From the NCBI GenBank assembly GCA_949295265.1, contig CASFKR010000004.1, forward strand, positions 1 through 63,096: a stretch of 63,096 nucleotides of DNA. Reading direction: 5' to 3'. Numbering within the stretch: the first letter of the stretch is position 1; every line of letters starts with the position of its first letter. Made by a program: the position numbers and the translations under genes. Below the pieces are notes generated by a model. That model made no database searches, was not told where the DNA came from, and was given only the letters and a program-made list of their open reading frames with translations. The stretch comes from an uncultured Verrucomicrobiota bacterium. GTDB taxonomy: Bacteria; Verrucomicrobiota; Kiritimatiellia; RFP12; UBA3636. Of the stretch, positions 1 through 63,096 are shown piece after piece.

Positions 1-1782
1 ATAATCCACATGCCCCGCAACGGCTGTGGGCGGTTTGGGAATGCTCACGCAGAAGGATTTGAGCGGGAAGTGGGCGCGGCCGTCGTTGGCGCCGTCCCAG
101 TGTTCGAGCTTCCGGTCCAGCGGAAAACGGATTTCTTCCCAGGCGCCGGTTCCCTTGAGGCGCGTTTTCCACTGGAGGGTCTGTCCGGTGGCGTCCGTCA
201 CGCGGAAGGTGAGCTGCTGAGCCACCGGGGAGCGTGCGGCAAACCGAATGGCGGCGGCCCCTTCCACGGCGGCGGGAACCGTGGCCATGACGTACGGCGT
301 CGATTTTGAGCGGGACGCCGAGAAATCGTACTGAACGCGGAGATAGGAGACGCCGTCCGTATCCTTTTCAAGGGCCAACGAACCTTTCCCCGTATTGGGA
401 ATGAAGGTCCACGCCGCACCGGCTTCGAAGAGCCCCAGCGGACGCCCGCCCGGCGGAATGGCCGTGACGTCGTGGGCCACGGGCTGCGGTTTGGGCGTCG
501 TGGTAACGGCGGAAACGGGCTCGCCGTCCTGACCGGAAAGCGGGAGGTAAACGGGCAGTTCGTTCAGCGCGATGGTTTGCTTTTTGCCTCCGGCATAGGT
601 GAGTGCAATTTCGTGCGGCCAGACTTCGTCGGGGGTCCCCTGCGGGGGAGGTGCGGTCCATGCCGCCAACTTGCGCGCTCCGGCGTCATTGACCAGGATC
701 AGCAGATAGTCCTGCGCAGAATCGGTCTGAATGCGCGACTGCACACGATAGCCGGAAAGCTCCTTCACGAGCGTCCGGAGCGCTTCCACGGCAGGCGCTT
801 CCGTGCCGTCGGGACGGAAGAGGGCAAAACCTTCGTTGCCGCCCCATTCATACCAGACGGAGAACCGTACGCCGCAAAGTTGGTCGATGAGCGCCTGGCG
901 GACAAAATGTGCGGCCTGGTGTGCCGCGGCTTTGGCGGCTTCGCCGCCGCTCCAGCCTTCACCCGTGGCGGTTTCTTTCGCCGCATAGCCGCGCTCTGTA
1001 TTGCCCATCGGCAAATCGGGCGCGCCGTATTTTTTGAGCAGCTGGCGGGTGACGGAATGCCCGACGGCATGCTCTTCCGGCGTGCGGACGCCATAGGGGT
1101 GCACGGACCAGCCGGAAATGCCGCTCTTGAGCACGCCCTTCCGAAAGCAGAATTCGGTCCATTCATAGCTCGGCTGCCAGTAGTTGGAAACCGAACCGGC
1201 AACGACAACGCAAGAAGGGTCGGCTTCCCGCATCTTGGGCACGACTGTATTGACGAGAGCGGAATACTCATCCGCATACGGTTCGCTGTTGTGCGTGCCG
1301 TCCTTGCGCCAGAAGGTGCGCACATTCGGTTCATTCCAGATTTCGAACACAATCGGATCATCGGCATAGTGACGGGCTGCCGCAGCGGCAAAGGCGGCGA
1401 ATCCTTCGCGCCCAGCTTGCGTGAGAATCCCTCCGCGGCTTTCCCCGTAGAGCGAATTGCCGCCGAAGAGGCAGGCGATAACTGTCATGCCCAGCTCGCG
1501 GGCACGCGCCACTTGCGCATCAAATGCGGAAAAATCGTAAACACCCTTTTCCTTTTCAACGGCATTCCAGTAAAAGCCGCGCCGGATGATCCGGAACCCG
1601 AGCGCATGTGCTTTTTCAATGGTGGCAAGATTCCATCCATCCGGCTTGAGCTGTACGCCGAGACAGTCCGGGAACCGTCCCCCGGGCAGCGCATTGCGCG
1701 CTTCTGCGGCATTGGCGGGGGAAAGGGAGGCGACGGAAATCGCGCCGCAAAGGCTCAGCGCGGTGACCAGCTTCTTTTTCAT
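1..1782 (-). CDS. Secreted glycoside hydrolase family 5 (cellulase/mannanase-type), 3' end truncated by window edge
   Basis: Not in the supplied ORF track because it has no stop inside the window. The minus-strand ATG at 1782-1780 opens MKKKLVTALSLCGAISVASLSPANA (signal peptide) and the frame stays open to position 1. It contains ...DDPIVFEIWNEPN..., the GH5 acid/base NEP box. The C-terminal ~250 aa are non-catalytic. Confidence 0.8.
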   Translation of the reverse strand, partial: MKKKLVTALSLCGAISVASLSPANAAEARNALPGGRFPDCLGVQLKPDGWNLATIEKAHALGFRIIRRGFYWNAVEKEKGVYDFSAFDAQVARARELGMTVIACLFGGNSLYGESRGGILTQAGREGFAAFAAAAARHYADDPIVFEIWNEPNVRTFWRKDGTHNSEPYADEYSALVNTVVPKMREADPSCVVVAGSVSNYWQPSYEWTEFCFRKGVLKSGISGWSVHPYGVRTPEEHAVGHSVTRQLLKKYGAPDLPMGNTERGYAAKETATGEGWSGGEAAKAAAHQAAHFVRQALIDQLCGVRFSVWYEWGGNEGFALFRPDGTEAPAVEALRTLVKELSGYRVQSRIQTDSAQDYLLILVNDAGARKLAAWTAPPPQGTPDEVWPHEIALTYAGGKKQTIALNELPVYLPLSGQDGEPVSAVTTTPKPQPVAHDVTAIPPGGRPLGLFEAGAAWTFIPNTGKGSLALEKDTDGVSYLRVQYDFSASRSKSTPYVMATVPAAVEGAAAIRFAARSPVAQQLTFRVTDATGQTLQWKTRLKGTGAWEEIRFPLDRKLEHWDGANDGRAHFPLKSFCVSIPKPPTAVAGHVDY

Positions 1783-2194
1783 GCTGACAGGGGGATAGGG
1801 GATGATAGTACTCGTGTTACTTACGGAAGAAAACGTGAAATGTCGTCTCCCGGAGCTTCACTTTGGTCAATCGACGATTTCACTTTCCGCACACAATCAA
1901 TATACCCTGTTCTCTCTCCAAAATCAACGAATCCTCCCCTGAATTTATCCTTTTTTTTCATTCCCCTTTTATCCAAAAATGTTCGACGGGTATCGACAAG
2001 ATAAAAAATCAACTGCTGCCGGCAATCCTATCAGCGAAAGTCGGCAGGCGTTTTACGAAATCCGGATAAGCTGTTAGCTCGGTATCTTTTTCAGGGCGGG
2101 TTTAGTAGGATTCCGGACTTGTCATGCGCGGAACCCGGGGTCGTGACGGCGAACCCGCAGCCTGTTCCGCTTTTATCCATTTTTCTTTTTCCTT

Positions 2195-3004
2195 ATGTAC
2201 GTTCAAACCTTTTGTCCGAATGGAATCCGCGCTCTTCTTTTCTGCGCAATGGCCGTTTTCCCTGTTCTTGCCGTGGCGCAGCCCGAAGATGCCGCCGGTA
2301 CGGCCATTGATTTTGAAGAGACGTTTGAACCGACGCCGGATTGGTCGTTCGTGACGTCGTTCGGATATGATTCCCGCAACGGCAATACGGACAAGGATGC
2401 CGTCAGTGCGCATGCCGAGGCGGTGAAGACCGAGGGTCAGATGCGGTTCAATTTTGCCGTTGACGGCGCCTGGGAAACCGAGGAAACGGAAGCCGAAGGC
2501 GAAAAGAAAGATGAGACGACGGTCAACAACGTCAAGGCGTCTGGCAATGTGAAAGCCATGCGGAATGGCTATTTCCTGTACTTTGACGTCAGTGGTCTGC
2601 ACGATGACATTGCGGATATCCGGTACCGGTTCATCGAGTCGCTCGGTGTCGGTACGTTCCTCTGGGACGAGCCGGAACTGCGCTTTTCCGTGCAGGGCGG
2701 TGTTGCGTACGTGCAGGAAGATTTGGGCGAATCGGACGATTACGCCGCCTTGCGTGTGGCGGAGCGGGTCGACTGGAAACCGGCACAAGCCAATGGTGTC
2801 AGTTTCTGGGAGTCGGCGGAGGCGTTGCTTTCCTGCGACGGGATGGAGCGCTGGCTGCTGAACTGCGAGGCGGGTGTGGATGTTCCGCTGTTTGCAGACC
2901 TGTCCCTCCGCTTTAAATGGCTCTGCAACTACGATTCCGAGCCGGCGGATGACAAGTGCTCCACGGATCGGCGCTTCCTGATGGAAGTCGCCTACCGTTT
3001 CTGA
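2195..3004 (+). CDS. DUF481-like outer-membrane beta-barrel protein
   Basis: 269-aa ORF with a signal peptide (...AVFPVLAVAQPED). It shows alternating aromatic/acidic strand patterns and ends ...MEVAYRF (terminal Phe is typical of OM barrels). The family call is from memory of DUF481/YdiY proteins. Confidence 0.6.
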   Translation: MYVQTFCPNGIRALLFCAMAVFPVLAVAQPEDAAGTAIDFEETFEPTPDWSFVTSFGYDSRNGNTDKDAVSAHAEAVKTEGQMRFNFAVDGAWETEETEAEGEKKDETTVNNVKASGNVKAMRNGYFLYFDVSGLHDDIADIRYRFIESLGVGTFLWDEPELRFSVQGGVAYVQEDLGESDDYAALRVAERVDWKPAQANGVSFWESAEALLSCDGMERWLLNCEAGVDVPLFADLSLRFKWLCNYDSEPADDKCSTDRRFLMEVAYRF

Positions 3005-3041
3005 GACGTTCTGCAGCGATGGCTCCCGGCGCGAGGACGCG

Positions 3042-4013
3042 TCAGCCCGCATGAGCGTCCATGCGGACGGGAGCAACTTCGCGGGCGAGGCGGTCGACCG
3101 CTTCCGGGTCGGGCGGCAGTGCGCCGGGGCGGGTCGTCGCCAATGCCCCGGCAGCTACCGCGTGCGCCATTGTTTCTGCCGTGAGACCTGAGTGCCGGGC
3201 AAAATAGCGGTAGCAGAATTCGGCGAGGAGGGTGTCGCCGGCGCCGGTGGTGTCGACGACGGGGACCAGCGGTGAATCCACGCGGTAGATGGCGTGTGCT
3301 TCGCCGTTCGTTTCGCGGGCGGCGAACCAGCAGCCGTTTGCTCCATCGGAGAGGATGACCAGCGGCGTGCGCGTCAGCAGCCGCGAAATGGCGCGCAGGA
3401 AGTCCGCCTCGGTCTGAAGGGAGAACCCGAGAAGTTCGGCGCATTCTGCGCGATTGGGCTTGATGAGTGCGGGGCACGCTTCCGCGCCGTGGTGAAGCGC
3501 TTTGCCTGCGGTGTCCAACACGATGGGCCCCAGCCGTTGCAGGAGCGCAATCAACTGCGCATAGAAATCAGCGGGGAAGGTTGCAGGAAGGGAGCCGGAA
3601 AGCAGAAAGGCGTCCGGTGCGGAAGCGGTCCGGCCGAGCAGTTTTTCCGCGAAGTGTTCCGCAGGAAAGGCGGAGGCGTCAAGCCCCGGAAAAGCCGGGC
3701 GGTTCATTTTGAACATGCCGCACGGCGAAGTAAACATGATGTTGATGCGGGCGGCACCGGGCACACGCGTCAAGGCGTCTTCAATGCCCGCTTGAGAGAG
3801 TTCCTCCTCAAATGGCGCGGCATTGTCAGCGCCGAGGAGACCGGCAAGCCGGACGCGCTCGCCGCGCAAGGCGAGCCAGCGCGCGACGTTGAGCCCCTTG
3901 CCGCCCACATGCGCCGTTTCATTGGCACCCTTGATGACATCGCCCGGCCGCGGAAATTTCGGCAGGCTGATGGTGGTGTCGATGGCGGGAGAGAGGCAGA
4001 GGACGGAAAGCAT
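3042..4013 (-). CDS. PfkB-family sugar-phosphate kinase (1-phosphofructokinase/tagatose-6-P kinase-like)
   Basis: 323 aa. Motifs: LSPAIDTT, GGKGLNVAR, and C-terminal DTTGAGDTLLAEF (PfkB ATP/anion-hole motif). Confidence 0.8.
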   Translation of the reverse strand: MLSVLCLSPAIDTTISLPKFPRPGDVIKGANETAHVGGKGLNVARWLALRGERVRLAGLLGADNAAPFEEELSQAGIEDALTRVPGAARINIMFTSPCGMFKMNRPAFPGLDASAFPAEHFAEKLLGRTASAPDAFLLSGSLPATFPADFYAQLIALLQRLGPIVLDTAGKALHHGAEACPALIKPNRAECAELLGFSLQTEADFLRAISRLLTRTPLVILSDGANGCWFAARETNGEAHAIYRVDSPLVPVVDTTGAGDTLLAEFCYRYFARHSGLTAETMAHAVAAGALATTRPGALPPDPEAVDRLAREVAPVRMDAHAG

Positions 4014-4134
4014 GGCGGGGTGCCGGGCAGGGGGCGAGGGCGCAAAAGAACCCTCCCGTCGTCTGGGCCCGCCGAATGGGAGGGGAAACGGCGGGCTGGA
4101 GGGAAAATGACGAGGGGAGGGAACAGGGAAAAAC

Positions 4135-5478
4135 TTATCCGCGGACGAGGGGCTCGTATCCCATATACTCGCCCTGACGCGTCACATCAATCACGGCCTG
4201 CCACAGGGCGCCGTTGGTATCGACCTTCTGGCGTTCCACGGTGGCGAGGGCAATGGGGACGAGCATGTAGACATCGGCGCATTTGCCGACAACGCAATTC
4301 GTGCGCCCGGCCATGGCGGCATGAACCGCATTTTTGGCCAGAAGGGTGCAGTGAATCGAGTCGGATCCGCGTGCGGGGACGGAGCGGATGGTGTAGCTCG
4401 GGTCAAAATATTTGACCGAAACGGGCTTCCCTTTTTCGCGGAAATGCGATTCGATGACGGATTTGAGGTAGGAGCCGATATCCTTCTTGAGAATATTTCC
4501 GGAGGCATCGCGCTTTTCCTCGCCGGCAATCAGTTCCTGCCCCGCACCTTCTGCAACAACGATGACGGCATGCGTCTTGCCGATGCCGAAACGGCGGTCA
4601 AGCGCTGTCAAGACGCCGTGTTCGCCCTCGAGTTCGAAAGGCATTTCGGGAATCAGGCAGAGGTTGACCACGGAGTTGGCGATGGCGGCATAGGCGGCGA
4701 TGAAGCCGGAGTCGCGCCCCATGAGTTTGACGAGCCCGATGCCGCGCGGGGCTCCTTTGGCTTCCACATGGGCGCAGGAAATGACCTTTCCCGTCTCGTA
4801 GACCGCCGTTTCAAACCCGAACGAGCGTCCGATGAATGCCAAGTCGTTATCGATGGTCTTCGGAACGCCGACTACGCTGATGGAAAGCTTGCGGCGCTGA
4901 ATTTCCTCGGCAATATCGCGGGCGGCGCGCAACGTACCGTCTCCACCGATGGTGAAGAGCATGTTGATGTTCAGGTGCGCGAGCGTATTGACGATCGTTT
5001 TCGTGTCCTGACCGCCGCGGGAAGAGCCGAGAATGGTTCCGCCCATTTCGTGAATGTCATCCACCACATCCGGCGTGAGGATGATGGGTTCGTGGCCGTA
5101 GGAGGGAACGAGGCCCTCGAAGCCGTAGCGGACGCCGAAGATGTGCCGCACGCCGTAATCGAACCAGAGGGTTTGCACGAGCCCCTTGATGACGTCGTTC
5201 AATCCGGGGCAGAGACCGCCGCAGGTGACGATGGCCGCGCGCGACCAGGCCGGATCGTGGAAAATCATCTTGTGCGGTCCGGCCTTTTCGAAGGACGGAA
5301 CCGGCACATCCTTGCGGATGGCATCCTGAACGGAGGCAAAGTCGTGATCGATGATGGTCCGCTCATCCGCATTCACGTAGAAGGGTACGCGAATCGGAGA
5401 ATCAATGGTGCATTCGCCCAGTGTGTCAACGTTGAAGTTGACCTGACTGGGATTGTCCATAATCTCTTTAATCGTCAT
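4135..5478 (-). CDS. pfkA: 6-phosphofructokinase, long PfkA-family type (probably ATP-dependent)
   Basis: 447 aa. Motifs: TCGGLCPGLNDVIKG, TIGGDGT, VPKTIDND, LMGRDSG. GGDGT rather than GGDDS suggests an ATP donor (inference). Confidence 0.85.
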   Translation of the reverse strand: MTIKEIMDNPSQVNFNVDTLGECTIDSPIRVPFYVNADERTIIDHDFASVQDAIRKDVPVPSFEKAGPHKMIFHDPAWSRAAIVTCGGLCPGLNDVIKGLVQTLWFDYGVRHIFGVRYGFEGLVPSYGHEPIILTPDVVDDIHEMGGTILGSSRGGQDTKTIVNTLAHLNINMLFTIGGDGTLRAARDIAEEIQRRKLSISVVGVPKTIDNDLAFIGRSFGFETAVYETGKVISCAHVEAKGAPRGIGLVKLMGRDSGFIAAYAAIANSVVNLCLIPEMPFELEGEHGVLTALDRRFGIGKTHAVIVVAEGAGQELIAGEEKRDASGNILKKDIGSYLKSVIESHFREKGKPVSVKYFDPSYTIRSVPARGSDSIHCTLLAKNAVHAAMAGRTNCVVGKCADVYMLVPIALATVERQKVDTNGALWQAVIDVTRQGEYMGYEPLVRG

Positions 5479-5538
5479 GGTGATGGCTGAAAAATGAGGG
5501 AAGGACCGGTAGAAAAGGAAGGGCGGAGCCGGGCTGCC

Positions 5539-7113
5539 TCAGAACGAAACGCAACGGGCGATGCGCGCCTGAATTTCCCCGGCGATCTTCGAAACCAGTT
5601 CTTCGGAAACGGGCTTGTTGATGGCGAGGAGGGCGAGCGAGTTGCCGGTGGAGGGGTTGTGCGGGTTGCGCATATCCTCGATATTGACGTCCGCCGAGGC
5701 GAGCGCCTTGGAAATGGCGGCGATGACGCCCGGGCGGTCCTTGTACTCGAAGACCACGGCGTGACCGGCGGGAACCCAGTAGAGGTGATTGAACTCGTCG
5801 ATGCGCGCAATCATGGTGAGATTTTCTCCGACGGTGCCGCGGACGGAGACGCAGGTTTCGGTTCCGGCGTTGTCGCGGGAAATGAGGTCGACCGTCATCG
5901 AGGCGTCATAATGCTTGGCGGGGTCAGGCTCGCGCACCTTGAAGACGATGCCCTTTTCCTCAAGCCCCTTGAGCGTGGCCTTGTAGTCGGTTGTGCGGTC
6001 GATATCTTCCCAGATGCCGTTCAGGAGCGAGAGCGTAAGCCACTGCGAGAAAGGCGCGAGCGTCCCGTAGCAGGAGATTTCGATGCGGGAGAGGGGGCGG
6101 TCCTTGCCGAGGAGGGCGCGGCTGAGTTGGGCGAGCGTGTAGGCCAAGCCGCAGTAGGAGGCGTCGAGTCCTTGCGGGATGTCGCGGTTGACGATAAAGG
6201 GAGAAACACCCTTTTCATCGAGGTCAACGAGCTCTTCCGCGGCGCGGATGGCCGCATTGCGGTTGGCTTCGACGGTGGAGGCGCCCAGGTGCGGCATCAT
6301 GAGGTCCGCAATGTCGGCGACCGACTTGGGACCTTCGGCGTCCTTGGGGTAGACGTCGTTCAGAAAGCGGATGGATTTGACCTGACGCGCGGCGCGGATG
6401 TCATCCTCGTTGACGATGCCGGCACGGGCGCAGTTGATAAGCGTGGCGTCGTTTTTCATCAACTGGAGCAGGTCCTTGTTGACGAAGCCCTTGGTTTCGT
6501 TGTTCTGCGGAATGTGCAGGGTGACGAAATCGGATTCCGCGAAAATGGTGCGCACGTCGGAAGGCTCGATGCCGAAATCCTTGACGCGGTCGGCGGGGAC
6601 GAGCGGGTCGAAGCCCAGAATGCGGCATTCAAACCCGGCCAGGCGCTTGGCGACGAGGCGCCCGATGTTGCCCAGCCCGATGATGCCGACCGTTTTGCCG
6701 GTCAGTTCGCGGCCCATGAGTTTGGACTTCTCCCACTGCCCGGCGCGCGTTGTTTCATCGGCGCGGACAATGTGGCGGCAATCGGCGAGAATGAGGGCGA
6801 TGACCTCCTCGGCGACGGCGTTGGAGTTGGCGCCCGGCGTGTTCATGACGTCGATGCCCTTCGTGCGGGCATATTTGCCGTCAATGTTGTCAAAGCCGGC
6901 GCCGGCCCGTACAACTACGCGCAGGCTCGGGAGCGCGTCAATCACCTCTGCGGTGACCTTTTCCGAGCGGACAATCAGTCCGTGGACGTCGGGATTGGCT
7001 TTTGCCAGATCGAGAATCGGCGTCTTGGGGTCTTGAACGACGGTATATCCGTTATCCTGAAGGATTTTGGAGGCCGTGGAGTCGAGTTTGGTGGGAATCA
7101 GAACCTTTTTCAT
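5539..7113 (-). CDS. serA: D-3-phosphoglycerate dehydrogenase (long form with C-terminal regulatory domains)
   Basis: 524 aa. D-2-hydroxyacid dehydrogenase fold with the GIIGLGNIGRLVA NAD motif plus a C-terminal ASB/ACT-like region. The length matches type I SerA. Confidence 0.9.
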   Translation of the reverse strand: MKKVLIPTKLDSTASKILQDNGYTVVQDPKTPILDLAKANPDVHGLIVRSEKVTAEVIDALPSLRVVVRAGAGFDNIDGKYARTKGIDVMNTPGANSNAVAEEVIALILADCRHIVRADETTRAGQWEKSKLMGRELTGKTVGIIGLGNIGRLVAKRLAGFECRILGFDPLVPADRVKDFGIEPSDVRTIFAESDFVTLHIPQNNETKGFVNKDLLQLMKNDATLINCARAGIVNEDDIRAARQVKSIRFLNDVYPKDAEGPKSVADIADLMMPHLGASTVEANRNAAIRAAEELVDLDEKGVSPFIVNRDIPQGLDASYCGLAYTLAQLSRALLGKDRPLSRIEISCYGTLAPFSQWLTLSLLNGIWEDIDRTTDYKATLKGLEEKGIVFKVREPDPAKHYDASMTVDLISRDNAGTETCVSVRGTVGENLTMIARIDEFNHLYWVPAGHAVVFEYKDRPGVIAAISKALASADVNIEDMRNPHNPSTGNSLALLAINKPVSEELVSKIAGEIQARIARCVSF

Positions 7114-7249
7114 CGGAGGCAGTAGTCAATCAGCCGGAATTCTGGTAGGCTGAAGAGGCATGAATGCGCCTCAGGCAGCCGCTCGTTTTCCTGCCGTAAA
7201 CGAACGAAAAATCAGTGTATGTTTTGGGGTCAATTATAGGAGAACAAAG

Positions 7250-8281
7250 ATGACGAAATCAAGAACAAACGCCGTTGCCCGGCTTTTCTGCGGGTTGGCT
7301 GTTTGGATTCTTGTCGCCAGCCCGAGTCCCGCCTACACCCCGGTGCAACGGGGGGGACGGGTTTCGGATACGAGTCAATCGACTTTTGAGCGGACGGACA
7401 ATGCCGCGGCTCCGGACTACAAAGAGCCGGGCTTCTTCTGGACGCGTCCGCGGGAAAAGACAGCGGAAGCGCAAATGGCCCGCGCCCGTGCTTTGGAGGC
7501 GGCGGGTTCCACGCGCAAGGCGCGCAAGGCGTATGAGGCCCTCGTCCGCGAATGGGGCGATGCTCCGGAAGCCGCAGAAGCGCAGCTCAAGTTCGCACAG
7601 CTTTGCGAAGCGGCCGGCAAATACGAGCGGGCGTTCCGGGAGTATCAGTATTACCTGGAGCACTATGCCGGCGGCAGGGTGTCTGATCTCGCCAGCTATA
7701 TTGACATCGTTTCCTCTCAGTTCGGTATCGCCAATGCGCTTCGGGCGCGCGTGACCAGTCCGCTGGGGCCGTCCATGGAGACGGTTGCCTCCATGTACCG
7801 CCACATTGTCGACAATGCGCCGGATTGGGAACGGGCTCCGGATTGCGTCTTTTACGAAGCGCTCACCTATGAGGCGTGCAATGCATTGCAGAAGGCGGTT
7901 CCTGTATTTGAGCGCCTGTGCACGAAGTACCCGGCCAGCGGTTTGGTTGCGGATGCCCGGTATCGCGCCGCCTTTTGCCGTTATACGCTTTCGTCCAAGG
8001 CGAAAAACGACGAACGTTCCGCCGCCAACGCGCTTCAGGCGGTTCAGCTTGCACGGCGCGTTGCACCCAGTCATCCGGAGGCGGCCCGCGCCGGCGAGGC
8101 GGCGGCTGACCTTTCCCGCCGCCTTTCCCGCATGGCGTACGAAAAGGCCGAATTCTACGACCGGATTCGCGCCAACCCGAAGGCCGCCCGTATCGCCTAC
8201 GAGCAATTCCTCAAGGCGTATCCCGCTTCGGAGGAGGCCGAAATCGTCCGCGCCCGCCTCGCGGAACTGCCGCAACCCTGA
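7250..8281 (+). CDS. TPR/helical-repeat envelope protein (YbgF/BamD-like), secreted or lipoprotein
   Basis: ATG at 7250 is preceded by AGGAGAA. Hydrophobic N-terminus LFCGLAVWILVASPSPAYT, followed by Ala/Glu/Tyr-rich helical repeats. The ORF-track start at 7160 was rejected. Confidence 0.6.
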   Translation: MTKSRTNAVARLFCGLAVWILVASPSPAYTPVQRGGRVSDTSQSTFERTDNAAAPDYKEPGFFWTRPREKTAEAQMARARALEAAGSTRKARKAYEALVREWGDAPEAAEAQLKFAQLCEAAGKYERAFREYQYYLEHYAGGRVSDLASYIDIVSSQFGIANALRARVTSPLGPSMETVASMYRHIVDNAPDWERAPDCVFYEALTYEACNALQKAVPVFERLCTKYPASGLVADARYRAAFCRYTLSSKAKNDERSAANALQAVQLARRVAPSHPEAARAGEAAADLSRRLSRMAYEKAEFYDRIRANPKAARIAYEQFLKAYPASEEAEIVRARLAELPQP

Positions 8282-8348
8282 CACACCCCTGCCACGCGCA
8301 ACCGCACGTTTTTTTTTCGGCGGTGCCTGATTCCTGATTGTATTGACG

Positions 8349-9785
8349 ATGGCTCAGAACGTTGCTTCGTATCAGACCCGGATGTACCAAATCCTCTTTG
8401 GGTTGGGTCTTGTTTTTTTGGCGCTTGTTCTGGTCAAGACGATTATGGGCGGCAATACGACCAACCTCGGCATGGCGGTTGGTCTGATTGCCGCCGTTTG
8501 CGCGGTTTTGGCGCTGGACAAGTATTATTGGGTGTTGTTTCCCCTGTTGACGGCGGGCGGCGTCCTTGCGATTCCCGGGTTGCCTTTTAACGGGGCGGAA
8601 TTGGCCTGTATCGCCGTCATCGGCGTTTATTTCGTGCGGCTGGCGGCACACCGGGCGGGCGGTTTTCGCGTCAACAGCGACTTGCTTGTTTCCTATCCGC
8701 TTTTTGTGTGGATCTTTTTTATCTGGGCGCTGAACCCGACAGGCTTCGCCATTTTCGGAAGTGAATCGATTGGGGCCCGATTCTATTTGCGCATCATCAT
8801 GGGCTTTCTGACGTTGCATGTTTTTTCGACATTGGCGCTGGGTGAGCGGGAATGCAAAATTTTCTTCTGGGCATTGCTGGCCGGTCTGTTGATTTCTTTT
8901 GTGAACTCAATGGTTTTTGGTGCGTTTGTGGAACAGGAACTGGCGGAAACGGGGGAAACAGCAGGAGCCCGATATTATTTGATTGCCTTCGCCCCATTGT
9001 ATCACCTCCTGTTCTCCCGGTTTTCATTAGGACGCATTCTGACCTCTCCGTGGCTCCTGTTTCTGGTTTCGACCTCGGCATTGGCAACGGTGATTTCCGG
9101 AAAACGTCAGTTGTTTGCACGATTGGTCATTCTTCCGGTTGTCCGGGCGATTGTGACGCGGCAATATCGGATGATGACAGCCATTTGCTGTTTCATCGGT
9201 ATTTTGTTCCTGACATTTGCGGTCGCAGGAGACGGAGCGCTCTGGTCCATTCCGGATTCGGCGAAGCGGTCGCTGTCGGTTGTGTTCCCTTCGCTCCGTG
9301 AAAGCGGGCGTTTTGAAGGGGCCTCTGACACCTTCCGGGAAGAAGTGCATAAAAGTGCAGCCGAATTGATTAAAAGGCATCCCTGGGTCGGGCGTCGCGG
9401 TTTTGCCATGTCCCGGGAAAACGCATCGTGGCTCTATACAACCCGTCTCGGAGAGATAAACTTTGCGCTTCATGTTGCCTCCGGCAACTGGCATGGCTAT
9501 TGGCATGCTTTTGCGGCGGATTTCGGAATCCCCGGGGCTGTTATGGCGGGTATCGTATTGTTTTATATAACGTTTCGGGGCCTTTCGCTCTGCCGGAAAA
9601 TTCCGATGAATCCGCCCTACCGGTTTACGGTGGCTTTTTACTATGCCAATCTTATTTTGGGGGCATGTCTGTTCTCCATTACATCCGGTCACAGTTCCAC
9701 TTCCCTGTTGGCGCTATGGCCGAATTTCGGCATTCTGCTGGCCGTTCAGAACGGGCTGACACGCAAAGAGCTGGAAAAGGGTTGA
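8349..9785 (+). CDS. Polytopic membrane protein, O-antigen ligase/polymerase (Wzy_C)-like
   Basis: About 478 aa and about 10-12 hydrophobic segments. It sits next to GT4 and other envelope genes. The family call is tentative. Confidence 0.55.
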   Translation: MAQNVASYQTRMYQILFGLGLVFLALVLVKTIMGGNTTNLGMAVGLIAAVCAVLALDKYYWVLFPLLTAGGVLAIPGLPFNGAELACIAVIGVYFVRLAAHRAGGFRVNSDLLVSYPLFVWIFFIWALNPTGFAIFGSESIGARFYLRIIMGFLTLHVFSTLALGERECKIFFWALLAGLLISFVNSMVFGAFVEQELAETGETAGARYYLIAFAPLYHLLFSRFSLGRILTSPWLLFLVSTSALATVISGKRQLFARLVILPVVRAIVTRQYRMMTAICCFIGILFLTFAVAGDGALWSIPDSAKRSLSVVFPSLRESGRFEGASDTFREEVHKSAAELIKRHPWVGRRGFAMSRENASWLYTTRLGEINFALHVASGNWHGYWHAFAADFGIPGAVMAGIVLFYITFRGLSLCRKIPMNPPYRFTVAFYYANLILGACLFSITSGHSSTSLLALWPNFGILLAVQNGLTRKELEKG

Positions 9786-9804
9786 TATCCCTGATTTATT
9801 TGTC

Positions 9805-10995
9805 ATGAAAATTCTACATATGTGTCATGTGCCTGTCCCGGAGACGGAAAGTCAACGGTATAAAGCCCGGCGGGGACATCCGGGACGGTGGGCGCTCAAT
9901 CATGCCATCGCGCAAAAACAATCCGGGCTGGATGTGGAAGTCGTTTCCCTTGCGCATATGGCGAAGCAGGATTTCGATTGCGAAATCGACGGGATGCCGG
10001 TGCACTTTTTGCGAACCTTCCATCCCTGGCGTGATGTCACCTTTTATGCGATTGATCAAATCCGGTTGGCGCAGTTTGCCCGGCGGTTTCGTCCGGACAT
10101 CATTCATGCACATGGCACGGAGGACGCTTTTGCCCTGGGAGCGATTCGCTCGGGTATTCCGTTTTGTGTGACGGCACAAGGTCTGCTGACGGAAATCTTC
10201 CGGCGGATGGACACACATCCCAATCTTCATGAGCGGTGCATCCGCCGCTGTGAGCAGTACGCCTGGAAACGCGTCAAGTATGGTATCTGCAAAAGCCGAT
10301 ATGTTCAGGAGATTCTGCAGGCGGATTATCCTCATCTGGATACGACCCTGATTCCCAACACCTATCAGGCGAAACTGGATCCCGGCGATGCTGCAAGTAA
10401 GGATGGAGCGGCACGCGGGCATACTCTGGCGTTTGTCGGAACAATGGACCGGCGTAAGGGTGTTCACCTGATTGCCGACGCCATGACGGTTGTGAACCGT
10501 GAATTTCCGGATGTGACGCTCCATATCGCGGGTAACAAGACCAATGCGGATGCCCGTTCGGCTTATGAGGCAGAACAAATTCAGCGGCTACAGGAGACGC
10601 TTGGCGACCGGCTGGTTCTTCACGGTCATCTGGCTCCGGTGCAGCTCTTTTCGGTGTTGGATGAATGCGCGGCCCTCTTGGCCCCTTCCCTGGAGGAAAT
10701 GTTCGGGAATCAGCTGATTGAGGCGCTGATGCGCGGTGCGCATGGTATTGTTGCGGACGGAACGGCCATGGCGGAGAATGTCCGGCACTTCGGTAACGGC
10801 ACCATTGTTCCGCAACAGAATCCCGCAGTTCTGGCCGAAGCAATTTGCGCCGTTTTGCGTCAGCCGCCTGTTGCGTCACAGCAGGAGGCAGCCCGTCAGT
10901 CCATCCGGGACTATATGTCTCCCGCAGCCGTGGCGGAAAAGCACCGGGCCCTGTATGAGCGCATCCTGATGGAAAGTCGGACCGGCGTCCGTTAA
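9805..10995 (+). CDS. Glycosyltransferase family 4 (GT-B fold)
   Basis: 396 aa. Its C-terminal half carries the E-x7-E box (LEEMFGNQLIEALMRG) typical of retaining GT4 enzymes. Confidence 0.8.
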   Translation: MKILHMCHVPVPETESQRYKARRGHPGRWALNHAIAQKQSGLDVEVVSLAHMAKQDFDCEIDGMPVHFLRTFHPWRDVTFYAIDQIRLAQFARRFRPDIIHAHGTEDAFALGAIRSGIPFCVTAQGLLTEIFRRMDTHPNLHERCIRRCEQYAWKRVKYGICKSRYVQEILQADYPHLDTTLIPNTYQAKLDPGDAASKDGAARGHTLAFVGTMDRRKGVHLIADAMTVVNREFPDVTLHIAGNKTNADARSAYEAEQIQRLQETLGDRLVLHGHLAPVQLFSVLDECAALLAPSLEEMFGNQLIEALMRGAHGIVADGTAMAENVRHFGNGTIVPQQNPAVLAEAICAVLRQPPVASQQEAARQSIRDYMSPAAVAEKHRALYERILMESRTGVR

Positions 10996-11079
10996 CGGTG
11001 TTTCTGAGACGTTCGGACAGACGGTCATCGCGGTCCGTTCTTTTTGTTTAGGCGAGTCATTTTTTATGAGTATGGTGGC

Positions 11080-13611
11080 ATGACCGCAGAGCTGCAGAGA
11101 GGTGAAACCCGGGATGGGATCCCTGCGCAGATTGTGGTGCGGGGGGCACGCGTCCATAATCTGAAAAATGTGGATGTGGAGATTCCGCTCAACCGTATTG
11201 TCGGGATTGCAGGCGTATCCGGGTCTGGAAAGTCTTCTCTGGCGCTGGGGACGCTGTATGCGGAAGGATCCCGGCGCTATCTGGAGTCGCTTTCGACCTA
11301 TACACGGCGCCGGATGACGCAGGCAACCCGGGCTTCGGTGGATGAGGTGCTGTACATTCCGGCGGCGCTTGCCCTTCATCAGCGACCCGGTGTTCCGGGT
11401 ATGCGCAGCACATTCGGCACGGGAACAGAACTTCTGAACGTGCTCCGCCTCATGTTTTCCCGGCTGGGGCAGCATCTGTGCCCCAACGGACACCGCCTGC
11501 CGCCGACGCTCAAAGTAGCCGGTGAGCAGGAACTTTTCTGCGAGGTGTGCGGTGCAAAGGTCTCCCCGCCCGGCGCAGAGGGCCTTTCGTTCAACAGCGG
11601 CGGCGCCTGCCCCGCGTGCGAAGGGACGGGAATCGTGCGGACCGTTGATGAAAGCACCCTTGTTCCCGATGATTCCAAGAGCATCGATGAGGGAGCCGTT
11701 GCGCCGTGGCAGTCGCTCATGTGGTCGCTCATGAAGGATATTGCCCGCGATTTGGGGGTGCGCACGAATGTGCCTTTCCGTGAATTGACGGAGCGCGAGC
11801 GCGAACTGGTGCTGCATGGCCCGCCCGTGAAGCGGCATCTGGTCTATCAGAACCGGACTACCGGGGAGTCCGGCGAGATGGACTTCACGTATTTCAGCGC
11901 CGTGTATACGGTGGAAAATGCGCTTTCCCATGTGAAGGATGAGAAGGGAATGAAGCGGGTGGAAAAGTTCCTCAAGCAGTCGCCCTGCCCGGACTGCGGG
12001 GGTACGCGCCTGAGTGCGGCTGCCCGCGCGCCGCTCATCCGCGGTCTTTCGCTGGCGGACGTCTGCCGGATGACGCTTGCGGAGCTGGTGGACTGGGTGG
12101 CGGGCGTCCCAGCGGCCATGCCCGCTGAAATGCGTCCCATGGCGGAGAATATCTGCGCATCCTTCCGGGATGTCGCCCGCCGCCTTCTCGATTTGGGTCT
12201 GGATTATCTGACGCTGGACCGGGCGGCGTCCACGCTTTCCACGGGTGAGCGACAGCGGATGCAGTTGGCGCGGGCCGTGCGCAACCGCACCACGGGCGTG
12301 CTGTATGTGCTGGATGAGCCGTCCATTGGTCTGCATCCCGCCAATCTGGCGGGGCTTCAAGGCGTGATGGACGATCTGGTTGCGGACGGAAATTCCGTAG
12401 TTCTTGTCGATCACGATGTGAACGTGTTGCGCCATGCGGACTGGCTTGTGGAACTGGGACCCGGCGCCGGCGCCGACGGCGGCGAGGTGATCGCCCAGGG
12501 GAGCATTTCCGAAATCGAAGCCAATCCGCACTCCCGCATCGGTCCCTTCCTTTCCGGTGCCGCCGACGCGGCGCTTCATCATCCCTGTCCGCCGGAATCT
12601 CTGTTTTCCGAGGGGTGCCTCCGGCTGTCAACGGGGCCCATTCATACCGTTCAACCGCTGGAAGCCGCATTCCCAAAGGGCCGCCTCACGGTTATTTCGG
12701 GCGTTTCCGGCTCCGGGAAAACGACGCTTGTGCTTGAAAGTCTGATTCCGGCGCTCGAGGCGCAGATCAAGGGCGAAGCGCTTCCGGAACATATCCGCGC
12801 CATCGAAGCGGAAGGAATCCGGCAGGTGAAGCTCATCGATGCCACCCCCATCGGCATCAATGTGCGCTCCACGGTTGCCACCTATGCCGATGTGCACGAT
12901 GAACTCCGCAAAGTCTATGCGCGCACGCCGGACGCGAAGAAAGCCGGATACAAGGCGGGCGATTTTTCTTATAACACGGGGTCGCTCCGTTGCGCCGGTT
13001 GCGATGGCACGGGCTCCATCAGTCTCGATGTGCAGTTTCTTCCGGACGTGGTGATTCCTTGCCCGACCTGCGGTGGTTCGCGCTATTCGGAAGCAGCCGG
13101 AGCCATTCGTCGCGAGCCCAAGGGCGGCGGAAAAGCGTATTCGCTCACCGAACTGATGTCCATGAGCGTCGAGGAGGCGCTGCAGGCGTGTGCCGATTTG
13201 CCGCTTGTGCGGCGGCGTCTGCAGGTGCTCAGCGATTTGGGACTCGGGTATCTCACGCTCGGCGAAGAGACGCCCAGCCTCTCCGGCGGTGAGGCGCAGC
13301 GCCTCAAACTGGCCGAAGAGATGGGGAAGGGGCAGCGCGATTCCGTTTTTGTGTTTGATGAACCGACCATCGGACTCCATCCGCTGGATGTGCGTACGCT
13401 TCTTTCCGTGTTTGAGACACTTCTCGCGCAAGGTGCTACCATTGTTGTGATCGAGCACGATCTGGATGTGATCCGCAGTGCCGATTACCTCATCGACATG
13501 GGACCGGGTGGCGGTGACCGCGGTGGCCGGATTGTCTACCAGGGACCTCCCGACCGGCTTGCCGGTTGTCCCGAAAGCCGTACGGCTCCCTTTTTGCGGA
13601 TTGCCCGGTAA
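11080..13611 (+). CDS. UvrA-family ABC ATPase paralog lacking the UvrB-binding domain (class II UvrA-like)
   Basis: GARVHNLKNVDVEIPLNRIVGIAGVSGSGKSSLA (Walker A), a second VISGVSGSGKTTL, two LSGGE signature motifs, and Zn-finger Cys pairs. Only about 30 aa separate the first CP..H knuckle from LSFNSGGACPACEGTG, whereas canonical UvrA has about 150 aa there. Confidence 0.85.
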   Translation: MTAELQRGETRDGIPAQIVVRGARVHNLKNVDVEIPLNRIVGIAGVSGSGKSSLALGTLYAEGSRRYLESLSTYTRRRMTQATRASVDEVLYIPAALALHQRPGVPGMRSTFGTGTELLNVLRLMFSRLGQHLCPNGHRLPPTLKVAGEQELFCEVCGAKVSPPGAEGLSFNSGGACPACEGTGIVRTVDESTLVPDDSKSIDEGAVAPWQSLMWSLMKDIARDLGVRTNVPFRELTERERELVLHGPPVKRHLVYQNRTTGESGEMDFTYFSAVYTVENALSHVKDEKGMKRVEKFLKQSPCPDCGGTRLSAAARAPLIRGLSLADVCRMTLAELVDWVAGVPAAMPAEMRPMAENICASFRDVARRLLDLGLDYLTLDRAASTLSTGERQRMQLARAVRNRTTGVLYVLDEPSIGLHPANLAGLQGVMDDLVADGNSVVLVDHDVNVLRHADWLVELGPGAGADGGEVIAQGSISEIEANPHSRIGPFLSGAADAALHHPCPPESLFSEGCLRLSTGPIHTVQPLEAAFPKGRLTVISGVSGSGKTTLVLESLIPALEAQIKGEALPEHIRAIEAEGIRQVKLIDATPIGINVRSTVATYADVHDELRKVYARTPDAKKAGYKAGDFSYNTGSLRCAGCDGTGSISLDVQFLPDVVIPCPTCGGSRYSEAAGAIRREPKGGGKAYSLTELMSMSVEEALQACADLPLVRRRLQVLSDLGLGYLTLGEETPSLSGGEAQRLKLAEEMGKGQRDSVFVFDEPTIGLHPLDVRTLLSVFETLLAQGATIVVIEHDLDVIRSADYLIDMGPGGGDRGGRIVYQGPPDRLAGCPESRTAPFLRIAR

Positions 13612-13661
13612 TCCCATGTCTCATTCGTCCCATTTGGCTCGTTTCTGCACTCAATTGAACC

Positions 13662-13850
13662 ATGAAAACATTTTATCGCTCCACGAAGGATAAATGGATT
13701 TCCGGCGTCTGCGGCGGTCTCGGAGAGCATTTTTCTCAGGATCCGCTCCTCATTCGCATTCTTTTCATTGTTCTCTCTCTGCTGTCGGGTATCGGCATTG
13801 TTCTCTACCTTCTGCTGTGGATTCTGGCACCCGTAAATCCGGAAACCTGA
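13662..13850 (+). CDS. PspC-domain membrane protein
   Basis: 62 aa. KWISGVCGGLGEHF... followed by one TM helix (ILFIVLSLLSGIGIVLYLLLWIL), the classic PspC domain signature. Confidence 0.75.
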   Translation: MKTFYRSTKDKWISGVCGGLGEHFSQDPLLIRILFIVLSLLSGIGIVLYLLLWILAPVNPET

Positions 13851-13872
13851 AAAGAAAAAGAAGTGTTTCCGT

Positions 13873-14667
13873 ATGCGAGGGCGTCTGGGATTTTTCATGC
13901 TTCGGGGGCGGTTGTTGCTTCTTCTTGCTGTGGGTTGCGTGACGGTCGGTTGCGCGTCTTTCGGCACGGGACGGCGGTTCCGGGTTTATCCGAATGGAGA
14001 CCGCGTGCTGGCGGATGTCCCGCCCGCCATTCAGGCATCTCCGCGGCATTGCGCCCCAGCCACGCTCTCCCGCGCACTGGCATGGGAGGGCGTTCCGATT
14101 CCGCAGTCGAATCTCGCTCTCTTCGGAGGTGCTTCGCAGGAAAAAGGCGTTTCCGTCATGGATTTTTACGAAGCGCTCCAGCCGCTGTTCCGCGATTACG
14201 GCATTGTGTTGCAGACGCATGCGGTGCGGACCGCCGCAGAGGCGCTTGCGCTGGCGGAGCGGCACAATGCGGCGGCCCGGGCGGATGGGCTCCCGGAGCT
14301 CCGCATTCCGGAGAGCCGCGACGCCCTCGATCTGGGTGTCCTTTTCCTCGGGGCGGACCGCGATTGCCTGCGCGTGGCTTCCCGGCCCGGGCGCGGGCGG
14401 TTCCTCGCCGCTGTTGAAACTGAAATTTCCCGGGGGCATCCGCTTCTCTGGGGCGTCATTCTCGGCATCGTCCCGGAGCCCGCGGAAAGTCCGCCTGGCG
14501 GACATCTGCGCCTGATTGTCGGGTATAATGCGGAAGAACGGACGATTCTCTATTCGGATTCCTGGGGGCCGGACTGCCCTGTAAAGGTCATGGACGCAGA
14601 TGATGCGTGGGCCATTACCATGACGCTTCATTCCCTGGACTGCTCCGGCGCCCGTTCCATTCCCTGA
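13873..14667 (+). CDS. Lipoprotein with papain-like (C39/BtrH-like) cysteine-peptidase features
   Basis: Lipobox-like LLAVGCVTVGC. Candidate nucleophile in ASPRHCAPATLSRAL and candidate His in GGHLRLIVGYN. The family assignment is tentative. Confidence 0.5.
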   Translation: MRGRLGFFMLRGRLLLLLAVGCVTVGCASFGTGRRFRVYPNGDRVLADVPPAIQASPRHCAPATLSRALAWEGVPIPQSNLALFGGASQEKGVSVMDFYEALQPLFRDYGIVLQTHAVRTAAEALALAERHNAAARADGLPELRIPESRDALDLGVLFLGADRDCLRVASRPGRGRFLAAVETEISRGHPLLWGVILGIVPEPAESPPGGHLRLIVGYNAEERTILYSDSWGPDCPVKVMDADDAWAITMTLHSLDCSGARSIP

Positions 14668-14718
14668 TTTCATCGTTTTCTTTTTCACACGATTCAGTTC
14701 AACTTCATTGCTGCAGCC

Positions 14719-15123
14719 ATGAAAAATACGGTTCTTGGTGCCACTGGTATCGCCCATGTCGCATTGGTTTGCGACCATTTTGATGAGACCATCGCATTCT
14801 ATGAGCGCCTGGGCGCAACCCGTCAGCCCGGTTGGGGAGAAGGCAAGGGGCGTATTCAGCTTCTGGACATAGCCGGTGGCGCCTGCCTGGAACTTTTCGC
14901 CTGGGGCGACGGCACGGCGGCACCCAACGGCCGCTGGGTGCACGTTGCGTTGGCAGTCGACGATGTCGACATCGCTTTCAAGAACGCGCTTGCGGCCGGT
15001 GCGAAGGAAAAGGGCGCACCCCGGGTGGTGGAAATTCAGTCGACGATGGGTCCGCGCAAAATCAACTGCGCCTTTGTCATTGGTCCCGAAGGCGAAGAAC
15101 TCGAATTCTTCCGCTTCCTCTGA
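14719..15123 (+). CDS. VOC/glyoxalase I family protein
   Basis: 134 aa. GIAHVALVCDHFDETIAFYERLG ... WVHVALAVDDVD ... two paired beta-alpha-beta-beta-beta modules. Confidence 0.8.
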   Translation: MKNTVLGATGIAHVALVCDHFDETIAFYERLGATRQPGWGEGKGRIQLLDIAGGACLELFAWGDGTAAPNGRWVHVALAVDDVDIAFKNALAAGAKEKGAPRVVEIQSTMGPRKINCAFVIGPEGEELEFFRFL

Positions 15124-15229
15124 GCTGAAGCCCGGAGAATTCCGTGAGGAGGCCCCCCCGTTTATTCCCTTGCATGGTTGGCGGTTCTTCGTTGACGCCG
15201 CCTGTTTCTCCCCCGCAACAATAGGCTGC

Positions 15230-16747
15230 ATGTACGTCGAAAAAGTTCCCCATCGCGGTTCCCGCCCCGCCAGTCTCCTGCGTGAAGCGAAACGCGAGGG
15301 GAAAAAGACCGTCAAGCGTACAATCGCCAATTTGTCGAAACTTCCCGATGAGGCGATTGATGCTTTGCGACTCATCCTCAAGGGCGTTGCTCTCTGCGAT
15401 GCGTCAACGGCTTTCGCGGTGAAATCCTCCGTTCCGTGCGGGCATGTCCATGCCGTCCGGTTGGTCATGAACCACCTCGGAATGGCGGAGTTGATTTCGC
15501 CGGAACCCAGCAGAGAACGGAACCTCATACTGGCCCTGATTACCCAACGGCTTGTCAATCCCAGCTCTCAACTCGAATCTGTCAAGCAGCTGTTTGACAC
15601 GTCGATTGGAACGGATTTCGAGCTTTCTCCTGAGACGGATGAAGACGCGATTGACGGGGCGATGGGCTGGCTGCTCGGGCAACGGACTCACTTGGAGAAA
15701 AGGCTCGCGGCCAGACATCTCTCGAACGGGGCGACGCCTTTCTATTATCTGTCGAGTTCCTCCTGCCCCGGAACGGGTTCCAGCCTCGCTGAATGGTGGG
15801 ACGACTGGGGCGGTCTGAAGCCGCCTGCGGTTGCGTACGGGTTGCTGACGGATGCGGAAGGACGCCCCGTCTCGATACGGGTTCATGCGGAAAACTCGAC
15901 CGATCCAGTTCCCGTTCTGGTCCGGAAACTCCGGAAAGCATTCGGGCTGGAACGGGTTGTATGGGTCGGCGGGTGTGGAACGTTGACGGGGGCGCGGATT
16001 CAGGAACTGCGCAAGACCGGGGTGTCAGGCTGGGTCTCATGCCTCCGGTCGGGCGATGTGAGCAAGCTGTTTCCGGAGGACGGTTCTTCAGGAATTCCGC
16101 TGTCCCCGCCAGAGAAGCCGATGGAGATTTCCCATCCGGATTTTCCCGGCGAAAGGCTGATTGTATGCGTCAAACCATCCCGCAAAGCGAGGGAGGCACG
16201 CACCCGAAACGACGTGCATGTGATTCGCACGAGCGAGCCGGCCGAGCGACTTCCGGCTGCGGATGCCGTTCGGGCTTACAAGGCGCTGGGAAACATCGGA
16301 AAGGGGCTCCGCATCTTCGATGGAATTGATATTCAGGCCTGCCCGGGCCGGAATCAGGTTTCTGACAGGATGCGCGCACACATTTTTCTGTGTATGCTGA
16401 CCTGGTATGTCGAGTGGCATATGCGGCGCGCTCTTTCGTCCCTTTTGTATGGTAAGGGTGACCTGTCCGGGGCGCGGGCAGCGCAAACTCCAGTCGCGAA
16501 GGCGGCAACCGCGATGGAGTCGAAGCGCAGGAAACGAACCTCGGCAACCGGGTTCGAATTGCAAAGCTGGCGAGGCCTGATATCCGCTCTTGGCGCGCAG
16601 TGCCGCATAATGGTAGAGACCAACGGTGTCCTGTCTGCGAAGGATGCAGAGCCGAACGCCTTCCAGGCGGAAGTTTTCCGACTTCTGAGCGAAGATTCTC
16701 CGCTGTGGGGACCGGAACGGGAACCCCCCGGCGGAAGAAACGCATAA
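15230..16747 (+). mobile_element. Decayed IS1634-family (IS4-like DDE) transposase gene, probably inactive relic
   Basis: N-terminus MYVEKVPHRGSRPASLLREAKREGKKTVKRTIANLSKLPDEAIDALRLILKG matches the IS1634-type N-terminus as I remember it. YGLLTDAEGRPV and RMRAHIFLCMLTWYVEWHMRRAL blocks are present. The positions expected for the DDE residues read YYLSS, VGGCG and GNIGKGL. No clear terminal inverted repeats were seen in 15124-15229 or 16748-16808. Confidence 0.65.
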
Positions 16748-16808
16748 CCCCGCATGAAGAGCGGAGAATCCACTATCCGGACTGTCGCAATTCCGCTGGA
16801 ACTTCGGG

Positions 16809-17776
<968 letters not shown>

Positions 17777-17780
<4 letters not shown>

Positions 17781-18844
17781 GCGTCCGGCTCCTTGTTGAG
17801 GCGGTCTTGAAGCTCCTTGATTTGCGCTTTGAGTTTCGTCACTTCCTCTTTGAGATTTTCCACTGCGCGCGGCATATGGAAAATCCGGAGGGCTTCGCGT
17901 TTGGGGACGGCCGGCGAGCCGATGTACTGACCCGGGGTGCGCAAATCGCCCGGCACACCGGCATTGGCCAGCACTTCAACGCCATCGGCGATGGTGAGGT
18001 GCCCGGCAACGCCGACCTTGCCCCAGAGCATGACGCCCGTTCCGAGATGCGTGGAACCGGCAATGCCGACCTGCGAAACGATGCCGCAGCAGGGACCCGT
18101 GCGCACGTTGTGCCCGATCTGGACGAGATTGTCGATTTTCGTATCGTGTCCGATCCGCGTCGCACCGAAGCGGGCGCGGTCGATGGTTGTGTTGGCGCCG
18201 ATTTCGACGTCGTCTTCAATTTCGACGATGCCGAGCTGCGGGATTTTCTCGATGCGGATGCCCTGCGGGGTGACAGACGTCGCATACCCGTAGCCATCGG
18301 CGCCGATGACGGTGCCGTTGTGGATGGTCACGCGCTTGCCGAGGCGGCAGCGTTCCCGGATGGAAACCATCGGGTAGAGATGCACGTCATCCCCGAGAAC
18401 GCATTCTTCGCCCACAACGACATGGGCTTCCACGATGACGCGCGCGCCCAGCGTCGCCCCGTCGCCGATGACGGCATAGGGACCGATATAAACGCCTTCG
18501 CCGAGCGTTACATTTTCGCCGACCACGGCGGTCGGGTGAATCCCGGGCTTGCGCTGAATCGGCGGCAGGGTGAAATGCGGCACCGCCGCGGCGAACGCCT
18601 TGTCGGGCGAGTCGACGCGCACGAGAACGCACGTCTCGGGTGCCGCGCCAGCGTAGTCGTTCGGCACGAAAACAGCCGACGCGCGGGTGGTTTCCACCTG
18701 GCGCGTATACTTGGGGTTGGCGAGGAAGGAGAGGTCTCCCGGCAGTGCGTCATGGAGCGAGGCGATGCCGGTGATATCCGGGTCGGCCGCATGTTCCGCA
18801 ACGGATGCGTTGCCGATGATGGGCAGGAGGGCAGAAAGTTTCAT
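17777..18844 (-). CDS. lpxD: UDP-3-O-acylglucosamine N-acyltransferase
   Basis: 355 aa. N-terminal LpxD domain (DLSFLANPKY), then a long hexapeptide-repeat left-handed beta-helix. Four-nt overlaps with skp and galE. Confidence 0.9.
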
Positions 18845-19515
18845 TCTTGATTCGCCTCGCGGTTGAGCGCGGCCTCGCGGCGCGTCGCCATTTCCTCAAG
18901 TGCCTTGCGGGATTCCTCCAGCGCCTTTTCGGCGGTGGCGCGGTCACCCTTGGTGCGGGCAATGAGTTTGTCCGTCAAATCCACGGATTCCGTGCTGTAA
19001 ACAACTGCGGGAATGGGGAAAACAGGACGTTCCAGGGAAGAATCCAGCACGATGGCATAGCCTTCTTCAGCGGCCAGTTTCCGGAGCTCGGCGTTGATAT
19101 CCTGAAGGACGCCGCCCACGCATTCATCCTGGCGTTTGCGAATCTGCTTTTCCATGTCCGCAAGAGTCCGGCGATACGTGGCTTCCGCATTGCGGGCGGC
19201 TGCGGCGGCCTGATTCAGGGTATCGACGGCTTCCCGCTTCCGCAAATCCGTGTAAATGGGATTGTTCTGCGCTTCGCGAGCCTGCTGTTCTGCCCCGCGG
19301 AAATTGTCAACCGCCTTTTTGTAGGCTTCTTCAGCTTTGCGCGCCTCGCCTTCGAGTTTATCTCCGAGGTCGCGGAGATACTTGTTGTTTTCGGAGGTCT
19401 GGGGGTGAGCGAGAAGGACAATCTCCATATTGACGACGCCGATTTTCGTCTGGGCGGAGAGTGCCGGGACGAAGACGGAAGCGAGCAAGAGGAGAGAAAG
19501 CAGAATGCGTTGCAT
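18841..19515 (-). CDS. skp: OmpH/Skp-family periplasmic chaperone
   Basis: Signal peptide (LLLLASVFVPALSAQ), then KIGVVNME..., a long coiled-coil-rich body, and a position directly upstream of lpxD. Confidence 0.8.
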   Translation of the reverse strand: MQRILLSLLLLASVFVPALSAQTKIGVVNMEIVLLAHPQTSENNKYLRDLGDKLEGEARKAEEAYKKAVDNFRGAEQQAREAQNNPIYTDLRKREAVDTLNQAAAAARNAEATYRRTLADMEKQIRKRQDECVGGVLQDINAELRKLAAEEGYAIVLDSSLERPVFPIPAVVYSTESVDLTDKLIARTKGDRATAEKALEESRKALEEMATRREAALNREANQE

Positions 19516-19593
19516 GGGGAGCGGATTCCTTGGATAAGGGATGGAAAATCAGTTGCGCGCGACGGGCGGAATCTGGCACGTCGCGCGCAGAGG

Positions 19594-21606
19594 TTAAGCG
19601 TTGGTCGCGGGCGGCGTTTCTGGGGAAGCTTCAGCCGCCGCAGGGGCTTCCGGCGCAGGTGCGGGCGCGGCCTCGGCGGATGTTTCCGCATCTGCGGTTT
19701 CCGCGGCGGGAACTTCCGCCGCGGGAGCGGCGTTCTCCTTCGCGGGCGGCGTCTCTGCGGCCGGTGTGTCCGCGGTGGAAGATTCCGGCGCAGTCGGGAG
19801 CGTTGCTCCGGAGGGTTCTTCCGCGGGTGCGGGCGTTGCGGCGGGTGCTTCGGGTGCGGGCGTCGGCGGAGGCTGGGGCGTCTTCAGGTCCCGGTAGTAG
19901 GGGTGTGCGCAGGGAAGAGCGACCACACCATTCGTGTATTCGATGATGTGTCCGCGGTCAATCAGGAAATCAAGCCGTTTCCGGAAGGCGTTTGCCTTTT
20001 CGGCGGGCGTCCCTTCCGGCGCGAGTGCCGCGAGCATATCGGTGCGTGTGGTGCCGGTATGCGTGGTAACGTAGTCGATGATGTCCTTGATTTCGGCAAC
20101 GGCGGAAGCGGGATCGAGTGCCTTGGGTTCCCGTGGGGTGACAAATTCCTCGCGGCGGGTATCGGACGCACGGAAGAGATGCATCTTGCGGGAACGCAGA
20201 CCTCCGCGGACGGCGAAAAACAGCGAACTGACGTGGGAAGCCTGTTCGTGATCCCAGACGCTCCGGATTTCATCAAGGATATCCTGCTCCTTGATGGTGT
20301 TGGAGACGGCGTGCGTCAGGGATACCTGCGGAGCCGAGCGCGTGATGCGGTCGGCAATCTGTTTGCGGAAGATTTCTTCGGCTTCATCGCGCGTCAGCCG
20401 CTCTTCTTCGACGGGCGCAGGAGCGGCCTCTGCGGGCGCAACATCGGCGGGCGCTTCGAGCGCAGTCTCAGCGGATGCTGTCTCAGCGGGAGCCTCATCC
20501 GCAGGAGCGGACGCTTCGGGCGCGGGTTCGACAGGAGCGTCTTCCGCGGGAGCGGCCTCTGCAGGCTTTTCCTCAGCGGGCGCAGCCTCGGCGGCCGCGG
20601 CTTCCGCAGGCGCGATGGGACCTTTCCTGCCGGCGCGTTTGGCAGCGGCCTGCGCATTGGCCTGTGCGCGCATGATGGGGTCGGTCGTCGGCAATTCCGG
20701 CTTGCGGACCCACAGCGTCACATGCGAGGCCTCCTGGCGCCACTGCTCAATCACTTCGGGATCGGTTACCAGTTCGATGCGGGCGCGGTATTCCGCCTCG
20801 TCCATGCCGGCACACGGTCCGTTGAGCATCTCAAGGATGCGTTTTGTATACGTGTGGTAATTCGGCGGCGCCAGCAGCTGCCCGGTGACGCCGCACCTGC
20901 CAACGGCCGAAAATTTGCCGTTCGGCGGGTCGACGTCCACGGTGACGGGCGAGAAATACTCCTCGAAATGCTTTTCGAAAAGGTGAGCCCGGAGCGCAGC
21001 CGGATCGAGCGAAATCCAGCCGCAGAGACGGCACTGGTGGAAGCGCTTTTCGCGATGCCCCTCCTTGTAGGTGAGGCGTACCAGTGTGGAGTCCGGTTCT
21101 TTGAAGAACAGTCCGACGATTTCCCGCAACGGCATGGCGCGGCGTGCCGTTGCGATTTTGCGGGCGATCATCGAGAGCGCATCCTGATCCGGCAGGAACG
21201 AGACCTCGTAGGGGACGGGCGGACGATAGCGGCCCGGGCGGTGCGGCGCATGCCGGTCTGCGGCTGGCGCGCCCTCGCGGCGATGCTCATCCCGGCGGTC
21301 ATGCTCCCGGCGGTGCGCACCCTCGCGCGAACCGCGCCCGTCGCGCTCTCCGCGGTCACCACGTTCGCCGCGCGGATGATCCTTCCAGCGACCATCGCCC
21401 TGGCGGTCCTGCCGCCGCCCGCGTCCGTCTTCTCCGCGGCGGCGCCCATACCAGGCGTCCTCGCGCTTTTCTCCATCGCCGGAGCGCGAAGAATAGCGGT
21501 TGATGTTGATGTAATTGGTGTCAGAAGATTCCCGTGCCCAGCTGGGTCCAAAAGAAATTCCCTCAAAGGGATTGATCTGACCGGAGGTCTGATCGCCGTC
21601 GTTCAT
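19594..21606 (-). CDS. Hypothetical 670-aa protein: Arg/Asp/Glu-rich N-terminus, C2H2-like zinc knuckle, two Ala/Pro/Glu-rich low-complexity tracts
   Basis: Long ORF with an AT-rich promoter-like upstream region. Contains FHQCRLCGWISLDPAALRAHLFEKH (C-x2-C-x12-H-x4-H). No family recognised. Confidence 0.7.
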   Translation of the reverse strand: MNDGDQTSGQINPFEGISFGPSWARESSDTNYININRYSSRSGDGEKREDAWYGRRRGEDGRGRRQDRQGDGRWKDHPRGERGDRGERDGRGSREGAHRREHDRRDEHRREGAPAADRHAPHRPGRYRPPVPYEVSFLPDQDALSMIARKIATARRAMPLREIVGLFFKEPDSTLVRLTYKEGHREKRFHQCRLCGWISLDPAALRAHLFEKHFEEYFSPVTVDVDPPNGKFSAVGRCGVTGQLLAPPNYHTYTKRILEMLNGPCAGMDEAEYRARIELVTDPEVIEQWRQEASHVTLWVRKPELPTTDPIMRAQANAQAAAKRAGRKGPIAPAEAAAAEAAPAEEKPAEAAPAEDAPVEPAPEASAPADEAPAETASAETALEAPADVAPAEAAPAPVEEERLTRDEAEEIFRKQIADRITRSAPQVSLTHAVSNTIKEQDILDEIRSVWDHEQASHVSSLFFAVRGGLRSRKMHLFRASDTRREEFVTPREPKALDPASAVAEIKDIIDYVTTHTGTTRTDMLAALAPEGTPAEKANAFRKRLDFLIDRGHIIEYTNGVVALPCAHPYYRDLKTPQPPPTPAPEAPAATPAPAEEPSGATLPTAPESSTADTPAAETPPAKENAAPAAEVPAAETADAETSAEAAPAPAPEAPAAAEASPETPPATNA

Positions 21607-21656
21607 GGGGTTTATCTCGTATCTGATACAAAAAACAGATTGTGTATCAGCGGTAA

Positions 21657-21685
21657 ATTTTATCGAATCGAATCGATTGAATCAA
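21657..21685 (-). promoter_or_regulatory. Candidate sigma70-type promoter for the 670-aa gene
   Basis: On the minus strand: TTGATT, 17 nt, then TAAAAT. It lies in the only AT-rich patch here, about 50 nt upstream of the ATG at 21606. Confidence 0.35.
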
Positions 21686-21747
21686 GAGAATCTGCGCAAA
21701 AAGGGCGAATTGTCAGTGAAAGGTTGCGCTGCGCGCGGCCGCACACA

Positions 21748-21784
21748 GAAAAATTCGCCCCCAGAACGCCGACGGGCGTCTGGG
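21748..21784 (-). terminator. Candidate intrinsic terminator downstream of hom
   Basis: Arms at 21760-21770 and 21775-21784 (cccagaacgcc / ggcgtctggg, one bulge) with loop gacg. On the minus strand this is followed by ggcgaatttttct. Confidence 0.35.
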
Positions 21785-21821
21785 AGCGAAGCGGTTTTCG
21801 CCGGAAAACGGCGGTCGGAAA

Positions 21822-23120
21822 TCATTGCCCCGGTTCTTCGATGCTGAGGCAGACGGGTTCGCCACCGGCGCAGGGCAGCGTGCGGATTTCCTCGAGAGCC
21901 TGAAGCATGTCGGCGCGGCGCACATCGTGCGTGAGCAGAACGACGGAGGCGAAGCCGTCCGCAGCTCCGTGCTGAACGGCGGAGCGGATGGAGACCCCGT
22001 GTTTGGAGAAGACGCTGGTGGTGGCAGCCAGAGAGCCGGGTGCATCCTTGAGGGAGAGGCGCACGTAGTTGCTCGAAACGGCATCGCCGAGCGGCTTGAG
22101 CGCCACGGGGGCGGAGGCCTTCGGCATCGTGACGGCGCGGCAGGTGCCGGCGGCGAGGCTCCGCGCGACTTCCGCGATGTCGCCGACGACGGTGGCGGCA
22201 GTCGGCAGACGCCCGGCGCCGCGACCATAGAAGAGCGTCCAGTCATCCATGTCGCTCTTGACCATGGCGGCATTGAAGACGCCGGAAACGGAGCCGAGCA
22301 TGCTCGCCGCCGGTACGAGTGCAGGCTCGACGCGGAGTTCGAGTCCGTCCGGCGTATTCTTGATGATGGCGAGGAGCTTGACGCGGTAGCCCATTTCGCG
22401 GGCCCGGAGAATATCCTGCGCTTCCACGGTGCCGCGGATGCCGCGGCAGGGGAGCGTATGGATGTCGGGCGAGAAGCCGAACGCGAGCGCTGCGAGGATG
22501 GCCGCTTTGTGGAGCGTGTCAAAGCCGTCGACATCGAGCGTGGGATTGGCTTCCGCAAAGCCGAGTTCCTGCGCCTTTTTCAGGACGGCGTCAAACGGTG
22601 CGCCCTCCTGCTCCATGGCCGTGAGGATGTAGTTGCACGTGCCGTTGAGGATGCCGTACACCGTTTCAATCTTCGTGCCGACGAGCCCGTCGCGCAGCGA
22701 GCGGATGACGGGGATGCCGCCGCCCACGGAGGCGCCGAAATAGATGTCCGTGTTGTGGCTGGCCGCCAGCGCAAAAATCTCTGCACCATATTCGGCGAGG
22801 AGCTTCTTGTTGGCGGTCACAACGGGTTTGCCCGCCGTAAGCGCTTCGCAGACAAAGGTCTTCGCAACGCCCGTTCCGCCGATCAGTTCGACCACAACCT
22901 GTACCGTGGGGTCGTGGATGACGCGCATGGCGTCGGCGGTCAGCACGCCGGGCGGCAACGCCACGCCGCGGTCCGTGGAGATGTCCAGATCCGCGATTTT
23001 CCGCAGTTCGATATCGAGCCCGGTGCGTTCCCGGAGGATGTCGCGGTTTGCCAACAGACCGTGCGCAACGCCAGCGCCTACGGTTCCAAAGCCTAAAATG
23101 CCTACGCCGATTTTCGTCAT
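21822..23120 (-). CDS. hom: Homoserine dehydrogenase (with C-terminal ACT domain)
   Basis: MTKIGVGILGFGTVGAGV... NAD-binding N-terminus, ...GILNGTCNYIL... catalytic region, and an ACT-like tail. 432 aa. Confidence 0.9.
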   Translation of the reverse strand: MTKIGVGILGFGTVGAGVAHGLLANRDILRERTGLDIELRKIADLDISTDRGVALPPGVLTADAMRVIHDPTVQVVVELIGGTGVAKTFVCEALTAGKPVVTANKKLLAEYGAEIFALAASHNTDIYFGASVGGGIPVIRSLRDGLVGTKIETVYGILNGTCNYILTAMEQEGAPFDAVLKKAQELGFAEANPTLDVDGFDTLHKAAILAALAFGFSPDIHTLPCRGIRGTVEAQDILRAREMGYRVKLLAIIKNTPDGLELRVEPALVPAASMLGSVSGVFNAAMVKSDMDDWTLFYGRGAGRLPTAATVVGDIAEVARSLAAGTCRAVTMPKASAPVALKPLGDAVSSNYVRLSLKDAPGSLAATTSVFSKHGVSIRSAVQHGAADGFASVVLLTHDVRRADMLQALEEIRTLPCAGGEPVCLSIEEPGQ

Positions 23121-23171
23121 GGAAGGAAGTTCCCTGTGGGTACGATGGGAAAGGTGTTTTTTGTGGAAAAA

Positions 23172-23912
23172 TTATAGAGGCTGAAGAGGGGGTGCGCAAG
23201 TTGCGTTGGCCGCATGGCGCGGATCGACGGGGCGCATGCGGTCGGCAATCAGGGTCAGCCCGACTCGGAGCGCGAAGTAGGGGACGGCAAGGGGGCGGAT
23301 GGAGGAGACCCCGAACGCGCGCGGCCGTACATGGACAGGGCATTCTGCAAGCGTGTAGCCCTGGCGGCGCAACAGTGCGATGGCTTCCGGCTCCGGATAT
23401 TCCGAGGGATAGGCGGCGGCGAAGTACGAGAGGAGGCGCCCGCGTACGCACCAGAGACCCGATGTGGGGTCGGTGATGCGCGTGTTGCAGATCAGGGAGA
23501 GCAGCTGCGCGAGGCACCGGTTCCCGAAGCGGCGAAAGCGCGAGGAGCCGGAGAAGGTGGCGCCCGGCAAAAAGCGTGAGCCCGTCACAAAGTCGGCACC
23601 CGTTTCGCGCTGGCACTTCAGGAGCGCCGGGATGTCTGCAGGGTCGTGCTGCCCGTCGGCATCGAGGCGGACCACGCAGTCGTACCCGTGCTCCAGCGCC
23701 CATTGCAGCCCGGCCTGCACGGCGGGTCCCACGCCCAAGTTGCACGGCAAATCCAGCACCATGGCCCCCGCCGCCCGCGCCGCGGCGGCCGTCTCATCTC
23801 GCGAGCCGTCGTTGACCACCAGCAGTGTTGCATCGGGGAGTACCGCCCGGCATTCCCGGATTACGCCGGGAATGTTCAGGGCTTCATTGTACGCCGGCAA
23901 CAGCAGCAACAT
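23172..23912 (-). CDS. Glycosyltransferase family 2 (polyprenol-phosphate sugar transferase-like)
   Basis: MLLLLPAYNEALNI..., VVNDGSRDET, RLDADGQHDP (DxD). The ATG at 23912 is preferred over the track start at 23990, which would overlap the upstream gene. Confidence 0.8.
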   Translation of the reverse strand: MLLLLPAYNEALNIPGVIRECRAVLPDATLLVVNDGSRDETAAAARAAGAMVLDLPCNLGVGPAVQAGLQWALEHGYDCVVRLDADGQHDPADIPALLKCQRETGADFVTGSRFLPGATFSGSSRFRRFGNRCLAQLLSLICNTRITDPTSGLWCVRGRLLSYFAAAYPSEYPEPEAIALLRRQGYTLAECPVHVRPRAFGVSSIRPLAVPYFALRVGLTLIADRMRPVDPRHAANATCAPPLQPL

Positions 23913-23971
23913 GAGAAAAAAGCGGAGGAGGGCGGGGAAGGGGGGCAATCCGGGTGCGGGTTCCCGGCCGA

Positions 23972-24493
23972 TTATTCGCCGCGCGCCCACGCCCGGACGG
24001 CATCGGGGAGCTGTTCGATGGCGATCACGGTCACCTCGAGGAATGCGTCATCGAAGTCCGGATCGGGCAGGGATACCGTATCGCCCGCCTGCGCGCCGTA
24101 CAGGCACTCGGCCAGCCGCCCGCGCGAGGAGACGATGTCGAGCGCTTCATCGAAGTCCCAGCAGCCGAGAATCGAAACCGTGCGCATGTCGCCGTTTTCG
24201 TACTCAAGCGTCACGCAGCAGCCGGGGACGACACCGTCGGTGACGTCCACTTCCGCGTCGAAATCGCAGACCTTTGCCAGGACGAGTTCGGCGCGCAGCC
24301 GTTCCATGCGCGTGATGAGCTGGCGCTCGGTGTTGCGCGCGCTTTCGTACTCGAAATTTTCGCTCAAATCGCCGAATTCGCGGGCCGCCTGGATGTCCCG
24401 CCGGTTTTTGGGCATTTCTTCGTTCACGAGTTTTTCAAGCTGGCGTTCACGCTCGCGGTAGGAACGAAGGGAGGTTGCGTTTTCGGAAATCAT
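23972..24493 (-). CDS. GreA/GreB-family transcript cleavage factor, short paralog
   Basis: 173 aa. FGDLSENFEYESARNTERQL matches the GreA coiled-coil tip (GDLSENAEY) and retains the acidic D/E. A C-terminal globular domain follows. Confidence 0.8.
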   Translation of the reverse strand: MISENATSLRSYRERERQLEKLVNEEMPKNRRDIQAAREFGDLSENFEYESARNTERQLITRMERLRAELVLAKVCDFDAEVDVTDGVVPGCCVTLEYENGDMRTVSILGCWDFDEALDIVSSRGRLAECLYGAQAGDTVSLPDPDFDDAFLEVTVIAIEQLPDAVRAWARGE

Positions 24494-24606
24494 GGAACAA
24501 TAAACCGGAAGAAACGGTTACAGGGACGGAATCAAAAAGAACAGCCGCGGCGCCCGGGCGGAAAAGCCCCGGCAACCGCGGCGGGAGGATGCCGGAAAGG
24601 AAATCC

Positions 24607-26976
24607 TCAGACGGCAGCGGCCCACTCGAGCACGGCCGGGGGCAGCGGATCGACGGAGACGATGCGGTAGCTCTTGCGCTCATCGCCTACGTCGAGCAGG
24701 ATTTCATCGTCGACGTGGTGGTCGAGGAGCGCCTTGGCGAGCGGCGTCTCGCAGGAGATGATGTTCAGTGTCTGGTCGCTGTCCCAGACTCCGAGAATCG
24801 CGTACGTCGTCTGCGTGCCGGCCTCATCGAGAACCGTCACGCTCGAGCCCATGCCGACCAGCCCGTTCTGCTCGGGGACGTCGGCGGCGAAATCGAAGCC
24901 CTTGACCTCCGCAAGTTCCTTTTCGTACTGCGTCTGGCGGGCGATGAGCGCGCGCTCGGTATTGCGCGCCGTCTCGTATTCGAAGTTTTCCGAGAGGTCG
25001 CCGAAGCTCTTCGCGTGCTCGATGTCCTTGCGGTTCTGCGGCATTTCCTCGTTCATGAGGTGGTCGTATGCCGCCTTGCGCTGCTGATACGAGCGGAAGG
25101 AGGTCGCGTTTTCGACGAAGAAGCCGCGCACGGGCTCCGCCTCCGGATGCGGCACGAGCGTGTTGAGCTCCGGATAGTGCGCCAGCATCGAATTGACGAG
25201 CTTGGTGGACGTGTATTTGCCGATGGCCTTTTCCAGCGCGAAGAGGCGCACGAAAATCGTGGCGCGCTCGCCTTCGCTCATCTTCTCGACGAGCGGCAGG
25301 AGCCAACGGGCGCCGTCTGCGGTGTCCACGGTTTTGCCCGTGCCGCTCTTGGTGCGCCCGCCGCCCGTGACGAGCTTGCGGATGTCGTTCTTCATCTTCA
25401 GATCCTCGCCGGAGGTTTCGTTTTCGAGGGAGGCGAGGGCGAAGGTGACCAGCGCAAACGGGCTGAAGATGCGGTCGAGCGGCTCATGGAGCGCTTTGTC
25501 CGCATACGCATGGCAGACCCAGCGCAGGAGCGGATACGACGGCCGCAGCTTGGCGAATTCGTTGTGCAGAAATTCGGCGAACGGCTCGGCGGCTACGCCC
25601 GTGAGCAGTTTGGGCGCAATGCGGTCGAGCAGCGTGGAGGACATCTCGGGGATGACCTCGATGAAGGAGAGCGCCGTCGTCATATCCGTCTCAATGGGCA
25701 GCGCCTCCACCAGCTCGCCCATCCGGGCCGCCGGGAGCTTGTGCGCGGCATCGAGGATAATCGGGGGCATGCACAGCGTGCGGTTGAGCAGAATGACGTT
25801 CTCCTCGCCCGGCTTGAACTCGCCTTCGAAGGCGAATTCCTCTTCCGCGGTATCGCCGAGGCGCACGGAAATGGATTCGAGCCCGGCGCGGCGCGCCAGC
25901 AGGATGGTCATGATCTTGCACGGATTGCCGAGCTTGCGGTCCGCAACCGCGGCCCGCAGCGTGTAGCCGAGGCGGTCCGTGATGAGGGCGCGCTGCCCGT
26001 CCGTCAGCACATCGGCACCGGCACCGCGCAGGAAGCGCTCCGTCTGGTCGAGGATGGCCTTGGGATCCTTGAGCGCGGCGTAGGCATGGAATGCGGCATC
26101 CGTTTCATCGACCGCTTCACCCGGCTTGTCGTGCACCAGCTCGAGGGGTGCCGTTTTGCGGGTCACAGGCGGAATGCGGACGGAGCCTTCGCGCGTCAGC
26201 TGATGGCGCGCCGTTTCCCAGAACTTCTTCCAGTCCGTCTGCGCCGGGAGAATGCCGTTGCAGAGCGTCGTCTGCAGCTGCAGCGCCGTCATGTTCCCGT
26301 ACGATTGGAGCGCGAGCTTCACAATCTCGCCGGGATGTTCGGCGCATTGCTTCGCAAAGGCTTCGGGGTCGCGGTGGCGGATGACCAGAATGTGGTTCTC
26401 GCTGATGGGGCGCAGGGAGTCCGCCGCAAAGGCAAAGCCCATCGTGTGGAGGTTGCCGGGCTTGCTGTCGAAGTTGATTTTCAGCGTCCGGTAGAACGTA
26501 TCTTCGGAGACGACCTCACCGTAGCCCCACGTTTTGTCCGCCACGATGGTGCCGGGCTTGAGGGCGTAGAGGAAGTCGAAGCGGTTGAGCGAGTCGACGG
26601 GGCGGATGCGCCCGAATTCGCAACAATCCACCTTGGCATGGATGAGCCGCTCGCGGGACGCCTCTTTGAGAATGGCGGCGCACTCCGTGCCGAAGCCGGG
26701 GCGGTTGCCCGTCCACACCGCGCGCAGACGCAGAATCCGCGAAAGTGCCGCCGGATCATGCAGATCGATGAATTTTTGAACGGCGACGGTGTAGCAGTTA
26801 TCGCGGACTTCCAACCGCTTGGGGTCTTTCTCGAACTTCAGGATGGCCACAAGATCCTGGAAATAGCCGAGCATCTTTTCCACGTCCGGCTCAGTGCGTT
26901 CAGCTTCACTGACCAGATGATAAGCGAGATCGTCAGCGGAAACGGGGGCGGGATGGTTGGTGGCGTCTTCTGACAT
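24607..26976 (-). CDS. Long GreA-family protein: about 620-aa N-terminal extension fused to a GreA module
   Basis: The C-terminal ~170 aa (FFVENATSFRSYQQRK...FGDLSENFEYETARNTERAL...) are clearly paralogous to the adjacent short gene, and this is also visible at the DNA level. The ATG at 26976 is preferred over 27084. Confidence 0.75.
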   Translation of the reverse strand: MSEDATNHPAPVSADDLAYHLVSEAERTEPDVEKMLGYFQDLVAILKFEKDPKRLEVRDNCYTVAVQKFIDLHDPAALSRILRLRAVWTGNRPGFGTECAAILKEASRERLIHAKVDCCEFGRIRPVDSLNRFDFLYALKPGTIVADKTWGYGEVVSEDTFYRTLKINFDSKPGNLHTMGFAFAADSLRPISENHILVIRHRDPEAFAKQCAEHPGEIVKLALQSYGNMTALQLQTTLCNGILPAQTDWKKFWETARHQLTREGSVRIPPVTRKTAPLELVHDKPGEAVDETDAAFHAYAALKDPKAILDQTERFLRGAGADVLTDGQRALITDRLGYTLRAAVADRKLGNPCKIMTILLARRAGLESISVRLGDTAEEEFAFEGEFKPGEENVILLNRTLCMPPIILDAAHKLPAARMGELVEALPIETDMTTALSFIEVIPEMSSTLLDRIAPKLLTGVAAEPFAEFLHNEFAKLRPSYPLLRWVCHAYADKALHEPLDRIFSPFALVTFALASLENETSGEDLKMKNDIRKLVTGGGRTKSGTGKTVDTADGARWLLPLVEKMSEGERATIFVRLFALEKAIGKYTSTKLVNSMLAHYPELNTLVPHPEAEPVRGFFVENATSFRSYQQRKAAYDHLMNEEMPQNRKDIEHAKSFGDLSENFEYETARNTERALIARQTQYEKELAEVKGFDFAADVPEQNGLVGMGSSVTVLDEAGTQTTYAILGVWDSDQTLNIISCETPLAKALLDHHVDDEILLDVGDERKSYRIVSVDPLPPAVLEWAAAV

Positions 26977-27160
26977 GGGTGGGAATCCTTGTTGCGTCGG
27001 GCGGCTTTCTTCGCGCGACAGCGGCGAGGAATCAGCCGTCCATGTATCAATTGGAGCAGAAATCCTATCATAAGCGGCGTTCATAGACCAGCAAATTCTG
27101 CCCTTCGCCGATTTGTGCGGCTGGAACCCTCTTCTGCGGCATTTCCGGAACCCGCCCCGT

Positions 27161-27377
27161 GGCAGGGCGGTGGATTCTGCGCAAGGGGGGAGGATATCTC
27201 AGGCGGTGCATCGTGTTTATCGCTGGCGGCACCATCGGATGTGAGGCGGGGAATGGGACCCCGGTCTCAGCCGGTACCCGCCGGGTTGGCATGCAGACAG
27301 GAAGCGTGTTCCGGCGGCGGTAAGCCTCCGTCTGCAATCACGCAGAAAGGCGGAATGGCTGAGTCAGCCTGGTGAAC
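27161..27377. repeat. Direct-repeat copy A (core 27312-27377) bracketing the low-GC islet
   Basis: The 66-nt core matches 29311-29376 at 60/66 positions by manual alignment. The box ggcagggcggtggattctgcgc (27161-27182) matches 29258-29277. Copy A carries about 98 extra nt between the box and the core region. Confidence 0.7.
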
Positions 27378-27444
27378 TTGAATTTTACGTCGGCTTTACA
27401 CTTGACTAAATAATAAATACGCGTATTCTAACGATTCTATTTAA

Positions 27445-27481
27445 GGCTGATTTTTCCGCATGAAATCAGGCGTTTTTTTTT
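27445..27481 (+). terminator. Candidate intrinsic terminator (AT-rich stem plus T9)
   Basis: ctgattt (27447-27453) pairs with aaatcag (27463-27469) around a 9-nt loop, followed by gc and nine T (27473-27481). Confidence 0.45.
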
Positions 27482-27543
27482 CTCTTCTCTTCAGCGGGAA
27501 AATCAAATAAAGGGCTCCGTTTTATCAACGCAAAGAATGCTTC

Positions 27544-27570
27544 GGCTTATCCTGAAAGCCGGGATAAGCC
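27544..27570. repeat. Palindromic GGCTTATCC...GGATAAGCC element (REP-like)
   Basis: 9-bp arms at 27544-27552 and 27562-27570. The same motif recurs at 43175-43192 and 43316-43343, with a partial copy at 2057-2071. Confidence 0.5.
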
Positions 27571-27650
27571 TGTGAACTCGCGGGCATCCTGTTGCGTGCC
27601 GAAAAGAAGCACGTGATGGGATGATCGTTATGGTAAAAAGTAATAAACCC

Positions 27651-28871
27651 ATGAATGTTATCATTCTTCAGGACATCCCGTACCGGCACCCGGAAGGAGC
27701 ATTGGCACAATACCATGGCATCATCTGGGCCGAAGAATTGCGCCGGAAGGGACATGAAGCGACGAAAATGGTAATCGGTGACCCAACGGTGGTGAAGCCT
27801 GAATGCCCGCTTTTGAGCGTCGCCACCGAGGCACAACGACGTGATCCCGCATTTTGGCGGGATTTGGATGCCGACTGTGTCCTCTACTACTGTGGTCCAA
27901 ACGAAGGGAGCTTTCGTATCCTTGAGGCCATTAAAAAGGGGTCTCCACACACGAAGGTCATTGCCCGGATTGAAAGTTTAGACGCTCCAACCCGAAAGTC
28001 TTCCTGGCGAACGCTGCAACAGATTCCCGGACGATATGTTGTAAACCGCCACTGTCCGACGGAGCTTTTTTCACACGAAAAGAGTTCCGTTTTTGCGGCA
28101 GCGTTGCGGACTTCTGCGCAGACGATACGTGATTTCATCCGTCCAAATCGCGAATTGTGGACAGAAGTGGCCGATGCAGCCGATGCGATTACGTTCTTCT
28201 TTCCGCGGCTGGTCGACCAGGCACAGGACTATTTCCGCAGTTGCGGACGCAATGATCTGGCGAAAAAAGTCCGCTGGTGCGGCTACCCGGTGCGACCGGA
28301 GTTTCGGCCGGCACCGAAAGGGGAAAAATCTCCGGCTTCCGTCATTTCCATTGCCAACTGGAGACATGTCAAGGACCCGGAACTCACGGCGGACGCAATG
28401 GCGGTTGTTTTGCAGCAAAACCCACGGGCGACGTACACAGTTATCGGTATCCAAAGCGAACGCGTTGCCAATCGTCTCATCGCTGCTGTCCCGGAGGCCG
28501 CCCCACGCATTCATGCATATGAGCACATTGACAACTGGAAACTTCCCGGTTTTCTGGCGTCGACGCAAGTCTTTCTCCTGTGCTCACATAAAGAGGGCAT
28601 TCCCAGCGTTCTTTCCGAAGCGTTTTGTTCCGGATGTTCGCTCGCGCTCGCACCGTCTCCGGCCTGTGGTGCATTCAAGGACTATGTTGCCTGCGGGGAC
28701 GGAACGCTTGCTGCCTCTCGCCGCCCGGGCGACGTTGCTGATGCCATTCAGACGGAACTTGCATTGTGGGACTCTGGGAAGCGCACTGCAGACGCTATTT
28801 CCGCAAAATGGGAGCATACAACTGTCGCAGCACTTTGCGATGAGCTGATTCAGTTATCCATCGTACCATAG
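27651..28871 (+). CDS. Glycosyltransferase (GT-B fold, GT4-like) on a low-GC islet
   Basis: SHKEGIPSVLSEAFCSGCSL is the E-x7-E box. The region is visibly lower in GC than its flanks and nearly free of shadow ORFs. The ATG at 27651 (MNVIILQD...) is preferred. Confidence 0.75.
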   Translation: MNVIILQDIPYRHPEGALAQYHGIIWAEELRRKGHEATKMVIGDPTVVKPECPLLSVATEAQRRDPAFWRDLDADCVLYYCGPNEGSFRILEAIKKGSPHTKVIARIESLDAPTRKSSWRTLQQIPGRYVVNRHCPTELFSHEKSSVFAAALRTSAQTIRDFIRPNRELWTEVADAADAITFFFPRLVDQAQDYFRSCGRNDLAKKVRWCGYPVRPEFRPAPKGEKSPASVISIANWRHVKDPELTADAMAVVLQQNPRATYTVIGIQSERVANRLIAAVPEAAPRIHAYEHIDNWKLPGFLASTQVFLLCSHKEGIPSVLSEAFCSGCSLALAPSPACGAFKDYVACGDGTLAASRRPGDVADAIQTELALWDSGKRTADAISAKWEHTTVAALCDELIQLSIVP

Positions 28872-28933
28872 ACGTACTGATAACTTTCCTTATCCTGCTC
28901 TTATTCTATCGTTTCCCGGAAAAAGGGGACATG

Positions 28934-28979
28934 GAGTATGGGTCTCATGTGTCCCATGAGACCCATACTCACTCTTTTT
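28934..28979 (+). terminator. Intrinsic terminator after the islet glycosyltransferase
   Basis: Perfect 16-bp stem gagtatgggtctcatg / catgagacccatactc (28934-28949 and 28955-28970) with a 5-nt loop, followed by actcttttt. Confidence 0.7.
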
Positions 28980-29257
28980 GAACTGCGTCCCAGCGATTAC
29001 GAACAGTTGGAAGTCTGCGCTCGGTTCCCTTCCTGTTTCTGCACCCGACAAGATGCGCGCGGGCATCATCGGTTGCGCCCCCGCCGCTTCGCTCAGGTAT
29101 GTGCACTGCCCTCCGGCACCGATAGTCCGGAGGGCGTTGCTCAATGTGGTACCCACCTGTTTCAGGATACGCTTCGCTTATCCTTCGCAGTACCGTTCGA
29201 CTCCTTCGGGGTTGTGGTGCTGACCGCGGCAGCAGGGCGGCGCGGTGGAAGCGGCGC

Positions 29258-29376
29258 GGCAGGGCGGAGGATTGCGCCGGTTTGGCGCGCGGACAGGCCA
29301 TACGCGACGGCAGCGGCGGTAAGCCTCCGTCTGCAATCACGCAGAAAGGGGGAATCGCTGAATCAGCCTGCGGAAC
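29258..29376. repeat. Direct-repeat copy B (core 29311-29376), immediately upstream of gspF
   Basis: See copy A. 60/66 identity over the core, plus the ggcagggcggaggattgcgc box at 29258-29277. Confidence 0.7.
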
Positions 29377-29397
29377 CCGAGTTTTGTCGATTTTCCG

Positions 29398-29426
29398 TTG
29401 TGTTCAGGCACCACTTATGATACACT
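29398..29426 (+). promoter_or_regulatory. Candidate promoter of the gspF-pseudopilin operon
   Basis: TTGTGT, 17 nt, then (TGa)TACACT, an extended -10-like box, about 45 nt upstream of the gspF ATG. Confidence 0.3.
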
Positions 29427-29472
29427 GCCACTGTTCCATATTCTCACCCACTTTCCGTCAGGATTTTTCTCT

Positions 29473-30729
29473 ATGCCCACTTTCAATTTCATGGCCAAGG
29501 ATGCCCATGGCTCCTCTCAGGAAGGGACGCTGGACGCCAAGGACATCAACGAGGCGAAAAAGATTCTCAAGCAGCATAACCTGACCCCGGTCTCCGTGAC
29601 GCCGGTCGGCGGCGTTGCGGCACCCAAGAAGAAGAGCGTGCTTGATATGAAGCTTGAGCTCAAGATGCCCGCCTTCCTGAGCCGCGTCAAGCCCAAGGAT
29701 CTGATGGTGCTCACGCGTCAGCTTGCCACGCTCGTGGAATCCGGTCTGCCGCTGTTGCGCGGCTTGCGCATCCTGACGAAGCAGACGAAGCATCCGGCGC
29801 TGCAACGCGTGCTGCAGGGGATGTGCGAGTCCGTCGAAGGCGGCTCGACCTTCTCCGAAGCGCTGGCGCAGTTTCCGAAGGTTTTCGACAACCTGTATAT
29901 CAATATGACGCGCGCGGGCGAAGCCGCCGGTTCGCTGGAGCAGTCGCTCAACCGTCTGGCCGAGTTCCTCGAAAAGGCGCAGAAAATCAAGAGCAAGGTC
30001 AAGAGCGCCATGACGTACCCGGTGGTCGTCCTGGTCGTCGCCCTTTCGCTCACGGGCTTTCTGATGGTGACGGTCATCCCGAAGTTCGAGACGCTCTTCA
30101 GCGACATGCTCGGCAAGAATGCGCGTCTTCCGCCCATTACCGAGTTCGTGGTGAACCTCTCGCACAGTTTTGCGGAATCGGCGGCGCCCATCATTCTGGC
30201 TGTGGTGCTGGTCATCGTGCTGTTCAAGATTCTCGGGCGGACGCGCGCCGGCAAGTACGCTTTTGACGCCGTCAAACTGCGGATCCCTGTCTTCGGCGAT
30301 GTCATCCGCAAATCCTCCATCGGCCGTTCCACGCGTACGCTCGGCACGCTCATGCAGTCCGGTGTCCCCGTGCTTCAGGCGCTCGACATCGTGCGCGACA
30401 CCGCAGGCAATGCGGTCATTGCCCGCGCTTTCCAGAATATTCATGACGCCGTCAAGGAAGGCGACAACATGACGCCCTCCATGGAGGCGAGCAAACAGTT
30501 CCCCGCCATGGTGGTCTCGATGGTCGATGTCGGAGAGGAAACGGGTGCACTCCCGGACATGCTCACGCGTATCGCCAACACCTACGATGGCGAAGTGGAT
30601 GATGCCGTGGATGCCATGACCTCCATCATCGAACCGTTGATGATCGTCGTCCTCGCTGTCATCGTCGGCACGGTGGTTATCGCCATGTTCCAGCCGCTGA
30701 CGGCCATCATCGGGCAGATGAGCGGCTAA
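29473..30729 (+). CDS. gspF: Type II secretion / type IV pilus platform protein (GspF/PilC family)
   Basis: 418 aa. Two T2SSF repeats, three TM segments, and the typical N-terminus MPTFNFMAKDAHGSSQEGTLDA... Confidence 0.85.
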   Translation: MPTFNFMAKDAHGSSQEGTLDAKDINEAKKILKQHNLTPVSVTPVGGVAAPKKKSVLDMKLELKMPAFLSRVKPKDLMVLTRQLATLVESGLPLLRGLRILTKQTKHPALQRVLQGMCESVEGGSTFSEALAQFPKVFDNLYINMTRAGEAAGSLEQSLNRLAEFLEKAQKIKSKVKSAMTYPVVVLVVALSLTGFLMVTVIPKFETLFSDMLGKNARLPPITEFVVNLSHSFAESAAPIILAVVLVIVLFKILGRTRAGKYAFDAVKLRIPVFGDVIRKSSIGRSTRTLGTLMQSGVPVLQALDIVRDTAGNAVIARAFQNIHDAVKEGDNMTPSMEASKQFPAMVVSMVDVGEETGALPDMLTRIANTYDGEVDDAVDAMTSIIEPLMIVVLAVIVGTVVIAMFQPLTAIIGQMSG

Positions 30730-30784
30730 GGCGCCGCCCGCCGCCCCACCGGTTGTTCCGCTCCGCATTTTCACTTTCGCTCCC

Positions 30785-31618
30785 ATGAAGAATAAAGGCT
30801 TTACCCTCATTGAGATGCTGATTGTCATCACCATCATCGTGCTGCTGGCCGGCATGGTGTTCCGGATGGTGGCGGGCATCGGCAAGAGCAACGACATCGC
30901 GAAAACGCGCGCGACCATCGAAAAGGTGGCCAACGCGATCGAGGAATTCCGTTCCATTTACGGAAAGTACCCGCCGGTGTCCGTCTATGAGGATGCGGGA
31001 CAGCCGGTCCGCTATGAGTTCCCCGGTCCGGGCACGTTCAATGCCACGTCGGGCGGCCTCATCACGCAGATTCTCAATGGCGACCGGCAGCATCGCATCC
31101 GGTGGTCAGCCAGCGCCGGCGATTCCAATACCGGGCGCATCTACACCTTCGGTCTGCTTTCCTTCCTGCTGCCCCGCTACTACGGGGCGGCGGAATACGG
31201 TCCGATTGAGTTCACGGGCGCCAACCCGAACGGGGGGACCCAGACCTCCGACAACGGGTTGACCCAGTGGGCCAATTTCAACAAGAAGGTCAACAGCCGT
31301 CCCGGCGATTCCGACCGCGATTTGGCGGCCTGCCGCCGCATCGTCCCGCACCTCGGCGGGCGCATCGGCGACGACAACCGCCCTGTGCAGTCCGGCAACA
31401 ACATCGGATGCGTCTGGGTAGATTACGTCTACGTCTCGCACATCAACACCGGTGCGAAGAGCGGCGTCATCACCAACCGCGCGTATCGCGTGATGGATGC
31501 CTGGGACCGCGATCTGTACTACCGCTCGCTTCCGCCCTACGACTCCTACCGCATCTGGTCCGCCGGACCCGACGGGAAGAGCGGCACGGCGGATGACATC
31601 GTCGCGGGCGTGTACTGA
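30785..31618 (+). CDS. Enlarged GspG-like pseudopilin (277 aa)
   Basis: Class III signal MKNKG|FTLIEMLIVITIIVLLAG. The C-terminus DAWDRDLYYRS...YRIWSAGPDGKSGTADDIV resembles the GspG DPWGxxY...SxGxDG motif, with about 130 extra aa in between. Confidence 0.8.
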   Translation: MKNKGFTLIEMLIVITIIVLLAGMVFRMVAGIGKSNDIAKTRATIEKVANAIEEFRSIYGKYPPVSVYEDAGQPVRYEFPGPGTFNATSGGLITQILNGDRQHRIRWSASAGDSNTGRIYTFGLLSFLLPRYYGAAEYGPIEFTGANPNGGTQTSDNGLTQWANFNKKVNSRPGDSDRDLAACRRIVPHLGGRIGDDNRPVQSGNNIGCVWVDYVYVSHINTGAKSGVITNRAYRVMDAWDRDLYYRSLPPYDSYRIWSAGPDGKSGTADDIVAGVY

Positions 31619-31725
31619 GCTTTCCTTCTCTGCTGCGTTGTTCCTGCTTCCCGTTTCTCTGTTTCCGTTTCTGTTCCGTCTGACCCGGTCGGCACCGGTG
31701 CCGACGTCTGCCAATCTCCCTTTCC

Positions 31726-32493
31726 ATGAATCGCAAAGGCTTCACCCTCATCGAAATGCTCACGGTCATTTCCGTCCTGGGCATTTTGATGGCATTGCTG
31801 TTCCCGGCGTATTCCCGCGTCCAGAAAACGGCCCGCAACGTTGCCGCCACGGATTTGTGCAACCAGGTGGCGGCGGCCTGGGCCAATCTGCAGCTGGACA
31901 ACGGCCGCTACCCCTCGCGCGCGCTCCTCAACAGCCAGGCGGATTACGATGCAGGCGTTTCCGCCGCCGGCGGCGACGGCATCTACAAGATGTCTCCGCG
32001 CATGACCTCCCTCCTGAACTGGTGGGTGGCACCGGGACCGCTCGACGGTGCCGACGCCAAGGCGTACAAACCCACCTACGCGATTTCCGGCGGCGGTGCA
32101 ACGGCGGGTTCCGCACTGCCGACCTCCATTGCCAGCTACGGCGACAACTGCGAGCTATGGCCCGCCGATACGCGCCTCGAGCGCTCCTTCCTCCAGAAGA
32201 AATTCGGCATGTTCACCTCGTGGGTGGAGCGCCATCTCGTCGATGACGACGGCAATCCGCTCACATCGTACGACGCCCAGTACGTCCGGGATACCGGCAA
32301 GAAGTCCAACGATTCCGAAAAGGCCTGGGGCTATGGCTTCGTCTGGGTCATTCTCGATCTCGACGGCGACGGCAAGGTGACCATTCCCGGCGAATTTACG
32401 CGCGACGGCTCGGACCTCGAGCTTCCCGCGACATCCGCCGCCTGGGTCTACGATGAGGACCGCGAAAAGGTCCTCTGCTCCTGGCAGCCGTAA
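31726..32493 (+). CDS. Prepilin-type N-terminal methylation-domain protein (255 aa pseudopilin)
   Basis: MNRKG|FTLIEMLTVISVLGILMA, and an LDLDGDGKV (DxDxDG Ca-binding-like) motif near the C-terminus. Confidence 0.8.
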   Translation: MNRKGFTLIEMLTVISVLGILMALLFPAYSRVQKTARNVAATDLCNQVAAAWANLQLDNGRYPSRALLNSQADYDAGVSAAGGDGIYKMSPRMTSLLNWWVAPGPLDGADAKAYKPTYAISGGGATAGSALPTSIASYGDNCELWPADTRLERSFLQKKFGMFTSWVERHLVDDDGNPLTSYDAQYVRDTGKKSNDSEKAWGYGFVWVILDLDGDGKVTIPGEFTRDGSDLELPATSAAWVYDEDREKVLCSWQP

Positions 32494-32565
32494 GCCCGCC
32501 TGTCCCGCCCGTCGCCCCCGCTTTCTTTCTCCGTCCGCGAATCCTTCCGCAGCATCTCCCTTTCC

Positions 32566-33330
32566 ATGAAATCCCGTCACGGCTTCACCATCATTGAACT
32601 GCTCGTCGTCATCGGCATCATCGGCATTCTCGCCGGACTGCTTTCGTCGGCGGTTCTTAATCAGATCAATACGGCCCGCAATGCGAAGAACAAGAACGAT
32701 GCGGCCCTCCTGCAAAGCGCCTGCATGGAGTATTACCACGACATGAAGCGCTGGCCCATCCCGACTTCCTACGTGAAGGCGAACCTCAAGCGCACGAAGA
32801 CGGGCACCGATCGGGTTGCCGGCTCCTCCGATACCGTGGACATCTACTCCTACAAGCTCGATTTCGAGGAGAACAACAACATCGTCATCAAGGAGCTCCT
32901 CGACGCGAGGCTGCCCGACGGCACGGACAAATGCTTCCTGAACCTCAAGGGCTTTCTCACGCCGGAATCCTCCGGGCTGGGCGAAAAGGATTATCCGTGC
33001 GCGCAGATGACCGATGCGCTGCTCGTGACCCGCGGGGAGGCGACCTACTCCGACCCGGCGGAGTCCAATTACGGCTCCAAGATTCCCAAGCGCGACGACC
33101 CCGTGCTCGTCTACCGCGCGGAGTTCATCGTCTGCCCGTATTGCGACCGCGCCTACACGAAAAACGCGGACCGCCGCTACTGCAACAACAACGAATGCTC
33201 CTACTACAGGAGCAACCACGACTATTACCGCTTCTCGGCCAAGGAGCGCCGCCGCACCTCTTCGCGCGGTGTGCCGTTCCGTTTTACGTTCGATTTCAAC
33301 AACAACGTGTGCATCGTCTCCGCCGATTGA
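32566..33330 (+). CDS. Prepilin-type pseudopilin (254 aa) with a C-terminal four-Cys cluster
   Basis: MKSRHG|FTIIELLVVIGIIGILAG, and the C-terminal CPYC-x12-CNNNEC cluster. Confidence 0.8.
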   Translation: MKSRHGFTIIELLVVIGIIGILAGLLSSAVLNQINTARNAKNKNDAALLQSACMEYYHDMKRWPIPTSYVKANLKRTKTGTDRVAGSSDTVDIYSYKLDFEENNNIVIKELLDARLPDGTDKCFLNLKGFLTPESSGLGEKDYPCAQMTDALLVTRGEATYSDPAESNYGSKIPKRDDPVLVYRAEFIVCPYCDRAYTKNADRRYCNNNECSYYRSNHDYYRFSAKERRRTSSRGVPFRFTFDFNNNVCIVSAD

Positions 33331-33378
33331 CCGGCGGCGCGGCATCTGCGTTCAACCCGCTTTTTCCTTCCCCCTGCC

Positions 33379-34197
33379 ATGGCGTCTTCCCAAACTTCCC
33401 GCGAAGGCTTCACCCTGCTTGAGCTCATCGCCGTGATTGGCATCATCGCCATCATGTCGGTGCTCGTCGTGGGCGGCTTTAACGGCATTCTCAAGGCCTT
33501 CGGCGAAACGGCCGGCGCCGATTCCGTGCGCCGCTCCATCATGCTGGCCCGCCAGCAGGCGTGCGTCGATGGCGAGCATATGTACTTCCAGCTGACGGGC
33601 TACAACACCTACTGCATCGTGCGCCGCGCCGGCACCATCACCGAGCGCGCCCACAAGAGCAAGAAGCCCCTCAACGAGAATCTCAATCTCTACTGGATTT
33701 CCGATGACTACGCGAGCACTGCGGACGGTCTTTCCGGGCTCACGGATCTCTCCGGCTTCAGCAACCAGGACCAGCACGCCATCTGGGATGATTACGTCGA
33801 GCGTTTCTCGGAGATGAAGGTCTACGACATGACGGCTCACGTCGCGTCCGAAATCGAGTGCCCGATGTTCTACGACAGCGAGGACGACACCTGGTCCTTC
33901 GCCATCACCTCCGAGGCGTACTCCAGGGGCTTCAGAGAGGGCAACGATTACGGCTGGGTTGTCTCCCCGGAGCAGTCGCTTCCCAAAGGCATGGTCTTCG
34001 AAGGCACCTATTCGGCCGCCTCCGGCGAAGTCAATGAGAGTGCCATCGAAGACAGCTTCATCCATTTCCTTCCCGACGGTTCGGTCGATCAGTCCAACGG
34101 CACGCGGACCTATAAAATCATCGATCCGACGACCGGTCGCGGCGCCGAGCTTGCTGTGGACGGCAAGGGGAACGTCACCATTTCCACCATCAAATAA
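33379..34197 (+). CDS. GspH-like pseudopilin (272 aa)
   Basis: MASSQTSREG|FTLLELIAVIGIIAIMS, followed by ...ADSVRRSIMLARQQA..., which resembles GspH/FimT N-domains. Confidence 0.7.
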   Translation: MASSQTSREGFTLLELIAVIGIIAIMSVLVVGGFNGILKAFGETAGADSVRRSIMLARQQACVDGEHMYFQLTGYNTYCIVRRAGTITERAHKSKKPLNENLNLYWISDDYASTADGLSGLTDLSGFSNQDQHAIWDDYVERFSEMKVYDMTAHVASEIECPMFYDSEDDTWSFAITSEAYSRGFREGNDYGWVVSPEQSLPKGMVFEGTYSAASGEVNESAIEDSFIHFLPDGSVDQSNGTRTYKIIDPTTGRGAELAVDGKGNVTISTIK

Positions 34198-34269
34198 GCG
34201 GCGCCGGGCGGGCGCCGCTTCCGAAACGATTTTGCTGGCATGAACTTTTGCATTCCATCTCTCCTGCGC

Positions 34270-34959
34270 ATGCGCCGACGCCCGGCTGCGCGCCGTCAGG
34301 GTGGCTTCAGCCTGATTGAAGTCAACATGGCGCTGCTCGTCGCGGCGGGCGGCATGCTGTCGATTTTCGGCGTCTTCCCGGGCGCCCTCCGGCAAAGCAT
34401 GAATGCCCAGGCGGATACGGTTCAGGTGACGTTCGCCTCGTCCCTGCTCGAGACCATCTCCGCCAATGTGCGCGCCATCGACGACATTGCCATCTGGAAC
34501 GATCCCGGCTCGTGGTGGCAGGTCGCCGTCAACGACACCGGCATTGACACCAGCCTCATGGGGATGTCCTCTTTCCGGAGCAGCAGCCGGTTTTCCGAAA
34601 TGACGCGCACGATTGTCGAGGACTACACATCGGCCGATTTCGGCAATGACGAGCCCTGCCAGGTCTGGTACGTCGGCGAGGAGGAGGAAGAGGCGCCTTC
34701 CATCCCCAATTCCAACCGGCTCATCACTCCGGCGCAGTACCTCATCCGCGTCGTGCGCATCTTGCGGCCGCTCCGCGAGGTGACGAGCAATTCCGCCAAT
34801 GCGGACGACCCGGCGAACCTCAATACGTCGGAGGACGACACAACCATCCTTCCGCATCGCTACATCGTCACCGTCGTTTCCACGGATCAGGCTTTCCCCG
34901 CAACGTACATCCGCGAGCAGGTCTTTTCGCAGGAATTCTCCTTCCTCCACCGCCCGTGA
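34270..34959 (+). CDS. GspI-like minor pseudopilin (about 229 aa)
   Basis: MRRRPAARRQGG|FSLIEVNMALLVAAGGML. An alternative ATG at 34240 gives a 22-aa leader. Confidence 0.7.
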   Translation: MRRRPAARRQGGFSLIEVNMALLVAAGGMLSIFGVFPGALRQSMNAQADTVQVTFASSLLETISANVRAIDDIAIWNDPGSWWQVAVNDTGIDTSLMGMSSFRSSSRFSEMTRTIVEDYTSADFGNDEPCQVWYVGEEEEEAPSIPNSNRLITPAQYLIRVVRILRPLREVTSNSANADDPANLNTSEDDTTILPHRYIVTVVSTDQAFPATYIREQVFSQEFSFLHRP

Positions 34960-35024
34960 TGGCCGTTTCGCATTTCTCTTTCATCCTTTCCGACCGCCGG
35001 AAGCGGCGGACGAACCTTTCCCGC

Positions 35025-35765
35025 ATGAAAATCAAACAGGGCATTCAACAGGGCTTTACGCTGATTGAGGTCATGGTCGCAACCGCCGTGCTGCTTATCA
35101 TGATCGTCATGATCGGCACCCTCTTTACGCAGTCCTCTTCGGCCTGGGACGCCGGCTATGCGCGGGCGGAAGGCGGCATGATTGTGCGCGGCGTTGTGGG
35201 CGCCATCACGCGCGACATGAATACGCTCATCGACGGGCGCCCCTTCGGGCAGTTCGGCGATCAGCCGCTCGAGCTGTCCGACTCCTCGCTCTCCTTTGTG
35301 TGCCTCAAGAACAATGAGGATACCGATGAGCGGGAGCCCCGTCTCATTGAATACACCGCCGGTTCTTCCGTGGTGCGCACAGAGTATGCGCTGACGCGCA
35401 CCGGATCCTCCACGCCCGCTTCATGGAGCAGAAGGCAGCTTTCTTCCACAACGCTGCACGACAACGGCAACACCTCCAACGACCAGATGGGCAACTCGTA
35501 TGCCGCCAGCTTCAAGTTTGTGCCGGTCGAAAAGCCCGCGGACAACCTGATCTACAGCGGCAATACGCAGAAACGCACCTCCTTCGAGAATACCGGCGAG
35601 TTCAAAGACAAGATTGCCTGGCAGGATGTCATCGGCGTCAAAATCCGTCTGGAACTGACGCGCACCGGGTCGTACTCCTCGCTGGAGGTCAAATCGCTCG
35701 GGCCGGATGGCGAGGACAATTCGAGCTCGTCTTCCACGAAGAAGGACGACATCATCATCCGCTGA
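35025..35765 (+). CDS. GspJ-like minor pseudopilin (about 246 aa)
   Basis: MKIKQGIQQG|FTLIEVMVATAVLLIMIVMIG...SSSAWDAGY, a PulJ-type N-terminus. Confidence 0.7.
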   Translation: MKIKQGIQQGFTLIEVMVATAVLLIMIVMIGTLFTQSSSAWDAGYARAEGGMIVRGVVGAITRDMNTLIDGRPFGQFGDQPLELSDSSLSFVCLKNNEDTDEREPRLIEYTAGSSVVRTEYALTRTGSSTPASWSRRQLSSTTLHDNGNTSNDQMGNSYAASFKFVPVEKPADNLIYSGNTQKRTSFENTGEFKDKIAWQDVIGVKIRLELTRTGSYSSLEVKSLGPDGEDNSSSSSTKKDDIIIR

Positions 35766-35784
35766 GGACGCAGGGATTTCCGAC

Positions 35785-36318
35785 ATGAATCGTGACAAGG
35801 ACAACATTTCGGGCCGGGCTTCCGGGCGGAGCGGCTTCACGCTGGTGGAACTGCTCGGCGTGGCGGCCATCATCGGGATTCTGATGGGGCTGGCGGGCGG
35901 TGCCGCCGTCGCCGCGCGCAACCGCGCCTACGTCGCCACGGCAACCACCGAGGCGCAGCAGGTCTGCGCCGCCATCAAGGCATACTGGAACGCCTACCGC
36001 ACCTTCCCGAACTTCTCCGGCTCGTCGGAGAACGGGTATACGCTCCTGACCAAGTCCAATCTGGCGCCGCTCATCGGGGAGTCCGGCAACCGCTCCGCCA
36101 TGCTCAACATTCCGCCGGACCGCTTCGAGGGTGACAATGAGGCGTTCTGCGACCCGTGGGGCAACGCCTATCGCGTCAAGCTCGAAACCCCGACGGAGGT
36201 CGAGGCCGATTCCGCTTTCGAGGGCGTCATCAGCTTTCCGGCCCAATACCGCTATTTCTGTGAGGACGGCATCTACGATGAGGATTTTCGCTGGAATGAC
36301 CGCCTCTGGGAGCCCTGA
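35785..36318 (+). CDS. gspG: GspG-type major pseudopilin (177 aa)
   Basis: Leader ...GRSG|FTLVELLGVAAIIGILMG, and a canonical-looking CDPWGNAYRV motif. Confidence 0.8.
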   Translation: MNRDKDNISGRASGRSGFTLVELLGVAAIIGILMGLAGGAAVAARNRAYVATATTEAQQVCAAIKAYWNAYRTFPNFSGSSENGYTLLTKSNLAPLIGESGNRSAMLNIPPDRFEGDNEAFCDPWGNAYRVKLETPTEVEADSAFEGVISFPAQYRYFCEDGIYDEDFRWNDRLWEP

Positions 36319-36368
36319 TGCTTCCTCCGCTCCCTGGTTGAACCGATTTGCAGCCTGCTAACCCGACT

Positions 36369-39300
36369 ATGAAAAACAGACAATCCGAAGGTTCTGCACT
36401 GGTTGTCGTGCTCGGCATCCTCTCCGTGATGATGCTGATGGCCATCGCCTTTTCCATGTTCACCCGGACGGAACGTTCGGGCACCACCAATCTCAAGAAT
36501 TCCTTTGTTGCGCGCCAGAGCCTTCAGACGGCGCTTTCCCGCGCGCTGGAGGCCGTCGACCTGTCGTTCGACAATCCGTCCAACAACTGGGCCGTCCCGG
36601 TCTGGCGGGAGCCGTATCTGGCCTCTTCGAGCGAAGCCTCCGACGACTATTTCCATTCGCGGCAGCTCGACAATAATGAGAATGCCGAAGCGAAGATTCT
36701 CAATGCGGAGATGGCCGCGTGCCTGACGCCCGCGCAGCTCGCGCTGGTGCGCTCGGCCGATGTCCAGTGGGCTCCCATTTACGCCTCCATCGGCGCCAAG
36801 GGGCGCGTCCACGGCACGAGCAGCGGCATCTACGGCGAAGAAGGCCGCGTGGCCGATGATGCGCTCATCGGGCGCTACGCCTTTGTCGTGCTGGATACCA
36901 CGGGTCTGCTCGACATGAACAAAGCCGGGTACGACCAGGACAGCGGTGCCCGCGAGGATACCTCCGGCGAGGATCCCTCTGCGTTCATTCTGCCCACGCG
37001 CACCTCCACGGATTATCCGCTCTCCATGCGGAACGCGAAAGAATTTCTCGCCGGGCGCAGAAAAGCCGGGTCTTTCTTCTCCACGGCGGACATGATTTCC
37101 TGGACCGCCCTGCAGGATTGCGACCGCCTCGGCATCAAGAAGGGCGACTATCCTTCGATGGCGTTTCTCTACCCCGGCGACAGCGACCGGTTGCAGAATT
37201 CCTGCAAGGGCACCGCCGATGACGGCCCCTATTTCCCGGCCGACCTCTTTTCGGGCGTGACCACTTCGCTCGATGAAATCACGCCGGAAGGGCACCCGAA
37301 AATTCCGTTGCCCGATCAGGACGAAATCGACAGCTGGGACAGCGGGCAGAAGCGCAACTTCGCCCGCCGCACGCTGGGTGCCATGACGCGCATTTTCGCC
37401 CGCTCCCGTTCCGAAAACCGCAGATCCGGCACCGAACGTGCCGCCGCCGAGGACAACAACGGCAATTACGAGCCCAAGTACCGCTTCTTCCCGAACAAGA
37501 ACAGCTACGAGGTTTCGCGGCCCCGCCTCGCGACCGTTGCGCTTCTCGACGCCCTCGATGATGATTCGGTGCCCGGGCAGTGGGGCTCGTTCAACGCCTG
37601 GCAGGATCTCGATGAGATTTCCGATCTGCCGCTTCTGCTCGAAGACGGCACGTTTGCCTCGGTGGACGACCCGTTCTCCGCGCCGGTCAGCATCCGCGGC
37701 AATCCGCTGAATTTCCCGATGACGGAGCCGGCTCCCGCGCTTTCCATGACGTGGGCCTTCATGAATAAGAAGGGCGGCGCCACCTACGGCACCGATGGAG
37801 TTGGCGGGATCCGCGATGACATCGAAGGTTCCGGACATGTGGAAGGCGATCCGGTCGGCGATGCCTGCGCTCAGGTTTATAAGCAGATCGAGTTCGAGGC
37901 GAAGGTCGGCGCCAGTGCGCGTCTCTCCTTTGCCGATGCGCGCAACATCCCCGGCATCACGATGGATATGTCGTATGACATTCTTCTTTCCAATCCGGAG
38001 CCGGGCTCCGTTTCGAAAATCAGCAGGGACGATACATCGCTGATTGAATACCTCAACTGGGGCGGAACGAGCGTGCGCGATCCCAAGAAAATCTACTGGG
38101 AGGTTCTCCACAACGGCGCGTGGAATGCGCTCTTCGATCTGGACAACAACTACATCTCCGGCAGTAAGAAGGACAACTCCGGAAACTGGGTGCTGATTTC
38201 CCGCGGCTTCGGCGTCGAGGACACCAAGCAGTTCCGCGTCCGTTGCTATGCGAAGGATTGGCCCAAACAGGCGGAGGACGGCACCTGGGTCGGCACCTGG
38301 CAGTTCTACGAGCCGACGCTGTTCGAGGAAGATCCCTCCCAGACGCCGAATGCCAACGCCACGGACGTCTACCTTCCCGTTCGCATGAAGGTGACGATTT
38401 CCAACAAGGACGGGGATATTCAGCAGGTCCCGGCACCCGCGCTTGATGATGGAGATAAGTCCTACTGGATCCGGATGAACATGGGCATCGTCCATACTTC
38501 CGGCACGGAAACCCACGTCAAGAACCCGAACGGCTCCAAAGGCGGGCTCTCCGTCGGCTGGGCCATGTGCGCGGCTCCTTACTTTGCATTCGACACGTCT
38601 TCGCTCTATACGGATACCCGTCAGGGGCAGTCTTCCTACCCGGAAGGCATGCTTGTGTGGATGAACGATTTCGTCTGCCGCTCCATGGGTGAAAAGTGGA
38701 CCGACGACCTGATCAAGAAGATGGATGAGGACGGTGAGAGCGCCGCGAACGACATGATGACCTTCGGCGGTCAGGCGGCTCCGCGCTTCAATATTCTGCA
38801 GCAGGATTACCTCTTCAGCGCAGAGTACAACGAAATGCCGTTCACCTCCTGGACGATGCACCGCGGCAAAACCTGTCCGGACATGGCGCACACGCTCGTT
38901 TCCGGCGATCAGGATACGCAGCTCGGCGAGCAGGATCAGGCCGGCAGTTCCTTCTTCTCGCTCAACGAGCTCATGGACCGCGAGATGCCCAACGGTGCCT
39001 TTCTGTCGCTCGGTGAGCTGGGCGGCGTCTCCTGCGGTCCGTATGAGACGCTCTCGCTGTTCCAGACGTTCCGCTGGACGCAGGACATGGTTAACGGCGA
39101 TTTCCACCGCGTCTTCGACTACTTCACGCTCACGAAGCAGCGCGCCCCGGATGCGAAGAATATCGAACTCAATTCCACCACGTACGATCCCACGGCGAAT
39201 GCCGTTCAGTTTCCCGCCGTTCACAACGGTCGGGTGAACCTCAATGCGCCGCAGCTCGTGTATTACGAGGATACCGTCCCGCCCCGTGCAACGGTGGATG

Positions 39301-39875
39301 GCGCTCCCTGCAATCCGTACCCGATTGCTTCGGTGTTCAATGGTGCCGCATACCGGCACAGCGGCGGCACCGCCTCCAACACCGTCACAGAAGCGGAGGC
39401 GCTCAATCTCGCCATAAACCTGATTTCCGCATTCGACACGGAAGCGACCCGCATCGAGTCGAAGCGCTTCAAGACCTCCCGCCGCGTTGTCTCCCGTCTT
39501 TCCGATATCGGCATGGCCGCCGATTACGACGGCAACGGTGAGGAGCGGAGTCCGATTCTCGATGCGATGCTGAACGATTTCTCCAGGAAGCCGGTCAGCG
39601 ACGCGGAGCGCGAGAGTCTCCTGAACTCCGTCATCAACGGCTTCACGACGCGCGGTCAGAGCTACCTCATCCTGCTCCGGGCGGATGCCTATACGCCCAA
39701 CTACGGCTACGAGGACTCCACGTCCGACGGCACCACACTCGCAACCACGCGCGCCATCGTGGAGGTCTTCCGCGATCCGGAGCCCGCCCGCATGACGGAC
39801 GGCTCGCTCGTGGAGGATAAGGACGGTCCCGTGGCCTACCACAACTGGCTGATCCGCTCCTACCGCGTCTTCTGA
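36369..39875 (+). CDS. Giant GspK-like minor pseudopilin (about 1168 aa)
   Basis: MKNRQSEG|SALVVVLGILSVMMLMAIAF lacks Glu+5, as GspK does. GRYAFVVLDTTGLLDMNKA resembles the GspK DExGKxNLN box. It is about 3.5 times the canonical GspK length. Confidence 0.75.
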   Translation: MKNRQSEGSALVVVLGILSVMMLMAIAFSMFTRTERSGTTNLKNSFVARQSLQTALSRALEAVDLSFDNPSNNWAVPVWREPYLASSSEASDDYFHSRQLDNNENAEAKILNAEMAACLTPAQLALVRSADVQWAPIYASIGAKGRVHGTSSGIYGEEGRVADDALIGRYAFVVLDTTGLLDMNKAGYDQDSGAREDTSGEDPSAFILPTRTSTDYPLSMRNAKEFLAGRRKAGSFFSTADMISWTALQDCDRLGIKKGDYPSMAFLYPGDSDRLQNSCKGTADDGPYFPADLFSGVTTSLDEITPEGHPKIPLPDQDEIDSWDSGQKRNFARRTLGAMTRIFARSRSENRRSGTERAAAEDNNGNYEPKYRFFPNKNSYEVSRPRLATVALLDALDDDSVPGQWGSFNAWQDLDEISDLPLLLEDGTFASVDDPFSAPVSIRGNPLNFPMTEPAPALSMTWAFMNKKGGATYGTDGVGGIRDDIEGSGHVEGDPVGDACAQVYKQIEFEAKVGASARLSFADARNIPGITMDMSYDILLSNPEPGSVSKISRDDTSLIEYLNWGGTSVRDPKKIYWEVLHNGAWNALFDLDNNYISGSKKDNSGNWVLISRGFGVEDTKQFRVRCYAKDWPKQAEDGTWVGTWQFYEPTLFEEDPSQTPNANATDVYLPVRMKVTISNKDGDIQQVPAPALDDGDKSYWIRMNMGIVHTSGTETHVKNPNGSKGGLSVGWAMCAAPYFAFDTSSLYTDTRQGQSSYPEGMLVWMNDFVCRSMGEKWTDDLIKKMDEDGESAANDMMTFGGQAAPRFNILQQDYLFSAEYNEMPFTSWTMHRGKTCPDMAHTLVSGDQDTQLGEQDQAGSSFFSLNELMDREMPNGAFLSLGELGGVSCGPYETLSLFQTFRWTQDMVNGDFHRVFDYFTLTKQRAPDAKNIELNSTTYDPTANAVQFPAVHNGRVNLNAPQLVYYEDTVPPRATVDGAPCNPYPIASVFNGAAYRHSGGTASNTVTEAEALNLAINLISAFDTEATRIESKRFKTSRRVVSRLSDIGMAADYDGNGEERSPILDAMLNDFSRKPVSDAERESLLNSVINGFTTRGQSYLILLRADAYTPNYGYEDSTSDGTTLATTRAIVEVFRDPEPARMTDGSLVEDKDGPVAYHNWLIRSYRVF

Positions 39876-39979
39876 CGCTTCTCCATCGGCTCTCCTCTTT
39901 TCCGATGGCGTTTTCCGTTGAGGAACAGTCTCCGGGCTGTTCCTTCCCTTTCAGTTGAACACGCAGGGTTGACAGATTC

Positions 39980-42838
39980 ATGAGAAAACATTTTCTTCAA
40001 CGGTTCGTCGGCATGGTCGTTTTTTGCGCGAGTGCCGCCGTTTCTTCTGCTGAAGTGCTGATGGCAGACGGTTTCCAGACCGGAACCGGCGGCTATTCGG
40101 CGGGCAATGCACGCGACCAGCATGCAACCGCCGGGACGGTCGGGTTCAGTGCCTCCTCCTCCTGGGCGGGCGGCACGGGCATTCCGCATATCAGTGCAAA
40201 CGACGGGCTTGCGCTCCCGGAAACATTCCCGGCGGAAATGCTCTATGGCTCCGGGGCGTATATCGTGCGCAATTCGGGCACGGCGACCCCGGCCCGCGGG
40301 CTGTACCGTCTGGCGGATACGGCGGTCATCCCGGAAAGCGGGACGCTCTATTTCCGGATGCTGATGCGGATGGATTCCGGCGTAAACGCTTCGCTGGCCG
40401 AAGGACGCTATGCCGGCGGCGGCCTGCTCACGGAGACGTTCAACGGAACAAGCGACACGCTCAATACGCTCTCGGCGCGTCCGGACGGGCTTCAGTTCCT
40501 GTTCCGGAAAACCGCAGACGGAACGGACCTTGTTCTGGCGGCCGGCGGGCAGGATACCGTGCTCGTCCCGGCGGCGGACCTGCAGATCGGCGTTCCGTAT
40601 CTCTGCCTGGCGGAATGCGCCATCGGCGCCGGAGAAAACGGCGCGGAGGTCCTCCGCGCCTCGGCTGTTCCGGTGGCGGAGTGGGCGGGCTTTCCGTCCT
40701 GGAGCGACCCCGTCTCCGCAGAGCTTTGCGGCACGGACGGGACGTTTATCGGCATCGGTTTTTACTCGCCCTATCAGACCGGCAACACCTCGATGATTTT
40801 CGATGAGGCGGTGCTGGCGACCGCACTGAGCGATGTCGTCTATGCGGAGGGCGGCGTCTTTCTCTCGTACGGTTCCGCCGAGGCGGTTACCGCTCAGGAG
40901 GCGACGGTTTCCCTGACGGTCATCCCGAACGGAGGGACGGTTGCCTCCGTGACGCTTTCGTACCGGGAAGCCGGGACGGAGGCGTGGACGGAGGTTCCGT
41001 TTGCGGAGATCCCGGAAGATCTGATTTTTTCGTACACATTCACGGGGTTGGAACCGGCCGCCGGTTACGAGTATTTCCACACGGTTGTGACGGATCAGGG
41101 AACGGCGCAGACGCCCGTGCAGTCATTCGAAACGGTGGGCCTGGCTTCGTTCGGCGCCGTTACCGTTTCGCAGGATGAAACGTCCGGAGATCTGCAGTTT
41201 ACCTGTACGCTGGAGGATGCCGGATTCGGTACGCCCATCGTCGAGGCGCTCTACGGCACGGATGCAGATGCGCTGGAAGTCATTGAGACCTTCCCGGGCG
41301 CGGTTTCCGGTCAGGTGCTTTCGGTGAGCGTGGCGGCACCCGCAACGCCCGGCGTGTCGCAGTTCGTCCAGTTTCGTGCGACGACGTCCGTGGGCGACCG
41401 CGTGCGGACCGCCGTTTCGGAACTGGCGCAGTACGATTGGACCGGCTCAACGGTCTGGTCCAACGCTTCGGGCGACGGGCGCTGGTCGACGGCTGCCAAC
41501 TGGAACCCGGCGATGGTGCCGAATTCGCTGCTTTCGGCGGTGATCAACATCGCGGCGGATGTGAAAGCCGGTGCGGAAACGCTGACGGCGGAGTCGCTTT
41601 CCGTACAGGCTCCCGCCGCAACGGTGCGCTTTTCTTTCGCTCCGGAAACGCAGCTCACAGTCGGGGCGTTCAACTTCGCGACGGAGAGCGGCGCCAACGA
41701 TGTCCGGATGGAAATCCTCGGCGGCACGTTCCGGATTACGGGTTCGGACGCCTCGATTTGCCGCGGAACTTCGCGCTCGAAGATGGTCTTCCGGGACAGT
41801 GTGACGACCATGCGGAACATGACGATTACCGGCGGTACAAGCAACGCCTGGGAGATTCTGGACGGCGCCACGGTCAACGTCGGCAATGCCAACATCGGCG
41901 GTGCCGGGTTCTGCTCGGTGACCGTTGAAAAGGGCGGCGTGTGGGTCAACGGTTCGGTGACCACGTATTCGCAGCGCAACCGGATTGACGTCAATGGCGG
42001 CACGGTGACCAATTCCGGCGTGCTGGTCATCGGCAAGAACAACGGCTCCGGCGCGGACACCGTCCGCATCCGCAACGGCGGCGTCTGGATGCAGGGCGGC
42101 ACGGTCTCCATTGCCGGGCGCAATCAGGGGCATGTGCTGGAGGTCTCGGACGGCGGCCTGTTCGAAGGTGCCGCCGTGAAAGTCGGGCATAGCAGCGACG
42201 GCTGGGGCGCACCGACGGGGCGGATTGTCGTCTCGAACGGCACGTTCCGCGTCTCTTCGGTTTCGATGCCGGAGGATTCGCGCTATGGCGTCGGGCAGAC
42301 GGCCTTCGTGTACGGCGATACGCCGGAAGCGGCCCTCTTTACGGTGAGCGGCAATCTGCAGCTGGGATGCGGCTCCATTCTGGCCGGCCAGAACCACCAG
42401 GCGCAGAATGCATTCACCGTTGCGGGCGGTACCCTGCGCGTGGACGGCACCATCCGGCTCGGGTTGACGCATGACGCCAACACCAACAACACGCTGCGCC
42501 TGACGGGTCGCACCGCCGATGTGTCGGCAGCCGCGCTGACCGTCTCCAACGGCGACCGCGTGGTCTACGTGGTGCCCGCCGGTGCGGGCTACGAATCGCA
42601 GCCCGTCCTCCGGATTGACGGCACGGCGGCCTTCGATGCCGGATCGGGCATCCGCGTGGAAGTGCCGGACTTCGCAGCCGGACGCTTTACGCTGCTGTCC
42701 GCCGGGACGATTGCGGGGCTGGATGAAAGCATGATTGAAGTCACGGGCTCCCGCGCACGGGAATACTCCGTCGTGCTGACGGAGCAGACCGTGACGCTGC
42801 ACCTCAACAACAACGCCACGCTCCTGCTGGTACACTGA
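39980..42838 (+). CDS. Secreted 952-aa beta-helix protein with autotransporter-associated beta-strand (PATR) repeats and an FN3-like segment
   Basis: Signal peptide MRKHFLQRFVGMVVFCASAAVSSAEV. WSNASGDGRWSTAANWNPAMVPNS box and repeated GGT..V.G/NGG..tv motifs. I see no C-terminal barrel, PEP-CTERM or LPXTG signal. Confidence 0.75.
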   Translation: MRKHFLQRFVGMVVFCASAAVSSAEVLMADGFQTGTGGYSAGNARDQHATAGTVGFSASSSWAGGTGIPHISANDGLALPETFPAEMLYGSGAYIVRNSGTATPARGLYRLADTAVIPESGTLYFRMLMRMDSGVNASLAEGRYAGGGLLTETFNGTSDTLNTLSARPDGLQFLFRKTADGTDLVLAAGGQDTVLVPAADLQIGVPYLCLAECAIGAGENGAEVLRASAVPVAEWAGFPSWSDPVSAELCGTDGTFIGIGFYSPYQTGNTSMIFDEAVLATALSDVVYAEGGVFLSYGSAEAVTAQEATVSLTVIPNGGTVASVTLSYREAGTEAWTEVPFAEIPEDLIFSYTFTGLEPAAGYEYFHTVVTDQGTAQTPVQSFETVGLASFGAVTVSQDETSGDLQFTCTLEDAGFGTPIVEALYGTDADALEVIETFPGAVSGQVLSVSVAAPATPGVSQFVQFRATTSVGDRVRTAVSELAQYDWTGSTVWSNASGDGRWSTAANWNPAMVPNSLLSAVINIAADVKAGAETLTAESLSVQAPAATVRFSFAPETQLTVGAFNFATESGANDVRMEILGGTFRITGSDASICRGTSRSKMVFRDSVTTMRNMTITGGTSNAWEILDGATVNVGNANIGGAGFCSVTVEKGGVWVNGSVTTYSQRNRIDVNGGTVTNSGVLVIGKNNGSGADTVRIRNGGVWMQGGTVSIAGRNQGHVLEVSDGGLFEGAAVKVGHSSDGWGAPTGRIVVSNGTFRVSSVSMPEDSRYGVGQTAFVYGDTPEAALFTVSGNLQLGCGSILAGQNHQAQNAFTVAGGTLRVDGTIRLGLTHDANTNNTLRLTGRTADVSAAALTVSNGDRVVYVVPAGAGYESQPVLRIDGTAAFDAGSGIRVEVPDFAAGRFTLLSAGTIAGLDESMIEVTGSRAREYSVVLTEQTVTLHLNNNATLLLVH

Positions 42839-42872
42839 CGCTTTCCCCTGCGTTCGAAAAAAAAAATAAAAC

Positions 42873-42921
42873 GCGAACCCGTCCCTGCGCAACACGGCAG
42901 GGGCGGGTTCGCCTTTCTTTT
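42873..42921 (+). terminator. Strong intrinsic terminator closing the pseudopilin/PATR unit (A-tract upstream, so possibly bidirectional)
   Basis: 16-bp stem gcgaacccgtccctgc / gcaggggcgggttcgc (one G-U pair) with an 8-nt loop, followed by ctttctttt. It is preceded by aaaaaaaaaataaaa. Confidence 0.8.
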
Positions 42922-43174
42922 CCGCCCGCAGTGCAAACGGGCCGAAGAGACGCCTGGCTCAGCCGAACCAGAATGCGTAGAGCGCCGCGCGAAGCCCGTG
43001 GAACCGGATGCGCAGCGAGCCGGAGACAGGACGTACACGACGAACAGGACAGACAGGACGGCTAGCCTTTTCGCGCAGCCAAGCCAGTGCGATGAAGCCA
43101 GCGCAGCGAAACCATCAGTGGTACTGGTGGCGGAGCCGCTGGAAGGAGCCCGCCGCCACGACTCTGGAGGGGCA

Positions 43175-43343
43175 GGCTTATCCCGGATTTTTGAGCCACA
43201 CGGAGGGGCGGAGCCCCCTTCTGAAGTCTCCACGAACGTTCCGACCAAGGTGTCAAATAAGGACTTTTTCTCGGCGAAATAGACTACAGGAGCCATCTTT
43301 CAAGAAATCTGGATCAATTATCCCGAAAAATCCGGGATAAGCC
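43175..43343. repeat. Pair of perfect 18-bp inverted repeats (MITE/REP-like unit)
   Basis: ggcttatcccggattttt (43175-43192) and aaaaatccgggataagcc (43326-43343). A nested hairpin ttatcccg/cgggataa lies at about 43316-43340. Confidence 0.6.
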
Positions 43344-43718
43344 TGGAGGGGTCGAACGATGCAACCTCAAGCGGCAGATTGCCGCCCTCGGGATGAGCAA
43401 AGCGAATCCTGCAGCAGGGTGCTCATGGCATGGCTTCCCTTTGTTTTCCTCTGCGGGAATCCGGCTGAAAGAATTCAGGAGGACTCATCGATTTCCCGCT
43501 CCAGGAGCGTAAAAGGACGGTTTCGTTTTCTGCACGGGGAAAAGGAATGGCTTTTTTGCAAAAGCCGTATGATAGCATGGATTCGTGAAAGAAACATCGG
43601 ACCTGTTGCCGGGCGGCTGTTCCGGACCGGGTTGTGTGCACCGGATGTTTCCGGAATCCAGGCTTTTGTTCACCCGGATTCAATCCATGCCGACGTTCCG
43701 CCCAGGCGGATTGCCATC

Positions 43719-44953
43719 ATGAAACGGAGAAACCTTGTTCCCGCGTTTGTCCTCCCGACTGTTCTGGCAGCCGCAACCCTCCCGGCGCAGACGGTGCCCG
43801 GGACGCAGGAAGACATGAAACCGCAATCGCCGGAACAGGATGTGCAAGCGGACGCAAACGCGCTGCCGCGCACCATCTTTCCCGGGCCCCGCAAGGCTGT
43901 TGCAGGGCACGTGCAGGGAATGGCCGTCGACCTTGAGCGGCGGCACGTCTACTTTTCGTACACGACGGAACTGGTGAAAACCGACTTTGAGGGAAAGGTT
44001 CTCGGCAGTGTAAAAGGATTGACGGGGCACCTCGGGTGCATTTCGTACAATCCGGAAGACGGCAAGGTGTACGGCTCGCTCGAATTCAAAAACGACGCCA
44101 TCGGCCGCAGCATCCGCAAGTCCATCGCGGAGGCGCAAAACGGTGCCGCCGACGGCGACGCGCCTGTCGCCGTCGGATTCTATGTGGCCGCATTCGACGG
44201 GCAAAACATCACGCGCCCGGACATGGATGCGGAAGACGCCTCCGTTCTGAAGACCGTGTTCCTCCGGGAGGTCTGCGACGATCACACCGCCACCGTCGTC
44301 AACAACGGACGGCAGGTTGAACACCGCTTCGGCTGCTCCGGGATTGACGGCACGACCCTTGCGCCGGGGTTCGGGGCCGACCGCGGGCGCACGTTTGTCT
44401 ACGTGGCATATGGCGTCTACAAGGACGCGACGCGGACCGACAACGATTATCAGGTCATTCTCGCATACGACCTCGAAACCCTCGCGCCGTACTGGTCACG
44501 GCACACGCGCGAGGGGCTGCACCGCAACGGTCCGGATAAGCCGATGCAAAATACTTTGTGTACACCGGCAACACGAGTTACGGCGTACAGAATCTCGCCG
44601 ATGATCCGCACTCGGGCAACTTCTTCATGGCCGCATACAAGGGGAACAAACAGCAGTTCCCCCAGTACACTCTCTTCGTCGTCGACGGAAGCAGGCCGCC
44701 GTGCCGCGAACCGCTGAAGGGCTTTGACGGCGAAACGTACGGGGACGTTCTTCCGCTGCTCGAAAAAGGCAATGTTTCCCATGGCATCTACGGGTGGGAC
44801 TTCCCGTTCGGCCCGTGGGGCATGGCTCCGGTGGGCGGCGGGCTCTTCTATCTGGTCGATTCCTGGGCAACCGTCGACGGACGGAAAGGGTGCGCCGCGA
44901 ACCTGTATCGCTTTACGGGCGCCGCCGATGCCGCCTTCGAGCCGGTGAAATAA
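43719..44953 (+). pseudogene. Secreted hypothetical protein gene interrupted by a single frameshift near 44540-44557
   Basis: MKRRNLVPAFVLPTVLAAATLPAQT signal peptide. The protein-like frame ends around ...HRNGPDKP and continues in another frame as (K)YFVYTGNTSYGVQNLADDPHSGNFFMAAYKG... to 44953. The junction contains an A4 run. Confidence 0.6.
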
Positions 44954-44979
44954 ACCGCTCCGCTCCGGTCCGTTGGAGG

Positions 44980-46272
44980 CTACGGCGCATCGGGGCCGGG
45001 ATAGCCGAAGAAAGGCAGGCGCGGCGCGGGTGCGGACGGTTCTTCGAAGGGGATGCCGGCATGGTGCGCGATGGTGCGCGCTTCGTCAAAGGCGCCGGGA
45101 ATGCCGCGCGCGCGCTCCACGAGATCGGCCAGACGGCCGTTGGCGAGCAGCGCGGGCAGCGTTTCGCCGGGTTCCCGTTTCTGGTGCGTTTCGTAATAGC
45201 CGTGGATGGCGCCGAGAATGCCGTTGGCGGTGGCGTCGCTGATCTGCCCCAGCTCCAGCAGCCGGTAGCAGAACGCCTCGGCGCTGACACCGAAATGGCG
45301 TTTGACGCGGAGCACCAGCGGGAAGGTCCAGTCGTTGCGCCCCGCCCCCAGCGAGGCTGCGGCGAAGAGCACCGCCGCGCGCGGCAGCAGGAAGCAGGCG
45401 GCGAAATATTTGGCGAAGCGCCGGTTGGTTTCCGCCGATTCATGCACGGGTTTGCCGTTGTTGCGGGTAAACAGGAACAGGTACGCCAGTTCGATGGCCA
45501 GCCGGAAGAGCTGTTTTTCCGGCGTGAGCGCGTCGTTGATGATGAGGAAGGCGCTTTCGTGCTCCCGCTCGTAGAAGGAGAGGCTTTCGTTGCCGCCGGG
45601 CAGCGGCAGAAAGAGAATCCGGATGCCGCGGTTTTCCAGCACGGAGACGTAATCCAGCACGATGGAATCGCCGAGCCCGAGAAAGCGGCGGACCGAATCG
45701 GCGAGCGCTTCGGCGCCGTCGGCGTCGGGCTGAAACGGGAAGGAGAGCGGAATGGCGGCTTTGCGGAAGGCACCGCAGATGGCCTCGACGCGCAGGTAGT
45801 CGGTGATGCGCCGCTCGATTTCCGAAACGGTATCTTCGGAGGGCAGGGGTGCCGCATAGGAATCCTGCCGCATGGTGCGCAGGATGCCGCGCCGCGAAAG
45901 CGGTGCGAACAGCTTGTCTTCCGGCGTTTCGAAGAGTTCGCGCAGCCCCGGCAGGAGCGCTTCGGTTTCTCCCGCGCCGTCGGTCATGTTCTGCGGCGGC
46001 GATTCGCCGCGCATGGCGATGCGCAGCAGGTCATCCGGCGTCGTGCCGAGCGCCGCACAGACGCGCCGCAGCGTGCGGAGCGAGGGCTGGCGGCGCCCGA
46101 GCTCGAGCGAACAGATCTGCCCCGATTTCATGCCGCAGAGCTGCGCCAGTTCCTTTTGGCGGAGGCCGCGGCGTCCCCGCAGTTGCCGCAGGGCCTGGCC
46201 GATGCGGGCCGCTTCACCGGCCGGTTCGGAGACGTCCGCGGATGCGGGCGGGCGGAGTCGTTTCTGTGCCAT
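44980..46272 (-). CDS. XRE-family HTH regulator fused to an ImmA/IrrE (M78)-like domain with a degenerate metal site
   Basis: HTH: LRQKELAQLCGMKSGQICSLELGRRQPSLRTL. The central domain aligns from memory to DUF955/ImmA, but the HExxH position reads AIELAY. Confidence 0.7.
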   Translation of the reverse strand: MAQKRLRPPASADVSEPAGEAARIGQALRQLRGRRGLRQKELAQLCGMKSGQICSLELGRRQPSLRTLRRVCAALGTTPDDLLRIAMRGESPPQNMTDGAGETEALLPGLRELFETPEDKLFAPLSRRGILRTMRQDSYAAPLPSEDTVSEIERRITDYLRVEAICGAFRKAAIPLSFPFQPDADGAEALADSVRRFLGLGDSIVLDYVSVLENRGIRILFLPLPGGNESLSFYEREHESAFLIINDALTPEKQLFRLAIELAYLFLFTRNNGKPVHESAETNRRFAKYFAACFLLPRAAVLFAAASLGAGRNDWTFPLVLRVKRHFGVSAEAFCYRLLELGQISDATANGILGAIHGYYETHQKREPGETLPALLANGRLADLVERARGIPGAFDEARTIAHHAGIPFEEPSAPAPRLPFFGYPGPDAP

Positions 46273-46325
46273 GGAATACCTCCTTCGGGAACAGGGGCGG
46301 GAGAAGATGAAAGCGGAACGGCGGA

Positions 46326-46646
46326 TCAGGTGTTTTCAGCGGACGCCGGAAGCGCTTCCAGCAGGAAGCTGACGGGACGGAAGCCGTCGTTGCACGAGAC
46401 GAGCGCCGTGCGCGGGTTTTTCATCCAGCCGTCGTAGAGCCCCGTCCCGCCCGAGCCCAGTGCCAGCACAAACGGAAAGAGCGTCTGCCATGCGCTTTCG
46501 CAGAGACCTTCCGGTTTCTCCGCCGTTGTGGCGAGAAAGACCTCGCCTTCGCGGTGCGGGCACGGGTTGGGCAGCGGATTTTCGTATTCCGCCATCAGGT
46601 CGCGGTGGCAGACGATGCGGCGGATGGTGATGCGGACGGGGATCAT
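46326..46646 (-). CDS. TIGR04076-family small protein
   Basis: 106 aa. ...CPHREGEVF...PEGLCESAW...SCNDGFRPVSFLLE matches the remembered TIGR04076 pattern (C..G.EF...P.GFC..AW...CCTDGFRPV.F). Confidence 0.7.
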   Translation of the reverse strand: MIPVRITIRRIVCHRDLMAEYENPLPNPCPHREGEVFLATTAEKPEGLCESAWQTLFPFVLALGSGGTGLYDGWMKNPRTALVSCNDGFRPVSFLLEALPASAENT

Positions 46647-46677
46647 GCGGCGGAGCGGAGCAGGGTGGGGCGGGGGA

Positions 46678-47871
46678 TCAGGCGGGATCGCCGGTCAGCG
46701 TTTTGAGGACGGCGCAGTTGCCGTCGATGAGGCGGTTGATGGCGGCGACGGAGTCGCGCGATGTGCCTTTGTCCGGCGGCGTGTTGAGGCAGTAGTCGAC
46801 GAGCCGCTCCACGGAACTTTCCGCCACATGCAGACGCGTGTCGGAAGAGGCGTAGTAAATGAGGACGCGCCCCGAAGGCTCGGCAATCCAGCCGTTGCAG
46901 AAGAGCACGTTGGAGGTGTCGCCGACGCGCTCGACGCCGCGCGGCGCCAGGAAATACCCGCCGGGTTCTGCGATGACCCGCGAGGGATCGTCGAGCGCCG
47001 TCAGATAAAGGTACAGGACGTAGCGAAGTCCCGCTGCGGTGCCGCGCACGCCATGCGCGAGGTGCAGCCAGCCCTGCGGCGTGCGGATCGGGGCGGGGCC
47101 TTCGCCGTTTTTGACCTCCGTAATGGTGTGGTACCGGCGGCGGCAGATGATGGTTTGCGCGTCCACGCGGGCGTGCGTGATGTCGTCGATGAGGGCCCAG
47201 CCGATGCCGCCGCCCGAGCCGGCGTCGATAAAGCCGTCCTGCGGGCGCGTGTAGAGCGCGTATTTGCCGTTGACGAATTCCGGGTGCAGGACGACGTTGC
47301 GCTGCTGGCTGGCGCTCACGAGGTCGGGGAGCCGTTCCCACGTGAGAAAATCGCGCGTGCGGCAGATGCCCGCCGTGGCGGTTGCAGCCGAGAGGTCGTC
47401 CGGATGCGCATCATCGTGACGCTCGGCGCAGAAAAAGCCGTAGACCCAGCCGTCCTCATGCGCAACGAGCCGCATGTCGTAGACGTTGGTCGCCGGTTCC
47501 GCCGCTTCCGGAAGGGCGACGGGGCGCTCCCAGAAGCGGAAGCCGTCCACGCCGTTGGGCGATTCCGCCATCGCAAAGTACGACTTGCGGTCCATCCCCT
47601 CCACACGGACGCAAAGCAGATACCGCCCTTCGTGCAGAATGGCGCCCGCATTGAAAACGGAGTTGGCGCCGATGCGCGCGAGCAGGAGCGGATTGCTGTC
47701 TTCGCGCAAATCGTAGCGCCACGCGACGGGTACGTGCGCAGCCGTCAGCACGGGGTGGTGATATCGTCGGTACAGCCCGTCGGTCCAGGCTTCCGGCAGA
47801 TTGGGGCGGGAAAGGAGATGCTCCTGCTCGGTGAGGAGCGATTGGACGCGGTCGCGAAAGGCAGTCGTCAT
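46678..47871 (-). CDS. GH130 4-O-beta-D-mannosyl-D-glucose phosphorylase-type enzyme
   Basis: Near-colinear with the remembered Bacteroides MGP sequence: YHHPVLTAAHVPVAWRYDL, NVYDMRLVAHEDGW, QQRNVVLHPEFVNGKYALYTRPQDGFIDAGSGGGIGWALIDDITHA, GLRYVLYLYLTALDDP, YYASSDTRLHVA. ATG at 47871. Confidence 0.9.
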   Translation of the reverse strand: MTTAFRDRVQSLLTEQEHLLSRPNLPEAWTDGLYRRYHHPVLTAAHVPVAWRYDLREDSNPLLLARIGANSVFNAGAILHEGRYLLCVRVEGMDRKSYFAMAESPNGVDGFRFWERPVALPEAAEPATNVYDMRLVAHEDGWVYGFFCAERHDDAHPDDLSAATATAGICRTRDFLTWERLPDLVSASQQRNVVLHPEFVNGKYALYTRPQDGFIDAGSGGGIGWALIDDITHARVDAQTIICRRRYHTITEVKNGEGPAPIRTPQGWLHLAHGVRGTAAGLRYVLYLYLTALDDPSRVIAEPGGYFLAPRGVERVGDTSNVLFCNGWIAEPSGRVLIYYASSDTRLHVAESSVERLVDYCLNTPPDKGTSRDSVAAINRLIDGNCAVLKTLTGDPA

Positions 47872-48150
47872 GGTCGGGTCCGGGAAAAGAGGAAGACAGA
47901 GAAAAAATGAAAATGAATTCTTGAGGCTTCTGCTTTGCGTTAATTGTACTTGAAACAATGAACGGGTGCGAGAAAAATCGTAACGAAAAAATCGTATTTT
48001 TCCAGATTTTCATTCCATTTTTGTGCGGAAGGAGAAAATTTTCCGCTTTTCGGAAGAAATTTTTGAGAAAACCGATTTTCCGCTTGCCTTTTATCCGGGA
48101 ATCGTGTAGTCTTGAAACCCGCTTTTACAAACCATTTGGAGAATCACCTC

Positions 48151-48264
48151 ATGAAGGTGCGCAGTTCAGTCAAAAGATTGTGCGAGCGGTGCAAAATCGT
48201 TCGCCGGAAGGGCATCGTGCATGTGATTTGCACGAATCCCCGTCATAAACAAAAGCAAGGGTAA
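48151..48264 (+). CDS. rpmJ: 50S ribosomal protein L36
   Basis: Too short for the ORF track. Hand translation gives [37 protein letters not shown], preceded by GGAGAA. Confidence 0.9.
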
Positions 48265-48275
48265 GGAGACCGGAT

Positions 48276-48686
48276 ATGCCGAGACTCATGGGCATTGACA
48301 TTCCCGACAACAAGCGAATTGATATTTCGCTTCGGTACATTTACGGCATTGGGCCGGCCCGGGCGAAAGCGATTCTGGAGCAGACGAAGATCGATCCTGC
48401 GAAGCGTGCAAAGACGCTGACGGCGGACGAGATTCGCGCCATCATCGCGGTCATTCAGGCGAATTGGCATGTGGAAGGCGACCTCCGCCGCGAGGTTTCG
48501 CAGAACATCCGCCGCCTGATCAGCATCGGAAGCTACCGTGGTGCGCGCCACCGCAAGGGGCTGCCGTGCCGTGGTCAGCGCACCCGTACGAATGCACGCA
48601 CCCGCAAGGGCGGCAAGCGCACGGTCGGCGCGATTCGTGACAAGGAACAGCGCACGGCGATGAAGGCCGCGCAAGCCGGCAAGTAA
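48276..48686 (+). CDS. rpsM: 30S ribosomal protein S13
   Basis: [34 protein letters not shown]... with AAGGAG upstream. Confidence 0.95.
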
Positions 48687-48713
48687 CCGCCTCAGCTACG
48701 AAGGACAAGAATT

Positions 48714-49202
48714 ATGGCAGAAGAAAACAAGGCTCCGGCCGAAGGGGCCAAGCCCGCCGCCAATGAACCCTCGGAGGCGATGAAGATCGTCATGGGCGAT
48801 GTGCTCGCGCAGCAGGCACCCGTCGCGGATGACGACAAGAAGCGCCGCGGCCGTTCGATTCCGGCCGGTGTCGCGCACATCACGGCCTCGTTCAACAACA
48901 CGCAGTGCTGCATCACGGATGCCCGCGGCAACGTGATCGCCTGGAGCTCCGCCGGCAAGGCCGGTTTCAAGGGCTCGCGCAAGTCCACCGCTTTCGCGGG
49001 GACGCTCGTCGCGCAGGAATGCGCGAAGATCGCGCTGGGCAAGGGGATGCACGAAGTCGAAATTCTGGTGCAGGGTGCCGGCGCCGGCCGCGAGAGCGCG
49101 GTGCGCGCCATCGCCTCTTCCGGAATGGCTGTCTCGGTCATCAAGGACATCACTCCGATGCCCCACAACGGCTGCCGTCAACGCAAGAGAAGGAAGGTCT
49201 AA
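48714..49202 (+). CDS. rpsK: 30S ribosomal protein S11 (with about 30-aa N-terminal extension)
   Basis: ...IPAGVAHITASFNNTQCCITDARGNVIAWSSAG...PHNGCRQRKRRKV. Confidence 0.95.
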   Translation: MAEENKAPAEGAKPAANEPSEAMKIVMGDVLAQQAPVADDDKKRRGRSIPAGVAHITASFNNTQCCITDARGNVIAWSSAGKAGFKGSRKSTAFAGTLVAQECAKIALGKGMHEVEILVQGAGAGRESAVRAIASSGMAVSVIKDITPMPHNGCRQRKRRKV

Positions 49203-49205
49203 TCC

Positions 49206-49811
49206 ATGGCTCGTTATACCGGTCCGAAGACGAAGATTTCCCGTCGCTTCGGCGAACCCATTTACGGTCCCGACAAAGTGCTCGCCAAACGGTCGAATCC
49301 GCCGGGGCAGCACGGTCCCAAGCGTCGCAAAAAGGCGACCGATTACGGCAACCAGCTGCGTGAAAAGCAGAAGGCCAAGTACATCTACGGGATGCTCGAG
49401 CGCCAGTTCCACATTTTCTACGAGCGTTGCCTCGCCAAGCGCGGCAATACGGGTGACCTCCTGCTCCAGATGTGCGAGAGCCGCCTCGACAATGTGGTCT
49501 ACCGCCTGGGCCTCGCACCCACGCGCCCCGCAGCCCGTCAGCTTGTTTCCCACCGCCACATCGAGGTGGACGGCAAGGTTGTCAACGTGCCTTCGTACAT
49601 CGTGAAGCCCGGCCAGAAGGTCGGCGTTCGCGAGCGCGATCGCAACATGGACGCTATCGTTGAGTCTCTCAAGCACCCGCGCGAGAAGGCCTACGACTGG
49701 CTCGAGTTTGATGATTCGACGAAGACCGGCACGTTTACGCGCGCTCCGGAGCCCACCGAGGTTCCCGAGACCGTGAACATGCAGACGATCGTCGAACTCT
49801 ACTCCCGCTAG
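49206..49811 (+). CDS. rpsD: 30S ribosomal protein S4
   Basis: MARYTGPKTKISRRFGEPI...; S4 domain ...RLDNVVYRLGLAPTRPAARQLVSHRHIEVDGKVVN. Confidence 0.95.
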   Translation: MARYTGPKTKISRRFGEPIYGPDKVLAKRSNPPGQHGPKRRKKATDYGNQLREKQKAKYIYGMLERQFHIFYERCLAKRGNTGDLLLQMCESRLDNVVYRLGLAPTRPAARQLVSHRHIEVDGKVVNVPSYIVKPGQKVGVRERDRNMDAIVESLKHPREKAYDWLEFDDSTKTGTFTRAPEPTEVPETVNMQTIVELYSR

Positions 49812-49916
49812 CGTTGCGCCGCCTGACAGGCGGCCAACGGTTCAACAAGGCCAACAATCCCCCGGCGGGTCCCGGCACAGACGCCCGGCCTGCCGTGCGG
49901 AAAGGATGAAGAGACT

Positions 49917-50957
49917 ATGCCTATTCGACTCAATGATTTCCAGATGCCGCAAGGCGTCAAGAAGGACGAGGCAACCGCTACTTCCCGTTTCGGACGCTAC
50001 ACGGCGGAACCTTTCGAAATCGGCTATGCCCGTACGATCGGCAATTCGCTGCGTCGGGTTTTGCTCTCCTCGATTGAGGGGTGCGCGATTTCCTCGGTCA
50101 AAATCGAGGGTGCGCCCCACGAGTTCTGCTCCCTTCCGGGTGTCAAGGAAGATGTCACCGACATCGTTCTTTCGCTCAAGAAGGTGCTGGTGAAGAGCTA
50201 TGCGGCTGAGCCGCAGGTCATCACCGTTCAGCGCAAGGGCCCGTGCGTCGTCACGGCGGGCGATCTTGCGGAGGAATGCGGGAACATCGAGGTCCTCAAC
50301 CCCGAGCATCCGATTGCCACGGTCAACGAGGAAGGCACCTTCCAGATGGAGGTGAAAATCACCAAGGGCCGCGGCTTCTGCCCCGCCACCTGGGATACCG
50401 ATCCGAATGCGCCGGAAAACGCCGACAACCGCCCCAAACAGCAGGAAATCGGCGTCATTCCCATCGACCGGATTTACTCGCCGGTGACCCGCGTCAACTT
50501 CGAGGTTTCCAACACGCGCGTCGGTCAGAAGACGGACTACGAGCGCCTCGTGATCGAAATTTCGACGGACGGCCGCGTGGAACCGGATGAGGCGCTGCTC
50601 CATGCGACGGATATCCTCCGGCACCATCTCGACGTGTTCATCAATTTCAACAAGTCGATCATCGAGGAAATCAAGCCGATTCCCGAAGTGATTGTGGAAG
50701 ATACGGACGAGCTCCGCCGCAAGTTGGCGATGAGCGTCAACGAGATTGAACTCTCCGTCCGTTCGGCCAACTGCCTCAACAACGCGAAGATTACAACGGT
50801 CGGTCAGCTCTGCACCCGCACGGTTGCGGATATGCTCAAGTTCCGCAACTTCGGCAAGAAGTCCCTCAACGAAATCGAGCAGAAACTCCACGAGATGGGG
50901 CTTGCGCTCGGGATGAAGCTGGATCCCTCGCTGCTGCCGCCGCAAGATCACGAATAA
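49917..50957 (+). CDS. rpoA: DNA-directed RNA polymerase subunit alpha
   Basis: 346 aa. ...FEIGYARTIGNSLRRVLLSSIEG..., and a C-terminal domain ...ELSVRSANCLNNAKITTVGQL. Confidence 0.95.
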   Translation: MPIRLNDFQMPQGVKKDEATATSRFGRYTAEPFEIGYARTIGNSLRRVLLSSIEGCAISSVKIEGAPHEFCSLPGVKEDVTDIVLSLKKVLVKSYAAEPQVITVQRKGPCVVTAGDLAEECGNIEVLNPEHPIATVNEEGTFQMEVKITKGRGFCPATWDTDPNAPENADNRPKQQEIGVIPIDRIYSPVTRVNFEVSNTRVGQKTDYERLVIEISTDGRVEPDEALLHATDILRHHLDVFINFNKSIIEEIKPIPEVIVEDTDELRRKLAMSVNEIELSVRSANCLNNAKITTVGQLCTRTVADMLKFRNFGKKSLNEIEQKLHEMGLALGMKLDPSLLPPQDHE

Positions 50958-50981
50958 CGTATTTCAGGAAAAAGGTTTTCC

Positions 50982-51371
50982 ATGCGCCACAGAAAGAATA
51001 ACGTCAAGTTCGGCCGTTCCTCGTCGCATCGCGAGGCGCTGATCGAGATGCTCGTCATCGGCCTCATCAAGGCCAAATCGATCCGCACCTCCGCGCGCAA
51101 GGCGAAGGTGGCCCGCCAGCTCGCTGAAAAGCTGGTGACGGTTGCCCGCAAGGGTGACGTGAACGCCCGCCGCCGTGCCATGGCGGTCCTCAACGACGAG
51201 GCGGCCGTCCGTGAGCTCTTCACGACGATCGTCCCGATGCAGGAGGGTCGTCAAGGCGGTTACACCCGTATCGTCAAGGTCGGTCAGCGTCCTTCCGACG
51301 GATGCGAGATGGCTGTCCTGAGCTGGGTCAATGAGCCCGTTGCCGCCAAGCCGGAAACGCCCGCCAACTAA
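50982..51371 (+). CDS. rplQ: 50S ribosomal protein L17
   Basis: MRHRKNNVKFGRSSSHREALIEMLV...GGYTRIVKVGQRPSDG. Confidence 0.95.
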   Translation: MRHRKNNVKFGRSSSHREALIEMLVIGLIKAKSIRTSARKAKVARQLAEKLVTVARKGDVNARRRAMAVLNDEAAVRELFTTIVPMQEGRQGGYTRIVKVGQRPSDGCEMAVLSWVNEPVAAKPETPAN

Positions 51372-51383
51372 GGAGAGAACACC

Positions 51384-51623
51384 ATGTCGCTGCAGTCCCA
51401 CGATCACGTCGAGCGCGTCAAGCACGTTCGCCGTCCCAAGAAGACACCGGCTGAGCGCGCCCGTCGCCAGAAGGTTCAGAAGAAGCGCCTGATTGCTTTG
51501 GGCGTTCCTCAGGAGGAGGCGAACCGCCTTTCTCCCCTCGAGATCCGCACGAAGCTCCTTCGCCCCAAGAAGGTCGTTCAGGAGCTGGCGAAGCGCGCCG
51601 CCAAGGCCGCTTCCGCTCAGTAA
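51384..51623 (+). CDS. Small, very basic hypothetical protein (79 aa) at the end of the alpha operon
   Basis: ATG lies 12 nt after the rplQ stop and is preceded by TAAGGAGAG. Lys/Arg-rich. No family recognised. Confidence 0.55.
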   Translation: MSLQSHDHVERVKHVRRPKKTPAERARRQKVQKKRLIALGVPQEEANRLSPLEIRTKLLRPKKVVQELAKRAAKAASAQ

Positions 51624-51654
51624 GCCCCCCAGGGCTTGTGTTTCCGCGTTGTCC

Positions 51655-52449
51655 ATGCAGTCGGAAACCACAGTACTCAGTCACGAGCCGTTGCAGGCGG
51701 GTTACCGCCTGTTGCGGCTCGTTTCTCCTTCCATCGCCGCCGCGGCACGGCCCGGTCAGTTCGTGCATGTGCGCGTGCCCGGGCTCGATGCCGGTGCGCT
51801 GCGCCGCCCCTTTTCGCTCTGCGACGTCGCCCCGGAAACGGGCGTCCTGACCATTCTCTACAAGGAGGTCGGGCGGGGCACTGCGGCCATGCGCACCATC
51901 CGCGCCGGGGATGCGGTGGATGTGCTCGGACCCCTCGGGAAGGGGTTCCCGCCGCCCGCCGAAGGCGTGTTGCCGCTCCTCATCGGGGGCGGTTTCGGCG
52001 TCGCGCCGCTCTATTATCTCGCCCGGACGCTCGGGCGGCCGTGCCATCTCTTTTGCGGCGGGCGCACCGCGCAGGATATTCTGCTCACGGACTGGTTTGC
52101 GCAGCTGGGCTTTTGCGAGGTGCATCCGGCAACGGACGACGGTTCGCTCGGTGTGCGCGGGCTCGTCACGGCGCCCCTCGATGCCTGGCGCGCCGCCCAT
52201 CCGGAAACGCGCGTTGCGCTCTACGCCTGCGGTCCCGCGCCCATGCTGCGCGCTGTCGATGAGCGTGCGCTCGCCTGGGGTATGCCCGGGTATCTGTCGT
52301 TCGACCGGCGGATGGCCTGCGGCATCGGCGCCTGCCTGGGCTGCACGCAGAAAATCCGCGCGGGCGAGGCGACGGCCATTGCCCGCGTGTGCGCCGACGG
52401 TCCCGTTTTCAAGGCCGGCATGATTGTCTGGGAGGAGGCGCAGCAATGA
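51655..52449 (+). CDS. pyrK: Dihydroorotate dehydrogenase (class 1B) electron-transfer subunit
   Basis: RRPFSLCD (FAD motif), LIGGGFGVAPL (NAD), and a C-terminal MACGIGACLGC...CADGPVF 2Fe-2S cluster. ATG at 51655. ATGA overlap with pyrD. Confidence 0.85.
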   Translation: MQSETTVLSHEPLQAGYRLLRLVSPSIAAAARPGQFVHVRVPGLDAGALRRPFSLCDVAPETGVLTILYKEVGRGTAAMRTIRAGDAVDVLGPLGKGFPPPAEGVLPLLIGGGFGVAPLYYLARTLGRPCHLFCGGRTAQDILLTDWFAQLGFCEVHPATDDGSLGVRGLVTAPLDAWRAAHPETRVALYACGPAPMLRAVDERALAWGMPGYLSFDRRMACGIGACLGCTQKIRAGEATAIARVCADGPVFKAGMIVWEEAQQ

Positions 52450-53378
52450 GCGATACCCCGACGGCGCCTTTCGAGCCGGATCTTTCCGTTTGTCTCGGCG
52501 GTTTACGGATGAAGAATCCGGTGACGACCGCCTCCGGCACGTTCGGCTTCGGCAAGGAATATGCCGAATATATCGATGTCTCGCGCCTCGGCGCCATCAC
52601 CTGCAAGGGTATCTGCCTGGAGGCATGCGCGGGCAATGCGCAGCCGCGCATCGCGGAGGTGCGCGCCGGGATGCTCAACGCCATCGGTCTTCAGGGTCCC
52701 GGCGTCAAGGGTTTCCTGCGGCAGGCGCCGCCGTTTTTGCGGAAGGTCGGCGTGCCCGCCATCGTCAATATCTGGGGCAGGACCGTCGAGGAATATGCGG
52801 AGGTCGCGCGGCTTCTTTCCGATACCCCGGAGATTTCCGCGCTCGAGATGAACGTCTCCTGCCCCAACGTGAAGAAGGGCGGGGCTTCGTTCGGGCACGA
52901 TCCGCATGTGCTCGAGACGGTCGTCGGCGCCGTGCGCGCCGCAACGCGTCTTCCCCTGTTTGTGAAGCTCGCGCCCAACGTGCCCGACATCACGGTCTTC
53001 GCCCGCGTGGCGGAGGCGGCCGGAGCGGACGGTCTTTCGATTTCCAATACGCTCCCCGCCATGGCCGTCGATATTGAGCGGCGGCGCCCCGTGCTCGCCA
53101 ATGTCCAGGGCGGGCTGTCCGGTCCCGCTCTGCATCCCGTCGCGGTGCGCCTCGTCTGGCAGGCTTCGGCCGCCGTGCGCATTCCCGTCATCGGCATGGG
53201 CGGCATCGTGGAGCCGGAGGATGCCATCGAGTTTCTTTGCGCGGGCGCTTCGGCTGTGGCCGTCGGCACCGCCAATTTTGTCGATCCGCAGACGCCGCTG
53301 CGCGTCATCGACGGCATTCGCGCCTACATGGTGCGCCATCAGTTGCGGACCGTTTCCGAGATCGCGATTCCGCACTGA
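52446..53378 (+). CDS. pyrD: Dihydroorotate dehydrogenase (class 1B) catalytic subunit
   Basis: LRMKNPVTTASGTFGFG, LEMNVSCPNVKKGG, SISNT, GGLSGPALHPVA, GMGGI motifs. Confidence 0.9.
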   Translation: MSDTPTAPFEPDLSVCLGGLRMKNPVTTASGTFGFGKEYAEYIDVSRLGAITCKGICLEACAGNAQPRIAEVRAGMLNAIGLQGPGVKGFLRQAPPFLRKVGVPAIVNIWGRTVEEYAEVARLLSDTPEISALEMNVSCPNVKKGGASFGHDPHVLETVVGAVRAATRLPLFVKLAPNVPDITVFARVAEAAGADGLSISNTLPAMAVDIERRRPVLANVQGGLSGPALHPVAVRLVWQASAAVRIPVIGMGGIVEPEDAIEFLCAGASAVAVGTANFVDPQTPLRVIDGIRAYMVRHQLRTVSEIAIPH

Positions 53379-53404
53379 CCGCGGCGCGGTTGCGCCTGTT
53401 GCTG

Positions 53405-54142
53405 TCAGTCGCGGGCAAAGCTCAGGCACAGGATGCGCGCGGCACCCGCCTGCCGCAGCGCCTGTGCGCACGCCTGGAAGGTGGCTCCCGTCGTCATGAC
53501 GTCGTCCACCACCAGCAGCGTGCGCCCGTAGACGCAGGGCCGCGCGCGGTCCGGCACGCGAAAGGCGTTGCGCACATTCTCAAGGCGCCGCGCTTTGTTC
53601 ATCCGCGTCTGCGTCGGCGTGGCACGGGTGCGGCAGAGAAGGGAGCGCGCGACGGGCGCGCCCAGCATCGGGGAGAGCGCCCGCGCGAGGAGTTCCGACT
53701 GGTTGTAGGTGCGCGCGAGTCGCTTCTCCGGATGGAGCGGCACCGGCACAATCCAGTCGGGTGTCAGCGTCCCGAAATGCGCGACCCACGCACCGTGCAT
53801 ACAGGTGGCCAGCGGGCGCGCCAGCCACGAGGCGCGCCGGTATTTGAAGTGGTGGACGAGGATGCGGACGCTCCCGCGGAACGCCGCGGCGGAGCGCGCG
53901 GCGTCGAATGCCGGCGGATGCGCCTGACACGCCGGGCAGACCGGATCGGCGGTGCCGGACGCTTCTTCGCGTTCCACGGCAATGGAGCCGCAAATCGCGC
54001 AGCATCCGGTTGCCGGGTGCAGCGGAAGCGCCGCCAGGCAGTCCGCGCACACGCCTTTTACGCCGCGAACGCCGCAAACCACGCAGCTCGTCGGATAGAG
54101 CTGCTCCAGCGCGGTGGCAAGGGCGTGGCACGGGCGTGGCAT
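53405..54142 (-). CDS. comF: ComF-family phosphoribosyltransferase-like protein
   Basis: N-terminal Cys-rich zinc ribbon (CVVCG...CADC...CAICG...CPAC) and a C-terminal PRT motif LLVVDDVMTTGAT. ATG at 54142. Confidence 0.8.
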   Translation of the reverse strand: MPRPCHALATALEQLYPTSCVVCGVRGVKGVCADCLAALPLHPATGCCAICGSIAVEREEASGTADPVCPACQAHPPAFDAARSAAAFRGSVRILVHHFKYRRASWLARPLATCMHGAWVAHFGTLTPDWIVPVPLHPEKRLARTYNQSELLARALSPMLGAPVARSLLCRTRATPTQTRMNKARRLENVRNAFRVPDRARPCVYGRTLLVVDDVMTTGATFQACAQALRQAGAARILCLSFARD

Positions 54143-54170
54143 CGCGAACCTCCTGGGGACGGCGGCGGCG

Positions 54171-55502
54171 CTAGCTGCGCAGCGCCTTGTCGAGCAGTGC
54201 CTCAATGGCGTCCGCCGTGCGCTCCAGGGCGCCGCGCGAGGCGGAAACGGTGCGTCCGGCACGGACGCCGAGCTCGACGCGGTCCGACGGTTTGTCGAGC
54301 AGCGAGCGGACGGCGGTCTCCAGTGCGCGCGGAGAATCCACCTCCAAGATACCTTCTGCCTGCCGGAAGGTCTCCATGACCGCCTTGAAATTCTCGGTGT
54401 GCGGACCGCACAGCACGGCTTTGCCGAAGGAGGCGGGTTCAATCATGTTCTGGCCGCCCTCGTTCGGCGGGAGCGATTTGCCGACAAAGACGATGTCCGC
54501 CTGCGAGTAGAGCGCGAAGAGTTCCCCGGTGGTGTCCACCAGCAGAATGGGCGGCAACTGGCGCCCGCACGTTCCCGGTTCCGGGGCGGTGGCGGACTGC
54601 GAACTGCGCAGCACGGGATAGCCCGCTTCGCGCAGCTCCGCTGCCACGTCCCTGCCACGTTCGAAATGGCGCGGCACGAGCACGAGGCGCGTTTCCGGAT
54701 GCTTTTCAAAGACCTGCTTCCAGGCCGCGGCCAGTGCCGTCTCTTCGCCGGGCCAGGTAGAGCCGCCCAGCAGGATGGTATGCTTGCCCGGCTGAATCCC
54801 GGCGATGGCCAGGGTTTCGATGGCGTGCGCCACCTTTTCCGCGGGCGGGGGCGCAATGTCGAATTTGACGGAGCCCGTGAGGTGGATGATTTCCGCAGGG
54901 GCGCCGGCGGCAAGAAGGCGGTCGCGGTCGAGCCCCGATTGCACGAGGAGCGTGTCAAAGCACGAGAGTACCGGACCGAAGAAGGCGCGCAGCCGGCGAT
55001 AGCCGGGTGCCGAGTGGTCGGAGACGCGCCCGTTGGCCAGGAGCAGCGGGATGCCTTTCGCACGGACCATCCGGATCAGGTTGGGCCAAAGTTCCGTTTC
55101 CGTGAGAACCATCGCGGAGATCCTGGCCGTGCGGAGCATCCGGCGCACGCACCGCGGGAAGTCGACCGGCAGATAGACGAGGACGTCGTCCGGACCGACG
55201 ATTTTCTCGCAGACGGCGTGCCCGGTCGAGGAGGTGGTGGAGAGAATGCAGGAGAAGGCCGGGTTGCGGCGGCGCAGCTCTTTGATGATCTGCCCGGCCA
55301 GATTGGCTTCGCCGACCGAGACGGCGTGAACCCAGACGCGCGGCTTTTCGGCAAGGCGGCGCGCGGTCTCCGCATCATACCGCCCGAAGCGCTCCTGAAA
55401 ATGAGCACGGTAGCCGCCGCGTTTTTTCATGCGCAGATAAAACTTCGGCAGGAGGGCGATGTACGCAATCGAAAAGAGAAAATTATAGAGAATCCAGCGC
55501 AT
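54171..55502 (-). CDS. waaA: 3-deoxy-D-manno-octulosonic acid (Kdo) transferase
   Basis: MRWILYNFLFSIAYIALLP..., VWVHAVSVGEANLA (the WaaA signature HxxSVGE), and a C-terminal GT-B half ...GGQNMIEPA. Confidence 0.85.
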   Translation of the reverse strand: MRWILYNFLFSIAYIALLPKFYLRMKKRGGYRAHFQERFGRYDAETARRLAEKPRVWVHAVSVGEANLAGQIIKELRRRNPAFSCILSTTSSTGHAVCEKIVGPDDVLVYLPVDFPRCVRRMLRTARISAMVLTETELWPNLIRMVRAKGIPLLLANGRVSDHSAPGYRRLRAFFGPVLSCFDTLLVQSGLDRDRLLAAGAPAEIIHLTGSVKFDIAPPPAEKVAHAIETLAIAGIQPGKHTILLGGSTWPGEETALAAAWKQVFEKHPETRLVLVPRHFERGRDVAAELREAGYPVLRSSQSATAPEPGTCGRQLPPILLVDTTGELFALYSQADIVFVGKSLPPNEGGQNMIEPASFGKAVLCGPHTENFKAVMETFRQAEGILEVDSPRALETAVRSLLDKPSDRVELGVRAGRTVSASRGALERTADAIEALLDKALRS

Positions 55503-55585
55503 GGCAGGATAGCGGCGCGGGGCGGTTCCGGGCGCAGAGAAGAAACTCCCGGAACGGTGACCCTGAACCGCAGAACAGGGGTGAA

Positions 55586-56482
55586 TCAGGAAGGCACGGC
55601 ACCGGGGATGCAATCGGGAAGGGCGAGGACGGGATAGCCGTCCGGCCCCATCTGCTCAAAGGAGTAGACGCGATTGGCGGCGCGGTCGTGCCAGACGTAG
55701 GCATCACCGTTTTTCCAACGGCGTGCCATGAAACGGTCGCTATGGTGTTCGCGGGGGGCCGAATACCGCATGCGGCGTCCCTCCCACCCGGAAACCGTGC
55801 AGGGTTCGGAGGAAATCCAGTCGATGCCGTTGCCGCGGACGGCCCAGCGGTAAAAGGTTTCGAGGGACTGGGTGGCGAGGTGCAGATCGGCAAGCCCCCA
55901 ACGCCGGAAGGTGATGCGCGCCTTGGATTTGTCACCTTCGAACGCCATCATAGTGCGCGCCGGGAAGGTGGCGATATCCTCGATGCGGTATTCGCGCGGC
56001 AGGATGGCGTGGATGCCGAAGAGGCGATACTCGCATACCGCCGGGTCGTCGTTGAAATCGCACGAGCGCAAAATGGGCTCCACAATGCGCTTGCGGTTTT
56101 CCGGCGCGGTGAGTCCTTCAAACACCCAGCGGACGAGGCGGTTGCCCGCGCGGTCATACGCGAGCGCCTGCAGCGGCAGGTTCAGATCGAGCCAGCCCAT
56201 CACGAAGGCGCCGGCCTCCGCCGTGTGCACGTCGTTGACGCGCAGGTTGCGCTCGCGGGCCGCCTGTTTGCCCAGCACATTGTTCGCCAGGAAAACGGTC
56301 ATCGTCGTGAGCCGATCGGGTTCCCGTTCGCAGGGTTCCCAGCTGACGGTTGCCTGCAACCCGCGGCGATTCGCAAATTCGAGGCGCCCGACGCGGTCCT
56401 CCATACTGAAGCGCGAAACCTCCCAGTCGGCGGGAACGACGCCGCGGAGGTGATGCCACGCAAATGGAGAACCTTGAGCCAT
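55586..56482 (-). CDS. Hypothetical protein (298 aa)
   Basis: Protein-like composition and a clean intergenic fit between waaA and the fab promoter region. No motif recognised. Confidence 0.55.
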   Translation of the reverse strand: MAQGSPFAWHHLRGVVPADWEVSRFSMEDRVGRLEFANRRGLQATVSWEPCEREPDRLTTMTVFLANNVLGKQAARERNLRVNDVHTAEAGAFVMGWLDLNLPLQALAYDRAGNRLVRWVFEGLTAPENRKRIVEPILRSCDFNDDPAVCEYRLFGIHAILPREYRIEDIATFPARTMMAFEGDKSKARITFRRWGLADLHLATQSLETFYRWAVRGNGIDWISSEPCTVSGWEGRRMRYSAPREHHSDRFMARRWKNGDAYVWHDRAANRVYSFEQMGPDGYPVLALPDCIPGAVPS

Positions 56483-56786
56483 ATCTGTTCGGGGTGTTGA
56501 AATTGACAGGTCGCGAGTCTAGCAGATGCCCTGTTGTCCAGCAACCGCCGCCCGCGCCCGGGTGCCGTCCCGAGGGGAGTTTGTCCCATTTCCAGCCGCA
56601 CGGGGGGGACGGTGGCAGGGGATTCGCACGGAAAAGGTGCGAATGGAGAGGGGCGCGGGCGGGGGAGAAGGGGAAAAACGGCGAAAATCGCAGGTAAAGT
56701 GCCATGAATCTGACGTTTCGGGAATCAGCGCACGGAGTTGCGGAACCTGTTTTCAAAGAAACGTTCCGGATTTTTGATTTTTGGGA

Positions 56787-56815
56787 TTCACAAATGCCAC
56801 CTTTTATGCGATAAT
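56787..56815 (+). promoter_or_regulatory. Candidate sigma70-type promoter of the fabD-fabG-acpP-fabF cluster
   Basis: TTCACA, 17 nt, then GATAAT, about 50 nt upstream of the fabD ATG in an AT-rich patch. Confidence 0.35.
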
Positions 56816-56865
56816 TCCATCTCTACAGCAATCAAGCAAAACCAGCATCGCATTTTTTCGACCCC

Positions 56866-57783
56866 ATGAAAGTAGCTTTGTTCGCCGGTCAAGGTGCCCA
56901 AACCGTCGGAATGGGCAAGGATTTGGCCGAGGCTTATCCCGAGTGCGCCGCGCTCTTCGCTGAAGCCGATCAGATTCTTGGCTATTCCCTTTCCTCCGTG
57001 ATTTTTGACGGTCCGATGGAGGAACTGACGAAGACGAACGTTTGCCAGCCCGCCATTTTTGTTGTTTCTGCGGCGGCTTACACGGCATTCTGCAAGGAAA
57101 ATCCCAACGTCGCCTTCGATTTGATGGCGGGGTTGAGTCTGGGTGAATGGACGGCGCTCTGGGCCGGTGGCGCGGTTTCCTTCGCGGAATGCGTGCGTAT
57201 CCTGGAAGCGCGCGGCCGTTTCATGCAGGAGGCGTGCGAGGCGAATCCTTCCGGCATGGTGGCCGTGGCCAAGCTGACTCCGGAAGCGGTGGAACAGATT
57301 GCCGCCGAGACGGGTTGCACCGTCACCAATTACAACTCGTCCGCACAGATTGTGCTGGGCGGCACCCACGATCAGGTGGCCGCCGCCGCTGCGGCCGCCG
57401 GCGCCAAGGGCGGGCGCGGCATCGTGCTCAAGACGGCCGGTGCGTATCACTCGCCGTTTATGGCGCCTGCGGCGGAGAAACTCCGCGATGTGCTGGCCAA
57501 GGCGGAAATTTGCACGCCGAAGACCCCCGTGCTTTCCAACTATACGGGCAAGGTCCACGGCGATCCCGCGGAAATCCGCGATTCCATGATTGCGCAGATT
57601 GCGCATGCGGTCCGCTGGACGGATGACATGGCCCGCATGGGCGAGGGCGGCGCGCAGGTGTGCGTCGAGTTCGGCCCCGGCAACGTGCTGACCGGGCTGG
57701 TCAAGCGTACGCTCCCGGGCGTTGCGCTGCACAACGTCGGCACCGCCGAACAGGCGAAGGCTGCCGCCGCCGCGCTCGCGTAA
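56866..57783 (+). CDS. fabD: Malonyl-CoA:ACP transacylase
   Basis: ALFAGQGAQTVGM, GLSLGEW (active-site Ser), AYHSPFM. Confidence 0.9.
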   Translation: MKVALFAGQGAQTVGMGKDLAEAYPECAALFAEADQILGYSLSSVIFDGPMEELTKTNVCQPAIFVVSAAAYTAFCKENPNVAFDLMAGLSLGEWTALWAGGAVSFAECVRILEARGRFMQEACEANPSGMVAVAKLTPEAVEQIAAETGCTVTNYNSSAQIVLGGTHDQVAAAAAAAGAKGGRGIVLKTAGAYHSPFMAPAAEKLRDVLAKAEICTPKTPVLSNYTGKVHGDPAEIRDSMIAQIAHAVRWTDDMARMGEGGAQVCVEFGPGNVLTGLVKRTLPGVALHNVGTAEQAKAAAAALA

Positions 57784-57843
57784 GCGCGGTTTCCGCACAA
57801 AGATTTTTTACTGGCTTTTACCCGTAACGGAGATCACACAACC

Positions 57844-58584
57844 ATGGCCAAGACGGCACTTGTTACCGGCTCTGCCCGCGGCATCGGCCGCGCGATTTGC
57901 GAACAACTTGTCAAGGACGGCACGGCGCAGAACATCATCGTTTGCGACGTCAAGAAAGAATGGTGCGAGGAGACCGTCGCCTCCCTGCGCGCTCTGGGCG
58001 CCACCGCAGAAGCGCTGGAGCTCAACGTCGCCGATGCGAAGAGCGTCGAGGCGGGCATCGCCGAAGCCATCCGCATTTTCGGCGCGCTCGACATCGTCGT
58101 CAACAATGCCGGCGTCACGCGCGACGGACTGCTCGTGCGCATGAGCGAAGAGGACTGGGATACGGTCCTGAACATCAACCTCAAGGGGGCATTCCTCGTT
58201 TCCCGCGAAGCCGCCAAGTTCATGATGCGCGCCCGTACCGGCTCCATCGTGAACATCGCTTCGGTTGTGGGGCAGATGGGCAACGCCGGGCAGGCCAACT
58301 ACACGGCCTCCAAGGGCGGCCTGATTTCGCTCACCAAGACCTGCGCCCGCGAACTGGGCGGCCGCGGCATCCGCGTCAATGCGGTTGCGCCCGGCTTTAT
58401 CAAGAGCAAGATGACCGATGTGCTTTCCGAGGATGTCAAGAAGGCGATGCTTTCCGTCATCCCGATGAAGAAGTTCGGCGAAGTCGAGGATATCGCCAAG
58501 GCTGTTTCCTTCCTCGCTGGTGACAATGCCGCTTACGTGACGGGGCAGGTGCTTTCCGTGAACGGCGGCATGCTCATGCCTTAA
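57844..58584 (+). CDS. fabG: 3-oxoacyl-ACP reductase
   Basis: ALVTGSARGIGRAI, NNAGVTRD, SVVGQMGNAGQANYTASKGG (YxxxK), VNAVAPGFI. Confidence 0.9.
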   Translation: MAKTALVTGSARGIGRAICEQLVKDGTAQNIIVCDVKKEWCEETVASLRALGATAEALELNVADAKSVEAGIAEAIRIFGALDIVVNNAGVTRDGLLVRMSEEDWDTVLNINLKGAFLVSREAAKFMMRARTGSIVNIASVVGQMGNAGQANYTASKGGLISLTKTCARELGGRGIRVNAVAPGFIKSKMTDVLSEDVKKAMLSVIPMKKFGEVEDIAKAVSFLAGDNAAYVTGQVLSVNGGMLMP

Positions 58585-58702
58585 TGTTCGCTCTCCCGCG
58601 CCCGCCTCATGGCTTTCCCGGGCGGGTGCCCGCCACCTGCCGCTGTTGATGCGGCGGCACATTTCCCATAAAATCCTACTCAAACCCAAACCTACTCACA
58701 CC

Positions 58703-58963
58703 ATGACCCTCGAAGAAAAAGTTATCGCAATCGTTTGCGACTCCCTTCACACGGATGCTTCCGCCGTCAAGGCTGAATCCTCCTTCGTCAACGATCTCGG
58801 CGCCGACTCGCTCGATCAGGCTGAGCTCATGATGAACATCGAGGAAGCCTTCAAGCCCTACATGAACGGCGACATTCCTGAGGATCAGGCGACCAAGTTC
58901 GACACCGTCGGCTCCGTCATCGAGTTTCTCCGCTCCAACGGCGTCCCCGAGAACGTCGACTAA
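58703..58963 (+). CDS. acpP: Acyl carrier protein
   Basis: 86 aa with DLGADSLDQAELMMNIEEAF (phosphopantetheine Ser). ATG at 58703. Confidence 0.9.
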   Translation: MTLEEKVIAIVCDSLHTDASAVKAESSFVNDLGADSLDQAELMMNIEEAFKPYMNGDIPEDQATKFDTVGSVIEFLRSNGVPENVD

Positions 58964-59101
58964 TTGTCTGCCACCGGGATTTTTCCCGGAGCACAGAACG
59001 GACGGTTGCCGTTCGCACGGTTGCGTTCCGGCGCCGTTCCGTTCGTTTCTTTTCTTTCTGCACATTTTATTCCCAGTTTTGCTTCCCGCAGGAGACAAAT
59101 C

Positions 59102-60346
59102 ATGCGTCGCGTAGTAATTACCGGCCTGGGCGTGATTTCGCCCGTTGGCAACGACATCGACACCTTTTGGAAGAATATCGTGGCCGGCGTAAACGGCATC
59201 GGCACCATTCAGAAATTCGACGTTTCGGCTTTCCCCGTCAAGATTGCGGGTGAAACCAAGAATTTCGACGCCACGCAGTACATGGATCCGAAGACGGCCC
59301 GCCACTCGGCCCTTTTCTGCCAGTATGCGGTCGCCGCTGCGAAGCAGGCCGTGGATGATTGCGGCATCGATTTCAAGACGCTTGACGACGAGGCGCGCTT
59401 CCGTTGCGGGTGCACGGTTTCCTCCGGCGTCGGCGGCATCGACATCACCGAGACGGAAGTCTCGAAGATGATCGAAAAGCAGACGACGCGCGTGAGCCCC
59501 TTCTGCATTCCGGCGATGATTTCGAACATGGCCGCCGGCACCATCGCCATCGAGCACGGGCTTCGCGGGCCGAACTACGGCGTCGTTTCCGCTTGCGCCT
59601 CCGGCCTCCACTCCATCGGTCAGGCGTTTCACGCCATCAAGTACGATGAGGCGGATGTGATGCTTGCCGGCGGCTCGGAAGCTCCGGTCTGCCCCGTTTC
59701 CGTGGCCGGGTTTGCTGCGCTTCACGCGCTCTCCACCCGCAACGACGATCCGGAACATGCGTCCCGCCCGTTCGACAAGGATCGCAATGGCTTTGTGATG
59801 GGCGAAGGCGGCGCAGTGGTCGTCCTCGAGGAATACGAGCACGCGGTTGCCCGCGGCGCCAAGATTTACTGCGAGGTCGCCGGCTTCGGCGAGACCTGCG
59901 ACGGCTACCACATGACGGCTCCGATGCCGGGCGGCGTGGCCGGTGCCCGCGCGATGACGCTCGCCATCAAGGAAGCGGGCGTGACCGTGGATGACGTCGA
60001 TTACATCAACGCGCACGGTACCTCCACCCCGATGAACGACAAGACGGAGACCGCGCTCATCAAGGCCGCTCTCGGTGAGGAAGCCGCCCGCAAGGTGTCC
60101 ATCTCTTCGACCAAGTCCATGACGGGTCACCTGCTCGGCGGCGCCGGTGCCGTGGAGACGGTCGTGTGCGCGCTCGCCATCCGCGACGGCGTTGTTCCGC
60201 CCACCATCAACTACACGACGCCCGACCCCGAGTGCGATCTGGATTACACGCCCAACACCGCCCGCAAACGCCCGGTGCGCGTGGCGCTCAACAACGCCCT
60301 CGGTTTCGGCGGTCACAACGCCTGCATTGCCTTCAAGGCGCTGTAA
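59102..60346 (+). CDS. fabF: 3-oxoacyl-ACP synthase II
   Basis: MRRVVITGLGVISPVGN..., VVSACASG (active Cys), NAHGTSTP, KSMTGHLLGGAG. ATG at 59102. Confidence 0.9.
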   Translation: MRRVVITGLGVISPVGNDIDTFWKNIVAGVNGIGTIQKFDVSAFPVKIAGETKNFDATQYMDPKTARHSALFCQYAVAAAKQAVDDCGIDFKTLDDEARFRCGCTVSSGVGGIDITETEVSKMIEKQTTRVSPFCIPAMISNMAAGTIAIEHGLRGPNYGVVSACASGLHSIGQAFHAIKYDEADVMLAGGSEAPVCPVSVAGFAALHALSTRNDDPEHASRPFDKDRNGFVMGEGGAVVVLEEYEHAVARGAKIYCEVAGFGETCDGYHMTAPMPGGVAGARAMTLAIKEAGVTVDDVDYINAHGTSTPMNDKTETALIKAALGEEAARKVSISSTKSMTGHLLGGAGAVETVVCALAIRDGVVPPTINYTTPDPECDLDYTPNTARKRPVRVALNNALGFGGHNACIAFKAL

Positions 60347-60513
60347 GCACACCCGTCCGGATTTTTTCCCACTTTCTTCGGAGCCCTGTCATCCGCTCTG
60401 AGTCCCGACCCTTCCGATGCGCTTCTCCCGCGCGCCGGGAGGGTCGCTTACTGTAACCCCCGTTCCCGTTCCGCTCCTTCCGTTCATCCTGTTTGCCGAC
60501 GGATCCGTTCTCC

Positions 60514-61986
60514 ATGTCCTCTGATGCTGATTATGCGCCGCCAAAAGCTGTGGGGCAGCGCGTCTACGAACTCTGTCACCGCCTGGCGGTGATGTGCGGC
60601 GGTGCGGTCCTGCTCATCAGCCCGTGGCTTTTCGCGTCCTGGGAGATGTGGTGGTTCTGGACGATGGTGTCGGTGCTGACGCTTTCGTGCCTGTTCTGCG
60701 GCGCCGGGCTTCTGATGGAGACGGTTGCCGGAATCTACGTCGGTCCCATCCGGAAAGTGCCGCCGCGCATCTTCGGGATCATGGCGCTCTGCGTGCCCTT
60801 TCTCGCTTATGCGCTGATTCGCGCACAGTATCCGTCGGCGCCCGGAATGCCCGCCGTCGCCATGGAGACGGAGCGGAGCCTGCTCCTGTTCTTTACCCCT
60901 GCGGCGCTTTTTCTCGTTTTTCTCTATTCGTCCCGCTACAGGGAGCGTGCGCTGCTGCTGCGGCTGCTGCTCGTCAACATGGGGCTCCTGGCCGTTTGCG
61001 GCCTCATCAACCACATCCTGACCAATGACGAGTCCATTTTGTGGGTCGGCGCCAACGATTTCAATTATGTCGGGCGTTTGAGCGCGCCGTTTTACTGCCC
61101 GAACCATTTCTCCGCCTACGCGAATATCTTTCTCTGCCTGCTTGTGGGGACGATGTTCGTGCCCGGCATTTCCCGCCGTGCGGTGTTTGCCTGCCTTGCG
61201 GGGGCCGTGCTGCTCTGCATCCCGAACTTCCTGACGCTTTCGCGCGGCGGCATCGCTTCCCTCATCGGGGGCATGGCCATCGGCATTCCGCTGTTCGCTT
61301 TTCGCGGATGGGGCGCGCTGCGGCGCACGCTGGCCCTCGTGCTCACGCTCGCCGTTGTCGCGGCCGCTTTCCTCGCCATCCGGTATACCGAGAATCCCCT
61401 CATGAACCGGATGAAAGCCCATCCCCTGTGGGTTGCGTGGGAGAAGAGCGAATCTTTTTCCGAGGTTGCGGAGCGGTTTTCCGATACGTTCTGGTATTCC
61501 TTTGACCGCGGCACCTACATCGGTTCGGCGGTGCGGGCGTGGCGCTCCAATCCCGTCTGGGGCATCGGCCCCGGGCAGCATTCAAACCGCTGGGCGCAGT
61601 TTGCCGCAACGGAGGATGGCGTCCGCCCCGTCAACGGCGATCCGAAGACCATCCGCTGGCCGCGGCTCCGTAACGATACGTACCATCTCTACGAGGTGCA
61701 CAGCGACTGGACGCAGCTGCTGGAGGAGTACGGCATCGTCGGATTCTGCCTTTTTCTGCTCCCGTATTTCGGTCTGTTTGCGTTGCTGTACCGGCGGCAG
61801 GGTGCCCTGCTGCAGGAGATGTCGGGCGATCCCCTGGAGCGCGCGCTTCCGCTCGCGGGGCTTCTCATGCTCGTCATTTACACCATCCATTCGGGCTTTG
61901 ATTTTTCCCTGCAGATGCCCTGCATCGTGTGGCTGTTCTGTTTCCTGATGCTCTCGGCGCTGCTCGCCGAGGGGGAACGCGCATAA
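60514..61986 (+). CDS. O-antigen ligase (Wzy_C)-family polytopic membrane protein
   Basis: About 12 TM segments, with FLTLSRGGIASLIGG and ...HLYEVHSDWTQLLEEYGIVGF (the typical Wzy_C loop H...H motif). Confidence 0.7.
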   Translation: MSSDADYAPPKAVGQRVYELCHRLAVMCGGAVLLISPWLFASWEMWWFWTMVSVLTLSCLFCGAGLLMETVAGIYVGPIRKVPPRIFGIMALCVPFLAYALIRAQYPSAPGMPAVAMETERSLLLFFTPAALFLVFLYSSRYRERALLLRLLLVNMGLLAVCGLINHILTNDESILWVGANDFNYVGRLSAPFYCPNHFSAYANIFLCLLVGTMFVPGISRRAVFACLAGAVLLCIPNFLTLSRGGIASLIGGMAIGIPLFAFRGWGALRRTLALVLTLAVVAAAFLAIRYTENPLMNRMKAHPLWVAWEKSESFSEVAERFSDTFWYSFDRGTYIGSAVRAWRSNPVWGIGPGQHSNRWAQFAATEDGVRPVNGDPKTIRWPRLRNDTYHLYEVHSDWTQLLEEYGIVGFCLFLLPYFGLFALLYRRQGALLQEMSGDPLERALPLAGLLMLVIYTIHSGFDFSLQMPCIVWLFCFLMLSALLAEGERA

Positions 61987-62031
61987 AAAAAAAAAGACAA
62001 ACGCGCAACCCCGCAGGGCTGCGCGTCTGTC
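61985..62031 (-). terminator. Candidate intrinsic terminator for the minus-strand gene at 62095-62949
   Basis: Imperfect hairpin gacaaacgcgca...tgcgcgtctgtc (61996-62031). On the minus strand it is followed by a U-tract, seen as eleven A at 61985-61995 on the plus strand. Confidence 0.45.
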
Positions 62032-62094
62032 GCCGCGACGCCCCGCCGTCCGCAGAGCGGGCATGGCGGGCGGTGCGGGCGAAGCCCGTGCCGC

Positions 62095-62949
62095 TTATTT
62101 GATGATGTCGCTTTTCACCGGGCTGCTGCGGCCTTCGATGAAGGGCCGCCGCCGCTCCAGCGCCGCGCGCGCGATCTCCACGTCTTCGTGCGCCTCTTCC
62201 GGCGTCAGGCAGCCGCAGGTGACCATGTCGCACGGGCGCAAAACCGAGAAATTGAACGTGAGCCCGATGAAGGGTGTCGTGCGCCCCGCCGCCATCGGCT
62301 TGATGGTCATGACCGGTTTGCGCGCGTCCTGAATGATTTTGTAGACCGACTCCACTTCCACCTGCATCAGGAACCCGAGGCAGTTGAAAATCTGGATGTA
62401 GGTCTCCACATCGTATTCATTTTCATCGCTGTAGGTGATGCATTCCGGCATGTGGGCGGAAAGTCCGGGCAGGAGCCCCTCCTCGCGAATCATGGAGAGA
62501 TAATCCGGCAGGCGCGGAATGGCGCGCAGGTTCTTGTTGACGAGCTGCTCCACGCAGGTGTGGTGGATGAGGCAGAACGTTGCGCCCGATTGCGCGGAGG
62601 CATGGATGGCGGCACGGGCTTCGCGCCGCGCGTCCGCCGTGTCATCCATGTTCATGCAGGGGGTGTCGATGACGATGACCTTGTGGTTGAGGCGTTCTTC
62701 CACGAGGTGCACCGCCTCCTGAAGCATGGGTTGCGCGGAATACGGCGCCATGAGCGCATCGCACCCTTCGGAGACGAAGGCTTCGATGACACTTGCCATC
62801 TGCTCGGCGCTGTTGTGGATGTCGCGGATTATTTTGTCGGCAACGCCGCCCGTGTGGGAGTAGCCGAGGAGCCAGTTGGTGCCGCAGATGAGGCGTGGAA
62901 GGGAGACGCCGCCGACCATCGTGCGCGGAAAAGAGCGTAGCTCATTCAT
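62095..62949 (-). CDS. Hypothetical protein (284 aa)
   Basis: Protein-like ORF MNELRSFPRTMVGGVSLPRLICGTNWLLGYSH.... No family recognised. ATG at 62949 is preferred over the Pro-rich extension from 63024. Confidence 0.55.
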   Translation of the reverse strand: MNELRSFPRTMVGGVSLPRLICGTNWLLGYSHTGGVADKIIRDIHNSAEQMASVIEAFVSEGCDALMAPYSAQPMLQEAVHLVEERLNHKVIVIDTPCMNMDDTADARREARAAIHASAQSGATFCLIHHTCVEQLVNKNLRAIPRLPDYLSMIREEGLLPGLSAHMPECITYSDENEYDVETYIQIFNCLGFLMQVEVESVYKIIQDARKPVMTIKPMAAGRTTPFIGLTFNFSVLRPCDMVTCGCLTPEEAHEDVEIARAALERRRPFIEGRSSPVKSDIIK

Positions 62950-63096
62950 AGGTGAGGAACCGGGTCTGGAGATTGGGGGGGGTGGAGGGTGTGGCGGTTG
63001 AACCCTTCCCCAAAAGTGAGACACGAAGAGTGTCCCCCTTGTCGTAAGTAAGGGTATTCTACAAAACTGGTTGTCAGTTGGACAAGGGGTTGGAAT

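Follow-up and report, generated by a model that had tools for sequence, protein, structure and literature searches.

Nine genes, gspF followed by P2–P9, form a block at positions 29473–39875 on the + strand of the stretch of DNA that we analyzed (63,096 nt, hereafter the window). They begin a run of ten co-directional genes that ends at a terminator-like hairpin:

29473..30729, + strand: gspF/pilC-type inner-membrane platform protein, 418 aa (Pfam T2SSF)
30785..31618, + strand: P2, 277 aa, putative major pseudopilin, GspG-type with an insertion predicted to be folded
31726..32493, + strand: P3, 255 aa, pilin-like paralog with a G-like N terminus and a unique globular part
32566..33330, + strand: P4, 254 aa, pilin-like paralog with a Cys-rich C-terminal part
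33379..34197, + strand: P5, 272 aa, GspH/ComGD-like minor pseudopilin candidate
34270..34959, + strand: P6, 229 aa, GspI/PilV-like minor pseudopilin candidate (GFSLIEV)
34959..35765, + strand: P7, 268 aa (246 from the next ATG), GspJ-like minor pseudopilin candidate
35785..36318, + strand: P8, 177 aa, small GspG-like paralog (DPWGNAY) without a Ca-loop tail
36369..39875, + strand: P9, 1168 aa, giant Glu5-less K-type cap candidate (EG|SALVVV)
39980..42838, + strand: P10, 952 aa, secreted protein, co-directional neighbor, probably outside the module
42873..42912, + strand: intrinsic-terminator-like hairpin (16-bp stem, 12 GC pairs, T-rich tail), end of the co-directional run

This arrangement agrees in most respects with a sequence-only reading of the same DNA. 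All ten of the open reading frames (ORFs) that it described were found, in one direction and with a coding GC3 signature of 0.78–0.84, and the eight prepilin signals match the sequence exactly as it had listed them. The subunit lengths (277, 255, 254, 272, 229, 268 [246 from the next ATG], 177, and 1168 aa) are the same in independent gene calls on other contigs, the motifs DAWDRDLYY in P2 and DPWGNAY in P8 are both present, P9 has Val in place of Glu at +5, and the hairpin (16 bp, 12 GC, T-tail) ranks first among the terminator-like sites of the region. The same reading had placed a candidate promoter near 29398, and this was not borne out: a sigma-70 scan found no promoter-like site there, and promoter-like sites were not enriched (3 vs. 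4.3 expected). The intergenic gaps within the module range from −1 to 107 nt, with the start of P7 overlapping the stop of P6, and a terminator scan inside the module revealed no convincing internal terminator.

Prepilin Signals and Subunit Sizes

P2–P8 each carry a class III signal (G|F(T/S)xxE plus a hydrophobic helix), and P9 carries a variant that lacks Glu5. The seven GF(T/S)xxE motifs are the sole instances in a six-frame translation of the whole window. P2, P3, P4, P5, P7, and P8 score above the cutoff of TIGR02532. The earlier claim that every subunit starts with a prepilin signal was upheld in part by the N_methyl profile, which scores P5 and P6 below the Pfam gathering score; the motif itself is plain in both sequences. 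We considered whether the extra lengths of the subunits could be due to miscalled starts or low-complexity linkers and ruled this out, because the independent gene calls agree, the sequence entropy is normal, and the sizes and many internal positions are conserved.

P2 Is a Putative GspG-type Major Pseudopilin

P2 passes both the N_methyl model (32.1 bits) and the T2SSG model (PF08334; 26.7 bits vs. a gathering score of 21), and it misses the cutoff of the TIGR01710 equivalog (49.9 vs. 88.85 bits). It has an insertion of ~170 residues, at about positions 64–235. AlphaFold2 modeled the protein with a pLDDT of 89.8 and a pTM of 0.85, a confident prediction in which the insertion is folded; the possibility that the inserted region is only a linker thus found no support (pLDDT 89.8). 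A Foldseek search found no PDB neighbor of the insertion, and the top six matches of the whole model were all GspG, PulG, or EpsG, over the C-terminal motif only (37–43 columns). In that region P2 aligns without gaps to residues 78–113 of EHEC GspG (3G20), the calcium-loop region, including S-x-GPDG...T-x-DDI, and G261, P262, G264, D270, and D271 are nearly invariant among 60 homologs. P2 thus combines the T2SSG domain with the C-terminal calcium-binding loop that together mark the major pseudopilin GspG, and we regard it as a putative GspG-type major pseudopilin. The sequence-only reading had preferred a surface-exposed, decorated fiber or adhesion apparatus to a periplasmic piston. [quoted passage not shown] P2 homologs form more than 244 clusters of 250–330 aa, which public sources name "type II secretion system protein" or "PulG."

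The Other Subunits and the Platform Protein

P3 and P4 match N_methyl at 31 and 31.1 bits, respectively, and both have orthologs in 14 loci (234–265 aa for P3). The TIGR01710 match of P3 is confined to the N terminus, and P3 matches Verru_Chthon D at 25.0 bits (cutoff 70). P4 contains eight Cys residues, including CxxC...CxxxxC. The matches of P5 to ComGD (29.9 bits) and to GspH (25.3 bits) are weak and N-terminal, and in the PDB the profile of its orthologs finds only the N-terminal helices of pilins. P6, which is conserved in 14 loci, matches PilV (TIGR02523; 32.8 bits), XpsI (23.3 bits), and Verru_Chthon B (19.8 bits; cutoff 51.4), all N-terminally and below cutoff. P7 matches N_methyl at 26.7 bits and, over the N terminus only, Verru_Chthon C (24.4 bits; cutoff 256.5) and ComGF (20.9 bits). 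P8 matches N_methyl at 25.7 bits and TIGR01710 at 34.4 bits over residues 42–139, and D123, W125, G126, and Y129 are invariant among its orthologs. As the matches of P5, P6, and P7 to GspH/I/J are N-terminal and below cutoff, and their ortholog profiles reach only the N-terminal helices of solved pilins, the labels GspH, GspI, and GspJ rest on gene order and number. Sequence and profile searches with P2, P8, and P10 and searches with the P5–P9 ortholog profiles, run against all PDB chains, returned the shared N-terminal pilin helix or nothing.

P9 is the last gene of the module in every related locus. Its full-length homologs form 33 clusters of 1140–1430 aa, a family of giant proteins without Glu5, within a superfamily of 1229 representative clusters. 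P9 itself scores 17 bits against the GspK model NF037980 (cutoff 130) and does not match Verru_Chthon A; among 48 relatives, 31 match GspK and 23 match Verru_Chthon_A, in the N-terminal helix only (the first 53–79 positions of the GspK model and the first 43–60 of the 1296-position Verru_Chthon_A model). The AlphaFold2 model of P9 is of moderate confidence (pLDDT 62.7), and Foldseek found no significant PDB neighbor for it (best E 0.03). We refer to P9 as a candidate K-type cap.

The platform protein contains two stretches that match Pfam T2SSF (PF00482; 1.1e-65), as in a polytopic, GspF-type platform protein with two T2SSF domains. PilC models score it slightly better than the GspF model does (402.7 bits for NF052607 and 386.1 bits for NF052606 vs. 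379.7 bits for TIGR02120), and it falls short of the equivalog cutoffs of both kinds (424 bits for TIGR02120 and 700 for the PilC models).

Conservation of the Module and Absence of Adjoining Partner Genes

The nine-gene block and its subunit sizes are kept in about 17 other Kiritimatiellia, "Verrucomicrobia," and Lentisphaerales genomes (loci L007–L022, L026, and L027, on which the comparison of synteny and size is based). GspF is 64%–88% identical across related loci and the pilins are 30%–73% identical. The module occurs once per locus; its flanks are unrelated and contain housekeeping genes. In rumen and gut Kiritimatiellia, the nine genes thus stay together as a conserved and self-contained unit.

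Searches for partner genes were negative throughout. None of the ~45 ORFs of the window encodes T2SSE, a secretin, peptidase A24, or GspC/L/M; GspE, secretin, GspC/L/M, and prepilin peptidase are also missing from the regions that flank the module in 20 related loci; a search of all ORFs of the related loci for the Walker-A motif found no GspE; and a Pfam search of 51 flanking ORFs found no T2SSE or secretin. PilB/PilT, PilMNOPQ, and PilY1 are likewise absent from the window and the related loci. The sequence-only reading had noted that the 63 kb encode no ATPase, secretin, GspC/L/M, or prepilin peptidase, which holds among the ~45 ORFs. It had also proposed a noncanonical T2SS/T4P-like module that retains the G/H/I/J/K logic without an adjoining ATPase or secretin; this proposal is supported, and in none of the 20 related loci is the module contiguous with gspCDE...LM, an arrangement that would have made it an ordinary T2SS. 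Its description of oversized subunits and extra pilin paralogs also stands, the sizes being conserved across orthologs. The label "orphan" that it gave to GspF is relative: type IVa pili normally have split loci, and a multilocus layout is typical of them rather than of T2SSs (PMC6668835). A literature search found no paper that treats this module, the pseudopilins of Kiritimatiellota, or the Verru_Chthon cassette.

Interpretation of the Module

Our best explanation, to which we assign a probability of about 0.55, is that gspF-P2...P9 supplies the platform and the pseudopilus, one half of a type II secretion-like machine that is specific to the lineage Kiritimatiellia and encoded at split loci. 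The complete machine is one that we infer rather than see, because no ATPase, secretin, GspC/L/M, or peptidase lies in the window or beside the module in any related locus. Like the gspF-G-H-I-J-K genes of T2SSs (Klebsiella Pul, Vibrio Eps, and EHEC Gsp), the module has GspF, then a putative GspG-type major subunit with a calcium-loop motif, candidate H-, I-, and J-like subunits, and, in last place, a candidate K-type protein without Glu5, and its class III signals have Gly at −1 and, except in P9, Glu at +5. It differs from them in lacking adjoining gspC/D/E/L/M/O genes in any genome examined, in having eight pilin-like genes rather than five, and in the larger size of every subunit (277 vs. 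about 145 aa for P2 and 1168 vs. about 325 aa for P9); moreover, its globular parts have no sequence-detectable similarity to solved GspH/I/J/K, and all NCBIfam equivalog cutoffs are missed. On this reading, the module is a well-known machine in enlarged form. Several observations weigh against a T2SS: GspF is nearer to the PilC models, the layout is multilocus, eight pilin-like genes, every one of them oversized, take the place of the usual five, the H/I/J/K labels reflect N-terminal-helix matches below curated cutoffs, and the model of P9 is of moderate confidence and without a significant structural neighbor.

In such a machine, a prepilin peptidase encoded elsewhere would cleave the subunits after the conserved Gly, and assembly would be primed at the platform by P9 as the K-like cap together with P7, P6, and P5 (J-, I-, and H-like). 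A GspE/PilB-type ATPase, also encoded elsewhere, would drive GspF so that P2 is polymerized beneath the tip, and P3, P4, and P8 may be low-abundance or alternative subunits. The filament would act under or through a secretin, likewise encoded elsewhere, and export enzymes that have folded in the periplasm, for example the glycoside hydrolases and sulfatases on which the phylum relies. The extra domains would enlarge and decorate the filament and may join in contact with substrates or glycans. A T2SS has been reported in K. glycovorans, and many sulfatases with signal peptides are predicted in the same genome (PMC5148204).

The preference of the platform protein for the PilC models (402.7 and 386.1 bits) and the split-locus layout typical of type IVa pili (PMC6668835) would suit a surface-exposed, type IV pilus-like adhesive fiber of the kind that the sequence-only reading proposed. 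The module would then provide the platform and subunits of an extracellular filament that attaches to polysaccharide, plant particles, or other cells through its enlarged subunits and 1168-aa tip protein and is powered by a PilB/PilT and PilQ set encoded elsewhere; we consider this possible but less likely. The type IVa operon fimU-pilV-pilW-pilX-pilY1-pilE, with pilC elsewhere (Pseudomonas and Myxococcus), shares with the module its multilocus organization. It combines an H/I/J/K-like priming set, for which the module has candidates, with a very large protein associated with the tip and a small pilin that resembles the major one (PilE, comparable to P8), and the platform of the module resembles PilC as much as GspF. 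The giant terminal protein recalls the roles of PilX plus PilY1, and the small G-like P8 beside the cap gene recalls PilE, the small pilin gene in fimU-pilVWXY1E operons. The M. xanthus pilus, reported to have large subunits (PMC11046646), offers a parallel to the subunit sizes, and the weak Foldseek matches of P9 are to beta-sandwich adhesins and carbohydrate-binding modules (E 0.03–0.1, not significant). However, P2 has the GspG-specific domain and the calcium-loop motif rather than a type IV major-pilin head, the large protein of the module itself carries a pilin signal and there is no separate PilY1, no homolog of PilT or PilMNOPQ was found in the window or the related loci, and the P9 and P2 models gave no significant adhesin or lectin fold in Foldseek. 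Extra folded domains joined to a pilin module, which give the filament new properties, are known from modular type IV pilins (Streptococcus sanguinis PilB/PilC and type IVb TcpB/CofB); here, by contrast, the enlargement extends to all eight subunits, the presumed major one among them, and the extra domains of P9 and P2 have no fold family that Foldseek recognizes.

It is unlikely that the module is an accessory pilin cassette of the Verru_Chthon kind, that is, a tip-and-subunit set plugged into a machine shared with other cassettes, with gspF simply linked to it and the module not itself the main secretion apparatus of the cell. Verru_Chthon proteins A–D (NCBIfam TIGR02600/02598/02599/02596) make up a computationally defined pilin cassette of the PVC group, from the same superphylum, and like the module they form a prepilin-signal set that includes a giant Glu5-less protein (protein A, 1296 positions). 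P6, P7, P2, P3, P5, and P8 have weak N-terminal matches to B, C, and D (B with P6, C with P7, and D with P3), 23 of the 48 P9 relatives match A, and the size of the P9 superfamily (1229 clusters) suggests that there are many cassettes. But all of these matches are far below the curated cutoffs (14–31 bits vs. 51–332) and cover only 40–80 N-terminal residues, in the shared helix, and no module protein reaches the cutoff of any of the four subfamilies. A highly conserved gspF always accompanies the module, which occurs once per locus between housekeeping flanks and has nine genes, including gspF and a GspG-type subunit, whereas the Verru_Chthon cassette is defined with four, A–D (TIGRFAMs description). 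A DNA-uptake pseudopilus analogous to ComG would account for the weak N-terminal matches to the ComGC, ComGD, ComGE, and ComGF models, but these are confined to the shared N-terminal helix and below cutoff, no ComEA, ComEC, or DprA is encoded nearby among the window ORFs, P2 is GspG-type, and the subunit sizes are unlike those of Com pilins; we regard this explanation as highly improbable.

In a less conventional reading, the module would represent a distinct, Kiritimatiellia-centered subtype of type IV filament machine, in which every filament subunit has acquired a folded domain specific to the lineage and a multidomain pilin of more than 1000 aa serves as the cap. Such a filament would be thick, decorated, and surface exposed, binding or presenting polysaccharide and enzymes as a hybrid of secretion piston and glycan-capture fiber rather than a classical periplasmic pseudopilus, a proposal that we consider doubtful. 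In rumen, gut, and sediments, Kiritimatiellia are abundant and break down complex and sulfated polysaccharides; they must export many folded enzymes, and their secretion machinery has so far been a matter of genome annotation. In the module the filament subunits are systematically enlarged, the candidate K-type cap exceeds 1000 residues, and the unit is kept apart from motor and pore, so that it offers a concrete set of targets with which to probe the limits of remodeling of the T2SS/T4P design. It also brings out two uncurated families that are now named only generically or as hypothetical: P2-type GspG proteins with an insertion, and P9-type giant caps, which provide a link to the unexplained Verru_Chthon cassette.

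Features Adjoining the Module

The sequence-only reading had described P10 as a PATR protein and suggested that it could be cargo or a tip or partner adhesin. PF12951 does not match P10 even at E ≤ 10, and the sole match is to fn3 (E 0.012, below gathering). P10 has no homolog in 17 related loci, and among 5.8 billion proteins it forms only two clusters, which are near-identical (80%–99% identity). We rejected a role as cargo or tip adhesin because P10 is not conserved with the cluster. P10 is probably species specific and a neighbor rather than a component of the module, and it may be an unrelated surface protein that evolves fast. In strain L001, P9 and P10 have a 216-aa gene between them. 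Residues 580–830 of P10 contain GG(T/V)-type segments that have no clear periodicity. An Rfam search of the window found no family. A repeated 73-nt element lies 5' of gspF, and its predicted folding is marginally better than that of shuffled sequences (z −1.8).

A Platform Gene Followed by Eight Prepilin-like Genes

Ten consecutive ORFs on the + strand (29473–42838) share a coding GC3 signature, with GC3 of 0.78–0.84 in all ten versus 0.55–0.63 in the overlapping antisense ORFs. The first encodes a platform protein of the GspF/PilC type, which Pfam T2SSF matches in two stretches at 1.1e-65. It is followed by eight genes, P2–P9, whose prepilin-type starts read exactly as the sequence-only reading had given them (the slash marks the boundary between −1 and +1) and whose lengths are matched by gene calls made independently on other contigs.

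Genes of the run
29473–30729, +, gspF, platform protein
30785–31618, +, P2, 277 aa, KG/FTLIEM
31726–32493, +, P3, 255 aa, KG/FTLIEM
32566–33330, +, P4, 254 aa, HG/FTIIEL
33379–34197, +, P5, 272 aa, EG/FTLLEL
34270–34959, +, P6, 229 aa, GG/FSLIEV
34959–35765, +, P7, 268 aa, QG/FTLIEV
35785–36318, +, P8, 177 aa, SG/FTLVEL
36369–39875, +, P9, 1168 aa, EG/SALVVV
39980–42838, +, P10, 952 aa, downstream protein

A regular-expression scan of six frames found the GF(T/S)xxE signal seven times in the 63 kb, always on the + strand inside the block formed by gspF and P2–P9. Intergenic gaps range from −1 to 107 nt. Only two strong + strand terminator-like hairpins were found, one upstream of the block (28934–28970) and one downstream of P10 (42873–42912), the latter being the terminator already proposed at 42873; the promoter proposed near 29398 was not recovered in a sigma-70 scan. 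Co-transcription of the run is plausible.

The 20 nt before five pilin starts (30765–30784, 31706–31725, 32546–32565, 33359–33378, and 34250–34269) are pyrimidine-rich and contain no Shine-Dalgarno-like purine run; TCTCCCTTTCC, for example, precedes both P3 and P4. These upstream sequences suggest that translation initiation may be Shine-Dalgarno-independent in the source organism.

P2 Is a GspG-Type Subunit with a Large Insertion

P2–P9 resemble one another over about 60 N-terminal residues only. Beyond this segment, where low-complexity linkers had been considered, they have normal sequence complexity and are partially conserved among orthologues.

Among the eight, the strongest candidate for major subunit is P2, whose gene directly follows gspF. 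It scores above the Pfam thresholds for both N_methyl and T2SSG; residues 1–63 correspond to positions 1–60 of the GspG model and residues 236–271 to the end of the T2SSG domain. Where GspG (134–145 aa) has a short loop, P2 holds an insertion of about 170 residues. An AlphaFold2 model built with 60 homologues (pLDDT 89.8, pTM 0.85) predicts helices and strands throughout this insertion, for which Foldseek found no PDB neighbours. The six best Foldseek matches of P2 were all GspG/PulG/EpsG, over 37–43 columns only. The C terminus aligns without gaps to residues 78–113 of EHEC GspG, including S-x-GPDG...T-x-DDI, and G261, P262, G264, D270, and D271 are near-invariant across the P2 family. PMC13081927 describes a calcium site conserved in the major subunit as setting T2SS endopili apart.

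P8 contains the DPWGNAY motif and is missing the C-terminal loop of P2, and the G-likeness of P3 and P4 is limited to the N terminus. Weak N-terminal matches were to GspH/ComGD for P5, PilV/XpsI for P6, and Verru_Chthon C/ComGF for P7; profiles of these three proteins (15 orthologues) matched solved pilins only in the N-terminal helices. Gene order and number make P5, P6, and P7 candidates for H, I, and J.

P4 has eight cysteines, an unusual content for a pilin. Four form a cluster at residues 190–211, CPYC...C(x4)C, which is only partly conserved among orthologues and may represent a disulfide knot or metal site.

P9 Resembles GspK at Its N Terminus

The P9 signal has Gly at −1 and Val at +5; GspK-type proteins likewise have Gly at −1 and no Glu5. 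Among 5.8 billion proteins, P9 has 33 homologous clusters, all of 1140–1430 aa and none with a Pfam domain or a name. An exhaustive profile search returned 1229 representative clusters with E ≤ 1e-3, of which 110 have E ≤ 1e-30. Distant relatives (700–1100 aa) share the N-terminal 75–200 and C-terminal ~130 profile positions and vary in the middle. NCBIfam GspK matched 31 of 48 relatives and "Verru_Chthon cassette protein A" 23 of 48, in both cases over the first 43–79 model positions only and scoring 14–40 bits where the cutoffs are 130 and 332. P9 is therefore K-like in its signal, helix, and last-gene position, the matches to GspK being confined to the N terminus, and it belongs to a large family, as yet uncurated, of giant K-like PVC proteins. 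In the AlphaFold2 model (pLDDT 62.7), the two ends are rich in helices and the middle in beta structure; the model had no significant PDB neighbours.

The Module Is Conserved Apart from Motor and Pore Genes

In a survey of one genome per species, we found 17 related loci, all in MAGs assigned to Kiritimatiellia, "Verrucomicrobia," or Lentisphaerales and most of them of rumen or gut origin. All sufficiently long loci have the order gspF, seven pilin-like genes, P9 homologue, with identities of 64%–88% for GspF and 30%–73% for the pilins. The same nine-gene module surrounds two more distant P2 homologues. Subunit-family sizes are kept across orthologues (e.g., P2, 262–337 aa; P8, 158–190 aa). 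Two loci are internally permuted (F-P2-[P6-P7-P8]-[P4-P5]-P3-P9) and a third has P4 shifted forward, and even in these gspF-P2 come first and P9 last. The block-wise permutation hints at sub-complexes, with I/J and a small G-like subunit (P6-P7-P8) forming one unit. In a more distant Kiritimatiellia genome (GCA_050950285.1, 849-kb contig, 8661–11405), only gspF, a P2 homologue of 261 aa, and a single pilin of 186 aa lie together. The other subunits must be encoded at different sites there, and the nine-gene layout is thus not shared by the whole class.

The flanks differ between genomes and contain no GspE-type Walker motif, T2SSE, or secretin domain; in none of the related loci was the cluster found contiguous with a standard gspCDE...LM set. 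The module is thus a conserved, self-contained unit, always apart from motor and pore. When about 45 candidate genes over the whole window were put through Pfam, none was T2SSE, secretin, peptidase A24, or GspC/L/M, in agreement with the sequence-only reading; a few ORFs, none near the block, matched no Pfam family and might hide divergent GspC/L/M-like proteins. The scanned genes outside the module are housekeeping: PfkB, PFK, SerA-like, glycosyltransferases, UvrA-like ATPase, epimerase, LpxD, OmpH, homoserine dehydrogenase, two GreA-domain proteins, HTH-M78 regulator, GH130, S11, S4, RpoA, PyrK/PyrD, KdtA, FabD/G/F, and a Wzy-like protein.

P10 carries a Sec-type signal, an fn3 region that stays below threshold (~300–380), and irregular GG(T/V) segments (~580–830); its earlier label as a PATR protein was not borne out, as PF12951 failed to match even with the limit set at E ≤ 10. 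Homologous clusters number just two (80% and 99% identity), no related locus has a homologue, and the gene is missing at genus level. In one strain a further gene, of 216 aa, separates P9 from P10 (L001, 19146–19796), and another strain has a 941-aa variant of P10 (L005, 10694–12299). The most suitable view of P10 is that of a neighbour of the module that evolves fast.

A Probable Split T2SS-like Machine

The module is best explained as one half, platform plus pseudopilus, of a T2SS-like machine with split loci. This reading rests on a set that has a GspG-type candidate major subunit and ends in a Glu5-less cap, on a single, strongly conserved module among housekeeping genes, and on a phylum with known exported sulfatases and glycoside hydrolases, in which T2SS has been reported (PMC5148204). 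A surface-reaching adhesive or glycan-binding fibre is nevertheless a live alternative, because type IVa pili typically have such a split layout (PMC6668835), GspF is equidistant between the PilC and GspF models, and there are eight subunits versus five, every one enlarged, all of which argues against a plain T2SS. In its operating principle the module is still a type IV filament machine; its architecture and its P2-type and P9-type families are uncurated and have no structural match. Public names of the module proteins are "type II secretion system protein," [quoted passage not shown] or hypothetical, and a literature search found no publication on the module.

Other Features of the Window

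Two copies of a 73-nt direct repeat (27314–27386 and 29313–29385; 89% identical, 1999 nt apart) enclose a GT1 glycosyltransferase gene (27621–28871, low GC3 of 0.55) and the hairpin at 28934–28970. The repeat has no Rfam match and a fold z-score of just −1.8. The GT1 gene is present in one strain variant (L003) and missing from two others (L001 and L002); the bracketed segment is a strain-variable 2-kb insertion duplicating the region just upstream of gspF. Divergent from the module lie two adjoining GreA-domain genes (23972–24493 and 24607–27084, − strand), a pair kept upstream of gspF in close strains. One encodes a normal 173-aa GreA; the other protein (789–825 aa) has a long N-terminal extension (HTH_GRAD, precomputed Pfam) with GreA_N and GreA_C at its end. 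A 670-aa ORF without a Pfam match (19594–21606, − strand) lies directly upstream of ompH-lpxD, the usual place of bamA, and may encode a highly divergent BamA.
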